Positions 1 through 64,000 of a stretch of DNA of 64,000 bases are shown here, piece by piece (within the stretch, counting starts at the first letter, position 1; each line of letters starts with the position of its first letter). The position numbers were made by a program, and so were the translations under genes. The stretch is from the NCBI GenBank assembly GCA_964187785.1, contig OZ076409.1, positions 70,682,001 through 70,746,000 of the forward strand, in the 5' to 3' direction. The notes beneath the pieces are model-generated. The model saw nothing but the letters and a program-made list of their open reading frames with translations. It was not told the DNA's origin and searched no databases. Source of the DNA: Amphiscolops sp. MND2022. Its lineage: Eukaryota.

Positions 1-218
1 AAAAAATGGTATTGATTGAATTGTATATAACAAGTAATAAAAGTTCAAATTGATTATTACGTTTCATTATTCAAGCTAAAACTTCATAACATAGTTTAAT
101 TAACGTCAACGCCACACACTTTACATCAACGCCCACCGTCTGTGGGCATGCCGAGGCATGCCCTTCGACGACATATACCAAATACATACCCAAACGACGC
201 CCGTACATCCCGGGCTAG

Positions 219-1529
219 GTGCCGGGATTTCTATTCGATAAAGTATTTTGCGCGGTTGGGTAGGGCCCCGTGAGCGCGCCAGGGGATTGTGTTAGAACAA
301 CCGGAAATTCGGCATACGATTTTGGCGATTTTCTAAACTATCCATACGATTTGGCTCAAATTTGGCATACGGGTTCCTGAGACAGATATAAGAACTAATT
401 CCTACTGGCGTTTTGCCCGGAAAATTTTTTTTGTTGCCCAAAATTGAAATTTTCGGCAAAAAAATGCGATTTTTTTTGAAAAATTTTTTTTGAGAGGCCA
501 TATCTTTTTTCAGGGTGCCCGGAGCGGGACGCGTTAAACTGATTATAAACTCTACGGTTCATGGGCTTTACGGAGAACCTAAGCTCGTTTCGCTCGGACA
601 AATAGTCTTGGAGATATAACGGGATTTTTCGGGAATTTTTTGAAAATTTTTCTAACGGTCCAGCTTATCTTTGCCATTTTTTCAAAAATGCACTCGCCTA
701 AAGGCCTCCCCTGGCCGGTTTTATTCCCAGCAAAACCATTTGGCCCTAAATACGGAGTTTCAGCGTTCCAGCATTCCCGGGCGAAAAGTTGTGGGACTTA
801 GAAAAATTTCAAAATTTTTCAAAAATTTTTTTTCCGTTTTCCGCCCTCCCCCCCGAGGGGAAAAGACCCCCCAACCAGTAATTTGAGTGAATTCATGTGG
901 AAAGGCCATGTTTAGAGGAGAAAAATGCCGTTTAGATCGTCTTTTTATTTTAACCTGTCGTTGACTTATGTTGTTTTGAAGGTGATGTTTGGATGTGTGA
1001 AGCATGTGAAAAGGTGTTTTATTGTGTCTTTAGCTCTTCTAAAAGCCATTGAGATACAAGGTGTAGCACTCAGAACGTGTTTAATTCTAAATTAGCAATG
1101 CATCAACACTTTTTGTGTCTTTGGACTCTGTTAAAAAAAATTTTTCCGACTAAAATCAAAAATTATTTATAATTATTCACATTTTTTTCTGATCTCATGA
1201 CTCGAAACAGTTGAGTACATTCCATCTCCCTTCCCGGGGGAGATGAGAATGTACTCTCTAAAGACCAGGTACTACAGTACTTACCTTCCCCGAGCAACGC
1301 CCCATAAAAATTGCGTTTTGATCATTCTATTTTGACATAATTCTATCTTTGTAATTTGACTGGAAATGAAGAAAATCCGCACGTGCTCTTTTATATCAAG
1401 TATCTTAACAACGCCATCTCTTTAACGTCAACGCCCCATAGTTCACATCAACGCCCACCGTCCGTGGGCATGCCGAGGCATGCCCTTCGACGACGTATGC
1501 CAAAGATATTCCCGAGCGCGTTAGCCTAG
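219..1529 (+). mobile_element. Unit, family A (1311 bp; GAGTACATT-type internal hairpin)
   Basis: GTG start, CTAG end; hairpin 1213-1256; close copy at 37813-39127. Confidence 0.8.
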
Positions 1530-3500
1530 GTGCGGGGGGGAAACCCCAACAAATATATTGGAGGATTCGGGTAGGGTCCTGAATCCGATTTTAACTCTAA
1601 TAGCTATCGATAGGAAATCTTGCAAAAATTTCGGGATCTCGTGATCTAACCATAGGATTTTAAAGTTGGAGCGGCCCCCACCAGATTTTCCGAAAATTAG
1701 CGCCCCCCACCGGGTTCCATACCCCGGAAAATTTTTTTCTGGCCACACGGGCGACCGTTAGGGGGTCATTTTAGGGGTAAAATTCATATTGGGCCACATA
1801 ACTTTTTTTCTGTTGATTTAAAACTTTAGGACCCTGCTAAAAGTTTCTTGACCATGTTGCGGGGGCTCCGGAGGTCCAAACCAATTTTTTCTATCTTGAA
1901 GCTATCTCCAAGTACCCCCCCGCCCAAACCGTTATTTTTCCGGAAACGAAGGTCTTTGACCCGGAAGGAGTCGTCTGAGCGCGGGGTCGTTAGGTGATGT
2001 TTTGGGGACGGCCTTGAGACGAAGTGGGGGACATGTAGTTTGCCAACCTCAGTTTACCCCCCGGACGGGAAATGACCGTTATATGAGCGGCAAAAATGTC
2101 CCCCTCCACGTTTTACCGCTATTTCCGGTGTGAAGGAGTGGGAGTAGCGCGTCGGGTGCCATATATCAAAAGTAGGTTTAGACAAGGATCTATCGGAAAC
2201 ATGTGGTTTGGGACCCCCTGGACCAACCCGTTAGCAGGAAATGGGGCTTCCGGCCCGTTTTTTTACGGTTAAAAACGGAAAATGGGCATTGAGGGGTAAA
2301 TATCTCGTGAACGCGTGGAGCTACGGTGTCCTTCACTACTACAAGGTTTCATACCCATGATATGGTGCCTTCAGGGGGGCAAACAGATTTCCGCTATCTA
2401 TCACCGTTACGGACTTGGCCCCCCAGCCTAACCGCTAAGTGACCGGAAATGTCACTTTTTGAGCCCAAAGGGTCGGTCCCAGCCAGGGAACGTTAGATAA
2501 CTTATTGTAGTACTCATTGAGATGAGTTGGGGGACATAGTTTCAGTCACCCCCCGTTACCCCTTAAGACCGGAAATGACCGTTATGTGAGTAAAGTTGCC
2601 GTTTTTGTCCTATTTGAAGGGCATTTAGATGCGGAAGGAGTGGTAATAGGTGCTTGGACACTATATGAGGTAAGGGAGGATATGAGGCGAGCATTCGGAA
2701 ATAACCGTTATGTTGACCCCAAAGTCCCCGTGGTACCGTAAACGACCGGAAATGGTCAAATTTTCTGTTTATAGGGTACAAATGGTTGGTATTTTGTAGA
2801 TAAAAGTATCTATTAGGTGTTTCGACGGTCTGCAGTAGTGAACATAGTCATGAAACCTTGTGGGGGGTAACGGTATATAGCACCGGAAGTCCAAACCGTT
2901 GGAGACAAGATAGGTTTTTTGGTTTTAAAATGTCTTTCGGCGTACTTTTGTCGACTATTAAGGACTACTTTTAAAAATTAAAGTTTTTCCATATAGTTTT
3001 AGAGACTCCGAAACCTCAACCAACATAACCGTTACCTCATGATAGCCTTTCAAGTTGGCCTGGTGTCAACTTGGAAGGGCTATCCTTCAAAAATCGTCAA
3101 TCAAGTGTGTCTTTGGGTATGTTTGTATCATTTTAGAATCAAATAGAGCTTCAAGAAAAGTTTGCCAACGACAAAAACTATGTCGTGATGATTCCGTTAT
3201 TAGAATAATAGTTAGCAAATTGTTGAGAAAATTGATTTTTTCCATATAAAATGTGTCCTAATTGCCAGGAAACCTATTTAACTTACAAATGGTATTGATT
3301 GGAATGTATGTAACAGAGTTATAAAAGTTCAAATTGACTATTACGTTTCATTATGGAAGCTGAAACGTAATATTTTAGTTTAATTAACGTCAACGCCACA
3401 CACTTTACATCAACGCCCACCGTCTGTGGGCATGCCGAGGCATGCCCTTCGACGACGTATGGCAAATCCCTTCTAACGACGCCCGTACATCCCGGGCTAG
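1530..3500 (+). mobile_element. Unit, family B (1971 bp; GATAGCC-type internal hairpin)
   Basis: GTG start, CTAG end; hairpin 3041-3084; close copy at 60430-62404. Confidence 0.8.
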
Positions 3501-5496
3501 GTGCGGGGGGGTAACCCCAACTTTTTTCTTGGAGGAATCGGGTAGGGTCCTGATTCCGAGCTTAGTGCCGCCAGCTATCGTTAAAAACCCATACCTTTTA
3601 AACCCGATCTCGGGAACTAACCACGCCCCTTCTTTAATTTTTTGGCCCCCACTCACTTTTTGAGAGTAGATCGCCCCCCACTGGGTTCGATGTTGGGCAA
3701 AAATGGAGATCATGGGTAACGGGGACCGTTAAGGGGTAACTCAGGGGGTAAAATTTATTTTTTGCGTCATATCTTTTCCCCCCGTGGATTTAGCGCTTCC
3801 GGTCAGCAGACAAAACCTCATGTACGTGATAAGGGGCCTCCATAGGTCCAAACAAAATTTTTCTATCATGCACCGTTACGGACTTGCCCCCCCGGCCCAA
3901 CCGTTATTTTACCGGAAATTGCACTTTTTGACCGGGAAGGAGTCGTCTGAGCACGGAGTCGTTTGGTAATGTTTTGTAGTGCATCTGGAGACGTGTTGGG
4001 GGACATGTAGTTTGCCGATCCCAGTTTACCCCTCAGACGGGAAATGACCGTTATGTGAGTTTTGAAAATGCCCCCCTTCAATTTTCCCCGCAATTTCCGG
4101 TGTGAAGGAGTGGGAGTAGCGTGTCGGGTGCCATATATCTAAAGTAGGTTTAGACAAGGACCAACCGGAAACATGTGGTTTCGGACCCCCTGACCCAACC
4201 CGTTAGCCGCTATTAGGGTGATCGCCTCCTTTTTTTGCTGTCAAAACCGGAAAACGGGCATTGAGGGGTAAATATCTCGTGAACGCGTGGAGCAATCGTG
4301 TCCATCACTACTACAAGGTTTCATACCCATGATATGGTGCCTTCAGGGGGGCAAACAGATTACCGCTATCTATCACCGTTACCGACTTGGCCCCCCAGCC
4401 TAACCGCTATGCGACCGGAAATTGCACTTTTTGAGCCCAAAGGGTCGATCCTAGCCGGGCAACGTTAGGTAACATATTGTAGTACTCATTGAGACGAGTT
4501 GGGGGATCTATTTTCAGTCGCCCCCCGTTACCCCTTGAGACCGGAAATGACCGTTATGTGAGTAGAATTGCAATTTTTATACCTTTTGAAGGGCATTTAG
4601 GTGCGGAAGGAATGGTAATAGGTGCTTGGACACTATATGATGTAATGGAGGTTGTGAGGAGAGCATTCGGAAGTAACCGTTACGTTGACCCCAAAGTCCC
4701 CCTGGTACCGTTAACAACCGGAAATGGCCAAATTTTGTGTTTATAGGGTACAAATGTTTGGTATTTTATGGATAAAAGTACCTGGAAGGTGTTTTAAAGG
4801 CCTCCAGAAGTGAACATAGTCATGAAACTTTGTGGGGGGTAACGGTATATCGCACCGGAAGTCCAAACCGTTAGTTACAGAATAGATTTTTTGGTTTCAA
4901 AATGTCTTGAGGCGTAGTTTTGTGGGTTGAATCGTCATAATATCAACTAATACGGACTTTTTTCGGAAATAAAATTTTTTCACATTAGTTTCAGGGACCT
5001 CCAATGTTTCAGTCAACATAACCGTTACATTTTGATAGCCTTTCAAGTTGGCCTGGTGTCAACTTGGAAGGGCTATCCTTCTAAAATCGTTAATCAAGAG
5101 TGTTTTTGGGTAGGTATATGTTGCATTAGTACCAATTAGAGCTTCATCAACAGTTTGCCAACGGCAAAAACGATGTCGTGATAATTCCGTTATAAGAATA
5201 TTAATTAACAAATTGTTTCCAAAGTTGATTTTTTCCATTCGAAATGTGTCCTAATGCCACCAAATTGAATAAAATAATAAATGGTATTGACTAAAACTAA
5301 ATAACATTGAAAAAGAAGCTCAACATTTTTAATAGGTCTCATTATGGAAGCTGAAACCTCACGTTTTAACTTAATTAACGTCAACGCCACATACTTTACA
5401 TCAACGTCCGCCGTCTGTGGGCATGCCGAGGCATGCCCTTCGACGACGTATACCAAATTCCTTTAACACAACACCCCCGAGCGCGGTAGCAGCTAG
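3501..5496 (+). mobile_element. Unit, family B variant (1996 bp), last unit of the left array
   Basis: Close copy at 54478-56469; ends CTAG followed by non-array sequence GTATCAAC. Confidence 0.8.
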
Positions 5497-5539
5497 GTAT
5501 CAACATCCTCGAAAACAATCTGAAGAAATTGAATACTTT

Positions 5540-6050
5540 TTAGTCGGCGCTTCATGAAGTGAAACGCGACTATTATAGTGACTCTTTTTTTTCTATCCAC
5601 ACGAACTGACCAAAATAGTTCTTAAGAGTTCTACAAAATATTATGGTGTCAAATAGCACCATTTAGCCTAGCGAACTGGACCAAAATGGTTTTACCTGTT
5701 TTTCCGCGTAACATATCATACCGGGCGAGACCAAAGATTCCCCCCTTTCAATTTTTTTCGGCACTGCGAGACATCTTTTTTCGGATTTTTTTTCGAAATT
5801 TTTTTTCCTCAAAGGGTCCCCCTGCATTTTTTTGATGTTTTGCGACAGAATGGATGTTGGAAAATCCCAAAGGGTTCCTCCTTTCAGTTTTTTTCGGCAT
5901 TGTGAGATTTTCTCCCGAAAATAAAAAATTTTTTTTCTTCAATTTTTTCATGTTTTGCGACAGAATGGATGTTGAAAAACCTCAAAGGGTCCCCCTTTCA
6001 GTTTTTCGTCATTGTGAGACTTTTTTTCAAAATTTTTTTCGCGGCAAAAG
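5540..6050 (-). mobile_element. DINE-1/Helentron-like non-autonomous repeat, partial
   Basis: Shares the tagtcggcgc...gactatta terminus and gacagaatggatgttg..aaagggtccccctttcagtttt subrepeats with 7538-7931 and, inverted, with 11457-11883. Confidence 0.55.
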
Positions 6051-6514
6051 TACAAATTTTGAAACAATAATTTTGAAGCCGAATGATCCGAAGCCGCATT
6101 AATTTCTTTTCCTTCAATTCTAATTATTATGAGTTTGAGAATCAAAGAGTATGTATCCATTAAATGCCAATAATTCCATGTATATTTAATTTTTAGGAAC
6201 ATTGGGTTAGATCTCCAACCGAATTATTTCGTAGATTAAATTTTGAATAATTTGGGGTTGCAAACTATCCTACCAAAACAGCGTGTGAAATCTCGTCTCC
6301 CCGTTTGTATCTACCAAGTAAGATCTTGAGCCTGTTATCTCGACATGGTCGTAGGACATACGATCAATAAGCTGACTTCCACGAGTAATTCTTTTGTTTC
6401 CATAAAAGTAGTTGAATTAATTTTTGACAGCAACTCAAAGTACTCGGCGTTCCAAAGCAGGTTCTGGATCCTTCGAAAAAACGCCCCCTGAAGTGTGAGC
6501 ATGTGACTTTGCTG

Positions 6515-7333
6515 TTCCGATTCCACAGTTCTTTGATCGCTTCGTCAAAATGAACTTCGTTCAAAATGAGCACTGCGTCAGATGTTTACAGCTTTAAGCA
6601 GGGTTTTGACATCGCTAATTTTTTCCGCTAATCGCTAAACCGCTAATTTGAAAATCGCTATTTTCTGCAAACTATTAAATGTTTAGTTCAAGTATGTTTC
6701 AAAATAATTTATCCGGTTTTTGGAAGGAAAAAAGACTAGAATTGTTTGTACTGTGCGAGTTTTACAAGGGTAAGAGTTGGAATTTTTCCAAAATTAATTT
6801 TGAAACACCGTCTATAGCGAGAAGAAATTTTGAATTTGGACAATCTGTTAGTTACCGCTAATGAAATCGCTAAAAATTTCTGTGCGGCCGCTAGTTCACT
6901 AAATTGCTGATTAACGGTGTCAAAACTCTGGCTTTAACAGATTACATTTTGCTCACCTCTACAGTAGACTCGCGATTATCCGAACACTACTTCGAGCGGA
7001 TAGGTTACCTTGACCTGTTCGGATAATCGAATCGGAAATATTTCAATTGGGAAATGTACAAAATGATCAATTGAAAGAATCAGTCATGTTTTCTTTCCGA
7101 TTCCACAGTTCTTTGATTGCTTCGTCACAATGAACTTCGTTCAAAATGAGCACTGCGTCAGATGTTTACAGCTTTAACAGATTACATTTTGCTCTACCTC
7201 TACAGTAGACTCGCCATTATCTGAACACTACTTAGGTGGATAGGTTACTTTGACCTGTTCTGATAATCGAATCGGAAAACTTTCAACTGGAAAATGTATA
7301 AAAACGTTAATTGATAGAATCAGTCATGTTTTT
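6515..7333. repeat. Local tandem duplication of a ~240 bp segment (6515-7092 including the MITE; 7095-7333)
   Basis: ttccgattccacagttctttga...aatcagtcatgtttt present twice. Confidence 0.8.
6599..6930. mobile_element. hAT-type MITE (332 bp)
   Basis: TIRs cagggttttgaca / tgtcaaaactctg; 8-bp target duplication gctttaag (6591-6598) / gctttaac (6931-6938); empty site visible in the duplicate at 7171-7178. Confidence 0.8.
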
Positions 7334-7537
7334 GTTTCAACACATCAACTCGTTTGGAAGCAGATAGTTCTTTGAGGCTTCTCAAAACACCAGTATTGTA
7401 TACAGTTGCCTCAGGTTGCTCTTCTAGCCATTGCATAGCTCTCGTAATACAATCAAATGCTGCTGAATGGGTCGCAGAACTACGAATCAATGATTCATCT
7501 TCCAATACTTGTATTTCTTCCTCAGACTCAGATGTTT
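7201..7537 (-). mobile_element. Tigger/pogo (jerky-like) DNA transposon 3' remnant
   Basis: Minus-strand peptide THSAAFDCITRAMQWLEEQPE...LRSLKELSASKR...KQ resembles Tigger/jerky transposase C-termini; TA+CAGTAGACTCG..ATTATC TIR-like end at 7201, duplicated at 6960. Confidence 0.6.
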
Positions 7538-7931
7538 TTAGTCGGCGCCTTATCCCTTAAGGAAAAAAAGCCGACTATTACAGTGGGTAGTTTTTTCAGC
7601 CTACAATCTCACTCTGAATGGTCCACTTTTCTTACAATCTCACAAGTTTTACAATTCTTGTACAAGTTTTTACAATTCGAAGTAGTATTGTTACATCATC
7701 TAAGAAACTCAACGGGGCCAAAGGGTACTCCCTTCAATTTTTTGATATTTTCCGACAGAATGGATGTTGAAAAGTCCCAAAGGGTCCCCCTTTCAGTTTT
7801 TTCGGCATTGTGAGACTTCAATTTTTTTTTCATTAAAGGGTCCCCAATTCACCAATACTTTGAAATTTTGAAGTCCTTTGCTATTTTTGAGCCTTGGATA
7901 TGGCGCCGACTTGGGCCGGTCCCGGCTTGTT
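7538..7931 (-). mobile_element. DINE-1/Helentron-like non-autonomous repeat
   Basis: Both termini match 11457-11883 in reverse; subterminal inverted agtcggcgcc/ggcgccgact; terminal hairpin; T-rich flanks, no target duplication. Confidence 0.6.
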
Positions 7932-8725
7932 TTGAACAACACCGACCTAATCTCAATGACACCAAAACAGAATTTATAATCTTTTGCAAAAATCAAAAAA
8001 TTCGCTAATGAATAAAATCCGATTACAAAAGAACGACAAGTTTTATGAACCATCAAACTGTGTTAAATACCTCGGCGTATACTTGGCTCAAAACCTAAGT
8101 TTTCAAGAAGAAGTGAAACACATACTTAGAAATATGGCCTGTGGTATCAAAACCCTCTACTCAATAAGAGAGTATCTCCCTGAATTAACACGGCTCCTTC
8201 TTCTAAATGCTCTTGTAATCAGTCACCTCCACTACCCATCGTTCCTATTAAATGGAATATCTCAAAATCTAATAACTACACTCGAAAAACAATTGAGTTG
8301 GGCTGTTAAAGCCTGCTTCAATCGCACTAAATTTGAATCATCGAGTGATCTGAAAATCAAATACCGAATTTTTCCGGTACGTTTATTTTTGAATCTCAAA
8401 GCTTTAGTTTATTTCTGGAAATGGAAGAATGGATTCCTCCCCGCATTCAAAGAACAGAACTCAATCATAACAGGAAATTACAGAACTCACAAGAGAACCT
8501 CTACTCTAATTTATAACTCACACACCAATGGAAGCATAATGGAGGCAAGTTTTTTTCAAAAGAATAGTCCCACTGTGGAACACCTTACCGAAAAAATTAA
8601 TAAAAACGAAGTACTGCATCAATACAATCAAAACCAAACCGAAAGAATTTTTTGTTAAACAAATAGAGCAGGAAATCGAACGACCGCAATATGGTAGATG
8701 TTGGAGTGAGTGCCGATTCCATTGA
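7932..8725 (+). pseudogene. 5'-truncated non-LTR retrotransposon (LINE, CR1/L2-like) ORF2 fragment: RT C-terminus
   Basis: LNDTKTEFIIF, then frameshift to VKYLGVYL..NLSF...LVISHLHY, then frameshift to PLWNTLP; typical LINE RT end and thumb motifs. Confidence 0.85.
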
Positions 8726-9477
8726 TTAATATTTTGACAATATTAGCATTTTTTATAGAATAATTTGTACACTGCCTTTTTAAGTCAGACAATTATTTGT
8801 GTTTCTTAAATCAAGGGAATTCAGTGTTTTTTTATTTACCATATTCTTCATTAGACTTTTTTCCAAAGTGTAAATATTTTTGTTGCGTTTTTCTGTAAAA
8901 TCTCTCAATTCATAGTCCACTCTAATTCAGAACCCTGTCGCTTTCTCAAATTTGTTAATACTAGAAAATGACCCCCTCTTAAAATGACCCGCAACCCCTT
9001 CTCTTTTTTGGATCCCCAGAAAGCCCTAAGATAGCATTTTCAGTATTGTGCGGGCCAACGGCTCTTACTGGCATTACTGTTTTCTTGTTGCAAGCTTTCG
9101 CAACTTTCACTTGTATTTTTAACAGAATGATTAGCTTGTGACCTTAACGCGTCGAAAAACCAAATTTATTTTTCGAGGAGGTTTTCAGTAAATGATTAAA
9201 AGATGGATTTCATTGTAAGTGAAACACCAACAAAATTTATTAGATTCAGGCAACTGATGTTTTTGGACGCTAAAAACCTCGTATTGTTCTGCTAAAGTGG
9301 AGACACGTTATATGCCGTTTGAAATACTATAAATTCGTTATTCCCAAAGGCATTTAGTATGATTCAATTTGAATAACACGAGATAAACACCTCGTCAGTG
9401 CCTACATTCTGAACCCAGTTTCCGCAAAAAACAAAGCTATTTTTTTAGTTCCATAAAAAAAAAGAGATAATCCTATG

Positions 9478-9540
9478 CATGTGTCGAACCCTCGTCCTCC
9501 TGCTTCCCGCGCTAACGCTCTAACCATTAGGCCATAGGAC
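9478..9540 (-). mobile_element. tRNA-derived SINE head (degenerate)
   Basis: Minus strand has A box TGGCCTAATGG and B-box-like GGTTCGACAC; no cloverleaf; a second degenerate head near 9816-9870. Confidence 0.45.
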
Positions 9541-10309
9541 TCTACATCTGCGACAGTTTAATCTTACCCATTTTTGTTTTTCTAGAATGTGGCGACTATA
9601 TTAACTGCTGGTGAAAACAAGTTCGGAAAAGTTTTCCAAATTGTTCTTAGTCTTTGGAAAGTCGCCTTGTGCCGGAAAAACCTAAGGTGGCCCTCTATGC
9701 TCGAAAAACGCTTCGCTTCTGCTAAAAATCAAGGAAAGGGATTTCGGTTTTAAAAGTCGCATAGTACATACAGAAAAACCCAAAGCGGGAACCTTTGGTT
9801 TTCCCTCTATCTTCGTGGGATTCGAACCCACGAACTTGTGCTTCTCCGCCAAGTACCACGCCAAGTGGTCGTGTATCGGTTTCAAGTTAAAATTGATGAA
9901 AATTATTTACACAAGTGGACGTTACATGGTGACTGACAAATAAAACTTGCCATTGTATACGCACTTTTACTGTTAAGAAGCGCTGACCAAAAAGTTAATA
10001 AACAATGCATTCGAAATGTTTCGCGCCTGGTTACTCTAGAATTACATAATCTTCAACTGATCAGGTAATGAAGTTGACTATTAATCGAGGTAGTGTCTTT
10101 CAGCTGAGTTCATCTTAGAAAACCGATTCTTCATGGATACGTCATGAATGATTGTCTGATTTTGGTGGGGAAAACATAAAACTTTGAAAATGGGAAATAA
10201 TGAATAAGCGAGGAAGTTTAATGAATTCAAATTCCAATCACTTGCAGCACCTGAGAAATGAAGTATAATTTTGCTGTTAAATTTCAGATTGAGGTTGGTA
10301 GCTTTCGAC

Positions 10310-10684
10310 ATGAAGTACAAGAGGCAGAAAAAGGTCAAAACCATTCTTAAAATGTTCAACTTCTTGGGGTTTGAACCGCCTTATACGGTGGTGATGGATG
10401 GGACATTCAGCATGGCTGCCCTGAATAACAAAGTCAATTTGGCTGAACAGATTCCCATTTACTTGGGTCTATCGGATCCCTCGGCTGTCAAACTTTGCAC
10501 AACTAAATGCGTGTTGAAAGAACTGGAGAAGCTAGGATCTTATTTTTACGGAGCTTTACACATTCTAAAACAGTATCCCCCTATTAAATGTGCCCACAGT
10601 AGTAAGAAACTGAAGTCAGCAGCCTTGTGTTTACAAAGATTAGCAGAAAGTGGATTCAAGTGCGTTCTCGCTTCACAGGATTCG
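10310..10684 (+). CDS. UTP23: rRNA-processing protein UTP23 homolog (PIN/Fcf1 domain), coding exon 1
   Basis: MKYKRQKKVK...FLGFEPPYTVVMDGTF...LCTTKCVLKELEKLG...GALHILKQY..IKCAH...AALCL...VLASQD matches the UTP23 family; ATG at 10310; donor GTGAGT at 10685, phase 0. Confidence 0.92.
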
Positions 10685-10897
10685 GTGAGTTTCGGTTATG
10701 CTACAAACATGCTGATAAGAATCTGTTCAATAAGAAACACATTGCTCCGTAAAAGCTTTGTTGTTTCAGCACGTGCGGTCCTTTTTAACTTTAACTCCAA
10801 TGCGTGAAATGTGAAATCGGCAGATCGCCTCAGAAAAAGAGGCCCATAACAAGTTCTGTGGAAACTTTTGTTAGCGATTGCTTCCACTGAACTTGAA

Positions 10898-11160
10898 AAC
10901 AAGACGGGAACGACCCAAGTCGGACCATATCTAAGGCTCAAAATAGCAAAAGGACTTCAAAGTGTCAAGAGAACGTTATATCCGAACTTTGAAAACGTTA
11001 TATCCGAACTTTGAAAACGTTTTTTTTAAAAAAAACTTGAAATTTTTGAAAAAATGTTTTCGGAAAATGTCGCACAGTGCCGATAAATGTAAAAGGGGGA
11101 CCCTTTCGGCACGTTCGGTTTTATAGGTTTCCTTGAAAACGTAAAAAAGGGGTTACTCTT
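10898..11160 (+). mobile_element. DINE-1/Helentron-like repeat, partial, in UTP23 intron 1
   Basis: aacaagacgggaacgacccaagtcggaccatatctaaggctcaaaa terminus shared with 11457 and, inverted, with 7931. Confidence 0.55.
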
Positions 11161-11456
11161 TACACTCATAGTCGATAGAAAAATTTACTATGCATCGTCT
11201 AATGCTTGTGACGTTTGGTATCGACGAACACGGTAACCGAGAAATTGTGAAATAACTGATAAAGTATTTGGGTTACTGGCAAAACGATAGAAGTTTTCTT
11301 AACTTTTGCCTGTTTGAGTTTGTCCATCTTATTATTCAGGGTAGGATCTGCTGAGATGAGCAGGTTGAAAAGGTTGTATCAGATCCCCTTCAAGGTTTCT
11401 ACTCCCTTCGTCCTTTATTCTATTGTTCTTGGGCAATTATTGAAGAGACATTTAAT

Positions 11457-11883
11457 AACAAGTCGGGAACGTCTAAAGTCGGCGCTATATCTAAGGCTCA
11501 AAAAGTGCAAAGTTTTTAAAATTGTAAAAAGAGACCCTTCGGGCTTTTTGAAAATGCAGTTTGTTGCAAAATTTCAAAAAAAAATGAAGGGGGTCCCTTT
11601 GCAGATATTTAAAAATTTTCGAAAAAAAGTCTCACAAAGTCCAAAAGTCGGCGGAGAAAGTCTCATAGTGCCGAAAAATTGAAAATGGGGACCCTTCTGC
11701 TTTGCAATGGTTTGTATTTCATGTTAGAGGCTTTGGATGCGTTCAAAACCAAGTACTAAGTACTTTCGGTAAAAGTGCACAGTGCACAAAAAGTGGTACA
11801 TACATTTGAGGTCTGTGGTATGACGAAAAAAAAACTAGCCACTGTAATAGTCGGGCACTTTTCACTAGAAAAGCGCCGACTAA
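11457..11883 (+). mobile_element. DINE-1/Helentron-like non-autonomous repeat in UTP23 intron 1
   Basis: Starts aacaagtcggg..agtcggcgct; ends in hairpin tagtcgg...ccgacta; subterminal inverted repeat. Confidence 0.6.
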
Positions 11884-11914
11884 TAAAGTGCAATAATTGC
11901 GTGGCTTTTTACAG

Positions 11915-12192
11915 ACGCTGCAGGAAGTGACAGAAAAAACCCGAGTACCCCTCCTGTACCTGCACAGTTGTACTCTAATTTTGAAGAAGCCCAGTTTCTT
12001 TGCACTTGAGAAGTGTGAGCTACAAAAGGTGTCTGTTGAGACAAGGGATCTTGACACTTTATCAGAATTGAAGAAGCAGGAGGGTCTTTTGAAAGAGGAG
12101 GAACCTGTCAAAATATCAAAAAAGAAACTGATCAAATGGGAGAACAAGCTGAAGAAACGTCAACTGTACAGAGAGAAGAGAAGAAAAGCCAG
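11915..12192 (+). CDS. UTP23: UTP23 coding exon 2
   Basis: Acceptor tttttacag; TLQEVTEKTRVPLLYL....LILKKPS...LSELKKQEGL continues the UTP23 alignment in phase 0; donor GT at 12193, phase 2. Confidence 0.85.
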
Positions 12193-12603
12193 GTTTGACT
12201 CAACCGCCACTGATCATTTTTTTTCAAATTTCGATCATTTTTGTCCGTTTGAATATGCATTAGAGTTTTCACAGATGGAGCATTACTTTTTACTTCAAGC
12301 GATTCAAGATTCTAGTTTCTAGTGAACCATAACGTAGATCTTGATTACTATTTTGACTCCTGATTCCCTAAAAATATAAATTACTTCTATATTTCGATCA
12401 TGATACCTTTTTTCTTACAAAATTCCCATGCAAATGATTACACAGTATCATAGAATAGTTATCGTTGTTCGGTAAGAAAATGTTTTAAAAATGGATCTTA
12501 AAAATTGAACCCTAATAGTGAAAATGTTGTAAGGTCCTTGTGTTGAAAAGTTGTGTGGAAAATGTGATTAAATGGGTTTCATGAAATTGGTCATCGTTGG
12601 CAG

Positions 12604-12763
12604 GTTTGAATCTCTACATCCTACAACTGAAGGGCACTCTGAAGCAGGAACGAATAACCAATCAGAAGCAGACAAGCCAAGAACTAGAAAGAGACGGAAT
12701 AGAAAACATAAAATGAAAAACTGTAAAAGGGTGTCAAAGGTATCAGAAGACTGTGAAACTTGA
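12604..12763 (+). CDS. UTP23: UTP23 probable coding exon 3 (basic tail; total 270 aa)
   Basis: Acceptor CAG 12601-12603 is phase-compatible; K/R-rich tail; TGA at 12761-12763. Confidence 0.6.
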
Positions 12764-13262
12764 TCTTTGCCATTTGTTACTTCCCTTTTTTGGTTCCACT
12801 GAATTCTGGTAGCTCAAAAGATGTGTTGTTTTGATTCATTTACTTTTATTCAAAAGCGCCTATCATCGGAGGTTACTATATTTGCCGGAGACTTAAACGG
12901 TCGAAACCAATACTGTGTATTGTGTAACTATAGACGTGTCCGTATTGTTTCGGGCTGAATAATACCTCGAATTCTCCTCTAACAATGCCCCCACGTTTTG
13001 TGAAACTGTCAATCCTGCCCAGACAAAAGTTTAACCACTCAATGAATCCGCCCAATATTCTAAAGCGCGAGAAACCCGAATAGTGGAAACGAAATTTCAT
13101 CTGAAGCTTAGATATCCCGAATTAGCTTTTTTCCCTCCCTTCAATATAGATCCTCTCCTTTTTGCACATGACGAAGTCAATGTGCATTGCAGTCCAGCTA
13201 AGAAAGTTTTTTTTCCACAATAGCCAACTTCATAATAAGTGCCTTTTAGAGAAAAGCCAAAA

Positions 13263-13330
13263 CCCCAGAGAGATTCGAACCTGCAGCCTCCCGATTGGGC
13301 GGCATAAGTGTTAACCACTGTGCCATAAGG
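13263..13330 (-). mobile_element. tRNA-derived SINE head or tRNA pseudogene
   Basis: Minus strand A box TGGCACAGTGG and B box GGTTCGAATC at tRNA spacing; acceptor stem does not pair. Confidence 0.55.
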
Positions 13331-14521
13331 ACGTTATTGAATAAAGTTGAACTGTTGAATGTATACGCATGCGATTAAAATAATATATATACGCATATTA
13401 AAATAATCGTTGTCTTCGTCATGTGTTGCGAAGCACCGCTTCGCCTCTGTGTTTAAGATAATTCTTGCACCATAGTTTGGGTCAGTGACAACAGTGACGA
13501 AGTAATTATTGAAAAGTTCTGCATTGCCCAGTGACAGAGTTTGAAACTGGGTTTTCCAACTAATCATTTGATTGTGAAAATGCAAGCTACTGTTTCTTTT
13601 AGACGTCTATGTCAGCTGCTAAAGTAGGTCGAGGTAGGGCAGCTAGAAAGGCTACTTCAGGGCTGCATTGTCCGGGAGGAGGCGATGGGATAGAGACCTA
13701 CGGCTATGACTCCCCTATCAGACGAAACACGTATGCAACCATTTCTAGAGAAGCTCAAACGTTCCTTTCGTGGAGTGCCAGAATTCCTCTGAAAGAAGCT
13801 GGCCAGACTGACACTTATTCTCTGTTTCCCAGCAAGTTTGGCTACAGTCACGACTCGGAATACGATCAACAAATTAACAGTAGGTATCTCCTGCATTATT
13901 AAAAGGGCTCTTCAAAATTATGGATATTTATCAAACTTTCCAAGATCACTCTCTCCAGAGTATTTTTATTCTTTCTGAGATGGCAGTAATAATATAGAAA
14001 CTTCGAAACTGTAAGGAGATGTTTTTTTAGACGAGTATGTTAACCGAGCACCTACTGAAAAAGATTCAGATGAAATTTTTTGGGCAGTGAGTATGAGCGT
14101 GAGATTTAAATTTCTCTTGCCACCGAGGACATAATTTTTGATGACGACATGAAGCGAGTGTTCGCCCTCACATTAATGAAGCGAACGAGTGTTGAATATT
14201 CGTACGCCTACAGTTTCGCCTTTATTCAAATACGAATGCGAAGCGTCATATTCGCTTATGGTAGTATTCTTTGTTCAAGTAATGAAGCTTATCTTCAAGG
14301 AAAACCAAAGAATGTGTTTCCTGGAAGAGTGAAAAATTTTGCGCTTCGTAATGAATGACCGGAGTGTATACTTATTGATACGTTGTATGTTTTTATATTT
14401 ATAGGTTTTGAAGTTAATGATTGTGGAAGCCTAAAGTGGAAATGACTCTAAGCCCCCACAGGGGGCCATTTTTGGAATAATATTACACAAAACCCAGAGT
14501 CCGCTAACATTGAAGAATTGT

Positions 14522-14696
14522 CTGATATTGAAAAACCCCTGTTTCTTTGCAATTGATAAGACTTGGTTAGAAAAAGTGTCTATTGATTGAAGTGATCATG
14601 ACTTTTTATCAGGTTTGAAAAAAAAACAGGGTCTTCATGAAGTTGAAAAACCTGTCAAAATATCCAAAAAAAAAACGATCAAATGAGAGAACGAGA
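14522..14696 (+). pseudogene. Decayed duplicate of UTP23 exon 2
   Basis: LILKNPCFFAIDKTWLEKVSID*SDHDFLSGLKKKQGLHEVEKPVKISKKKTIK*ENE aligns without gaps to exon 2 (LILKKPSFFALEK...EPVKISKKKLIKWENK); two in-frame stops; runs into the gap. Confidence 0.85.
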
Positions 14697-14896
14697 NNNN
14701 NNNNNNNNNNNNNNNNNNNNNNNNNNNNNNNNNNNNNNNNNNNNNNNNNNNNNNNNNNNNNNNNNNNNNNNNNNNNNNNNNNNNNNNNNNNNNNNNNNNN
14801 NNNNNNNNNNNNNNNNNNNNNNNNNNNNNNNNNNNNNNNNNNNNNNNNNNNNNNNNNNNNNNNNNNNNNNNNNNNNNNNNNNNNNNNNNNNNNNNN
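14697..14896. other. Assembly gap (200 N)
   Basis: N run. Confidence 1.
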
Positions 14897-15688
14897 TTGA
14901 CCCCAAAGTCCCCCTGGTACCGGAAGTGACCGGAAATTGTCAAATTTTGTGTTTTTAGGGTACAAATGTTTGGTGTTTAATGGATAAGAGTGCCTATTAG
15001 GTGTTTCGACGGTCTGCAGTCGTGAACATAGTCATGAAACCTTGTGGGGGGTAACGGTATATAGCACCGGAAGTCCAAACCGTTGGAGACAGGATAAGTT
15101 TTTTGGTTTTAAAATGTCTTTCGGCCTACTTTTGTCGACTATTATGGACTATTTTTGGAAAATAAAGTTTTTCCATATAGTTTCAGAGACTCCGAAACCT
15201 CAACCAACATAACCGTTACCTTATGATAGCCTTTCAAGTTGGCCTGGTGTCAACTTGGAAGGGCTATCCTTCAAAAATCATTAATCCAGTGCGTTTTTGA
15301 GTATGCTTGTTTTACATTAGAATCAATTAGAGCTTCAAGAAAAGATTGCCAACGACAAAAACTATGTCGTGATGATTCCGTTATTAGAATAATAGTTACC
15401 AAAATGTTGATAAAGTTGATTTTTTACATTTCAAATATGTCCTAAATGCCAGAAAACCTCTTTACCAAACAAATGGTATTGATTGAATTGTATATAGCAG
15501 CTAATAAAAGTTCAAATTGAAGATTACCTTTCATTATGCAAGCTGAAACGTCATATTATAGTTTCATTAACGTCAACGCCACATACTTTACATCAACGCC
15601 CACCGTCTGTGGGCATGCCGAGGCATGCCCTTCGACGACGTATACCAAATTCCTCAAACACAACACCCTCGAGCGCGGTAGCAGCTAG

Positions 15689-18600
15689 GTGGTCAGTGCT
15701 GTTGCGTTCATTTTTTTCCGGCCGTGGGGGAGGGCCCCTCTGAGGCCGGTCATTTTTCAGGTAACAGCTTTCTTATACAAAAAAGCGGGAAAAAACCTCA
15801 GTGCTCAAATCCCAACCGTCAGAATGAGCTGAAATTTGGCATGTAGCTAGTGCATTGCAAATGATTAGGATGGGTTATAACGCTATGTTTGGCAAAATTG
15901 GTTTTGTTGCATTTTTTTTGTCATATAGGGCCAAAAATGGCCTTTTTTGCGTATTTTTTGCTTGACTAGCTAATAACTCGCGTTGGGTTGGTACTAGCGA
16001 TACGGGTGTGGGGTATGGAATTGAAAGATTACCAAGTACCTTGCTGATGACGTTATTTGATTTCCGCTCACATCACCCCCCACGCCGGAAATGCCCAATT
16101 TGTCACTTCCGGTCGCAATTTTTGACTTTTTTGGATGGAGTCAAAACCCATTTCCGGTGTGAAGGAGTGGGTTGAGCGCTTCGACCACGATATACTAAAA
16201 GTAGGTTTAGACAAAGTCCTATTAGGAAAAAAGTAATGTAAGCCCGTACCTATCACCCCCTCGCCGGAAATAGGGGTCACGCCTCCTTTTTCTGTGTTGC
16301 AAAAGTGACATGTGCACATTTGTCCAACTCCGAAGCCCCGGAGCACCGTGGGACCCTTATACTTTCTAAACACCTATCCCACACGCTACCGGAAGTGACC
16401 GGAAGTTTCACCGGAAATGACATCCTTGGACCGGAAATGGTCAAAAAATGACTTTTCAATGCAAAATAGACACATTTGGTGCGATTTTTAGGCAAAAAGC
16501 ATAGTTCGTGAAACGCTTGTTGCAGTTGGAAGGGCCATTGTTCAGCAAGAATGCGTACAGCATTACGTAGCACATCAAGTAGTTGATACTTTTTCGTCCA
16601 TAATATCCTTAGGACCGGAAATGGCCATTTTTGAATCGGAAACTTCTTCAGCTTGATTTTTAACAGGTTTTTCCGCAATATTAGCGTAGGAATTGCTCCT
16701 CGGATGCTGTAGGTCTATTTTAAAACTAGCTAACTGCTTCTTAGAAATGTATTTCAGAAGTCCCAACCAATTCCAGAATACCGGAAATAAGAGTAATTGC
16801 CTCCTTTATGACCTTTGAATAATAAAGTGTTAAAATCCGCATATTATTTTTTTCCACACTTGTTGCTGAGATTATATCTAAGCAATAACATGTGCTTGTC
16901 ATGAAGTGCTGTAATGTGGGAGTTACGAATATTGCTATTTAAGAGTATTACATACGTGAATATCCGCCGTAATAAAGATTTTTTAAAACAACCACTTTTG
17001 AAGTCCTATAGATTGTCCGCACACCCGAAACAATTCAAGTTTCTAGTTTCGATTTTAAGGCTTCCGCGACTATTTAGTTGAGATGATAGTTTTCACGTTC
17101 TCTGCAAAACGTGCATTTCATTGTGTTTTTGACATTTATTGGGCTGTTTCACATTGTAATTCAAAACTAATTGATCATACAATTTGGAACAATTGAAAAT
17201 TTTCAATTGAACATTAAATGTTTTAATAGTTTCTCTTTCGTTGAAGATACTATTTTGTGGCCATTAGAACAGGTTGAATTAGTTGAATAAGTAGCCAGTG
17301 CGATACATCGTTTAATACATAGCGTTTGACATCGGTTTTTTTGCGAACAAAGACAAGCATGATTTGTTGAAAGTTTTTACCATATCGCTTCAAATCGGGT
17401 GTGACAAACAAGGAATTTCTCGTTTTATGTGCTACTCCGAAAGCAACCTGAAAACGCAAATCGTTCTATTGAATTATCGAGATGAAACTAAGCATTTCAA
17501 GTCTGGATTTCAATTTAATTCTATCACTCCGGTCTATTTTTATGTCGCAAGAGTGATAAAGCGTGTTAGCAAGGTTAAACACATCGAACAATTTTAATAA
17601 TAAAGCCTCCGGAAAGGGAAGAAAAAATGAGTTTTCCTGTCAAAACTATGATAACCACGTACGAAACATCAAGTTTTTGTATTGTTCAATAGTCCAAAAC
17701 GTGAATGAAGTTTTTAAATATCCAAGCGTTTCTAATCAAGCATGCGTTTCAAATGTCTGACAGGGCAGCATAGTTCTCAAAAAACATTGCTTTCAATGTG
17801 GTTTGATACCAGCAAAACGAACGTAGGCACAACCAGATTCTCAAATTTCTTGCAAAACAGCCGATTTCTTTGAAAATCCTAATTGATTTCACAGGGTATA
17901 TGGTGAAACCCTGTTGGATTCCAAAAATGAAAAGCTGATTTCTTGGGTTTGCGAGATAAAAGACAACGGGAATCTGAAAGCAAGTCATCTCAATAAAATA
18001 CCTGTTGCTCTTTAAACAAATGGACTTTAGTAGTGGAAATTTTTTCTCAGACACTTTCGATCAGAGAATGTTTGAGTCCTAACGTTCGAATCAGGTTGGT
18101 TTCAGGTGGCTCGAAGTGCCAGCTGAACCAACCTTTCAAATAAAGAAAAACCCCACATCTCCCTTCATGCCACGCTACCCCGTATAGCGTTTCAACTTGA
18201 CAGAAGTTGGAACGTTTGATTTTGGCGTCGCTTGGGATTGACACACCAGTGTTGATACTAAATTTGGCAAAGAGAAATCGCAGAAATGATTGTTTCTTTT
18301 CTTCCCTTTGATTTAGTCTGTCGAGCGTACAAAGCAGTTTGGGAAACTAACTTGCATTTCCACTGAACGAAAAAAAGTAGTAGCCTTGCAAACTCCTGGA
18401 AGAAATTGAATCAGGTTTTCCTATTTGTGAGATCAGCTGTCACTCAATTATCAATTACTTTTTTAAAAATTTTTAGGAACAACTAACCTAACTCTGCTCG
18501 ACTCTCTTGAATAATGCAACAATCGTTTACTGATCTGTGCTCGTGAGAAAAAACTCAACTGCAGGCTCAAAAACAATCTATATGTATTTGGTTTATTCAC

Positions 18601-18759
18601 TGCAAAGCTTTTTTTCACACCATGTGACTCAACTATTACATGTATGTAATGAAACCAATAACACCTTCAACTATCAACGCCCACCGTCCGTAGGCATGCC
18701 GAGGCATGCCTTTCGACGACGCGCGCCGGAAACAATCTAACGGCGCCACCCGCTTCTGG
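15689..18759 (+). mobile_element. Unit, family C (3071 bp) with AT-rich cargo
   Basis: Ends CTGG; near-identical copies at 44294-47365 and 47366-50436. Confidence 0.85.
17250..18330 (-). pseudogene. Possible highly decayed DIRS/Crypton-type tyrosine recombinase remnant inside family C
   Basis: Minus-strand fragments in the expected order: FLRFLF, FEPPETNLIRTLGLK, CCPVRHL, RNSLFV, VSHWL..LI; many stops; catalytic residues not identifiable. Confidence 0.3.
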
Positions 18760-20029
18760 GTGGCCGTGTCTTTTCGACGTGCTTTTGCATTGAGGAGTGG
18801 GTAGGGCCCCGCGACGACCTAGAAGAATTGGATGCTCACCGAAACGTGCAGAATTCTACGAGATCTCATAGTTTGAGCCATACGACTTTTCTGAAATTTG
18901 GCATGTGGCCTGGAATTGGTGAGTAGGTAAAACGTGTAGGAGGTGATTTTTCCCAAATTCCACTGTGAGACGAGATATGGGCAAATAACGGTCCCAAAAA
19001 TGGCAAAAATGCACTTTTTTCAACTTTGTCAGCCCATATCTCGTTCCCAGGTGCCCGGAGCGGGACGCGTTAAGCTGATTATAAACTCTAGGGTGTTGAG
19101 GCTGTACGGGGAAGTCAGGCCCGTTCCGATCGGACTTGTAGTCTTGGAGAAATAACGGTATTTTTGGGGAACCTTTTCTAACGGTCCAGCTTATCTTTGC
19201 CATTTTTTCGAAAATGTACTCGCCTAAAGGCCTCCCCCTGGCCGAATTTACTCCCAGCAAAACCATTTGGCCCTAAATACGGAGTTTCAGCGTTCCAGCA
19301 TTCCCGGGCGAAAAGTTGTGGGACTTGGAAAATTTTCAAAAATTTTCAAAAATTTTTTTTTTCGTTTTCCGGGCCCCCAATGAAGGGGAAACGACCCCCC
19401 AACCAGTATTTTGAGTGAATTCATGTGGAAAGCCCTTGTTTTGACGAGAAAAATACCGTTTAGAACATCTTTTTATCTTGACTCAACGTTGACTTATGAC
19501 GTTTTGAATGTGATGTAAGGATGTAGGAGGCATGTGATAAGTTGATGTTTTGAGTCTTTATCTCATATGAAAGCGGTTGAGATGCAAGCTGTCCTGCTCA
19601 AAACGTCTTTCGTTGTAATTTTCCAGTGCACCAATACCCTTTGGTGTCATATAAACATACTTTTTGTCGATATATTAACAATTTTAATGTATTTATTCCA
19701 ATTTTTATTATCTTATAACTCAAAACAGTTGAGTACATTTCATCTCCCTTTCGGGGGAGATGAGAATGTACTCGCTAAAGACCTAGCGCCATGACCAAAA
19801 GTTTGAAACCCACGTTTTTTATCTTCTTACAGACTTGTTTTTGTATTTTTTCGGAATTTTTTAAAAATTAATATACTTGAAAAACATTACTTGACTTTAC
19901 TACTACAACCCACCTCCAACGACAACGCCCCCTGCTTGCATCAACGCCCCATCGTCCGTGGGCATGCCGAGGCATGCCCTTCGACGACGTATGCCAAATG
20001 CCCAGTGCCACGCAGTCTTTCCCCGCTAG
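18760..20029 (+). mobile_element. Unit, family D (1270 bp)
   Basis: Copy at 21333-22598; GAGTACATT hairpin. Confidence 0.8.
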
Positions 20030-21332
20030 GTGGCCACGACCATGGTTTCTTGCGTATCTTGTCGAATCCTTTGTCGTTGCCGGCCGGGGAGGGACCCGTT
20101 TGCCGGCGTGTGTAGTGTGGGGCCCCCATACCCAAAAAGTGGTATTTTTTTCAGAGATCTCAAAATCGGCCCGTCAGAATTGCCTGAAATTTGGCATGAG
20201 GCTCCCAATTGGGGAAAAAATAAGAAGTGTAGAGGGCGACTTGTTCGGGTAAATATTGTATGTTGACTTTTGGCCAAAAGAGTGTTCCCCCCCAACTTGG
20301 GCAAAATCACATGAGGTGTAAAAATATGATCACAACTTTTGAACCTTTGGATTTAGGGGTACGGTCGTGGACTACATTAAGCAAGAGCTTTGGTGCGCGG
20401 GTAGGATAGATGGGTTTTGATCCCAGTACCTTCAACCACTTTTGAGAAATTAACGTTTCAAACAAACATCCGGGAGGTATATGTTGCCCCTGAAGGCAGG
20501 TTTTTCGCCATTTTCAATGTGTTGGAGTGGGTTTAGCGTAACGTGTGTGGTGTGCTTTTTTGTTGCCCGTGTGCGGAGCGTTGTATAGAGGTGCTGGTTG
20601 TTGAAATTGGAAAAGCTGCTAAAAAGTTATACCTATACCCCCCCTACTGTCTCTGCCATTCAATTTTTTTTCAACTTCAGGCCTCCCAAAGGTGAGAAAC
20701 TTCCACACAACTAGTATTGCAAGTGAATGCATGTGGAAAGTACTCGGATAGACGAGAAAAATGAGCTATAGAACGACTCTGTAGCTTAACTTGACGTTGA
20801 CTTATGACATTTTGAGTGTGAGCTTGCTATGTGAGAAAAAAATTCAAAATTGAAAATCGAAGCCAAGTCTCATCCAAAACTCATCGAAATACGTTCAATC
20901 CATCCCAAAGCGGATTAATTCCAGATATATAGTGCAGCAACACTATTCAAGACCATTTGACACAATTTTACTAGTTTTGACATTGTATTATTCATCCGAG
21001 AGCACAAAACAGTTGGGTACATTCCATCTCCCTTTCGGGGGAGATGAGAATGTACCCGCTAAATGACACGCACCATGGCCTAATTTTTACCTTTATGCGA
21101 CGTTTTCTAGGCTTTCGCGCAAGCCCACTAATATTTACACTGGTTTCTTTCTCTTTCACTCCAAACATTCCGTCCGTACTAACCACCTTACACACCACCA
21201 GCAGCTCAACGACACATCTGTAACGTCAACGCCACATACTCGCATCAACGCCCACCGTCCGTGGGCATGCCGAGGCATGCCCTTCGACGACGTATGCCCG
21301 TTGTCACAACAGGGCGCCCCTACATTCTCTAG
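20030..21332 (+). mobile_element. Unit, family E (1303 bp)
   Basis: Copy at 35217-36520; GGGTACATT hairpin 21015-21057. Confidence 0.8.
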
Positions 21333-22598
21333 GTGGCCGTGTCTTTTCGACGTGCTTTTGCATTGAGGAGTGGGTAGGGCCCCGCGACGACCTAGAAGAA
21401 TTGGATGCTCACCGAAACGTGCAGAATTCTACGAGATCTCATAGTTTGAGCCATACGATTTTGCTGAAATTTGGCATGTGGCCTGGAATTGGTGAGTAGG
21501 TAAAACGTGTAGAAGGTAATTTTTCCCAAATTCCACTGTGAGACGAGATATGGGCAAATAACGGTCCCAAAAATGGCAAAAATGCACTTTTTTCAACTTT
21601 GTCAGCCCATATCTCGTTCCCAGGTGCCCGGAGCGGGACGCGTTAAGCTGATTATAAACTCTAGGGTGTTGAGGCTGTACGGTGAACTTGGGCCCGTTCC
21701 GATCCGACTTGTAGTCTTGGAGAAATAACGGTATTTTTGGGGAGGTTTTTCTAACGGTCCAGCTTATCTTTGCCATTTTTTCGAAAATGTACTCGCCTAA
21801 AGGCCTCCCCCTGGCCGAATTTACTCCCAGCAAAACCATTTGGCCCTAAATACGGAGTTTCAGCGTTCCAGCATTCCCGGGCGAAAAGTTGTGGGACTTG
21901 GAAAATTTTCAAAAATTTTCAAAAAAATTTTTTTCGTTTTTGGGCCCCCAATGAAGGGGAAACGACCCCCCAACCAGTAATTTGAGTGAATGCATGTCAA
22001 AAGCCCTTGTTTTGACGAGAAAAATACCGTTCAGAACATCTTTTTATCTTGACTCAACGTTGACTTATGACGTTTTGAATGTGATGTAAGGATGTAGGAG
22101 GCATGTGAAAAGTTGATGTTTTGAGTCTTTATCTCATATGAAAGCGGTTGAGATGCAAGCTGTCCTGCTCAAAACGTCTTTCGTTGTAATTTTCCAGTGC
22201 ACCAATACCCTTTGGTGTCATATAAACATACTTTTCGTCAATATATTAACAATTTTAATGTATTTATTCCAATTTTTATTATCTTATAACTCAAAACAGT
22301 TGAGTACATTTCATCTCCCTTTCGGGGGAGATGAGAATGTACTCGCTAAAGACCTAGCGCCTGACCAAAAGTTTGAAACCCGCGTTTTTTATCTTCTTAC
22401 AGACTTGTTTTTGTATTTTTTCGGAATTTTTTAAAAATTAATATACTTGAAATACATTACTTGACTTTACTACTACAATCCACCTCCAACGTCAACGCCC
22501 CACTGCTTGCATCAACGCCCACCGTCCGTGGGCATGCCGAGGCATGCCCTTCGACGACGTATGCCAAATGCCCAGTGCCACGCAGTCATTTTCGCTAG
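21333..22598 (+). mobile_element. Unit, family D (1266 bp)
   Basis: Copy of 18760-20029. Confidence 0.8.
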
Positions 22599-23993
22599 GT
22601 GGTCGGGTATTTTTTTTTACTCGTATATGACGTTTGCGAGGCTTTGGGGAGGGCCCCGTGCCGAGCCTGTTATCCGAAATTCACCACTACCAGATCTGGT
22701 ATAAATAAGCGAGATCTCGAAAACTATCCATTAGAATTCCCTGAAATTTTGCATGTGGCTCCTAATCAATGAGTAATGAAAAAGTGTAGGAGTGACGGTT
22801 GCTGAAAAAATTGTCTTTGTTGCACTTTTTGCGCATTTTTTGTCGCATTGTTGCGTTTTTTATGTCATTTTCCACTTTGGAGGCAAAAAAGTCATATATG
22901 CTTTGTTCCTAGCGTATCAAGTGTGGAGCACGAAAAGTTGCAGCATCTTTGATTACGTCTGCTGTGAAAATTTGGTTGCCCTCGGCTTACCCCCCACTGA
23001 GATAGAGGGGTGCTTCCGGTCTTTTTTGACCCCTAAGTTTGGGAAATTGCTAATTTTCGTAATAAAGCCGTAGATTTAGCGTGTGCACACCCTGCTGAAG
23101 ATTTGTTAGGCATTTTGAGATAGATCCAATGACATGCGTTCAGTTCACCCCCATCACCCCCTGGACCGGAAATAAACTTTTTTGTGTCCTTTCAGACCGG
23201 AAGTCTCCATTTTCAACGGTAAGGAGTCATTGTACGAGCAACTAGCAGGGCATCAAAATTGAAGTACAATGTGGGGTGAGCCAAGTTACCACCTGTTGTC
23301 CAGTCATGGGTACCGCCATGACCGGAAATGGGGTCAAACCCCCCCTATTGGTCATTTTTTTATCAGTTTGACTTGTGTTTGGTCCACATACAAGTCGGGT
23401 AATGCAATTGAACCAGTGTGAGCATAAACTACACGTTCACTGCGTAGCCGTAAATGACACTGACAGATACCGGAAGTAACCCCTTGTGACCGGAAGTTGT
23501 CAATTTTGACCGGAAATGGCCCAAAAAGTAGCGTAAAAGCAGTTTTTCATTAGTTTTAGAGGTATTTCTTTTTACTTTTTCTACGCTGATTGATTTTTTC
23601 TACTCACAAAGCTAAGATCGTGGCTTGTTTGGCTAAAGTTCTGAAAAATGATCACCTTTATCACCCCCGATAGCCTTTCAAGTTGACCTTGGGTCAATCT
23701 TGAAGGCTATCAGTTCAGAAAACGAAAAATAGTGGAAATTGGGTTTCTCCTTTTCGTTGTTATTTTTTCCATAAAGTCAATTTGTTAAATAAGGCTTTTG
23801 TTCACCTGAGTGATCTGAAACTTGTCCAGAGGTGTCACACACACGAAAACCATTTCAAGTTGAAGTAAACATATGAGGGTAGTATTAGACAACATCACAC
23901 ACACTTACCAACGCCCACCGTCCGTGGGCATGCCGAGGCATGCCCTTCGACGACGTATGCCAAATAGCGCCACAGGGCGCCCCCATTTGCTAG
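22599..23993 (+). mobile_element. Unit, family F (1395 bp)
   Basis: GATAGCC hairpin 23669-23711; distantly similar to families H and L. Confidence 0.8.
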
Positions 23994-26009
23994 GTGGTCG
24001 GGGTTTTCTCCCCACCTTTATTTGCGAGCGCGGGAGACGGGTCCTGTCGCGAGCCTTAGATACCAAAAATAGCCTATCCGCGACCGGGTCAAAAAAATGC
24101 GATCTCGAAAACTAGCCGTACGATTCGGCTGAAATTTGGCACACGGCTTCCTATAACAGTTCTAAGAAACATTTACTACTGACGTTTTGCTGGCAAAAAT
24201 CGAAAAGTGGGTCAAAATAACGGTTTTTGGGGTAAAAAGTAGCGTTTTTTTGAAAATTTTGCATTTCACAGCCAATTACTCGAAAATGGTCGATCCAGCG
24301 CAGTAACGCCTTGCTGATTTATTGTTGGGCACGTCAAGAAGCGTACGTACACAAATTTTGGTCCATATCGGACTGAAACTTGGGGAGATATTAACGGTAG
24401 TTTGGGGGTTTCAAACCGCTATTTTACCGGAAATTGCACTTTTTGACCGGGAAGGAGTTGTCTGAGTGCGGGGTCGTCTGGTAATGTTTTGTAGAGCATC
24501 TGGGGACGTAGTGGGGGACATGTAATTTAATGACCCCGGTTAACCCCTCGGACGGGAAATGACCGTTATGTGGGTTTTAAATGTGGCCCCCGCCAATTTT
24601 CCCCGTTATTTCCGGTGTGAAGGAGTGGTAGTAGCGCGTCGGGTGCCTTATATCAAAAGTACGTTTAGACAAGGACCTATTGGAAACATGTGGTTTGGGA
24701 CCCTTTGAACGGACCCGTTAGCCGCTAATGGGGTGACTGCCTCCTTTTTTTGGGGGTAAAACCGTAAAACGGGCATTGAAGTGAAATTAACTCGTGAACG
24801 CGTGGAGCTATCGTGTCCTTCACTACTACAAGGTTTCATACCCATGATATGGTGCCTTCAGGGGGGCGAACAGATTTCCGCTATCTATCACCGTTACGGA
24901 CTTGGCCCCCCAGCCTAACCGCTATGTGACCGGAAATGTCACTTTTTGAGCCCAAAGTGTCGGTCCCAGCGTGGCAACGTTAGGTAACCTATTGTAGTAC
25001 ACATTGAGACGAGTTGGGGGATTTAGTTTCAGTCACACCCTGTTGGCCCGTTAGGTCGGAAATGACCGTTATGTAGTGAAAAATGGGATTTTTATAGTTT
25101 TTGAAGGCCATTTCGGGCAGGAAGGAGGGGTAATATGACTTTGGACACCATATGATGGAAGACGTGAAGTGTGACCAGCATTCCGGATTAACCGTTATGA
25201 TGACCCGGAAGTCCCCCTGGCACCGGAAATGACCAAAAAAATGTAACATTTTGTGTTTTTTGATTAAAAATGTTTGTTATTTAACCGAATAAAGTACATG
25301 TTAGGTGTTTCAATTTCTTCCAGAGGTGAATATAGTCCAATTACATGGTGGGGGGTAACGGTATATTGCCCCGGAAGTCCAACCCGTTGGGTCTGAGTAT
25401 GTTTTTCGGGTTTTAAAATGTGTCAAAACGTACTTTTGTGTAATAAATCTCTATTGTAGGCTAATAAGGACCATTTTTGAAGAGTTTAAATTTTTTCATA
25501 GTAGTTTGTGGAACACCAAAAACTTAAATAACATAACCGTTATAATTTGATAGCCTTTCAAGTTGGCCTTGTGTCAACTTGGAAAGGCTATCCTTCAAGA
25601 CTCATGCAACAAAGAAGTTTTTGGGTACATTTGTAATGCTTTAGTGTCAATTAGAGTATCAACAAGAGTATACCAAGCACTAAAACTATGTCTAGTTTTC
25701 GTTATTAGGATATTAGTTTCCTGAATATTTGTCGGAAATGCTTTTTTAAATCTCTTTTAATGTGGTCTAAATACTCTGAAAACACTTTATCGAACCAATT
25801 TTCTTGGATGAACCTTAGTAACAATACTAAAAATCGTAGACAACCTTGCTTCGTTTAAATATTTGAAGCTGAAACCGCACCTTACCGTTGCTCAAACTTC
25901 AACCCGACGCCCCATAGCATACATCAACGCACATCGTCTGTGGGCATGCCGAGGCATGCCCTTCGACGACGTATGCCAAATACCTTTAACCCGACGCCCG
26001 CAGTCCTGG
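23994..26009 (+). mobile_element. Unit, family G (2016 bp)
   Basis: Ends CTGG; near-identical copy at 31812-33827; core related to family B. Confidence 0.85.
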
Positions 26010-27079
26010 GTGGTCAAGGGGGATGCCCATCAGAAAATATTGCGAGGCCGGGGAGGGTCCCGAGAGCCGAGCACATTCTATCAATTCCTACCTTCAGGAT
26101 TGCGAAGTATTTTAACCGATCTCGAAATTCACCCGTAGGATTTGTCTGAAACTTTGCATGTGGCTTTATCTGAAAAATTTAAGAACTTTTTTCTGCTGAC
26201 GTTTTTCCAGGAAAATTCATTTTGTAGGGTTTTTTTGCGTTTTTTTGGTTTTTTTCATCTTTGTTCATCTTTGATTAATCAATGACCGAATCAAAGGCCA
26301 TTTTCACCATGAAGGAAAGCCCGTAGCGGCAAAGTGCACTTTTATGAAAATCATCAACGGTCAACGGTCTTTCGAACGGTCCAAAAAAATTTCCCCCCGG
26401 GGGCAACCAAAGTGCCGAAAAGTGCCAAATTTATTTTTTTGACTGAATCACTTTGATCAAATTGATGATTTGAGCAGCCAGAACGGTCCGCACGGTCTCG
26501 GACAATAAGGTCAAAAATTGTCAGCATCCAATGGGGGTTCCAAAAATGTAATTCGTTCACCTGTAGGAGACATCTGAAAAAAGTTGATTTTTTGGAGTTT
26601 TGGCATTATGACTGATCGGATGATAAATCATTGCATCACGTTGAGTTGCATTTGATGCAGCACACGAAGCAGCTGCAGCGAACTTGAAACTACTTAGGGG
26701 GTTGTGGTTTACTATCTGTAACAAGCAAAATATCCCTTGGGCAAAAGGTATGCCAAAAAGTGCCTCAAAGTTTTAATTAAGTTGTTGCAAATCGGCTAGC
26801 AAAATTCATTGTCACCGGTGTTCCGTGAGTTGCGCAGCATCTCGCGGGAACAACGGTGCTTGTTTCGAACGCAAAACCCAACATACCTCTTTGGTGACGT
26901 GACGGAGGTCACCATTAGCCTTTTTCGGCAGTGTGATGATATTTTTTTTGTTGAATTGTGAAAAACATACACAAAAGATTTAGCGTGGGATATTTGTTTG
27001 TGTCATACTTCAGTAACAAACTTTCAACCGTTTTGCTTAGGCCTCTACCTAGCAGTGCTCTAAATCGCTCCATCGCTAG
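26010..27079 (+). mobile_element. Atypical unit M (1070 bp) lacking the terminal hairpin
   Basis: Normal head motifs and CTAG|GTG end, but no GGCATGCC block; 5' half similar to the next unit. Confidence 0.6.
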
Positions 27080-30000
27080 GTGGTTGGGGCGTTATTCCCC
27101 ACGAAGTTCGCGGCCGCGGGAGACGGGACCCGCGGACCGCCCATCCAATGCAAAAATATACACTCTAAACAGCACCATTATAAACACGATCTCGAAAATG
27201 AACCGTAGGATTGTCTTGAAATTTTGCATACGGATAGAAGAGAAAATTCTAAGAACTTTTTCCTGCTGGCACTTTTCCGAAAAAAATGTCCTTCATGTGT
27301 TTTTTTGGGTTTTTTTGTTTTTTTCTCATCTTTCTCATCTTTGATTAATCAATCACTGAATCAAAGGCCATTTTCAGCATGAAGGAATGCCCGTAGCGGC
27401 AAAGTGCACTTTTACAAAAATCATCAACAGTCAACGGTCTTTCGAACGGTCCAAAAAATTTTCCCCCGGGGGGCATCCAAAGTGCCGAAAAGTGCCAAAA
27501 TATTTTTTTTGTCTGAATCATTTTGATGAAATTGTTGATTTGAGCAGCAGGAACGGTCCGCACGGTCTCGGACCATAAGGTCAAAAATTGTCAGTGAGTT
27601 ATGGTGACGACCAAAATGACATTGGTTGAGCTGTAGGAGGCCTCTGAAAAAATTTGAATTTTTTGAGTCTACAATCCGAGCTGAACTGTTACGTATTATG
27701 AACTTTTCAGTACTATGTTGCCAATGACCGAGTACAGATAGATGCATGGGTCAGCCTTATTGAAATGAACATTGGGCACTGGGCTACCGATTGAGTACAA
27801 AAATTATAGCCTAGTTGCTGTAGTCGAAGAAAAAAATTCTCAGAAGTGTTACTTTCAATTTGTCATGTTGACTCGGAGTTACAAAAAGGTGATTTTCTCG
27901 CCAACAACGGTCCGAAAGGTCTTCGACCATGAGATCAAAAATTGTCAGTGTGCTATGGTGACGCCCAAAAACCTACCGGAACAAGCGTAGGATGCTTCTG
28001 AAAAAATTTCGAATTTTTACGTCGGCCCAAGAGTTATTGTGTTACATCGTAACAACTTTTCGTGTATGCATATCTCCTGACAGAGTACAGATAGCATCAT
28101 GGGTCACCTTTATGAAAGTGAACGTGGGCCACTGGTGAACTGCATGGTTATAAAAAATTTAGACTAAGTGCTGCACGGCGTGAATAATATGCCAAGATGT
28201 GTTATTTACGATATTTTAGCACGACTCGGACTGACAAAAAGCCTATTTCTGCCCCAGCAACGGTCCAAACGGTCATCAAGTGTAAGGTCAAAAAATGTCA
28301 GTGTGACATGATGGCGCCTAAAAACCCACCAGAACATTGGTAGGAAGCTTCTGGAAAAAATTCGAATTTTTACGTGGGCCCGAGAGTTATGATGTTGCAT
28401 CGTAGCAACATTTCGTGTATGCATATCTCCTGACAGAGTACAGATAGCATCATGGGTCACCTTTTTGAAAAAGAACGTGGGCCACTGGTCTATCGATTGG
28501 TTGTAAAAAGTTTTCAATCACTGCTGCACGGCGTGAATAATATGCCAATATGGGGTATTTAGCATTTTTTTGCACGACTCGGACCTACAAAAGTCCCATT
28601 TCTGCTCCACCAACGGTCCGTACGGTCTTCAACCATAAGGTCAAAAAGTGTCAGTGTGCTATGGTGACGCCCAAAAACCCACCAGTACACTTGTACAGTG
28701 CTTCCGAAAAATGTTGGAATTTTTAGGTGAGTCCGAGAGTTATAGAGAGTTATGTTGTCACATCGTAACTACATTTCGGGAATGTATATCTCCTGACACA
28801 GTACAGATACCAATATGGGTCATCTTTTGGAAAGTGAACGTGGGCCACTGGCCTACCGAATGATGATAAAAAGTTTTCACCAGTTGCTACAGGGAGTGAT
28901 AAAAGTGCTTACATGGGTTACATAGCATTTTTTCAGGCGACTCGGACTTACAAAAAGCTCATTTGCTCGCGAACAACGGTCTGTACGGTCTCCACTCAAT
29001 GGGTCGAAAATTTTTTGTGGGCTATGGTGACGCTCAAAAACCCATCAGTTTACTTGTGGGATGATTCTGTAAAAATTTAGTGTTTCCGTGCAGACTATGT
29101 TACATATTACATTGGGAACCGTGTTTTTTTCTCACCAAAATCATGTTTTTGAGTGCCCAAAAACAATTTTTAAAGCCCAGTAGCCACCTAAAATGTTCTT
29201 TTGCATAACATGGGATGTGAATAACGTGAAGAAAGTGCTCACTGTGGATTTGGAGTTATCTCGAAAAAATCAGCTGCCATTAGACGTTACATTACATAAA
29301 ATCGTTCCTTACATATCGATTCATGGGTTGAGTCAAAAACAGCTAAAGTTCTTTTTCAGTCAATTAAGACACTTTACTGTTCACAACCAAGTGTACAGCT
29401 GACGTCGAACCTATTTGACCTTTCACAATGGTTATAGTTCAATTTTGAAGTACAAAAGCCTCTTTGACAAACAAAATTCCATGATGAAATTGCTTTCCAA
29501 ATCATTTTTTGAAGTATAGGAACGCCATTTTTAGCCGAGAACCATCTAATATCCACTTCTCTTGGCCCAGTGGCTTGTGAAAAATACAACTGGGCATTGA
29601 CAAGGCACAAGGACCTTACTTCGAGTAGTAATGTGCCACAATATTTGCTAATCGATAGCAAATTTTGTTGAAAATTGATACAACATCACATTTTTGGTGG
29701 ACTCGAAATGACAAAATGGAGCTTCAGCAGCAACTATTGGCTTTTAGTGCAACTCACTGGCACTGTAGCTTACGAAAATACGGTTTACAGTAGTTTCATG
29801 CTACTTTTTCAGAATCTGAGGTACATAAAAATATCATACTGAATAGACATATAACTTCCACATCGGAATTTTTCCGGATGTGTCACCGCTTTTTTGGTAT
29901 CAGCGGTCCTACCAACACTGTTTTTGGTCTAACACTAAACCCGAAGATCAACGAAGGTGTATATCAGACTTGTAAAATCAATGCAAGGACTTTCGACATG

Positions 30001-31811
30001 TCAAAAGTACTGATAAGAAGAGAAACTTCTCAAAAATTCATGTTATGTGTCATATTCCATTCCACGTTTTTTAATCGGTGCTTGTCGGTTATAGTATTAA
30101 CGCTCAGCAACGAGGTTACTGACAAGATACAACTTGTTAACAGTTATTAAAAGTATTTATAATACCACCTTGCTCGGTCTTGGCACATTTTTCATCCCAT
30201 TCAGTCTTAACGTGTAAATTTTACTTCCCAAAAACCCTATTTTTGTCAGGTCGAAATTCGAATTTTTGTGTTTTGATCAATATTATTGTGTCTGACGTAA
30301 CCTGTGGCCTCCAAAATACTCAAAAACAATAGTATGACTGCTATCAAATGCTTCAGTGATATGTGGGGCACGTTAACACGTTTTGGTAGGAACAATTCCA
30401 CTTTGAAGTGAAAATTTGGAAGACACATTGTGTCAATAAAAACTGAATAGGTGAAAAACGTACCTAACTCTCGTCAATTAGTATTAATGTAGTAACTGTG
30501 TTGCGAATTAGAGGTCTATAGAGTGGTGTATGGGAAAACTGTGGCGCATAAAGCGTTGTTCATAACAAAGTTCTTCCAGTAACTACTATTGTGTTTTCAA
30601 AAGTTTCACTATATTTCACATATCCACAGAATGTGATTGATGCTACCTAGTAATGGAAAACCACAGTCGAATCTTCTTTAGTGGACTCAACAGTCCTGAA
30701 AATCACAGACATCAATCATGTTTCATAATTATACGATCGAGGCTACACAATAATTTATTTCCGCTAGTTTCTGATAACTGAATTTCCTGATAGCCTTCCA
30801 AGTTGGCCTTGTGTCAACCTGGGAAGGCTATCAGTACAAAACACAAAGAACACAGCTTGTTGTTGCCTTTAATTTGCTGTTGTTTTCGTTAAGATTCTAT
30901 GGTACCGTCTCTTTATAACATGTGGTTAACATAAGACAATTTCTCTCGGTATGGAACGACATCCATTGATAAGAAAGATTACAGTTTTTTAGTTGAAAAA
31001 GACCTTGAAACTACTGCGCAATTCATGCAATTCATCCAAAAAGCTCAATAATTTCAATACTTTGCGTCCCATTGAGCGTCACGAACCACAATACTCCCTT
31101 TAACTGACAGTACAAAGACACATCATCATTTGACCGTCCACAGAGCGAAGGCGTGGCGAGGCACGCCTTTCGAAGTCCTTTGGCAAAAAAGTACTAACGT
31201 CCGTTCGTGACGCATACGAAAAACTCTTTTCATTTCAACAATCGTCATAAAGCATATTCGTTATATCGTCTTTTGGTTACATTTGTGCAGTGATACCTTT
31301 ATCAGTGAAATATTAAGTTATACCTAGGTAACAGCAGTTACTTCGTGATTACCAAAGTGATATCAAAATGTTGTTACATAAATATTTCTGACAGCGGAAT
31401 TCCGAAGTGTCATTAGGTACTTTTGCAGTGCTCGTTAGGAAAGCGAGTACTTTTGCTTGGACCAAACATGCTTGTATCAGATTGGTCATGTGAAGGCAGG
31501 TAACGGAATCAAAACAATGTTCCTCATCAACTTTTTGGTAGGGTCAGAAACACAATGTTTCCTTTTTACCGTCCCCCAATTGTTTGTTAGCTTCTGTTCA
31601 TAGAGAATTGTTTCTGCGCAGACCAAAATATAGCAACTTATCCAATACGCCTGATATCGGTTTTGCCCCACACAGAACTATCACTTAACATTTTTGTATG
31701 TTGACATCTTTTTACCCCGTAGTTCAACAACTCATGCACCTTCATTTCTTCTTCAACAACTAACTCGCCACCTCCGTGTCGTCTCGTGGTTTGTTTAGCC
31801 TCCAGCGCTAG
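27080..31811 (+). mobile_element. Atypical long unit N (4732 bp)
   Basis: Head motifs; internal ~353 bp tandem repeats; GATAGCC hairpin 30789-30832; divergent terminal-type hairpin 31146-31172. Confidence 0.6.
27550..29090 (+). repeat. Diverged tandem repeat, period ~353 bp, a little over 4 copies
   Basis: aacggtc...ggtc...tcRaaaa anchor at about 27552, 27906, 28259, 28612, 28975. Confidence 0.8.
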
Positions 31812-33827
31812 GTGGTCGGGGTTTTCTCCCCACCTTTATTTGCGAGCGCGGGAGACGGGTCCTGTCGCGAGCCTTAGATACCAAAAATAGCCTATCCGCG
31901 ACCGGGTCAAAAAAATGCGATCTCGAAAACTAGCCGTACGATTCGGCTGAAATTTGGCACACGGCTTCCTATAACAGTTCTAAGAAACATTTACTACTGA
32001 CGTTTTCCCGGCAAAAATCGAAAAGTGGGTCAATATAACGGTTTTTGGGGTAAAAAATAGCGTTTTTTTGAAAATTTTGCATTTCACAGCCAATTACTCG
32101 GGACTGGTTGGTCCAGCGCAGTAACGCCTTGCTGATTTATTGTTGGGCACGTCAAGAAGCGTACGTACACAAATTTTGGTCCATATCGGACTGAAACTTG
32201 GGGAGATATTAACGGTAGTTTGGGGGTTTCAAACCGCTATTTTACCGGAAATTGCACTTTTTGACCGGGAAGGAGTTGTCTGAGTGCGGGGTCGTCTGGT
32301 AATGTTTTGTAGAGCATCTGGGGACGTAGTGGGGGACATGTAATTTAATGACCCCGGTTAACCCCTCGGACGGGAAATGACCGTTATGTGGGTTTTAAAT
32401 GTGGCCCCCGCCAATTTTCCCCGTTATTTCCGGTGTGAAGGAGTGGTAGTAGCGCGTCGGGTGCCTTATATCAAAAGTACGTTTAGACAAGGACCTATTG
32501 GAAACATGTGGTTTGGGACCCTTTGAACGGACCCGTTAGCCGCTAATGGGGTGACTGCCTCCTTTTTTGGGGGGTAAAACCGTAAAACGGGCATTGAAGT
32601 GAAATTAACTCGTGAACGCGTGGAGCTATCGTGTCCTTCACTACTACAAGGTTTCATACCCATGATATGGTGCCTTCAGGGGGGCGAACAGATTTCCGCT
32701 ATCTATCACCGTTACGGACTTGGCCCCCCAGCCTAACCGCTATGTGACCGGAAATGTCACTTTTTGAGCCCAAAGTGTCGGTCCCAGCGTGGCAACGTTA
32801 GGTAACATATTGTAGTACACATTGAGACGAGTCGGGGGATTTAGTTTCAGTCACACCCTGTTGGCCCGTTAGGTCGGAAATGACCGTTATGTAGTGAAAA
32901 ATGGGATTTTTATAGTTTTTGAAGGCCATTTCGGGCAGGAAGGAGGGGTAATATGACTTTGGACACCATATGATGGAAGACGTGAAGTGTGACGAGCATT
33001 CCGGATTAACCGTTATGATGACCCGGAAGTCCCCCTGGCCCCGGAAATGACCAAAAAAATGTAACATTTTGTGTTTTTTGATTAAAAATGTTTGTTATTT
33101 AACCGAATAAAGTACATGTTAGGTGTTTCAATTTCTTCCAGAGGTGAATATAGTCCAATTACATGGTGGGGGGTAACGGTATATTGCCCCGGAAGTCCAA
33201 CCCGTTGGGTCTGAGTATGTTTTTCGGGTTTTAAAATGTGTCAAAACGTACTTTTGTGTAATAAATCTCTATTGTAGGCTAATAAGGACCATTTTTGAAG
33301 AGTTTAAATTTTTTCATAGTAGTTTGTGGAACACCAAAAACTTAAATAACATAACCGTTATAATATGATAGCCTTTCAAGTTGGCCTTGTGTCAACTTGG
33401 AAAGGCTATCCTTCAAGACTCATGCAACAAAGAAGTTTTTGGGTACATTTGTATTGCTTTAGTGTCAATTAGAGTATCAACAAGAGTATACCAAGCACTA
33501 AAATTATGTCTAGTTTTCGTTATTAGGATATTAGTTTCCTTAATATTTGTCGGAAATGCTTTTTTTAATCTCTTTTAATGTGGTCTAAATACTCTGAAAA
33601 CACTTTATCGAACCAATTTTCTTGGATGAACCTTAGTAACAATACTAAAAATCGTAGACAACCTTGCTTCGTTTAAATATTTGAAGCTGAAACCGCACCT
33701 TACCGTTGCTCAAACTTCAACCCGACGCCCCATAGCATACATCAACGCACATCGTCTGTGGGCATGCCGAGGCATGCCCTTCGACGACGTATGCCAAATA
33801 CCTTTAACCCGACGCCCGCAGTCCTGG
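31812..33827 (+). mobile_element. Unit, family G (2016 bp)
   Basis: Copy of 23994-26009. Confidence 0.85.
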
Positions 33828-35216
33828 GTGGTTGGGGCGGTCCCCAGAACGCACAAGGAGGCGCGGGGAGGGTCCTGCGCCGACGTAGAATAATTTCATA
33901 TAATACTAGTATCCTACATGGGTGTTTTAGAGGCGATTTTGGAATCTAACCGTAGGATTTGGATAATTTTTTGCATGCGGCCATAACTCGAAATTCTAAG
34001 AACTTTTTCCTACTGTCATTTTCCCCGCAAATTGTTTTTTGTTGACTTATGGCCGAAAAACCGGAAATAACGTCCTTTTTAGACGTTATATCCGAAGTGT
34101 CGTCATAACTTTTTTCCAGGGCATGCTAGCGTTCTCGTTCACTTTTACACTTAGTTGCAGCATCTCAAAATACAACTGGTGGAAAATTTTGGTTGCATTC
34201 GGATCACCCCCCACCGAGATAGAAGGGTTCCCCCCTCCAGTTTTACCCCCCAAATTTGCAAAATAGCCAATTTTGAGCATGAAGCCGAGGATTTAGCGTA
34301 CCCGCACCCTCCTGATGTTTTGTTGTACGTATTGGGGTCAATCTGACGACATGTGTGGTTTTCACCCCCAACCCCCCCTTGGACCGGAAATGACACTTTT
34401 TTGTGTTTTTTGGCAGAATTTAGCCTTTTTCATTATTAGGCAGTCGTTTTAGGGACTCCTAGCAGGATATCGAAATTGAAATACAACCTGATCACAACCC
34501 AGTGACAACATGTTGGCCACTTGGAGGTATCATCATGACCGGAAGCGGGGTCAACCCCCCTTTTTGTGACCGCTTTTTGACCTTGTGCACCAAAATGCCA
34601 ACATCTTGAGGCCTAATGAGGCATTCAAATCTGTACAAAGATAAAATGTTAGACAACCGAAGTCCCGGAAGATCTTTAGCATATACGGGAAGTTACCCCC
34701 CATGACCGGAAGTTACCCAATGTGACCGGAAATGGTCCAAAAATTAATGTAAAGTTGAATTTTTCACTATTTCAAGACCACTTCATTGAACATTTCCTTT
34801 CCCAAAACTAGCGTACTGGCTTGTTTTGCTGAATTTGTGGAAATTGATGAGCTCTATCACCCCCGATAGCCTTCGAAGTTGACCTTGCGTCAACTTTGGA
34901 GGCTATCGATAAAGAAAAATGAACAACAAAGTACATTGTTGCTCTCGTTCTTTTCCCGTTGTTTTTCCTCAAACATTCTTGAGACATATACATGGCCGTT
35001 AGTTGAAATCAATATTTAGCCCATGTTATAGCTGGAGCAGCGAAGCGTTACACAGACTAGTGTGGTTTTGAAATCACACTATTTAAATTAACAACTGACC
35101 GTCTTAGTCAACTCCACACATTCATACCAACGCCCACCGTCTGTGGGCATGCCGAGGCATGCCCTTCGACGACGTATGACGAATCCATTCCAACGACACC
35201 CGCAGTCCTCAGCTAG
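33828..35216 (+). mobile_element. Unit, family H (1389 bp)
   Basis: Copy at 51708-53096; GATAGCC hairpin 34865-34907. Confidence 0.85.
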
Positions 35217-36520
35217 GTGGCCACGACCATGGTTTCTTGCGTATCTTGTCGAATCTTTTGTCGTTGCCGGCCGGGGAGGGACCCGTTTGCCGGCGTGTGT
35301 AGTGTGGGGCCCCCATACCCAAAAAGTGGTATTTTTTTCAGAGATCTCAAAATCGGCCCGTCAGAATTGCCTGAAATTTGGCATGAGGCTCCCAATTGGG
35401 GAAAAAATAAGAAGTGTAGGAGGCGACTTGTTCGGGTAAATATTGTATGTTGACTTTTGGCCAAAATAGTGTTCCCCCCCAACATGGGCAAAATCACATG
35501 AGGTGTAAAAATATGATCACAACTTTTGAACCTTTGGATTTAGGGGTTCGGTCGTGGACCACATTAAGCAAGAGCTTTGGTGAGCGGGTAGGATAGATGG
35601 GTTTTGATCCCAGTACCTTCAACCACTTTTGAGAAATTAACGTTTCAAACAAACATCCGGGAGGTATATGTTGCCCCTGAAGGCAGGTTTTTCGCCATTT
35701 TCAATGTGAAGGAGTGGGTTTAGCGCAACGTGTGTGGGGTGCTTTTTTGTTGCCCGTGTGCGGAGCGTTGTATAGAGGTGCTGGTTGTTGAAATTGGAAA
35801 AGTTGGTAAAAAGTTATACCTATACCCCCCCTACTGTCTCTGCCATTCAATTTTTTTTTCAACTTCAGGCCTCCCAAAGGTGAGAAACTTCCACACAACT
35901 AGTATTGCAAGTGAATGCATGTGGAAAGTACTCGGATAGACGAGAAAAATGAGCTATAGAACGACTCTGTAGCTCAACTTGACGTTGACTTATGACATTT
36001 TGAGTGTGAGCTTGCTACGAGAGAAAAAAATTCAAATTTGAAAATCGAAGCTAAGTCTCATCCAAAACTCATCGAAATACGTTCAATCCATACCAAAGCG
36101 GATTAATTCCAGCTATATAGTGCAGCAACACTATTCAAGACCATTTGACACCATTTTATTAGTTTTGACATTGTATTATTCATCCGAGAGCACAAAACAG
36201 TTGGGTACATTCCATCTCCCTTTCGGGGGAGATGAGAATGTACCCGCTAAATGACACGCACCATGGCCTAATTTTTACCTTTATGCGACGTTTTCTAGGC
36301 TTTCGCGCAAGCCCACTAATATTTACACTGGTTTCTTTCTCTTTCACTCCAAACTTTCCGTCCGTACTAACCACCTTACACACCACCAGCAGCTCAACGA
36401 CACATCTGTAACGTCAACGCCACATACTTGCATCAACGCCCACCGTCCGTGGGCATGCCGAGGCATGCCCTTCGACGACGTATGCCCGTTGTCACAACAG
36501 GGCGCCCCCATTCCCGCTAG
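35217..36520 (+). mobile_element. Unit, family E (1304 bp)
   Basis: Copy of 20030-21332. Confidence 0.85.
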
Positions 36521-39500
36521 GTGCCGGGATTTCTATTCGATAAAGTATGTGGCGCGCCTTGGGTAGGGTCCCTTGCGCGCTTTTGGGTATGGTGTTCACC
36601 AGCTAGGAAATAGGGGTCGATTTTTCGGGATCTCCTAAACTAGCCACACGATTTGGCTGAAATTTGGCACACGTACTCCCCTCGGCACGGTGAAGATGAT
36701 TTCCTACTGACGTTTTTCCCGCAAAATTTTTTTTGTTGTCCAAAATAACGGTTTTTGGGGTAAAATTTTGAATTTTTTTTAAATTTTATCTTATATCTCG
36801 CCACGGGTTTACGCTAGCGCTTCAAAACCCTGCTAAAGAAAGCTTGCAAACTGTCTCAGGAATGCGGTGTGAAATTTTCAGCTCAATCGGACTCAAACTC
36901 GGGGAGATATAGCGTTTTTCCGGAGCGGGGGGGTTTCATTTTTCTAACGGTCCAGCTTATCTTTGCCATTTTTTCGAAAATGCACTCGCCTAAAGGCCTC
37001 CCCTGGCCGGTTTTATCCCCAGCAAAACCATTTGGCCCTAAATACGGAGTTTCAGCGTTCCAGCATTCCCGGGCGAAAAGTTGTGGGACTTAGAATAATT
37101 CAAAAATTTTCAAAAAAATTTTTTTCCGTTATTTGGGCCCCCAAAGTGGGGGAAAAGACCCCCCAACCAGTAAAGCAAGTGAATGCATGTGGAAAGCCCT
37201 TGTTTAGAGGAGAAAAATGCCGTTTAGAACGTCTTTTTATCTTGGCTCAACGTTGACTTATGACGTTTTGAAGGTGATGTTTGGAGGTGTAAAGCACGAG
37301 AATAGTAAACGTTATGAGTATTTATCTGATCTGAAAGCCATTGAAATGCACTCTGTTTTGCTCAAAACGTAATTCATATCCGTTTGGTAGTCAATCAACA
37401 CCCTTTGTTGTCTTTTGACATCTTTTTTTTTGTTGATATAAGAAAAAATTTTGTGTATTTATTCAATTTTTTCTCATCAAATAACTTGAAACAGTTGAGT
37501 ACATTCCATCCCCCCTTCCGGGGGAGATGAGAATGTACTCGCAAAAAGCACCGAACTACGGCCCTTACCTTCCCGAGCTACGCAGTAAAAGGATTACATA
37601 TTGGTTCCGACATTTTCATAGAGTTAAATCTTGGTAATCTGTCTGGATATGCAGAAAAACCAGCACGTGCTTTTTTATACCAAGTTGCTTACAACGACAA
37701 TTATTTTATATCAACGCCCCCATATTTATCAACGCCCCCCGTCCGTGGGCATGCCGAGGCATGCCCTTCGACGACCCGCACCAAAATATACGTCGAGCGC
37801 GGTAGCAGCTAGGTGCCCGGATTTCTATTCATTAAAGTATGTTGCGCGTGTGGGTAGGGCCCCTGGCGCGCTCTTGTGTCCCTGTTCTCATAACTGCAAT
37901 TTCCGGCAGCATTCTGAGCGATTTTCTAAACTATCCATACGATTCGGCTGAAATTTGGCATGTGAGTTCCTATGACAGTTCTAAGAAACATTTCCTACTG
38001 GCGTTTTGCCCGGAAAATTTTTTTTGTTGACTTATAACGGTTTTTTTGGCCAAAAAATGCAATTTTTTCAAAAAATTTTTTTTTCGGAGCCCATATCTTT
38101 TTTCAGGGTGCCCGGAGCGGGACGCGTTAAACTGATTATAAACTCTACGGTTCATGGGCTTTACGGAGAACCTAGGCTCGTTTCGATCGGACAAATAGTC
38201 TTGGAGATATAACGGCATTTTTTGGGAATTTTTTGGAAATTTTTCTAACGGTCCAGCTTATCTTTGCCATTTTTTCGAAAATGTACTCGCCTAAAGGCCT
38301 CCCCTGGCCGGTTTTAATCCCAGCAAAACCATTTGGCCCTAAATACGGAGTTTCAGCGTTCCAGCATTCCCGGGCGAAAAGTTGTGGGACTTAGAAAAAT
38401 TTCAAAATTTTTCAAAATTTTTTTTTCCGTTTTCCGCCCTCCCCCCCGAGGGGAAAAGACCCCCCAACCAGTAATTTGAGTGAATTCATGTGGAAAGGCC
38501 ATGTTTAGAGAAGAAAAATGCCGTTTAGATCGTCCTTTTATTTTAACCTGTCGTTGACTTATGTTGTTTTGAAGGTGATGTTTGGATGTGTGAAGCATGT
38601 GAAAAGGTAATTTATTGTGTCTTTAGCTCTTCTAAAAGTCATTGAGATACACGGTGTGTGACTCAGAACGTGTTTAATTCTAATTTAGCAATGCATCAAC
38701 ACTTTTTTGTGTCTTTTGACTCTGTTTTAAAAAATTTTTCCGACTAAAATCAAAAATTATTTATAATTATTCACATTTTTTTCTGATCTCATGACTCGAA
38801 ACAGTTGAGTACATTCCATCTCCCTTCACGGGGGAGATGAGAATGTACTCTTTAGAGACCAGGTACTACAGTACTTACCTTCCCCGAGCAACGCCCCATA
38901 AAAATTGCGTTTTGATCCAGACATTTTGACATAATTTTATCTTTGTAATTTGACTGGAAATGAAGAAAATGCCGCACGTGCTCTTGTATATCAAGTATCT
39001 TAACAACGCCATCTCTTTTACGTCAACGCCCCATAGTTCACATCAACGCCCACCGTCCGTGGGCATGCCGAGGCATGCCCTTCGACGACGTATACCAAGA
39101 TATACTCCCGAGCGCGGTAGCAGCTAGGTGCCGGGATTTCTATTCGATAAAGTATGTGGCGCGTGTGGGTAGGGCCCCTGGCGCGCTCTTGGGTATGGTG
39201 TTCACCAGCTAGGAAACAGGGGTCGATTTTTCGGGATCTCCTAAACTAGCCACACGATTTGGCTGAAATTTGGCACACGTACTCCCCTCGGCATGGTGAA
39301 GATGATTCCCTACTAGCGTTTTGCTCGCAAAATTTTTTTTGTTGTCCAAAATAACGGTTTTTGGTGGAAAATTTTGAATTTTTTTTAAATTTCATCTTAT
39401 ATCTCGCCACCGGTTTAGGCTAGCGCTTCAAAACCCTGCTAAAGAAAGCTTGCAAACTGTCTCAGGAATGCGGTGTGAAAATTTCAGCTCAATCGGACTT

Positions 39501-42500
39501 AAACTCGGGGAGATATAGCGTTTTTCCGGAGCGGGGGGGTTTCATTTTTCTAACGGTCCAGCTTATCTTAGCCATTTTTTCGAAAATGTACTCGCCTAAA
39601 GACCTCCCCTGGCCGGTTTTATTCCCAGCAAAACCATTTGGCCCTAAATACGGAGTTTCAGCGTTCCAGCATTCCCGGGCGAAAAGTTGTGGGACTTAGA
39701 AAAATTCAAAAATTTTCAAAAAAAATTTTTTCCGTTTTCCGCCCTCCCCCCCTAGGTGAAAAGACCCCCCAACCAGTAATTTGAGTGAATTCATGTGGAA
39801 AGGCCATGTTTAGACGAAAAAATTGCCGTTTAGAACGTCTTTATATCTCAACCTGACATTGACTTATGAAGCTTTAAAGGTGATGTTTGGACGTGTGAAG
39901 CATGTAAAAAAAGGAATTTTTTTGATTTTATTTCATCAGAAAGTCATTGAATCACACGCTGTGAAGCCCAGAGCGTGGTTTCTAATAGTTTGGTATCGTT
40001 TAAACGCATTTTGGTGTCTTTTTACTCTGTTTAAAAAACTTTTCTCCTGAAAATTAATAAATTTTGATTACTTTTCTTACTTTCCATTAATTTTTTTTTC
40101 TTATATTTTTACTTGAAACAGTTGAGTACATTCCATCTCCCTTCCCGGGGGAGATGAGAATGTACTCGCAAAAAGCCGCGAACTACGGCCCATACCTTCC
40201 CGAGATACGCAGTATAAAGATAACATAATGGTCCAGACATTTTAATGGAGTTGTATCTTGGTAATATGTCTGGATTTGCAGAAAAATCAGCACGTGCCAT
40301 TTTATACCAAGTTGCTCGCAACGACAATTAATTTAAATCAACGCCCCCCACAAAAATCAACGCCCCCCGTCCGTGGGCATGCCGAGGCATGCCCTTCGAC
40401 GACGTGCACCAAAATATGCCCCGAGCGCGTTAGCAGCTAGGTGGCCGGAAATTTTTTTTTCATCAAAATCTTTGCCATTGGGGGAGGGGCCCCGGATGGC
40501 CAGTAGTTCGGCTTGGCTACCTGCAAAATCAGGTACAAAAAAACACGATCTCAAAATTGGCCCGTCAGAATTCGCTCATTTTTTGCATGCGGCCCTAGAA
40601 TCAATATATAAGAACAAAGTCCTGCTGACGTTTTGCCCAAAAAACATTTTTTGTTGACCAAAAATAACATTTTTCATGCCAAAATGACCGTTTTTTCACA
40701 TTTTTCAACTTTGAGAGCTCATATCTCGTTCCCAGGTGCCCGGAGCGGTTCGCACGTGGACTGCAATATTGCTCAGCGTTGTTAACGGAGTGCGTGGACA
40801 AATTTTGGTCCAAATCGAACTTAAACTCGGGGAGATATAAACGGATTTTTGGGGGTTTCCGGGGTAAATTTTTTAACGGTCCAGCTTATCTTTGCCATTT
40901 TTTCAAAAATGTACTCGCCTAAAGGCCTCCCCCTGGCCGAACTTACTCTCAGCAAAACCATTTGGCCCTAAATACGGAGTTTCAGCGTTCTAGCATTTCC
41001 GGGCGAAAAGTTGTGGGACTTAGAAAAAATTCAAAATTTTTCAAAATAAAATTTTTTTCGTTTTCCGGCCCCCCAATGAAGGGGAACGACCCCCCAACTG
41101 GGATTTTTGGTGAATCCATGTGAAAGGGTCTTGTTTAGTGGAGAAAAATGCCGTTTAGAGCGACTTTTTATCTTAACTTGACGTTGACTTATGTCGTTTT
41201 GAATTTGATATTAGTATGTGTTGAGCATGTGAAAAGTTGAATATTTCAGTTGTTCTTTCGTGTTAGCCATTGAGATTCAAGCTGTAGTGATCAAATTGTG
41301 ATTTTTTGCAGTTTCGTGGTGCTTTTGGTGTATTTTGATTCATTTGATAAAAAAGTTGTTCTTTATATATTGACAATTTTGGTGTATTGATTCAAATGAA
41401 CATGAAACAGTTGAGTACATTTCATCTCCCTCTTGGGGGAGATGAGAATGTACTCGCTAAAGTCCTAGTACTATGGCCCATTTTTGTTTTTATCAGACGC
41501 AGATACTGCCAACGGATACATTTTGTTGGTGCAACTTTCCTGTGCACAATGTCTTTAGAAGCTAGAAAACTCTATGTCTCTAGCTTACTTCTACAAATTC
41601 GTCACCAACGTCAACGCCACACACTCTCACTAACGCCCACCGTCTGTGGGCATGCCGAGGCATGCCCTTCGACGACGTATGCCAAATAGCGCCACGGGGC
41701 GCCCAATTTTGTCTAGGTGCCGGGATTTCTATTCGATAAAGTATGTGGCGCGTGTGGGTAGGGTCCCTGGCGCGCTCTTGGGTATGGTGTTCACCAGCTA
41801 GGAAACAGGGGTCGATTTTTCGGGATCTCCTAAACTAGCCACACGATTTGGCTGAAATTTGGCACACGTACTCCCCTCGGCATGGTGAAGATGATTCCCT
41901 ACTAGCGTTTTGCTCGCAAAATTTTTTTTGTTGTCCAAAATAACGGTTTTTGGGGAAAAATTTTGAACTTTTTTTAAGTTTTATCTTATATCTCGCCACG
42001 GGTTTACGCTAGCGCTTCGAAACCCTGCTAAAGAAAGCTTGCAAACTGTCTCAGGAATGCGGTGTGAAATTTTCAGCTCAATCGGACTCAAACTCAGGGA
42101 GATATAGCGTTTTTCCGGAGCGGGGGGGTTTCATTTTTCTAACGGTCCAGCTTATCTTAGCCATTTTTTCGAAAATGTACTCGCCTAAAGACCTCCCCTG
42201 GCCGGTTTTATTCCCAGCAAAACCATTTGGCCCTAAATACGGAGTTTCAGCGTTCCAGCATTCCCGGGCGAAAAGTTGTGGGACTTAGAAAATTTCAAAA
42301 ATTTTCAAAATTTTTTTTTTCGGTTTTCCGCCCTCCCCCCGAGGGGAAAAGACCCCCCAACCAGTAATTTGAGTGAATTCATGTGGAAAGGCCATGTTTA
42401 GAGGAGAAAAATCCCGTTTAAATCGTCTTTTTATCTTTATTCAACGTTGACTTATGACGTTTTGAAGGTGATGTTTGGAGGTGTGAAGCACGTGAAAAGT

Positions 42501-44293
42501 AAACGTTATGAGTATTTATCTGATCTGAAAGCCATTGAGATGCAATCTGTTTTGCTCAAAACGTAATTCATATCCGTTTGGTAGTCAATCAACACCCTTT
42601 GTTGTCATTTGACATCTTTTTTTGTTGATATAAGAAAAAATTTTGTGTATTTATTCATTTTTTTCTCATCAAATAACTTGAAACAGTTGAGTACATTCCA
42701 TCCCCCCTTCACGGGGGAGATGAGAATGTACTCGCAAAAAGCCCCCGAACTACGGCCCTTACCTTCCTGAGCTACGCAGTATAGGGATTACATATTGGTT
42801 CCGACATTTTGATAGAGTTATATCTTGGTAATCTGTCTGGGTATGCAGAAAAACCAGCACGTGCTTTTTTATACCAAGTTGCTCACAACGACATTTATTT
42901 TATATCAACGCCCCCATATTTATCAACGCCCCCCGTCCGTGGGCATGCCGAGGCATGCCCTTCGACGACGTATACCAAGATATGTTCGAGCGCGTTAGCC
43001 TAGGTGCCGGTGTCTTTTTACACAATGGGGGAAGTTGCGCGGTTGGGGAGGGTCCCTGACGCGCTTCCGTGAGATCAGGTTTTTCAACTAGTGAAATCGA
43101 CAAAGAAAATTGAGATCTCGTAAACTAGCCATACGATTTGGCTGAAATTTGGCACACGTACCCCCCTCGGCACGGTGAAGATGATTTCCTACTGACGTTT
43201 TTCCCGCTAAACATTTTTTGTTGACCAAAATAACGGTTTTTGGGGTAAAATTTTCAACTTTTTTTAAATTTCATCTTATATCTCGCCACGGGTGCACGCT
43301 AGCGCTTCCGAACCTTGCTGACGAAAATTTGCAAACTGTCTCAGGAATGCTGTGTGAAAATTTCAGCTCAATCGGACTTAAATTCGAGGAAATATAGCGT
43401 TTTTCCGGAGCGGGGGGGTTTCATTTTTCTAACGGTCCAGCTTATCTTTGCCATTTTTTCGAAAATGCACTCGCCTAAAGGCCTCCCCTGGCCGGTTTTA
43501 TTCCCAGCAAAACCATTTGGCCCTAAATACGGAGTTTCAGCGTTCCAGCATTCTCGGGCGAAAAGTTGTGGGACTTAGAAAAAATTCAAAATTTTTCAAA
43601 TTTTTTTTTCCGTTTTCCGCCCTCCCCCCCGAGGGGAAAAGACCCCCCAACCAGTAATTTGAGTGAATTCATGTGGAAAGGCCATGTTTAGAGGAGAAAA
43701 ATGCCGTTTAGATCGTCTTTTTATTTTAACCTGTCGTTGACTTATGTTGTTTTGAAGGTGATGTTTGGATGTGTGAAGCAAGTGAATAGTAAACGTTATG
43801 AGTATTTATCTGATCTGAAAGCCATTGAGATGCAATATGATTGCTCAAAACGTAATTCATTGCAGTTTGGCAATCAATCAACACCCTTTGTTGTCGTTTG
43901 ACATACTTTTTTGTTGTTAAAATAAAAAATTTTATGTATTTATTCATTTTTTTCTCATCAAATAACTTGGAACAGTTGAGTACATTCCATCCCCCCTTCC
44001 GGGGGAGATGAGAATGTACTCGCAAAAAGCCCCGAACTACGGCCCTTACCTTCCCGAGCTACGCAGTATAAGGATTACATATTGGTTCCGACATTTTCAT
44101 AGAGTTATATCTTGGTAATCTGTCTGGATATGCACAAAAATCAGCACGTGCCTTTTAATACCAAGTTGCTCATAACGACAATTATTTTATATCAACGCCC
44201 CCACATTTATTAACGCCCCCCGTCCGTGGGCATGCCGAGGCATGCCCTTCGACGACCCGCACCAAAATATACGTCGAGCGCGGTAGCAGCTAG
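36521..44293 (+). mobile_element. Run of six ~1.3 kb units: I (36521-37812), A (37813-39127), I (39128-40440), J (40441-41716), I (41717-43003), I variant (43004-44293)
   Basis: Each bounded by CTAG|GTG, with the GAGTACATT hairpin and the shared ctaacggtccagcttatct...ggccctaaatacggag module. Confidence 0.8.
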
Positions 44294-47200
44294 GTGGTCA
44301 GTGCTGTTGCGTTCATTTTTTTCCGGCCGTGGGGGAGGGCCCCTCTGAGGCCGGTCATTTTTCAGGTAACAGCTTTCTTATACAAAAAAGCGGGAAAAAA
44401 CCTCAGTGCTCAAATCCCAACCGTCAGAATGAGCTGAAATTTGGCATGTAGCTAGTGCATTGCAAATGATTAGGATGGGTTATAACGCTATGTTTGGCAA
44501 AATTGGTTTTGTTGCATTTTTTTTGTCATATAGGGCCAAAAATGGCCTTTTTTGCGTATTTTTTGCTTGACTAGCTAATAACTCGCGTTGGGTTGGTACT
44601 AGCGATACGGGTGTGGGGTATGGAATTGAAAGATTACCAAGTACCTTGCTGATGACGTTATTTGATTTCCGCTCACATCACCCCCCACGCCGGAAATGCC
44701 CAATTTGTCACTTCCGGTCGCAATTTTTGACTTTTTTGGATGGAGTTAAAACCCATTTCCGGTGTGAAGGAGTGGGTTGAGCGCTTCGACCCCAATATAC
44801 TAAAAGTAGGTTTAGACAAAGTCCTATTAGGAAAAAAGTAATGTAAGCCCGTACCTATCACCCCCTCACCGGAAATAGGGGTCACGCCTCCTTTTTCTGT
44901 GTTGCAAAAGTGACATGTGCACATTTGTCCAACTCCGAAGCCCCGGAGCACCGTGGGACCCTTATACTTTCTAAACACCTATCCCACACGCTACCGGAAG
45001 TGACCGGAAGTTTCACCGGAAATGACATCCTTGGACCGGAAATGGTCAAAAAATGACTTTTCAATGCAAAGTAGACACATTTGGTGCGATTTTTAGGCAA
45101 AAAGCATAGTTCGTGAAACGCTTGTTGCAGTTGGAAGGGCCATTGTTCAGCAAGAATGCGTACAGCATTACGTAGCACATCAAGTAGTTGATACTTTTTC
45201 GTCCATAATATCCTTAGGACCGGAAATGGCCATTTTTGAATCGGAAACTTCTTCAGCTTGATTTTTAACAGGTTTTTCCGCAATATTAGCGTAGGAATTG
45301 CTCGTCGGATGCTGTAGGTCTATTTTAAAACTATCTAACTGCTTCTTAGAAATGTATTGCAGAAGTCCCAACCAATTCCAGAATACCGGAAATAAGAGTA
45401 ATTGCCTCCTTTATGACCTTTGAATAATAAATTGTTAAAATCCGCATATTATTTTTTTCCACACTTGTTGCTGAGATTATATCTAAGCAATAACATGTGC
45501 TTGTCATGAAGTGCTGTAATGTGGGAGTTACGAATATTGCTATTTAAGAGTATCACATACGTGAATATCCGCCGTAATAAAGATTTTTTAAAACAACCAC
45601 TTTTGAAGTCCTATAGATTGTCCGCACACCCGAAACAATTCAAGCTTCTAGTTTCGATTTTAAGGCTTCCGCGACTATTTAGTTGAGATGATAGTTTTCA
45701 CGTTCTCTGCAAAACGTGCATTTCATTGTGTTTTTGACATTTATTGGGCTGTTTCACATTGTAATTCAAAACTAATTGATCATACAATTTGGAACAATTG
45801 AAAATTTTCAATTGAACATTAAATGTTTTAATAGTTTCTCTTTCGTTGAAGATACTATTTTGTGGCCATTAGAACATGTTGAATTAGTTGAATAAGTAGC
45901 CAGTGCGATACATCGTTTAATACATAGCGTTTGACATCGGTTTTTTTTGCGAACAAAGACAAGCATGATTTGTTGAAAGTTTTTACCATATCGCTTCAAA
46001 TCGGGTGTGACAAACAAGGAATTTCTCGTTTTATGTGCTACTCCGAAAGCAACCTGAAAACGCAAATCGATCTATTGAATTATCGAGATGAAACTAAGCA
46101 TTTCAAGTCTGGATTTCAATTTAATTCTATCTCTCCGGTCTATTTTTATGTCGCAAGAGTGATAAAGCGTGTTAGCAAGGTTAAACACATCGAACAATTT
46201 TAATAATAAAGCCTCCGGAAAGGGAAGAAAAAATGAGTTTTCCTGTCAAAACTATGATAACCACGTACGAAACATCAAGTTTTTGTATTGTTCAATAGTC
46301 CAAAACGTGAATGAAGTTTTTAAATATCCAAGCGTTTCTAATCAAGCATGCGTTTCAAATGTCTGACAGGGCAGCATCGTTCTCAAAAAACATTGCTTTC
46401 AATGTGGTTTGATACCAGCAAAACGAACGTAGGCACAACCAGATTCTCAAATTTCTTGCAAAACAGCCGATTTCTTTGAAAATCCTAATTGATTTCACAG
46501 GGTATATGGTGAAACCCTGTTGGATTCCAAAAATGAAAAGCTGATTTCTTGGGTTTGCGAGATAAAAGACAACGGGAATCTGAAAGCAAGTCATCTCAAT
46601 AAAATACCTGTTGCTCTTTAAACAAATGGACTTTAGTAGTCGAAATTTTTTCTCAGACACTTTCGATCAGAGAATGGTTGAGTCCTAACGTTCGAATCAG
46701 GTTGGTTTCAGGTGGCTCGAAGTGCCAGCTGAACCAACCTTTCAAATAAAGAAAAACCCCACATCTCCCTTCATGCCACGCTACCCCGTAAAGCGTTTCA
46801 ACTTGACAGAAGTTGGAACGTTTGATTTTGGCGTCGCTTGGGATTGACACACCAGTGTTGATACTAAATTTGGCAAAGAGAAATCGCAGAAATGATTGTT
46901 TCTTTTTTTCCCTTTGATTTAGTCTCTCGAGCGTACAAAGCAGTTTGGGAAACTAACTTGCATTTCCACTGAACGAAAAAAAGTAGTAGCCTTGCAAACT
47001 CCTGGAAGAAATTGAATCAGGTTTTCCTATTTGTGAGATCAGCTGTCACTCAATTATCAATTACTTTTTTAAAAATTTTTAGGAACAACTAACCTAACTC
47101 TGCTCGACTCTCTTGAATAATGCAACAATCGTTTACTGATCTGTACTCGTGAGAAAAAAATCAACTGCAGGTCCAAAAACAATCTATATATCTTTGGTTT

Positions 47201-50200
47201 ATTCCGTGCAAAGCTTTTTTTCACACCAGGTGACTCAACTATAACATGTATGTAATGAAACCAATAACACCTTCAACTATCAACGCCCACCGTCCGTAGG
47301 CATGCCGAGGCATGCCTTTCGACGACGCGCGCCGGAAACAATCTAACGGCGCCACCCGCTTCTGGGTGGTCAGTGCTGTTGCGTTCATTTTTTTCCGGCC
47401 GTGGGGGAGGGCCCCTCTGAGGCCGGTCATTTTTCAGGTAACAGCTTTCTTATACAAAAAAGCGGGAAAAAACCTCAGTGCTCAAATCCCAACCGTCAGA
47501 ATGAGCTGAAATTTGGCATGTAGCTAGTGCATTGCAAATGATTAGGATGGGTTATAACGCTATGTTTGGCAAAATTGGTTTTGTTGCATTTTTTTTGTCA
47601 TATAGGGCCAAAAATGGCCTTTTTTGCGTATTTTTTGCTTGACTAGCTAATAACTCGCGTTGGGTTGGTACTAGCGATACGGGTGTGGGGTATGGAATTG
47701 TAAGAATACCAAGTACCTTGCTGATGATGTTATTTGATTTCCGCTCACATCACCCCCCACGCCGGAAATGCCCAATTTGTCACTTCCGGTCGCTATTTTT
47801 GACTTTTTTGGATGGAGTTAAAACCCATTTCCGGTGTGAAGGAGTAGGTTGAGCGCTCCAACCACGATTTACTAAAAGTAGGTTTAGACAAAGTCCTTTC
47901 AAGAAAAAAGTAATATGAGCCCGTACCTATCACCCGCTCACCGGAAATAGGGGTCACGCCTCCTTTTTCTGTGTTGCAAAAGTGACATGTGCACATTTGT
48001 CCAACTCCGAAGCCCCGGAGCACCGTGGGACCCTTATACTTTCTAAACACCTATCCCACACGCTACCGGAAGTGACCGGAAGTTTCACCGGAAATGACAT
48101 CCTTGGACCGGAAAAGGTCAAAAAATGACTTTTCAATGCAAAATAGACACATTTGGTGCGATTTTTAGGCAAAAAGCATAGTTCGTGAAACGCTTGTTGC
48201 AGTTGGAAGGGCCATTGTTCAGCAAGAATGCGTACAGCATTACGTAGCACATCAAGTAGTTGATACTTTTTCGTCCATAATATCCTTAGGACCGGAAATG
48301 GCCATTTTTGAATCGGAAACTTCTTCAGCTTGATTTTTAACAGGTTTTTCCGCAATATTAGCGTAGGAATTGCTCGTCGGATGCTGTAGGTCTATTTTAA
48401 AACTAGCTAACAGCTTCTTAGAAATGTATTTCAGAAGTCCCAACCAATTCCAGAATACCGGAAATAAGAGTAATTGCCTCCTTTATGACCTTTGAATAAT
48501 AAATTGTTAAAATCCGCATATTATTTTTTTCCACACTTGTTGCTGAGATTATATCTAAGCAATAACATGTGCTTGTCATGAAGTGCTGTAATGTGGGAGT
48601 TACGAATATTGCTATTTAAGAGTATTACATACGTGAATATCCGCCGTAATAAAGATTTTTTAAAACAACCACTTTTGAAGTCCTATAGATTGTCCGCACA
48701 CCCGAAACAATTCAAGTTTCTAGTTTCGATTTTAAGGCTTCCGCGACTATTTAGTTGAGATGATAGTTTTCACGTTCTCTGCAAAACGTGCATTTCATTG
48801 TGTTTTTGACATTTATTGGGCTGTTTCACATTGTAATTCAAAACTAATTGATCATACAATTTGGAACAATTGAAAATTTTCAATTGAACATTAAATGTTT
48901 TAATAGTTTCTCTTTCGTTGAAGATACTATTTTGTGGCCATTAGAACAGGTTGAATTAGTTAAATAAGTAGCCAGTGCGATACATCGTTTAATACATAGC
49001 GTTTGACATCGGTTTTTTTGCGAACAAAGACAAGCATGATTCGTTGAAAGTTTTTACCATATCGCTTCAAATCGGGTGTGACAAACAAGGAATTTCTCGT
49101 TTTATGTGCTACTCCGAAAGCAACCTGAAAACGCAAATCGATCTATTGAATTATCGAGATGAAACTAAGCATTTCAAGTCTGGATTTCAATTTAATTCTA
49201 TCACTCCGGTCTATTTTTATGTCGCAAGAGTGATAAAGCGTGTTAGCAAGGTTAAACACATCGAACAATTTTAATAATAAAGCCTCCGGAAAGGGAAGAA
49301 AAAATGAGTTTTCCTGTCAAAACTATGATAACCACGTACGAAACATCAAGTTTTTGTATTGTTCAATAGTCCAAAACGTGAATGAAGTTTTTAAATATCC
49401 AAGCGTTTCTAATCAAGCATGCGTTTCAAATGTCTGACAGGGCAGCATCGTTCTCAAAAAATATTGCTTTCAATGTGGCTTGATACCAGCAAAACGAACG
49501 TAGGCACAACCAGATTCTCAAATTTCTTGCAAAACAGCCGATTTCTTTGAAAATCCTAATTGATTTCACAGGGTATATGGTGAAACCCTGTTGGATTCCA
49601 AAAATGAAAAGCTGATTTCTTGGGTTTGCGAGATAAAAGACAACGGGAATCTGAAAGCAAGTCATCTCAATAAAATACCTGTTGCTCTTTAAACAAATGG
49701 ACTTTAGTAGTCGAAATTTTTTCTCAGACACTTTCGATCAGAGAATGTTTGAGTCCTAACGTTCGAATCAGGTTGGTTTCAGGTGGCTCGAAGTGCCAGC
49801 TGAACCAACCTTTCAAATAAAGAAAAACCCCACATCTCCCTTCATGCCACGCTACCCCGTATAGCGTTTCAACTTGACAGAAGTTGGAACGTTTGATTTT
49901 GGCGTCGCTTGGGATTGACACACCATTGTTGATACTAAATTTGGCAAAGAGAAATCGCAGAAATGATTGTTTCTTTTTTTCCCTTTGATTTAGTCTGTCG
50001 AGCGTACAAAGCAGTTTGGGAAACTAACTTTCATTTCCACTGAACGAAAAAAAGTAGTAGCCTTGCAAACTCCTGGAAAAAATTGAATCAGGTTTTCCTA
50101 TTTGTGAGATCAGCTGTCACTCAATTATCAATTACTTTTTTAAAAATTTTTAGGAACAACTAACCTAACTCTGCTCGACTCTCTTGAATAATGCAACAAT

Positions 50201-50436
50201 CGTTTACTGATCTGTACTCGTGAGAAAAAAATCAACTGCAGGTCCAAAAACAATCTATATATCTTTGGTTTATTCCGTGCAAAGCTTTTTTTCACACCAT
50301 GTGACTCAACTATAACATGTATGTAATGAAACCAATAACACCTTCAACTATCAACGCCCACCGTCCGTAGGCATGCCGAGGCATGCCTTTCGACGACGCG
50401 CGCCGGAAACAATCTAACGGCGCCACCCGCTTCTGG
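44294..50436 (+). mobile_element. Two tandem family C units (44294-47365; 47366-50436)
   Basis: Near-identical to 15689-18759; CTGG|GTG junctions. Confidence 0.85.
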
Positions 50437-53400
50437 GTGGCCGCGTCTTTTAGATGGACTTTTAGCCCTGAGGCGCGGGTAGGGTCCTGCGCCGAAACAG
50501 AGAAATTATACTACTGCACATAGCCCCGGTCCAGACACGATCTCGAAAACTGACCGTTAGAAATTCCTGAAAATTTGCATGTGGCCCCCAATTGGCGAGC
50601 AATGAAAAAGTGTAGGAGGTCGTTTTTCCCAAATTCCACTGTGAGAGGAGATATATGAAAAAAACGGACCCCAAAATGACGAAAATTTCACTTTTTGACC
50701 AAAAATGTGACATTATCTCCTCAGACAAGGCTCGGAGCAAAATTTGTCAGAACCCAAACCTGCAGCAGACTGTTAGAGCAGTGCACACAGTAAGTTTGAA
50801 GCAAATCGGATAATCACATGTGGAGAAATTGACGTTTTTCCGACGAAATTTTTCGCAAATGCAGTCTATCTCTGCCGTTTTTTGCCCAAAATTTTTTCGA
50901 GACCCTCTCCTAAAGACCTCCCCTGGCCGGTTTACCTCCCAAAAAAACCATTTGGCCCTAAATACGAAGTTTCAGCGTTCCAGCATTCCCCAGTGAAAAG
51001 TTATGGGACTTAGAACTTTTTCAAAAATTTTCAAAACTTTTCCAAAAAAGTTCAAGCCGCCCAAAGTGAAGAAACTTCCACACAACTAGTATTGCAAGTG
51101 AATGCATGTGGAAAGCCCTGCACTTGACGAGAAAAATGCCGTTTAGAACGTCTTTTTATCTTAACTTGATGTTGACTTATGATCTTTTGAGTAGCGTATA
51201 ACACGTGATCACAGTAGTGAAAATCCTAATTTTCAAAAATTTTCAAACAATAACGCATAAGAAGAACCTGGAAAAGGTTCCGATGGGTCAGTTGGGATGT
51301 CTGAAGCATGTGTACATTTCCGTAGTGTATAGCGGATGTATTTGAGACTTATTAGAAATTGTGATAAATTTTATACAAGTCTTTGTTTCTCTTAGAATCT
51401 TATGCAGTTGAGTACATTCCATCTCCCTCTCAGGGGAGATGTGAATGTACGTTTGCCAAATGCCTTGTAAAGCTCACAATTTTGATGGATTCAAATAACT
51501 AAACAAGTGTGATTTGCGTTTGCCGAACCACTGCGACAAAATATCCTAAATCTATAGCGAGATTGTATGGTTTTTGTCTTTAGTATTTCGTCTTGTGTAG
51601 CCGACTTCCACATCCAAATATCAACGCCCGCCGTCCGTAGGCATGCCGAGGCATGCCTTTCGACGACGTATGCCAAATACCTAATGCCACGCTGTCATTA
51701 TCGCTAGGTGGTTGGGGCGGTCCCCAGAACGCACAAGGAGGCGCGGGGAGGGTCCTGCGCCGACGTAGAATAATTTCATATAATACTAGTATCCTACATG
51801 GGTGTTTTAGAGGCGATTTTGGAATCTAACCGTAGGATTTAGATAATTTTTTGCATGCAGCCATAACTCGAAATTCTAAGAACTTTTTCCTACTGTCATT
51901 TTCCCCGCAAATTGTTTTTTGTTGACTTATGGCCGAAAAACCGGAAATAACGTCCTTTTTAGACGTTATATCCGAAGTGTCGTCATAACTTTTTTCCAGG
52001 GCATGCTAGCGTTCTCGTTCACTTTTACACTTAGTTGCAGCATCTCAAAATACAACTGGTGGAAAATTTTGGTTGCATTCGGATCACCCCCCACCGAGAT
52101 AGAAGGGTTCCCCCCTCCAGTTTTACCCCCCAAATTTGCAAAATAGCCAATTTTGAGCATGAAGCCGAGGATTTAGCGTACCCGCACCCTCCTGATGTTT
52201 TGTTGTACGTATTAGGGTCAATCTGACGACATGTGTGGTTTTCACCCCCAACCCCCCCTTGGACCGGAAATGACACTGTTTTGTGTTTTTTGGCAGAATT
52301 TAGCCTTTTTCATTATTAGGCAGTCGTTTTAGGGACTCCTAGCAGGAAATCGAAATTGAAATACAACCTGATCACAACCCAGTGACAATATGTTGGCCAC
52401 TTGGAGGTATCATCATGACCGGAAGTGGGGTCAACCCCCCTTTTTGTGACCGCTTTTTGACCTTGTGCACCAAAATGCCAACATCTTGAGGCCTAATGAG
52501 GCATTCAAATCTGTACAAAGATAAAATGTTAGACAACCGAAGTCCCGGAAGATCTTTAGCATATACCGGAAGTTACCCCCCATGACCGGAAGTTACCCAA
52601 TGTGACCGGAAATGGTCCAAAAATTAATGTAAAGTTGAATTTTTCACTATTTCAAGACCACTTAATTGAAACTTTTCAATATCAAAACTAGCGTACTGGC
52701 TTGTTTTGCTGAATTTATGGAAATTGATGAGCTCTATCGCCCCCGATAGCCTTCGAAGTTGACCTTGCGTCAAGTTTGGAGGCTATCGATAAAGAAAAAT
52801 GAACAACAATGTACATTGTTTCTCTCGTTTTTTTCCCGTTGTTTTTCCTCAAACTTTCTTGTGACATATACATGGCCGTTAGTTGAAATCAATATTAAGC
52901 CCATGTTATAGCTGGAGCAGCGAAGCGTTACACAGACTAGTGTGGTTCTGAAATCACACTTTTTAAATTAACAACTGACCGTCTTAGTCAACTCCACACA
53001 TTCATACCAACGCCCACCGTCTGTGGGCATGCCGAGGCATGCCCTTCGACGACGTATGACGAATCCATTCCAACGACACCCGCAGTCCTCAGCTAGGTGG
53101 CGGGGGTGCCTCATGCCCCTCAAAAAATCACGAGCGCGGGTAGGGTCCTGCGCGAGTTCAAGAAGTGAAACATCGATATTTCGAAGCAACACTTTTGGAA
53201 GCTATCTTTTTATTGAACCATACGATTTGAACCATTTTTTGCATGTGGCTTTGGAATCAGGTTATAAGAACTTTTTCCTGCTGACAGTTTAACCGGAAAT
53301 CATTTGGTGTTGACTTTTGGCCAAAAAACCGGTTATAACGTCGAAAATCAACGTTATATCCGAATTGTCGTCGTAACTTTTTTCAAGGGCGTCCTAGCGA

Positions 53401-54477
53401 TTTTTGTTGCTCCTACATTGCGTTGCAGCATGTGAAAATACATCTGCTGTGAAATTTTGGTTGCAATCGGATCACCCCCCTCCGAGATTGAGGGGTACCC
53501 CCCTACAATTTTACCCCCAAAATTTAGGAAAATGCCAATTTTGAGCATGAAGCTGTGGATTGAGCGTGTCCGCACCCTGCTGAAGGATTGTCGGGCGCAT
53601 TAAGGTGAATCCGATGACATGTGTAGTTATCACCCCCAACCCCCCCTGGGACCGGAAATGACCCTTTTTTGTGTATTTTGACAGGAAGTTGTGATTTTCA
53701 GTCGTAAGACGTTGTTTTATGTTCGCTTTACAGGGTATCAAAGTTGAAACACAGCATGAGAACAACTTAGTGACCACAATTTGGCCAGTCGGGGGTAACG
53801 TAATTACCGGAAATAGGGTCGAAACCCCCCAAAATTGATGTTTTTTGACCATTATGACTCGTTTATTGATCACGTATAGGTCCGATAGGTCTCATTAACT
53901 ATTGTAAAGATGAACAGCTGATCAATTAACGAAGTCTTAACGACGCTTTCAGAAACCGGAAGTTACCCTCTCGACCGGAAGTGGTCCATTTTGACCGGAA
54001 ATGGTGCGAAAAATAGATCAAAAACGTCTTTTTTGTTTAATTTCTGTATACTTCGTCAGATATTTTTGAAATTTTGAAGGTTGTGGTTGAAAGTAGGATT
54101 AAAAGACTGAATCGCTGCAGAATGATGATCACCTTTGTCATCCCCCGATAGCCTTCCAAGTTGACTTTGGGTCAAGCTTGAAGGCTATCTGTTATGAAAA
54201 CAAAAAACAAAGCAGAACCCCCTGTCCCCGTGGTTGTTAAATTCTGCTTAGATCAGTTCAATGCAGAGAGTACTTTGGTTAAGTTAAACAAATAGCGTTA
54301 CTTTTACGTTTCTTATAGTTGTTCACCCCCACCCGCCAAAATTTCATGCACCTCCCCCCTCAGTACAACGCCACATAGCGTTTCGACGCCCACGGTCTGT
54401 GGGCATGCCGAGGCATGCCCTTCGACGACGTATGCCAAATGAGCCTTTCCCGCACTCTGGAGTGCGGTAGCAGCTAG
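50437..54477 (+). mobile_element. Units K (50437-51707), H (51708-53096) and L (53097-54477)
   Basis: CTAG|GTG junctions and terminal hairpin blocks; H is a copy of 33828-35216. Confidence 0.8.
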
Positions 54478-57400
54478 GTGCGGGGGGGTAACCCCAACTT
54501 TTTTCTTGGAGGAATCGGGTAGGGTCCTGATTCCGAGCTTAGTGCCGCCAGCTATCGTTAAAAACCCATACCTTTTAAACCCGATCTCGGGAACTAACCA
54601 CGCCCCTTCTTTAATTTTTTGGCCCCCACTCACTTTTTGATAGTAGATCGCCCCCCACTGGGTTCCAAGTTGGGCAAAAATGGAGGTCATGGGTAACGGG
54701 GACCGTTAAGGGGTAACTCAGGTGGTAAAATTTATTTTTTGCGTCATATCTTTTCCCCCCGTGGATTTAGCGCTTCCGGTCAGCAGACAAAACCTCATGT
54801 ACGTGATAAGGGGCCTCCGTAGGTCCAAACAAAATTTTTCTATCATGCACCGTTACGGACTTGCCCCCCCGGCCCAACCGTTATTTTGCCGGAAATTGCC
54901 TTTTTTGACAGGGAAGGAGTCGTCTGAGCACGGAGTCGTTTGGTAATGTTTTGTAGTGCATCTGAAGACGTGTTGGGGGACATGTAGTTTGCCGACCCCA
55001 GTTTACCCCTCGGACGGGAAATGACCGTTATGTGAGTTTTAAAAATGCCCCCCTTCAATTTTCCCCGCAATTTCCGGTGTGAAGGAGTGGGAGTAGGGTG
55101 TCGGGTGCCATATATCAAAAGTAGGTTTAGACAAGGACCAACCGGAAACTTGTGGTTTGGGACCCCCTGACCCAACCCGTTAGCCGCTATTAGGGTGATC
55201 GCCTCCTTTTTTTGCTGTTAAAACCGGAAAACGGGCATTGAGGGGTAAATATCTCGTGAACGCGTGGAGCAATCGTGTCCATCACTACTACAAGGTTTCA
55301 TACCCATGATATGGTGCCTTCAGGGGGGCAAACAGATTACCGCTATCTATCACCGTTACCGACTTGGCCCCCCAGCCTAACCGCTATGTTACCGGAAATT
55401 GCACTTTTTGAGCCCAAAGGGTCGATCCTAGCCGGGCAACGTTAGGTAACTTATTGTAGTACTCATTGAAACGAGTTGGGGGACATAGTTTCAGTCACCC
55501 CCCGTTACCTCTTAGGACCGGAAATGACCGTTATGGTGGTAAAATTGCAATTTTTATACATTTTGAAGGGCATTTAGGTGCGGAAGGAATGGTAATAGGT
55601 GCTTGGACACTATATGATGTAATGGAGGTCGTGAGGAGAGCATTCGGAAGTAACCGTTACGTTGACCCCAAAGTCCCCCTGGTACCGTTAACAACCGGAA
55701 ATGGCCAAATTTTGTGTTTATAGGGTACAAATGTTTGGTATTTTATGGATAAAAGTACCTGGAAGGTGTTTTAAAGGCCTCCAGAAGTGAACATAGTCAT
55801 GAAACTTTGTGGGGGGTAACGGTATATAGCACCGGAAGTCCAAACCGTTGGTCACAGAATAGGTTTTTTGGTTTCAAAATGTCTTTAGGCGTAGTTTTGT
55901 GGGTTGAATCGTCATAATATCAACTAATACGGACTTTTTTCGGAAATAAAATTTTTTCACATTAGTTTCAGGGACCTCCAATGTTTCAGACAACATAACC
56001 GTTACATTTTGATAGCCTTTCAAGTTGGCCTGGTGTCAACTTGGAAGGGCTATCCTTCTAAAATCGTTAATCAAGAGTGTTTTTGGATAGATATATGTTG
56101 CATTAGTACCAATTAGAGCTTCATCAACAGTTTGCCAACGGCAAAACAATGTCGTGATAATTCCGTTAAAAGAATATTAATTAACAAATTGTTTCCAAAG
56201 TTGATTTTTTCCATTCGAAATGTGTCCTAATGCCACCAAATTGAATAAAATAATAAATGGTATTGACTAAACCTAAATAACATTGAAAAAAAGCTCAACA
56301 TTTTTAATAGGTTCCATTATGGAAGCTGAAACCTCACGTTTTAACTTAATTAACGTCAACGCCACATACTTTACATCAACGCCCACCGTCTGTGGGCATG
56401 CCGAGGCATGCCCTTCGACGACGTATACCAATTACATATATATCTACACCCACCCGCGGTAGCAGCTAGGTGCGGGGGGGTAACCCCTACAAAGATATTG
56501 GAGGATTCGGATAGGGTCCTGAATCCGAGTTCAGTGCTGCCAGCTATCGTTAGGGATTTGAGAAAATTTTGCCGATCTCGTGATCTAACCGTAGGATTTT
56601 AAAGTTGGAGCGGCCCCCACCAGATTTTCCAAAGTTATTCGCCCCCCACCGGGTTCCAGCGTGATTGAAATATTTTGTCGGGGTACACGGGCGACCGTTA
56701 GGGGTCATTTTGGGGGTAAAATTTATATCCGGTCGCATAACTTTTTTCCTGTTGGTTTAAAACTTTGGGACCCTGCTAAAAGTTTCTTGACCTTGTTGCA
56801 GTGGCTCCGGAGGTCCAAACCAAATTTTTCTATCTTGAAGCTATCTCCAAGTACCCCCCCGCCCAAACCGTTATTTTTCCGGAAACGCAGGTTTTTGACC
56901 CGGAAGGAGTCGTCTGAGCGCGGGGTCGTTAGGTGATGTTTTGGGGACGGCCTTGAGACGAAGCGGGGGACATGTAGTTTGCCGACCCCAGTTTACCCCC
57001 CGCACGGGAAATGACCGTTATTTGAGCGGGAAAAATGCCCCCCTCCACGTTTTACCGCTATTTCCGGTGTGAAGGAGTGGGAGTAGCGCGTCGGGTGTCA
57101 TATAACAAAAGTAGGTTTAGACAAGGACCTATCGGAAACATGTAGTTTGGGACCCCCTGGACCAACCCGTTAGCGGGAAATGGGGCTTCCGCCTCCTTTT
57201 TTTACTGCTAAAACCGTAAAATGGGCATTGAGGGGTAAATATCTCGTGAACGCGTGGAGCTACAGTGTCCATCACTACTACAAGGTTTCATACCCATGAT
57301 ATGGTGCCTTCAGGGGGGCAAACAGATTTCCGCTATCTATCACCGTTACCGACTTGGCCCCCCAGCCTAACCGCTATGTGACCGGAAATGTCACTTTTTG

Positions 57401-60400
57401 AGCCCAAAGGGTCGGTCCCAGCCGGGGAACGTTAGGTAACTTATTGTAGTACTCAAGGAGACGAGTTGGGGGATATAGTTTCAGTCAACCCCCGTTACCC
57501 CTTGGGACCGGAAATGACCGTTATGTGGGTAAATTTGCATTTTTTATACTTTTTCAAGTGCATTTATGTGCGGAAGGAGTGGTAATAGGTGCTTGGACAC
57601 TATATGATGTAATGGAGGTCGTGAGGAGAGCATTCGGGAATAACCGTTATGTTGACCCCAAAGTCCCCCTGGTACCGTTAACGACCGGAAATGGCCAAAT
57701 TTTGTGTCTATTGGGTACAAATGTTTGGTATTTTATGGATAAAAGTACCTGGAAGGTGTTTTAAAGGCCTCCAGAAGTGAACATAGTCATGAAACCTTGT
57801 GGGGGGTAACGGTATATAGCACCGGAAGTCCAAACCGTTGGTCACAGAATAGGTTTTTTGGTTTCAAAATGTCTTTAGGCATAGTTTTGTGGGTTGAATC
57901 GTCATAATATCAACTAATACGGACTTTTTTTCGGAAATAAAATTTTTTCACATTAGTTTCAGGGACCTCCAATGCTTCAGTCAACATAACCGTTACATTT
58001 TGATAGCCTTTCAAGTTGACCTGGTGTCAACTTGGAAGGGCTATCCTTCTAAAATCGTTAATCAAGAGTGTTTTTGGGTAGGTATATGTTGCATTAGTAC
58101 CAATTAGAGCTTCATCAACAGTTTGCCAACGGCAAAAACGATGTCGTGATAATTCCGTTATAAAAATATTAGTTAACAAATTGTTTTCAAAGTTGATTTT
58201 TTCCATTAAAAATGTGTCCTAATGCCACCAAATTGAATAAAATGGTATTGACTAAAACTAAATAACAATGAAAATGAAGATCAACATTTTTATTAGGTCT
58301 CATTATGGAAGCTGAAACCTCACGTTTTAGTTTAATTAACGTCAACGCCACATACTTTACATCAACGCCCACCGTCTGTGGGCATGCCGAGGCATGCCCT
58401 TCGACGGCGTATACCAAACAACCTCCATATCTACACCCACCCGCGGTAGCAGCTAGGTGCGGGGGGGTAACCCCAACAAAAATTTTGGAGGATTCGGGTA
58501 GGGTCCTGAATCCGATTTTAACTCTAATAGCTATCGATAGGAAATCTTGCAAAAATTTCGGGATCTCGTGATCTAACCATAGGATTTTAAAGTTGGAGCG
58601 GCCCCCACCAGATTTTCCAAAGTTATTCGCCCCCCACCGGGTTCCAGCGTGATTGAAATATTTTGTCGGGGTACACGGGCGACCGTTAGGGGTCATTTTA
58701 GGGGTAAAATTTATATCCGGTCGCATAACTTTTTTCCTGTTGGTTTAAAACTTTGGGACCCTGCTAAAAGTTTCTTGACCGTGTTGCGGTGGCTCCGGAG
58801 GTCCAAACCAAATTTTTCTATCTTGAAGCTATCTCCAAGTACCCCCCCGTCCAAACCGTTATTTTTCCGGAAACGCCGGTTTTTGACCCGGAAGGAGTCG
58901 TCGGAGCGCGGGGTCGTTAGGTGATGTATTGGGGACGGCCTTGAGACGAAGTGGGGGACATGCAGTTTGCCAACCCCAGTTTACCCCCCGGACGGGAAAT
59001 GACCGTTATATGAGCGCGAAAAATGCCCCCCTCCACGTTTTACCGCTATTTCCGGTGTGAAGGAGTGGGAGTAGCGCGTCGGGTGTTATATAACAAAAGT
59101 AGGTTTGTACAAGGACCTATCGGAAACATGTAGCTTGGGACCCCCTGGACCAACCCGTTAGCGGGAAATGGGGCTTCCGCCTCCTTTTTTTACTGCTAAA
59201 ACCGTAAAATGGGCATTGAGGGGTAAATATCTCGTGAACGTGTGGAGCAATCGTGTCCATCACTACTACAAGGTTTCATACCCATGGTATGGTGCCTTCA
59301 GGGGGGCAAACAGATTTCCGCTATCTATCACCGTTACCAACTTGGCCCCCCAGCGTAACCGCTATGTGACCGGAATTGTCACTTTTTGAGCCCAAAGGGT
59401 CGGTCCCAGCCGGGGAACGTTAGGTAACTTATTGTAGTACTCAATGAGACGAGTTGGGGGATATATTTTCAGTCACCCCCCGTTACCCCTTGGGAACGGA
59501 AATGACCGTTATGTGGGTAAAATTGCAATTTTTATACTTTTTTAAGTGTATTTAGGTGCGGAAGGAGTGGTAATAGGTGCTTGGACACTATATGAGGTAA
59601 GGGAGGACGTGAGGCGAGCATTCGGAAATAACCGTTATGTTGACCCTAAAGTCCCCCTGGTACCGTAAACGACCGGAAATGGTCAAATTTTGTGTCTATT
59701 AGGTACAAATGTTTAGTATTTTGCAGATAAAAGTATCTATTAGGTGTTTCGACGGTCTGCAATAGTGAACATAGTCATGAAACCTTGTGGGGGGTAACGG
59801 GTTATATAGCACCGGAAGTCCAAACCGTTGGACACAGGATAGGTTTTTGGTTTGAAAATGTCTTTCGGCGTACTTTTGTCGACTATTATGGACTATTATT
59901 AAAAATTAAAGTTTTTCCATATAGTTTCAGAGACTCCGAAACCTCAACCAACATAACCGTTACATTTTGATAGCCTTTCAAGTTGGCCTGGTGTCAACTT
60001 GGAAGCGCTATCCTTCTGAAATCGTTAATCAAGAGTGTTTTTGGGTAGGTATATATTGCATTAGTACCAATTAGAGCTTCATCAACAGTGTATCAACGAC
60101 AAAAACTATGCCGTCATGATTCCGTTATTAGAATCATAGTGAGCAAATTGTTGAAAAAAATGGTTTTTACCGTACAAAACGTGTCCTAAATGCCAGGAAA
60201 CCTATTTACCTAACAAATGGTATTAATTGGAATGTATGTAACAGATTTATAAAAGTTCAAATTGAATATTACATTTCATTATGGAAGCTGAAACGTCATA
60301 TTTTAGTTTAATTAACGTCAACGCCACATACTTTTTATCAACGCCCACCGTCTGTGGGCATGCCGAGGCATGCCCTTCGACGACGTATACCAAATACATA

Positions 60401-63400
60401 CCTAACGACGCCCGTACATCCCGGGCTAGGTGCGGGGGGGAAACCCCAACAAAAATTTTGGAGGATTCGGGTAGGGTCCTGAATCCGAGTTCAGTGCTGC
60501 CAGCTTTCGTTAAGAAAATTTGGATAGGATTCGGGATCTCGTGATCTAACCATAGGATTTTAAAGTTGGAGCGGCCCCCACCAGATTTTCCGAAAATTAG
60601 CGCCCCCCACCGGGTTCCATACCCCGGAAAATTTTTTTCTGGCCACACGGGCGACCGTTAGGGGGTCATTTTAGGGGTAAAATTCATATTGGGCCACATA
60701 ACTTTTTTTCTGTTGATTTAAAACTTTGGGACCCTGCTAAAAGTTTCTTGACCGTGTTGCAGGGGCCCCGGAGGTCCAAACCAAATTTTTCTATCTTGAA
60801 GCTATCTCCAAGTACCCCCCCGCCCAAAACGTTATTTTTCCGGAAACGCAGGTTTTTGACCCGGAAGGAGTCGTCGGAGCGCGGGGTCGTTAGGTGATGT
60901 ATTGGGGACGGCCTTGAGACGAAGTGGGGGACATGCAGTTTGCCAACCCCAGTTTACCCCCCGGACGGGAAATGACCGTTATATGAGCGGGAAAAATGCC
61001 CCCCTCCACGTTTTACCGCTATTTCCGGTGTGAAGGAGTGGGAGTAGCGTGTCGGGTGCCACATATCAAAAGTAGGTTTAAACAAGGATCTATCGCAAAC
61101 ATGTGGTTTGGGACCCCCTGGACCAACCCGTTAGCGGGAAATGGGGCTTCCGCCTCCTTTTTTTACGGTTAAAAACGAAAAATGGGCATTGAGGGGTAAA
61201 TATCTCGTGAACGCGTGGACCTACGGTGTCCATCACTACTACAAGGTTTCATGCCCATCATATGGTGCCTTCAGGGGGGCAAACAGATTTCCGCTATCTA
61301 TCACCGTTACGGACTTGGCCCCCCAGCCTAACCGTTAAGTGACCGGAAATGTCATATTTTGAGCCCAAAGGGTCGGTCTCAGCCGGGGAACGTTAGGTAA
61401 CTTATTGTAGTACTCATTGAGACGAGTTGGGGGACATAGTTTCAGTCACCCCCCGTTACCCCTTAGGACCGGAAATGACCGTTATGTGGGTAAATTTGCA
61501 TTTTTTATACTCTTTGAAGTGCATTTATGTGCGGAAGGAGTGGTAATAGGTGCTTGGACACTATATGAAGGAAGGGAGGACGTGAGGCGAGCATTTGGAA
61601 ATAACCGTTATGTTGACCCTAAAGTCCCCCTGGTACCGGAAGTGACCCGTAATGGTCAAATTTTGTGTTCAAAGGGTACAAATGTTTGGTGTTCAATGGA
61701 TAACAGTACCTATTAGGTGTTTCGACGGTCTGCAGTCGTGAACATAGTCATGAAACCTTGTGGGGGGTAACGGTATATAGCACCGGAAGTCCAAACCGTT
61801 GAAGACAGGATAAGTGTTTTGGTTTTAAAATGTCTTTTGGCCTACTTTTGTCGACTATTATGGACTATTTTTGAAAAATTAAGTTTTTCGATATAGTTTC
61901 AGATACTCCGAAACCTCAACCAACATAACCGTTACCTTATGATAGCCTTTCAAGTTGGCCTGGTGTCAACTTGGAAGGGCTATCCTTCAAAAATCATTAT
62001 TCAAGTGTGTTTTTGAGTATGTTTGTATTACTTTAGAATCAATTAGAGCTTCAAGAAAAGTTTGCCAACGACAAAAACTATGTCGTGATGATTCCGTTAT
62101 TAGAATGATAGTTAACAAAAGGTTGATAAAGTTGATTTTTTACATTTCAAATGTGTCCCAAATGCCAGCAAACCTCTTTACCAAACAAATGGTATTGATT
62201 GGATTGTATATAACAGCTAATAAAAGTTCAAATTGAATATTACGTTTCATTATGGAAGCTGAAACGTCAAATTATAGTTTAATTAACGTCAACGCCACAT
62301 ACTTTACATCAACGCCCACCGTCCGTAGGCATGCCGAGGCATGCCTTTCGACGACGTATACCAAATTCCACCCACACAACACCCTCGAGCGCGGTAGCAG
62401 CTAGGTGCGGGGGGGTAACCCCTACAAAGATATTGGAGGATTCGGGTAGGGTCCTGAATCCGAGTTCAGTGCTGCCAGCTATCGTTAGGGATTTTAGAAA
62501 ATTTTGCCGATCTCGTGATCTAACCGTAGGATTTTAAAGTTGGAGCGGCCCCCACCAGATTTTCCAAAGTTATTCGCCCCCCACCGGGTTCCAGCGTGAT
62601 TGAAATATTTTGACGGGGTACACGGGCGACCGTTAGGGGTCATTTTGGGGGTAAAATTTATATCCGGTCGCATAACTTTTTTCCTGTTGGTTTAAAACTT
62701 TGGGACCCTGCTAAAAGTTTCTTGACCGTGTTGCAGTGGCTCCGGAGGTCCAAACCAAATTTTTCTATCTTGAAGCTATCTCCAAGTACCCCCCCGCCCA
62801 AACCGTTATTTTTCCGGAAACGCAGGTTTTTGACCCGGAAGGAGTCGTCTGAGCGCGGGGTCGTTAGGTGATGTATTGGGGACGGCCTTGAGACGAAGCG
62901 GGGGACATGTAGTTTGCCGACCCCTGTTTACCCCCCGGACGGGAAATGACCGTTATTTGAGCGGGAAAAATGCCCCCCTCCACGTTTTACCGCTATTTCC
63001 GGTGTGAAGGAGTGGGAGTAGCGCGTCGGGTGTTATATAACAAAAGTAGGTTTAGACAAGGACCTATCGGAAATATGTAGTTTGGGACCCCCTGGACCAA
63101 CCCGTTAGCGGGAAATGGGGCTTCCGCCTCCTTTTTTTACTGCTAAAACCGTAAAATGGGCATTGAGGGGTAAATATCTCGTGAACGCGTGGAGCAATCG
63201 TGTCCATCACTACTACAAGGTTTCATACCCATGATATGGTGCCTTCAGGGGGGCAAACAGATTTCCGCTATCTATCACCGTTACCGACTTGGCCCCCCAG
63301 CCTAACCGCTATGTGACCGGAAATGTCACTTTTTGAGCCCAAAGGGTCGGTCCCAGCCGGGGAACGTTAGGTAACTTATTGTAGTACTCAATGAGACGAG

Positions 63401-64000
63401 TTGGGGGATGTAGTTTCAGTCACCCCCCGTTACCCCTTGGGACCGGAAATGACCGTTATGTGGGTAAAATTGCAATTTTTATACTTTTTCAAGTGTATTT
63501 AGGTGCTGAAGGAGTGGTAATAGGTGCTTGGACACTATATGATGTAATGGAGGTCGTGAGGAGAGCATTCGGAAATAACCGTTATGTTGACCCCAAAGTC
63601 CCCCTGGTACCGTTAACGACCGGAAATGGCCAAATTTTGTGTCTATTGGGTATAAATGTTTGGTATTTTATGGATAAAAGTACCTGGAAGGTGTTTTAAA
63701 GGCCTCCAGAAGTGAACATAGTCATGAAACCTTGTGGGGGGTAACGGTATATAGCACCGGAAGTCCAAACCGTTGGTCACAGAATAGGTTTTTTGGTTTC
63801 AAAATGTCTTTAGGCATAGTTTTGTGGGTTGAATCGTCATAATATCAACTAATACGGACTTTTTTCGGAAATAAAATTTTTTCACATTAGTTTCAGGGAC
63901 CTCCAATGCTTCAGTCAACATAACCGTTACATTTTGATAGCCTTTCAAGTTGACCTGGTGTCAACTTGGAAGGGCTATCCTTCTAAAATCGTTAATCAAG
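54478..64000 (+). mobile_element. Run of family B units (54478-56469; 56470-58456; 58457-60429; 60430-62404; 62405 to window end)
   Basis: ~1.98 kb units similar to 1530-3500 and 3501-5496. Confidence 0.85.

Follow-up and report, generated by a model that had tools for sequence, protein, structure and literature searches.

A shuffled head-to-tail array of non-coding units in Amphiscolops sp. that may have grown by rolling-circle transposition into its own junctions

In bacterial integron arrays, mixed cassettes are joined at one site. Among transposons, canonical Helitrons (Helitron1) have a 16-20 bp hairpin located 10-15 bp from the 3' end (PMC13286980; PMC11417382), insert widely at AT and form single-family tandems (PMC4778049; PMC12001565); such tandems and occasional abutting Helitrons are described in several reports (PMC12001565; PMC13404089; PMC13085455; PMC9659126), and in bats Helitron copies sometimes adjoin 5' to 3' (PMC4778049). 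In the bat element Helraiser, the hairpin loop is important and the stem can be swapped, and loss of the hairpin or the end leads to read-through or to new ends (PMC4778049). Helitron2 elements show compensatory changes in their terminal hairpins (PMC3627910), and Replitron-1, an HUH element, carries a palindrome at its right end and inserts immediately behind RG (PMC10288648). Cryptons (PMC3212892; PMC13465315) have direct repeats of 4-6 bp and lack terminal inverted repeats (PMC3212892), and repeated insertion at the same site gives rise to tandem transposon dimers and arrays in the case of Drosophila R1 and hobo (10.1101/158386). An acoelomorph genome with many unclassified repeats has been reported as well (PMC10565955).

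The window analysed here is a stretch of 64,000 nucleotides of Amphiscolops sp. MND2022 (contig OZ076409.1, positions 70,682,001 to 70,746,000); the array features and the host gene discussed below lie on the + strand of this window unless stated otherwise. It contains an array of about 30 non-coding units, 1.07-4.7 kb long, arranged head-to-tail and in shuffled order. Segment 1 of the array (1..5496) comprises a unit end and three whole units, and segment 2 (14897..64000) starts with a unit cut by an assembly gap, followed by 27 whole or partial units that fall into 13 types (our own grouping from pairwise identities), in the order CDEDFGHIGJEAAAKAACCLJMBBBBB. The segments are separated by non-array DNA (5497-14696) and a 200-N gap that precedes segment 2. 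The non-array stretch encodes the host gene UTP23 in two exons with approximate boundaries (10310..12322), separated by an intron of about 1.2 kb; the exons are 64% and 48% identical to the protein of Convolutriloba macropyga, and the next named matches, at 48-53%, are from nematodes, in keeping with a probable acoel origin of the DNA. A stop-free frame of 232 codons at 7960-8658 resembles, by eye, the tail of a LINE ORF2 and has no Pfam match. A second dispersed host repeat family, absent from the array units, occupies 5700-6050, 7700-7830 and 11080-11700.

The window includes 31 junctions, namely 30 unit-unit junctions of the form CTRG/GTG[CG] (the slash denotes the boundary; an example, CTAG/GTG, is at 215..221, with the cut placed before or after the G) and one array-host junction, CTAG/GTATC, at 5496. 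All 31 upstream ends read CTRG (26 CTAG and 5 CTGG), in agreement with the 3' CTRR of Helitron1, and each of the 30 units begins with GTG (TG, should the cut lie one base further on), so that the 5' TC of Helitron1 is absent. No nested units were detected in the array, none of the 30 starts is 5'-truncated, and no target duplication beyond the shared core was seen. At 18 further CT[AG]GGT sites in the window no unit begins, so that the hexamer by itself does not suffice as a target.

The position at which one unit gives way to another can be determined from close copies with different neighbours. In 10 such pairs (8 at 97-99% and 2 at 93-94% identity), the identity of the flanks stops 1-5 nt upstream and 2-7 nt downstream of the junction, with the exception of one pair with a common linker type in which it extends for 20 nt upstream; at 18760-22598, a single unit is flanked by two copies that are 97% identical. 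The variable linker between the palindrome described below and the junction (171..214 in the first copy) moves with the upstream unit: across 27 junctions, Mantel tests show that linker similarity tracks the unit upstream (r 0.63, p 0.0002) and not the one downstream (r 0.09, p 0.053), and the choice of CTGG or CTAG always moves with the upstream unit type. Because the linker follows the upstream unit, the palindrome block is excluded as the usual crossover point; the switch between units occurs 36-51 nt beyond the palindrome, not in it. Some linkers and one palindrome allele (at 62320) have moved between lineages. Adjacent units of the same type are enriched (8 of 26, p 0.00015), which indicates that local duplication also contributes to the array.

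The palindrome itself is a 34-bp sequence that in the first copy (137..170) reads CGTC-TGT-GGGCATGCC-GA-GGCATGCCC-TTC-GACG. The window contains 29 standard copies, whose 18-bp core is exact and on the + strand in every case, compared to 0.02 copies expected from 100 shuffles. The palindrome precedes 29 of the 31 junctions, those at 27079 and 31811 being the ones that lack it, and the junction follows 36-51 nt after the 34-mer ends, which puts it 44-59 nt beyond the 20-bp core. On its 5' side are CAACGCC motifs, two of them about 18-20 nt apart in the first copy (107..133); exact motifs precede 27 of the 29 copies (two in 16 copies, one in 11), and all 29 when one mismatch is allowed. In 5 of the 29 copies (18685..18718 and those starting at 47291, 50362, 51632 and 62320), as well as in a metagenome contig, an A..T allele alters both arms. 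A divergent 30th copy (31142..31175) retains the dyad, with the CWWG cores of the p53 motif considered below broken. A covariance model of the palindrome detected nothing beyond its 30 input copies except for one match with an E-value of 8.9. The initial annotation of this DNA was thus accurate as to the form of the hairpin, its position some 40-60 bp before nearly every junction, the one or two CAACGCC motifs upstream, the variant that swaps both arms and the divergent copy.

The same annotation held that compensatory changes conserve the hairpin in all families, and this proves to be an overstatement. The 31 aligned sequences amount to only 5 distinct rows, and two-sided changes are found at 2 of the 13 pairs (8-27, G-C to A-T, and 12-23, A-T to G-C), a count that is reached in 75 of 500 shuffles; the covariation score is equalled in 13 of 500. 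The 29 standard copies hold one of these changes and the divergent copy brings the second. An arm-swap test gives p 0.00015, yet it rests on the same two events. All 30 of 30 standard copies retain the unpaired T7, T28 and C30 as well as the G6.T29 wobble, which points to sequence-specific recognition in addition to pairing. One single-arm change, C1>G in pair 1-34, is present at 54394, and the lack of any single-arm intermediate at pair 8-27 among 30 copies favours symmetry. Every A..T copy also has C at position 5, so that one three-base haplotype is shared, and the A..T copy at 62320 belongs to a unit whose five compared siblings carry the other allele; on the simplest reading, the A..T allele is probably a single haplotype that spread via block exchange. 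The minus strand of the palindrome folds slightly better in 15 of 17 cases, by 0.21 kcal/mol on average, and there is thus no sign of palindrome extrusion. The palindrome is maintained chiefly as a near-invariant sequence, with symmetry respected in two events at most. The proposed selection on pairing or dyad symmetry accordingly survives in part, given that the dyad is kept in both two-sided changes, but the events are two at most and the unpaired bases are equally fixed. Among the three functions suggested for the hairpin, a single-strand termination signal fits best, namely in a Helitron-like element with a CTRG end. The palindrome is not the crossover point, and Rfam lends no support to a known RNA. 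The annotation overlooked both the covarying left-end hairpin and the fit to the p53 consensus that are described below.

The strong covariation in the array belongs to a different hairpin, located about 40-60 nt inside the left end of each unit (for example, 1563..1586 in the unit at 1530-3500). Its loop, KAGGG or AGACGGG, is conserved, and its stem varies by family. Across 18 units, the native arms pair at -8.4 kcal/mol compared to -5.8 kcal/mol for swapped arms (permutation p 5e-5), with a similar result in 12 distant units, although the unit's own arm is the best partner in just 5 of the 18; among un-bulged stems, two-sided changes occur at three stem positions. The arm-swap test was used in place of RNAalifold, which recovers only the 4 inner pairs of this hairpin, the outer stems being displaced by bulges. 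In 16 of 18 units, it is the + strand that folds better. G.T pairs outnumber A.C pairs by 13:2 in the left-end hairpin and by 29:5 over four hairpins, counts that derive from related rows and so are not independent; in the 12 distant units, the ratio is 7:2. Substitutions are strand-neutral (C>T 19, G>A 21), and no strand-biased mutation signature is apparent. The excess of G.T together with strand-neutral mutation points to the + strand being single-stranded at some stage.

The unit bodies had been described as often unalignable, which is partly right, but most types have in common an internal inverted repeat and a block that spans about +105 to +220 from the start, with a conserved core at about +105 to +150 (for example, 325..367). 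The inverted repeat is of type B in the 1.3-kb units (1213..1256), where it lies about 260-280 nt before the end, and of type A in the 2-kb, 1.39-kb and 4-kb units (3041..3084). Arm swapping is not significant for type A (p 0.17); for type B it gives p 0.004, a value that is discounted here because one of the 9 rows is too long. The two classes (1213-1256, 3041-3084, 30787-30834) measure 43-44 bp, have similar distances to the end and carry G.T pairs on the + strand. Since most of them have the GTG start, left hairpin, block, internal repeat and palindrome in common, the unit types are remote relatives. A Pfam search with 85 ORFs from eight unit regions yielded 5 weak matches, all below the cut-off, and hence no coding remnant among these ORFs. 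The longest unit includes a 353-bp tandem repeat of 3.4 copies (27870-29075), and the 2-kb units contain an internal duplication. A conserved mid-body motif at 2125, 16154 and 11 other places links the 2-kb units with those of 3 kb, two groups that have little else in common.

Searches for related sequences elsewhere yielded a single match, the 1.2-kb marine metagenome contig L001, in a pattern scan of metagenome contigs. It carries the A..T palindrome and the left-end hairpin at 805-940, its junction reads CGAG/GTG rather than CTRG, and over its body the identity to the closest unit is about 73%. Pattern scans of viral contigs with three motifs and of genome contigs with two motifs had no matches, blastn against plasmid and phage sequences found none, one sequencing run gave short contigs of low depth without joints, and no tRNA was detected. 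The Rfam comparison proposed in the initial annotation came out empty, with no match at the gathering score in the 64 kb and four sub-threshold ones over the junction region 1300-3800.

Two units deviate from the common plan. In the unit with the divergent palindrome (31142-31175), the linker is recognisable and the CTRG end is lost, the next CTAG/GT being 152 nt further on; it is followed by a unique 484-nt segment (31328..31811) that starts with GTAAC, ends with CTAG and is a candidate captured flank. The unit at 26010..27079, which lacks a palindrome, is 84% identical to the next unit over its first 589 nt and then has a unique 480-nt tail with a CTAG end. By analogy with the Helraiser products, both look like the outcome of read-through past a lost end or of new ends, and the unique pieces are candidates for captured host DNA. 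At both junctions without a palindrome (27040-27085 and 31755-31818), the junction sequence itself has a complement of 6-7 bp upstream.

We propose, with a probability of roughly 0.5, that the units are non-autonomous rolling-circle transposons of the HUH type, similar to Helitrons, in which the palindrome serves as 3' stop and docking signal and insertion occurs at the elements' own ends. The observed part of this mechanism consists of the precise ends, the unit-wise change of neighbours, the structured ends and the CTRG terminus. An enzyme encoded elsewhere would nick the + strand at a junction and the strand would be peeled off, with the left-end hairpin recognised by its shape and loop; the palindrome would be recognised by sequence and symmetry, and the process would stop at the next CTRG. 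The unit would then circularise, such that the circle joint equals an array junction, and the enzyme would dock on a resident palindrome and join the newcomer there, giving rise to mixed arrays without nesting. When an end is lost, read-through would capture flanking DNA. Docking on resident palindromes would explain the invariance of the palindrome across families as opposed to the drift of the left stem. The cut could be CTRG/GT or CTRGG/T; with the latter, both the 5' T and the target T that are the rule in Helitrons would be preserved. In the 64 kb, neither a transposase nor a circle was seen, nor were solo copies, left flanks or empty sites. Against the proposed mechanism, the units start with GT or TG instead of TC, the palindrome is larger and further from the end, and L001 ends in CGAG.

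The comparison with described elements is similarly mixed. With Helitron1 (HLE1; Helraiser, Xuan-Feng) the units share the 3' CTRR end, a GC-rich subterminal palindrome, the lack of target duplication, a head-to-tail joint like a circle joint, and apparent read-through and new ends. They differ in their GT or TG start, in a longer palindrome 3-4 times further from the end, in the covarying left-end hairpin and in the stacking of about 30 units of 13 types without nesting. The hairpin spacing of Helitron1 is not observed, as the 34-bp palindrome lies 36-51 nt away and hairpins nearer to the end are weak and variable; as for insertion at AT, no duplication is seen and one right flank, the only one bearing on this point, reads GTATC. 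Helraiser inserts at AT in AT-rich DNA genome-wide, whereas insertion into own ends is proposed here, and its requirement for loop over stem is like the left-end hairpin of these units (PMC4778049). Hairpins near both ends, compensatory changes in a terminal hairpin and the internal tandem repeats of one unit recall Helitron2/Helentron (HLE2), in contrast to the left hairpin centred about 40-60 nt inside and the CTRG end; the 8-15 bp asymmetric inverted repeat of Helitron2 is absent from 12 types (the longest match averages 4.5 nt within a unit and 4.6 nt to other units), and the 5' T start with insertion before T fits solely if the cut is CTRGG/T. The elements would work like Helitrons yet lack defining features of both Helitron1 (5' TC, hairpin size and spacing) and Helitron2 (asymmetric repeats). 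Every unit follows RG, the dinucleotide behind which Replitron-1 inserts, and the palindrome likewise lies towards the right end; Replitrons are reported from algae, plants and protists (PMC10288648), and neither their terminal direct repeats nor a Rep HUH gene was evident in the units and ORFs considered here. The R1 and hobo tandems likewise arise from a target preference, but involve one family, as opposed to many types with a target that is apparently the elements' own junction. Circle-type units without terminal inverted repeats are a feature shared with Cryptons; as regards the 4-6 bp terminal direct repeats of the latter, the core shared at the junctions is GGT or so at most. Unlike the cassettes of Cryptons and integrons, these are non-coding, none of the 85 unit ORFs is a recombinase and the junction lies outside the palindrome. 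Among the papers listed in searches of largely open-access literature, none concerns mixed self-stacked arrays like this one; a repeat-library entry may exist.

The 20-bp core of the palindrome (144..163, no strand assigned) raises the question of a host factor, given that the p53 response element consists of two RRRCWWGYYY half-sites 0-13 bp apart (PMC3061056). All 29 standard copies match two such half-sites without a spacer at 19 of 20 positions, the mismatch being at the centre. A p53-family tetramer of the host might bind the motif as duplex DNA, and the site would then drive the next unit, or the circle junction, in the manner of an enhancer or promoter, the hairpin being a by-product of its symmetry; as the main reason for the conservation of the palindrome this is compatible with rolling-circle transposition but appears unlikely. 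The right half-sites of the two alleles, first base aside, equal GGCATGCCC and GGCATGCCT, and the second allele contains the entire laboratory half-site AGGCATGCCT, with GGGCATGCCC likewise listed in Table 2 of PMC3061056. Each arm is itself palindromic, a property that hairpin formation does not require, equally good fits arise from random GC-rich dyads in 2.2 of 10,000 trials, and the specificity of p53 is conserved between distant species (PMC2807882). The 19/20 fit, the CATG cores and the lack of a spacer are shared with p53 response elements, but in the divergent copy the two cores have become CGTG and CACG, so that it departs from the consensus while the dyad stays; the flanking bases outside the 20-mer are equally invariant, the fit was noticed after the fact when many factor families could have been tried, and binding leaves the exact junctions unexplained. 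A p53 site may be a second function beside the end signal; among the papers listed in a search of largely open-access literature, none reports such a site in a Helitron end. A bolder and more doubtful possibility is an animal counterpart of the integron, in which an HUH element targets itself and whole cassettes are gained, and perhaps lost, at one regenerated junction, with the terminal palindrome doubling as a p53 site through which a DNA-damage or stem-cell factor of the host would license growth of the array.

The exact, unnested joins in fixed orientation could also be the work of a tyrosine recombinase, whereby circles of Crypton- or integron-like cassettes would re-enter at a short RGGT core and recreate the site, with the palindrome as an arm-type binding site. 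The repeat structure of Cryptons cited above would suit this scheme, and the sole host flank continues the core to CTAGGT; given, however, that CTGG or CTAG moves with the upstream unit type, which leaves a shared core of about GGT at most, that conserved 11-13 bp inverted repeats around the junction are lacking, that no recombinase is among the 85 unit ORFs and that the read-through-like units better fit strand peeling, a recombinase seems improbable. Slightly less probable still is copying through a long structured RNA transcribed from the junction G, with the promoter in the 3' end of the upstream neighbour, following the logic of HeT-A. The + strand G.T(U) bias, the covariation in several hairpins, the invariant upstream block and the start at G would agree with it, but there is no poly(A), 5'-truncated starts are missing, the spacing from motif to start varies by 15 nt, and the Rfam result quoted above offers nothing at the gathering score. 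An ordinary satellite library, shuffled without a dedicated enzyme as unequal crossovers occur within the 50-bp block common to the units, would account for the enrichment of same-type neighbours and for the linkers and the palindrome allele that switched lineages; crossover in the block would, however, move the linker with the downstream unit and it follows the upstream one, and the switch falls in a core of 3-7 nt, too short for homologous recombination, so that this reading is largely refuted and retains very little probability. An intron-like reading (GT...AG) was rejected, as 5 units end in GG and L001 differs.

What is surprising at this locus is less any covariation in the palindromic hairpin than the array itself and the way it is targeted. 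If the rolling-circle interpretation is true, a rolling-circle transposon can take its own junction as a safe harbour, a choice of target that is directly testable and that would provide a route to site-specific, repeatable insertion of cargo. It would also allow the classification of a repeat that is likely to be missed by tools that require TC...CTRR ends or terminal inverted repeats. Should the p53 site prove true as well, it would link transposition to a stress pathway of the host among animals that are studied for regeneration.

Follow-up and report, generated by a model that had tools for sequence, protein, structure and literature searches.

In the window, by which we mean the whole 64,000-nt stretch of acoel flatworm DNA analysed here, we found mixed head-to-tail arrays of units without open reading frames, and every inspectable unit (31 of 31) carries an imperfect internal hairpin of 42-46 nt. 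The two common hairpins, H1 and H2, never occur in the same unit (0 of 31), and the remaining units carry the hairpins of family C or a fourth type, H4. The 3' limit of the hairpin lies 221-622 nt before the unit end (979 nt in family H). Judged by their sequence, the units appear to be non-autonomous elements of the rolling-circle type with a putative internal signal. Our preferred reading, held tentatively, is that they are HUH, Helitron-like elements in which the hairpin acts in cis, most likely in priming of the second strand.

Unit arrays and their common ends

The window is made up of host DNA and two arrays. In total, there were 32 segments with 14 family labels; one segment is a 218-nt stub, and complete units measure 1070-4732 nt. 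The arrays and examples of their parts are as follows.

1-5496, + strand: first array (B stub, A, B, B); its 3' limit CTAG/GTATC in host DNA (5497) is the sole visible host flank
14897-64000, + strand: second array, 28 shuffled segments that bear 13 family labels; a 200-N gap (14697-14896) masks its start
219-1529, + strand: complete H1-class unit of family A, 1311 nt (class span 1266-1315 nt)
1530-3500, + strand: complete H2-class unit of family B, 1971 nt
1526-1532, + strand: unit junction CTRG/GTG, exact in 30 of 30 unit-unit joins
1447-1494, + strand: 3' subterminal core, 48 nt, identity 0.93 across 12 families; 29 copies and a diverged one near 31130
1466-1485, no strand assigned: 20-nt palindrome in the core, the main palindrome 45-60 nt from the unit end (the terminal hairpin of the preliminary description)
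1563-1586, + strand: 5' subterminal hairpin (example), built around a motif of the GGGWAGGGYCC type, ~40 nt (about 30-60 nt) into every unit

Unit limits were set from the sequence past the core, which stays linked to the upstream family until CTRG, after which the next family starts. The 31 unit 3' ends defined in this way read CTAG (26) or CTGG (5), and they are followed by GTG of the next unit in 30 cases and by host DNA in one (GTATC at 5497). Neither target duplications at the unit junctions nor terminal repeats were found. There were 26 distinct neighbour pairs among the 30 junctions, and five families recur at 97-99% identity, each time with different neighbours. Thus, the units probably move singly and land exactly on junctions. 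In addition, units of A and I form mutual mosaics and have terminal segments in common, and internal tandem sub-repeats are present in B and G (about 500 nt) and in H (353 nt). When the interiors of C and H were read through in six frames each, none of the 12 frames matched Pfam.

Related ends were also seen outside the window. On a contig from sequencing run X1 (share 0.11), another 3' end is joined to the B start at 1526; the contigs of this run do not extend over the hairpins. Exact-pattern scanning of metagenome contigs for the core gave one locus, L001, an outside dataset in which H1, the core and a CGAG/GTG junction occur together. The same kind of scan gave nothing in viral contigs (core, H1, H2 and junction, 0 each) or in prokaryote genomes (core, 0).

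All 29 core copies lie in a single orientation. Paired changes in the palindrome were found in five copies, which have A-T at the base, and in the diverged copy near 31146. The 5' hairpin was seen at all 17 starts examined; its outer stem is family-specific, and the + strand folds better than the other strand in 16 of the 17. Meanwhile, small stems stand 10-15 nt before CTRR in families B, F, J, N, E and C, and are weak or absent in A, D, K and G.

The terminal palindrome also resembles two adjacent p53-family decamers, for which we take the consensus to be RRRCWWGYYY. The 29 core copies match 19 of the 20 positions, and one unrelated site (9615) is also at one mismatch. A p53-family response element is putative here, and we treat the match as a lead, since the paired changes fit a hairpin equally well. 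Our literature search gave no paper linking a Helitron with a p53-family response element.

Structure, conservation and types of the internal hairpin

H1 and H2 were modelled separately, and their features in the window are listed below.

1213-1256, + strand: H1, 18 bp with a single bulge in the 3' arm; a conserved AAACAGT stands before it
19731, 21015, 22302, 36203, 37497, 38807, 40124, 41413, 42689, 43978, 51410, + strand: starts of the other H1 copies (covariance model)
21015-21057, + strand: H1 variant of family E, A-T to G-C with both sides changed, likewise at 36203-36245; the G-C pair is also in L001
725-805, + strand: body block conserved in the H1 class, with 72-80 of 81 nt matching in four of five other families; absent from E and from all H2 units
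3041-3084, + strand: H2, 19-20 bp with central mismatches and G-T pairs; the 5' arm is more constant than the 3' arm
5034, 15225, 23669, 25549, 30789, 33367, 34865, 52745, 54147, 56011, 58002, 59969, 61941, 63936, + strand: starts of the other H2 copies (covariance model)

Covariance models run over the window with filters off gave 12 copies of H1 (67.9-85.8 bits, best non-member 11.2) and 15 copies of H2 (63-74.4 bits, best non-member 10.9), with no unit in common. This bears out the mutual exclusion claimed in the preliminary description. Its positions for H1 (1213-1256) and H2 (3041-3084, 23669, 30789, 34865 and 54147) are correct, as are its ~1.3-kb size for H1 units and its GC version of an H1 pair in E. 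The hairpins are nearly of the one length of ~44 nt given there; we measured 43-45 nt for H1 and 43-44 nt for H2. The distance to the terminal palindrome, put at 200-400 bp, came to 185-208 nt in H1 units and 210-348 nt in H2 units.

The hairpins had also been described as islands of conservation that retain bulges or G-T pairs, and both points hold. Identity between families was 0.89 for H1 and 0.87 for H2 (six family representatives each), well above the flanking 50-nt blocks, which were mostly 0.48-0.55 (0.67 in the block directly 5' of H1); shuffled controls gave 0.44-0.53. On both sides, identity falls to near the shuffled level within 50-100 nt. In a full-unit alignment of eight H1-class units, 27 of 1268 windows of 44 nt matched the conservation of the hairpin, and all of them lay in the hairpin or the core. 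The same was true of F/L/N (3 units; 32 of 1352 windows). In B/G (6 units), 39 of 1928 windows were as conserved, and one body stretch (2333-2391) ties with the hairpin.

The structure of the hairpins is real. Fold z-scores on the + strand were -4.1 to -8.1, and pairing is retained in 98.5% (H1) and 97.2% (H2) of cells. The compensatory change claimed earlier is present as a pair change; covariation is thin, with one doubly changed pair per class and a score reached by 54 (H1) and 28 (H2) of 500 shuffles, so that taken alone it is not significant and is no proof. Furthermore, the + strand gives the better RNA fold in 10 of 11 H2 variants, 7 of 9 H1 variants and 2 of 2 C stems. H1 shows only a weak bias (about 1-2 kcal/mol); the + strand of family I contains a C-A mismatch, and in L001 the strands are even. 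In H2 the 5' arm has an identity of 0.91, against 0.85 with indels for the 3' arm; the arms of H1 are equally conserved.

The preliminary description recognised two hairpin classes. Their exclusiveness stands, and there are more than two types:

18093-18134, + strand: H3, imperfect 42-nt hairpin confined to family C, with further copies near 46699 and 49770; 2 of 60 unit shuffles give one
18156-18166, + strand: H1-like 11-nt piece in C, flanked by H3 and the H2-like stem; it repeats the inner 5' arm of H1 and the start of its loop without a mismatch
18183-18216 (stem 18186-18216), + strand: H2-like shorter stem in C
26813-26858, + strand: H4, imperfect 46-nt hairpin of 20 bp, in a single unit (26010-27079) without the terminal core

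Family C thus has two hairpins about 50 nt apart. Its H2-like stem had been noted as a possible analogue at 18188-18214; 16 of 19 nt of its 5' arm equal H2, with two differences compensated. The three C stems rank next after the true H2 members, but at 10.7-10.9 bits and an E-value of about 1 under the H2 model. On the + strand, the 8-nt core of the H1-like piece is confined to the H1 copies and the three units of C. A loose hairpin rule gave 35 hairpins in the real window but also 5-8 in each shuffled one, which is too permissive, and H3 and H4, each known from one family, were retested under stricter rules. With limits of 19 bp and -22 kcal/mol, one of 120 shuffles gave an H4-like hairpin, and at -26 none of 120 did. 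H3 is missed by a 19-pair rule and rests on a 16-pair rule; on the plus strand, the latter rule failed to pick up H2 at 30789. The host DNA at 5497-14696 (9.2 kb) contains no hairpin of the 42-46 nt type.

Possible functions of the internal hairpin

The ends, the single orientation and the absence of duplication indicate HUH rolling-circle elements. Non-coding families should be selected mainly on the cis needs of copying, and no unit lacks the hairpin; a cis signal is therefore the simplest reading. The preliminary description had also spoken of cis signals, and this part of it remains the best reading of hairpins present in all 31 units and conserved nearly as well as the terminal core.

One trans-acting enzyme would read the ends common to all units. 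The plus strand would be peeled off from GTG to CTRG and circularised, and the circle would be inserted at a site resembling its own junction (RG/GT). Existing junctions would thus be hot spots, and mixed arrays would build up; an enzyme that cuts circle junctions would presumably also find chromosomal ones. The hairpin would fold on the displaced strand, a few hundred bases before the 3' end, and by analogy with the single-strand origins of rolling-circle plasmids it would most likely prime second-strand synthesis. H1 and H2 would then be lineage-specific versions of one function. Single-strand origins (ssoA, ssoU; ssiA of RSF1010) are strand-specific imperfect hairpins upstream of the nick, with alternative types serving one function. 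However, they are bacterial and are read by RNA polymerase or primases, and we liken them to H1 and H2 by description, not by sequence.

According to the accessible part of the Helraiser work, the plus strand is transposed, and circles with a precise end-to-start junction are formed and cleaved by the enzyme (PMC5876387). These circles must be double-stranded, for which lagging-strand synthesis or a minus-strand primer is offered; the primer is proposed, not found, in that part of the text (PMC5876387). The second-strand step of the peeled-off strand is thus an open point there (PMC5876387), and an obligatory internal hairpin at a fixed place would be a concrete candidate for it that mutation could test.

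Several observations count against our preferred reading. Lagging-strand synthesis, as described in the same source, makes double-stranded circles without a dedicated signal (PMC5876387), and our literature search for a dedicated second-strand hairpin signal gave none. No transposase or autonomous partner was found in the window. The units start with GTG where TC would be expected, and only some families show a clear hairpin before CTRR. The strand bias of H1 is weak, and covariation is not significant. Furthermore, four unrelated, sequence-fixed hairpins exceed the needs of a priming signal that depends on structure only.

Alternatively, the hairpins may be Drosha-independent small-RNA precursors, cut by Dicer or directly by Argonaute and carried as cargo; each unit would be an expression cassette that the p53-type palindrome may drive, and the array would be a shuffled small-RNA cluster. 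We regard this as the main rival, possible if doubtful. The four unrelated sequences agree in size (42-46 nt, 16-20 bp), in their central bulges and in G-U pairs, the 5' arm of H2 is the more constant one, the two hairpins of C are spaced as in a cluster, and the host DNA has no such hairpin. Canonical animal microRNA precursors, as the available part of the MirGeneDB 3.0 paper presents them (PMC11701709), likewise have ~19 pairs with central mismatches. However, the shortest given there measures 49 nt and has arms of 20 nt or more, and our hairpins are 42-46 nt in total, have loops of 3-8 nt and lack a lower stem; H1 reaches about 50 nt only with 3-4 flanking bases added, in D, E and J. In 17 folded examples, the flanks where Drosha would need a lower stem were unpaired or inconsistently paired, the H2-like stem of C being the main exception. 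The small-RNA precursors suggested in the preliminary description are thus unlikely as canonical microRNAs, and it is the non-canonical kind to which our estimate applies. Rfam at its gathering score gave no match in the window; in E-value mode there were only chance-level matches, with none on H1 and one overlapping H2 only at its end; over H3, mir-1814 scored 17.3 bits where the cut-off is 90. Furthermore, no convincing antisense target exists within the window (best 17 of 22), the arms of H1 are equally conserved, and a trans-acting cargo should have been lost from some units, none of which lacks it. If the hairpins are processed, acoels would have a mobile, shuffled small-RNA cluster. A bolder form, in which the array is an integron-like store, seems to us quite unlikely; in it, the rolling-circle units would home into each other's junctions, each with a p53-family element and its own, different Drosha-independent hairpin RNA, and DNA damage would activate a shuffled repertoire.

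The preliminary description had instead seen H1 and H2 as interchangeable signals for two helper enzymes or accessory proteins belonging to separate autonomous elements, which we consider unlikely. Sequence as well as shape is fixed within each class nearly to the level of the terminal core, the classes exclude each other, and H1 is tied to one body lineage: A, D, I, J, K and L001 share a common body, which E matches in its second half only, and all of these carry H1. H2, in turn, is the only internal match among three bodies (B/G, F/L/N and H) that are otherwise alignable at their ends only; either great age or module transfer fits this. H1 is thus confined to a lineage that never has H2, and we saw no swap on one and the same body, so the data do not demonstrate interchange. 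Nor do they favour two helpers. Junction, 5' hairpin and 3' core are common to both classes, and each class inserts at junctions of the other. A tree built from 17 5' ends grouped F (H2) with D, K and E (H1) and with C (support 98/97), which forces at least two class changes; the class labels nevertheless remain clustered, with equally low values in 3-4 of 500 shuffles. Shared ends and mixed 5' ends argue that one terminal machinery serves both classes; H3 and H4 would require still more helpers. Another reading, which we consider very unlikely, takes the hairpins as 3' terminators, either former or alternative, that became internal when read-through captured the current end and that persist because some rounds of replication still stop there. 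CTAG does stand 9 nt past H1 in D and J, and serial 3' ends are known in Helitron tandems, according to the available part of PMC7492417. However, E and I lack a CTRR in this position, none follows H2, and 0 of 31 units end at an internal hairpin; Helitron terminators are palindromes of 16-20 bp in the accessible text of PMC2267711, about half this length. Least probable, and already disfavoured, is that the palindromes have no function and persist through self-repair templated by the hairpin and through gene conversion between neighbouring units. The A/I mosaics with common terminal segments mean that conversion is active; against this, mismatches and bulges persist unrepaired, the flanks on both sides are near-shuffled, and H1 persists in L001.

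Comparison with known mobile elements and host setting

Under our preferred rolling-circle reading, the units share with Helitron1, in the accessible descriptions of Helraiser (PMC5876387) and of adjacent maize Helitrons (PMC2267711), the 3' CTRR, exact end-to-start junctions, single orientation, plus-strand structure, and the absence of terminal repeats and, at the unit junctions, of target duplication. All 31 window ends conform to CTRR, whereas L001 reads CGAG. However, a 5' TC is not found: 30 of 30 starts have GTG, or TG if read one base later, and this places the units outside Helitron1. Insertion is between A and T in Helitron1; the one right host flank here reads CTAG/GTATC, and the window has no left flank. 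In Helitron1 a hairpin of 16-20 bp also stands 10-15 nt before the 3' end, where the units have the small or weak stems given above, and a partner with matching ends would encode RepHel. Compared with the same sources, the units also differ in a palindrome 45-60 nt from the end, an extra 5' hairpin, an obligatory long internal hairpin, and a dozen unrelated families in one exact-junction array.

Helitron2, Helentron and HINE elements, as far as the available parts of PMC3627910 and PMC7492417 describe them, resemble the units in hairpins near both ends (here at 17 of 17 starts and in 29 palindrome copies) and internal tandem sub-repeats. Their asymmetric terminal inverted repeats of 8-15 nt have no counterpart here, the longest exact match in 14 families being a scattered 5-7 nt, and instead of T-rich termini and a TT/TC target, the units end in CTRG and start with GTG. 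Replitrons have a left end directly after RG, a hairpin near the right end and an HUH-type signature (PMC10288648, in its accessible part). AG or GG precedes all 30 starts, at unit-unit junctions rather than host targets. Unlike Replitrons, the units lack short direct terminal repeats (the first and last 15 nt share an inconsistent 2-6 nt) and fuzzy ends, and the accessible text gives Replitrons for plants, algae and protists, not animals (PMC10288648). A Crypton, with a tyrosine recombinase and terminal direct repeats of 4-6 bp, could also be involved: RGGT would be the core if the left host flank, which lies outside the window, ends in RG. Tandem transposon arrays made by repeated insertion at one site are likewise head-to-tail with an insertion-site preference; the accessible part of PMC5932611 describes same-family dimers that keep the target duplication, in contrast to the mixed families without duplication found here.

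Other candidates were rejected. Introns or Introners, with the junction as GT..AG, are ruled out by the five of 31 ends that read CTGG, and integron attC-type pairing of a core CACC with the junction GGTG is ruled out by differences in this stretch in G, I and one D copy. The published acoel spliced leader is unlike the units when compared by eye. LTR or TRIM arrays do not agree with the lack of a CA end and the family-specific sequence on both sides of the exact junction, and ribozyme-bearing retro-elements had no Rfam match.

Our search of largely open-access literature gave no description of these acoel units or of an obligatory internal hairpin; further comparison literature, in its accessible parts, was PMC3212892, PMC12001565, PMC13085455, PMC9911081 and bioRxiv 10.1101/2024.12.01.626237. 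The termini lie outside the Helitron1 and Helitron2 patterns, and annotation based on ends would miss such elements. In addition, exact insertion into each other's junctions would amount to site-specific targeting, with a possible use in genome engineering.

No tRNA genes were found in the 64-kb window. The host DNA contains an Fcf1/UTP23 exon at 10262-10804 (Pfam), and a protein cluster 64% identical to this exon includes a protein of the acoel Convolutriloba macropyga.

Unit sizes and exchange between neighbours

The sizes of the units fell into narrow ranges: 1266-1315 nt in the class with internal hairpin H1, 1381-1395 nt in families F, L, and N, 1971-2016 nt in families B and G, and 3071-3072 nt in family C. 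These narrow sizes were retained although the families diverged, a hint that the size of the units, or the spacing within them, is constrained. In addition, a body stretch of ~250 nt (725-980), including phased A-tracts at 800-830, is common to the H1-class units and the metagenome locus L001, and its conservation among A, D, I, and J equals that of H1. Furthermore, the A and I units at 36521-44293 are mosaics of common 5′, body, and 3′ segments, which shows recombination or conversion between neighbours.

Terminal palindrome and unit H

The terminal palindrome (1466-1485 and 28 other copies) has the layout of a p53-family response element, with two decamers. A diverged copy near 31146 contains CGTG/CACG cores. 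The diverged 3′ subterminal core near 31130 belongs to the following unit:

27080-31811, unit H, 4.7 kb

This unit includes a 353-nt internal tandem repeat (27870-29075), and CTAG|GT occurs at 31324, 480 nt upstream of its own junction. Unit H may be one unit plus a trapped spacer. Meanwhile, H and the unit at 26010-27079 share the 3′ end CTCCAKCGCTAG, which differs from that of other units.

Host DNA between the arrays

10262-10804, + strand, exon of the rRNA-processing gene UTP23/Fcf1, between the two arrays and ~5 kb from each
9480-9545, 9810-9865, and 13265-13325, - strand, tRNA-like heads that contain motifs resembling A and B boxes
5730-6050, 7720-7830, and 11040-11710, both orientations, dispersed host repeat family

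The stretch 11970-12170 looks like a later UTP23/Fcf1 exon, and a partial repeat of it (14521-14695) adjoins the gap. The tRNA-like heads, at which ARAGORN called zero tRNAs, are probably SINE fragments. An open frame of 232 codons (7960-8658, + strand) resembles by eye the C-terminal portion of a protein from a non-LTR retrotransposon; Pfam gave no significant match for this frame. The dispersed family contains short internal repeats.

Follow-up and report, generated by a model that had tools for sequence, protein, structure and literature searches.

Cassette arrays in which unlike units stand in shuffled order and in one orientation, joined at a short conserved site, are familiar from the integrons of bacteria. 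In the 64-kb window analysed here (the whole stretch of DNA, 64,000 nt), units likewise lie head to tail in a single orientation with their families in shuffled order; in contrast to integron cassettes, however, these units are gene-less, 1-5 kb long and have no attC-like fold that pairs the core. What follows draws on the window itself, a single related contig and published work. The eukaryotic systems that come closest are transposons and composite satellites. Rolling-circle elements form tandem arrays, and there is a third clade of Helitrons, which has a target of its own (PMC9341512, PMC13085455, PMC5753468). Helitron1/HLE1 elements (PMC11417382, PMC3627910, PMC5148889) share with the units the lack of inverted ends, a 3' hairpin, head-to-tail stacking, internal tandem repeats, a possible 3' bypass and, in one register within the window, CTRR-like last bases. 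They differ in that the units start GTG or TG and not TC, that the target is apparently not A^T (unit joints being G-G, G-T or T-G), that the hairpin lies 41-56 nt from the end as against 10-12 nt in HLE1, that a related contig (L002, described below) has CGAG, and that 14 families are interleaved at one junction type. On start, target, box distance and the CGAG of L002, together with the absence of asymmetric inverted repeats, the units are not a canonical Helitron; a RepHel-encoding partner with the same ends is absent from the window.

Helitron2/Helentron/HINE elements (DINE-1-like; PMC4067079, PMC5148889) offer hairpins near both ends, non-coding bodies of 1-3 kb, central repeats, a T start in one register, and self-insertion as reported in Fusarium; their asymmetric or subterminal inverted repeats of 8-15 bp are absent from the units, which also have no TT or T-rich target and are joined exactly and invariantly. 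Cryptons (PMC3212892, PMC13465315) resemble the units in having no inverted ends, with the 4-bp sequence possibly a terminal direct repeat, but the window holds no recombinase, there are no dyad arms at the core, the 5' end is structured in a single-strand-like manner, and mixed arrays were not found described in the accessible text of these two papers; for CryptonV, the literature searched gave the name alone and no description. Replitrons (PMC10288648) share HUH logic, orientation-specific insertion and a subterminal hairpin, and their short terminal direct repeat is compatible with the joints seen here; their reported hosts are plants, algae and protists, the units here do not have fuzzy ends, and no Y1 HUH transposase is present in the window. 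The composite satellites of Meloidogyne (PMC3694981) also shuffle unlike units in one orientation at a short conserved joining site, although exchange there is proposed to take place in the conserved box and here lies outside it, and the units here are 1-5 kb long. Three further groups differ: the units do not have the inverted terminal repeats plus internal complementary region, or the split direct repeats, of DIRS/Ngaro elements, the terminal inverted repeats of cut-and-paste DDE elements (MITEs), or the 3' A or simple-repeat tail and 5' truncation of non-LTR retroelements and SINEs. The layout could not be matched to any described transposon family, and the ends fail the tests of each eukaryotic transposon group that could be checked. 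The literature searched held no description of mixed arrays with such junctions; Repbase and Dfam, where much of this class is solely described, lay outside that search.

Two arrays are present, and the coordinates of units and junctions that follow are on the + strand. Array 1 (1..5496) consists of a partial unit followed by A, B and B, its left end lying outside the window; array 2 (14897..64000) holds 26 complete units between two partial B units, one beside an N gap (14697-14896), the other at the end of the window. The 29 complete units, of 1070 to 4732 bp, fall into 14 families at 85% identity and 22 at 95%; the closest copies are 96.7-99.1% identical and have different neighbours in every case. 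Unit C (15689..18759, 3071 bp) has copies at 44294-47365 and 47366-50436 (98.7-99.0%), unit D (18760..20029, 1270 bp) a copy at 21333-22598 (97.2%), and unit G (23994..26009, 2016 bp, ending CTGG) a copy at 31812-33827 (99.1%). Like units are adjacent six times as against 1.9 by chance (P = 0.006), and families A, K and B are internal mosaics; homologous exchange acts inside related units and accounts for the runs of like units. No heterodimer is repeated among 27 adjacencies, with 1.25 expected (P = 0.25), which is merely no sign of block duplication. Internal tandem repeats occur with a period of about 500 bp in B and G (1916-2591 and homologues) and of 353 bp in I. Internal hairpins of two types lie about 200-400 bp before the conserved 3' box that is described below, one type in A, D, E, K, L and M and the other in B, F, G, I, J and N (for example 19721-19779, 23669-23711, 30787-30834 and 34864-34908); unit C has neither.

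Units H and I depart from the others at their 3' ends. Unit H (26010..27079) has a normal 5' end, carries no box and ends CGCTAG. Unit I (27080..31811), also with a normal 5' end and with its 353-bp tandem repeat at 27870-29075, has a degenerate box (31108-31198) with no core after it, and then continues for about 600 bp to a CGCTAG end. A CTAGGT at 31324, 157 nt past this degenerate box, lies in a short palindrome and is followed by no 5' end. The tails of H and I are unrelated beyond about 14 terminal bases (a local score reached by 22% of the background), and are either read-through captures halted at a cryptic GCTAG site, or host flanks marking hidden left edges, or another type of end. 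As a 99% identical copy of G follows I, an insertion does not require a box on its upstream side.

The window is eukaryote-like DNA, and between the arrays it contains a piece of an Fcf1/Utp23 host gene (10262-10807, +; Pfam 5e-12), whose protein relatives are 63-99% identical, with named nematode proteins at 48-53%. A 232-aa frame (7960-8658, +), which we take to resemble the end of a LINE reverse-transcriptase ORF, gave no real Pfam match. Short dispersed MITE-like repeats occur in both orientations (5731-6040, 7719-7936, 10893-10968, 11457-11631), and a 175-bp duplicate of 75% identity is found at 11974-12148 and 14521-14695, one copy adjoining the N gap.

All 31 junctions of the window carry CT(A/G)GGT on the + strand (26 as CTAG and 5 as CTGG), an invariance that is partly by construction at the array edge and at the two junctions without a box (27076 and 31808), the junction list having been compiled through a search for CTRGGT. 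The sequence after CT(A/G) is GGTG at 30 of the 31 and GGTATC at the remaining one, the sole array edge within the window (5493..5498), which reads CTAGGT|ATC and passes there into non-element DNA. CTRGGTG is found 31 times on the + strand of the window, 30 of these being junctions, and never on the - strand, with about 5.5 per strand expected from base composition. The preliminary description had placed the exchange inside GGTG, and inside GGT if the array edge is counted, on the grounds that the purine of CT(A/G)G goes with the upstream unit and the bases after GGTG with the downstream one; both grounds hold. At the C|D junction (CTGG-GTGG, 18756..18763), where the window reads CTGGGTGG, the exchange interval GGTG occupies 18759-18762. 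Its left bound is given by two CTGG-ending families only, C (3/3 copies) and G (2/2): D starts identically after CTGG (18756) and CTAG (21329), as had been described, and the same is now seen for C after CTAG (15685, 44290) and CTGG (47362) and for J after CTGG (33824) and CTAG (51704). The right bound comes from four comparisons of similar upstream units that part directly after CTAGGTG, namely 21329/36517, 37809/44290, 43000/44290 and 15685/62401, so that the E|D junction (CTAG-GTGG, 21329..21336) serves both bounds, with 18756 for the left and with 36517 for the right. At the edge, divergence follows directly after CTAGGT (5493 compared with 56466), and the narrowing from GGTG to GGT depends on this single edge.

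The exchange point is ambiguous over GGT(G) at most; as this interval consists of the bases common to all ends, it does not amount to a demonstrated homology core of 3-4 bp. The junction pattern is identical for one nick placed at CTRG^GT, CTRGG^T or CTRGGT^, and a crossover in a 3-4 bp core, or a 3-4 bp duplication at a fixed target, also leaves one GGT(G) per junction. Depending on the register chosen, unit starts are GTG, TG or G and the joints G-G, G-T or T-G. A reading of the units as introns (GT...AG) was rejected because GG stands in place of AG at 5 of the 31 junctions, those of the young families C and G.

A conserved palindromic box stands 41-56 nt upstream of the core at 29 of the 31 junctions, in 29 exact or near-exact copies on the + strand, every one of which is followed at that distance by CTRGGT; the spacings are not helically phased. 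In unit C the box lies at 18674..18721, with its palindrome at 18692-18711 and an outer 4-bp stem pairing 18685-18688 with 18715-18718. Changes within the palindrome are compensatory and Watson-Crick only (6 cells in 2 pairs), with no G-U pairs among them, and none of 500 shuffles paired as many cells, the sequences being related to one another. Such Watson-Crick-only changes would suit a binding site with a double-stranded dyad equally well. Between box and core lies a family-specific linker (18722..18755 at the end of C), which moves with the upstream unit: in seven of eight pairs of units at least 96% identical, it stays with the upstream unit at 90-100% identity, the exception being a B pair (3501/54478) in which the units are 96.7% and the linkers 75% identical. 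As the linker stays upstream, the joints between families were not formed in the box, which counts against homologous shuffling and mis-assembly there.

The 5' ends are the stricter of the two. A loop motif, GGG-(A/T)AGGG-(C/T)CC (18799..18810 in D, where the stem itself is weak), lies 42-46 nt from the core in 27 of the 30 starts, 52 nt in F and 61 nt in both copies of E (97.8% identical), and a second motif, GATCTC ... TGAAATTTGGCA (18862..18903 in D), is common to most families at about +103 to +160. The loop is conserved and the stems are family-specific, with the families' own arms giving -8.4 kcal/mol and swapped arms -5.7. In 14 of 18 sequences, no more than 5 of the 17 swaps did as well as or better than the own arms, a result which is not a probability because the families are related; D, G and N do not pass the test, and J gives a middling result. 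With RNA parameters the + strand of the stem-loops folds better in 17 of 18, an outcome which G-richness favours. In profile scans, the full 5' signature is present at 30/30 internal junctions, as against 2/31 box-less 3' ends; no solo or nested ends were found in the window save the degenerate box in I, and none of the 30 starts belongs to a 5'-truncated unit. No internal complementary region was seen in the 14 families, the longest internal match to the terminal 30 nt being 5-10 nt. A small hairpin at +6 to +20 scored better than shuffled sequences at the 5% level in just 2 of 21 distinct starts and is not counted as evidence.

The units are non-coding elements with no coding capacity. No transposase family was matched by any of 97 stop-to-stop frames of at least 62 aa, for which each family was represented by one or two units, and a set of 35 longer frames likewise gave no such match for those that lie in units. 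No Rfam match reached the gathering score over the window, and 18500-24300 gave only two weak chance matches; known ribozymes and group II intron domains are therefore unsupported. The box patterns had no match in viral contigs. A match in a prokaryotic genome (L004), a hairpin behind a tRNA-like sequence, was dropped as chance, as were three others (L001, L003 and L005) that had nothing beyond the search pattern in common with the window. The contig mentioned above, L002, is a 1172-bp metagenome sequence about 65% similar to the units of the window, and it shows the same architecture: box, linker, CGAG-GTGC and then the same loop motif. Since GGTG is retained there and CGAG stands in place of CTRR, the invariance of the junction does not extend to CTRR. 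Its junction (880-887) is nearest to the M-then-J junction of the window (51704) on both sides, by small margins and at about 65% identity.

In considering what could build such arrays, the units are likely mobile elements, and we infer all of the enzymatic steps that follow. Our leading reading, to which we give a probability of roughly 0.42, is that they are non-autonomous elements released from and re-inserted at their own junctions by an HUH (rolling-circle) enzyme acting in trans. An enzyme encoded elsewhere would cut a single strand at one fixed bond within GGT, positioned by the 5' stem-loop about 44 nt downstream, so that existing junctions would double as release site and insertion site. 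Copying from one junction to the next would release a single-stranded circle of one unit, which could enter a different junction, since the signal is present there as well; the 3' box, not strictly required, would serve as terminator or accessory site. Structure kept without sequence, unphased spacings, a single orientation, a 5' end stricter than the 3' end, and a joint for which G^T is a possible reading all point to single-strand nick-and-join chemistry. The exchange interval is no wider than 4 bp, and the linker of 41-56 nt stays with the upstream unit. The asymmetry between 5' and 3' ends would be as expected from terminator bypass, which is known in rolling-circle transposons, and HUH relaxases recombine DNA at their own nick sites (PMC5714925). 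HUH transposons in general combine orientation-specific insertion with terminal hairpins (PMC10288648), and both Helitron groups begin with T and insert before T (PMC3627910, PMC11417382). The nick predicted is G^T, with units that would begin TG and insert before T; this register, together with the edge, satisfies both the T start and the insertion before T. In the CTRG register, the upstream ends fit CTRR in 26 + 5 of 31, partly by design of the search, but as the two matches need different registers they cannot both count. Against an HUH enzyme stands its absence from the frames scanned, and no circle, solo copy, left array edge or empty site was seen.

The main rival, which we consider doubtful, holds that the units are Crypton-like non-autonomous elements, excised as circles by a tyrosine recombinase and integrated by crossover in GGT(G) microhomology, the substrate being either double-stranded DNA or, as in integrons, folded single strands. 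It owes this place to GGTG, which fits a 4-bp direct repeat and is retained in L002, and to the box, a perfect dyad maintained by compensatory changes. Cryptons have no inverted ends, carry direct repeats of 4-6 bp that represent target microhomology, and have been proposed to move as circles (PMC3212892, PMC13465315), and should the tails of H and I prove to be host DNA, GCTAG-GT would be the sequence of the target itself. GGTG falls within the 4-6 bp range inside the arrays, but at the single edge the core is only 3 bp; moreover, inverted arms around the core are absent for 11 choices of spacer (mean 2.2-3.9 of 12), which counts against a classical tyrosine-recombinase site, the spacings are unphased, the window holds no recombinase, and tandem Crypton arrays were not found in the accessible portions of the same papers. 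An RNA-mediated route is distinctly improbable: structured non-coding RNAs would be copied by a site-specific non-LTR reverse transcriptase, by template jumping or by insertion at the junction, with GGT(G) as a short target duplication. Stem-loops maintained by structure and not by sequence would suit it, as would the better folding of the + strand, for which G-richness offers another reason, and a duplication would agree with the single core at each junction; against it, no A-tails or simple-repeat tails occur at the 3' ends of the units, none of the 30 starts is 5'-truncated, no Rfam family is matched in the window at the gathering score, and the box changes include no G-U pairs.

The preliminary description had read one short core per junction as suiting conservative recombination or an HUH nick site and as speaking against DDE transposases and LINE insertion. 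That argument is invalid alone, because fixed-site insertion with a 3-4 bp duplication also leaves one copy per junction, and one core per junction does not discriminate between mechanisms; other results nevertheless weaken both excluded routes (inverted ends and A-tails are absent, and the 5' signature is intact at 30/30 internal junctions), and site-specific nick-and-join or conservative recombination still fits best. DDE transposons that have no obvious inverted ends, prefer CTRGGTG as their site and duplicate 3-4 bp there would produce a formally identical junction pattern, but we hold them to be very unlikely: terminal inverted repeats are absent in all five registers (inverted identity 2.1-3.9 of 12 nt), subterminal or asymmetric ones are absent as well (the longest inverted match between a unit's own ends is 5-8 nt, mean 6.2 against 6.4 for non-self ends), and the 31 junctions share one strict orientation. 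IS607-like serine recombinases act at a GG core, and such a dinucleotide lies inside the exchange interval; IS607-like Fanzor2 elements, furthermore, are without inverted ends and duplications (PMC3627910). An enzyme of this kind acting at GG is nevertheless hardly probable here, as family-specific direct repeats common to a unit's two ends are absent (6.2 nt for self against 6.3 for non-self) and no such enzyme is encoded in the window. Satellite-like shuffling by homologous or illegitimate recombination at the conserved box, which has been proposed for the Meloidogyne satellites, or mis-assembly at this shared box, draws on the adjacency of like units, on the mosaics in A, K and B and on the B pair with the 75% linker. 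We rate it as very improbable, since a crossover or mis-join in the box of about 50 bp would send the linker with the downstream unit, whereas it stays upstream in seven of eight pairs; repeated heterodimers are absent (at the P = 0.25 given above), the junction motifs of Meloidogyne measure 17-20 bp in monomers of about 170 bp (PMC3694981), and L002, an independent record, has the same architecture. For the joints between families, box-driven shuffling is already disfavoured.

The most suitable place for the units is probably among the non-autonomous DNA transposons, as an unclassified variant that targets its own junctions; they look recently active and are common to at least one other record, L002. 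If the partner proves to be an ordinary RepHel or a Crypton recombinase, the locus would be a more modest result, though still a clear instance of self-targeting. It is unlikely that the arrays represent a eukaryotic cassette-array system without described counterpart, in which a new HUH or tyrosine-recombinase lineage uses the junction as a regenerating attachment site. If this were true, many unrelated cassettes would be set free, put into new order and stacked at loci dedicated to them, in the manner of bacterial integrons, and an animal lineage would hold a structure-guided integration system for programmable cargo that works on 3-4 bases. The combination of 5' stem-loop, box and GGT core may serve as a search key for the enzyme, one that would join unrelated cargoes of several kilobases at a few fixed bases. 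If the units do target their own junctions, they would follow a safe-haven strategy through which large mixed arrays are built, and complex satellite-like DNA may form along this route.
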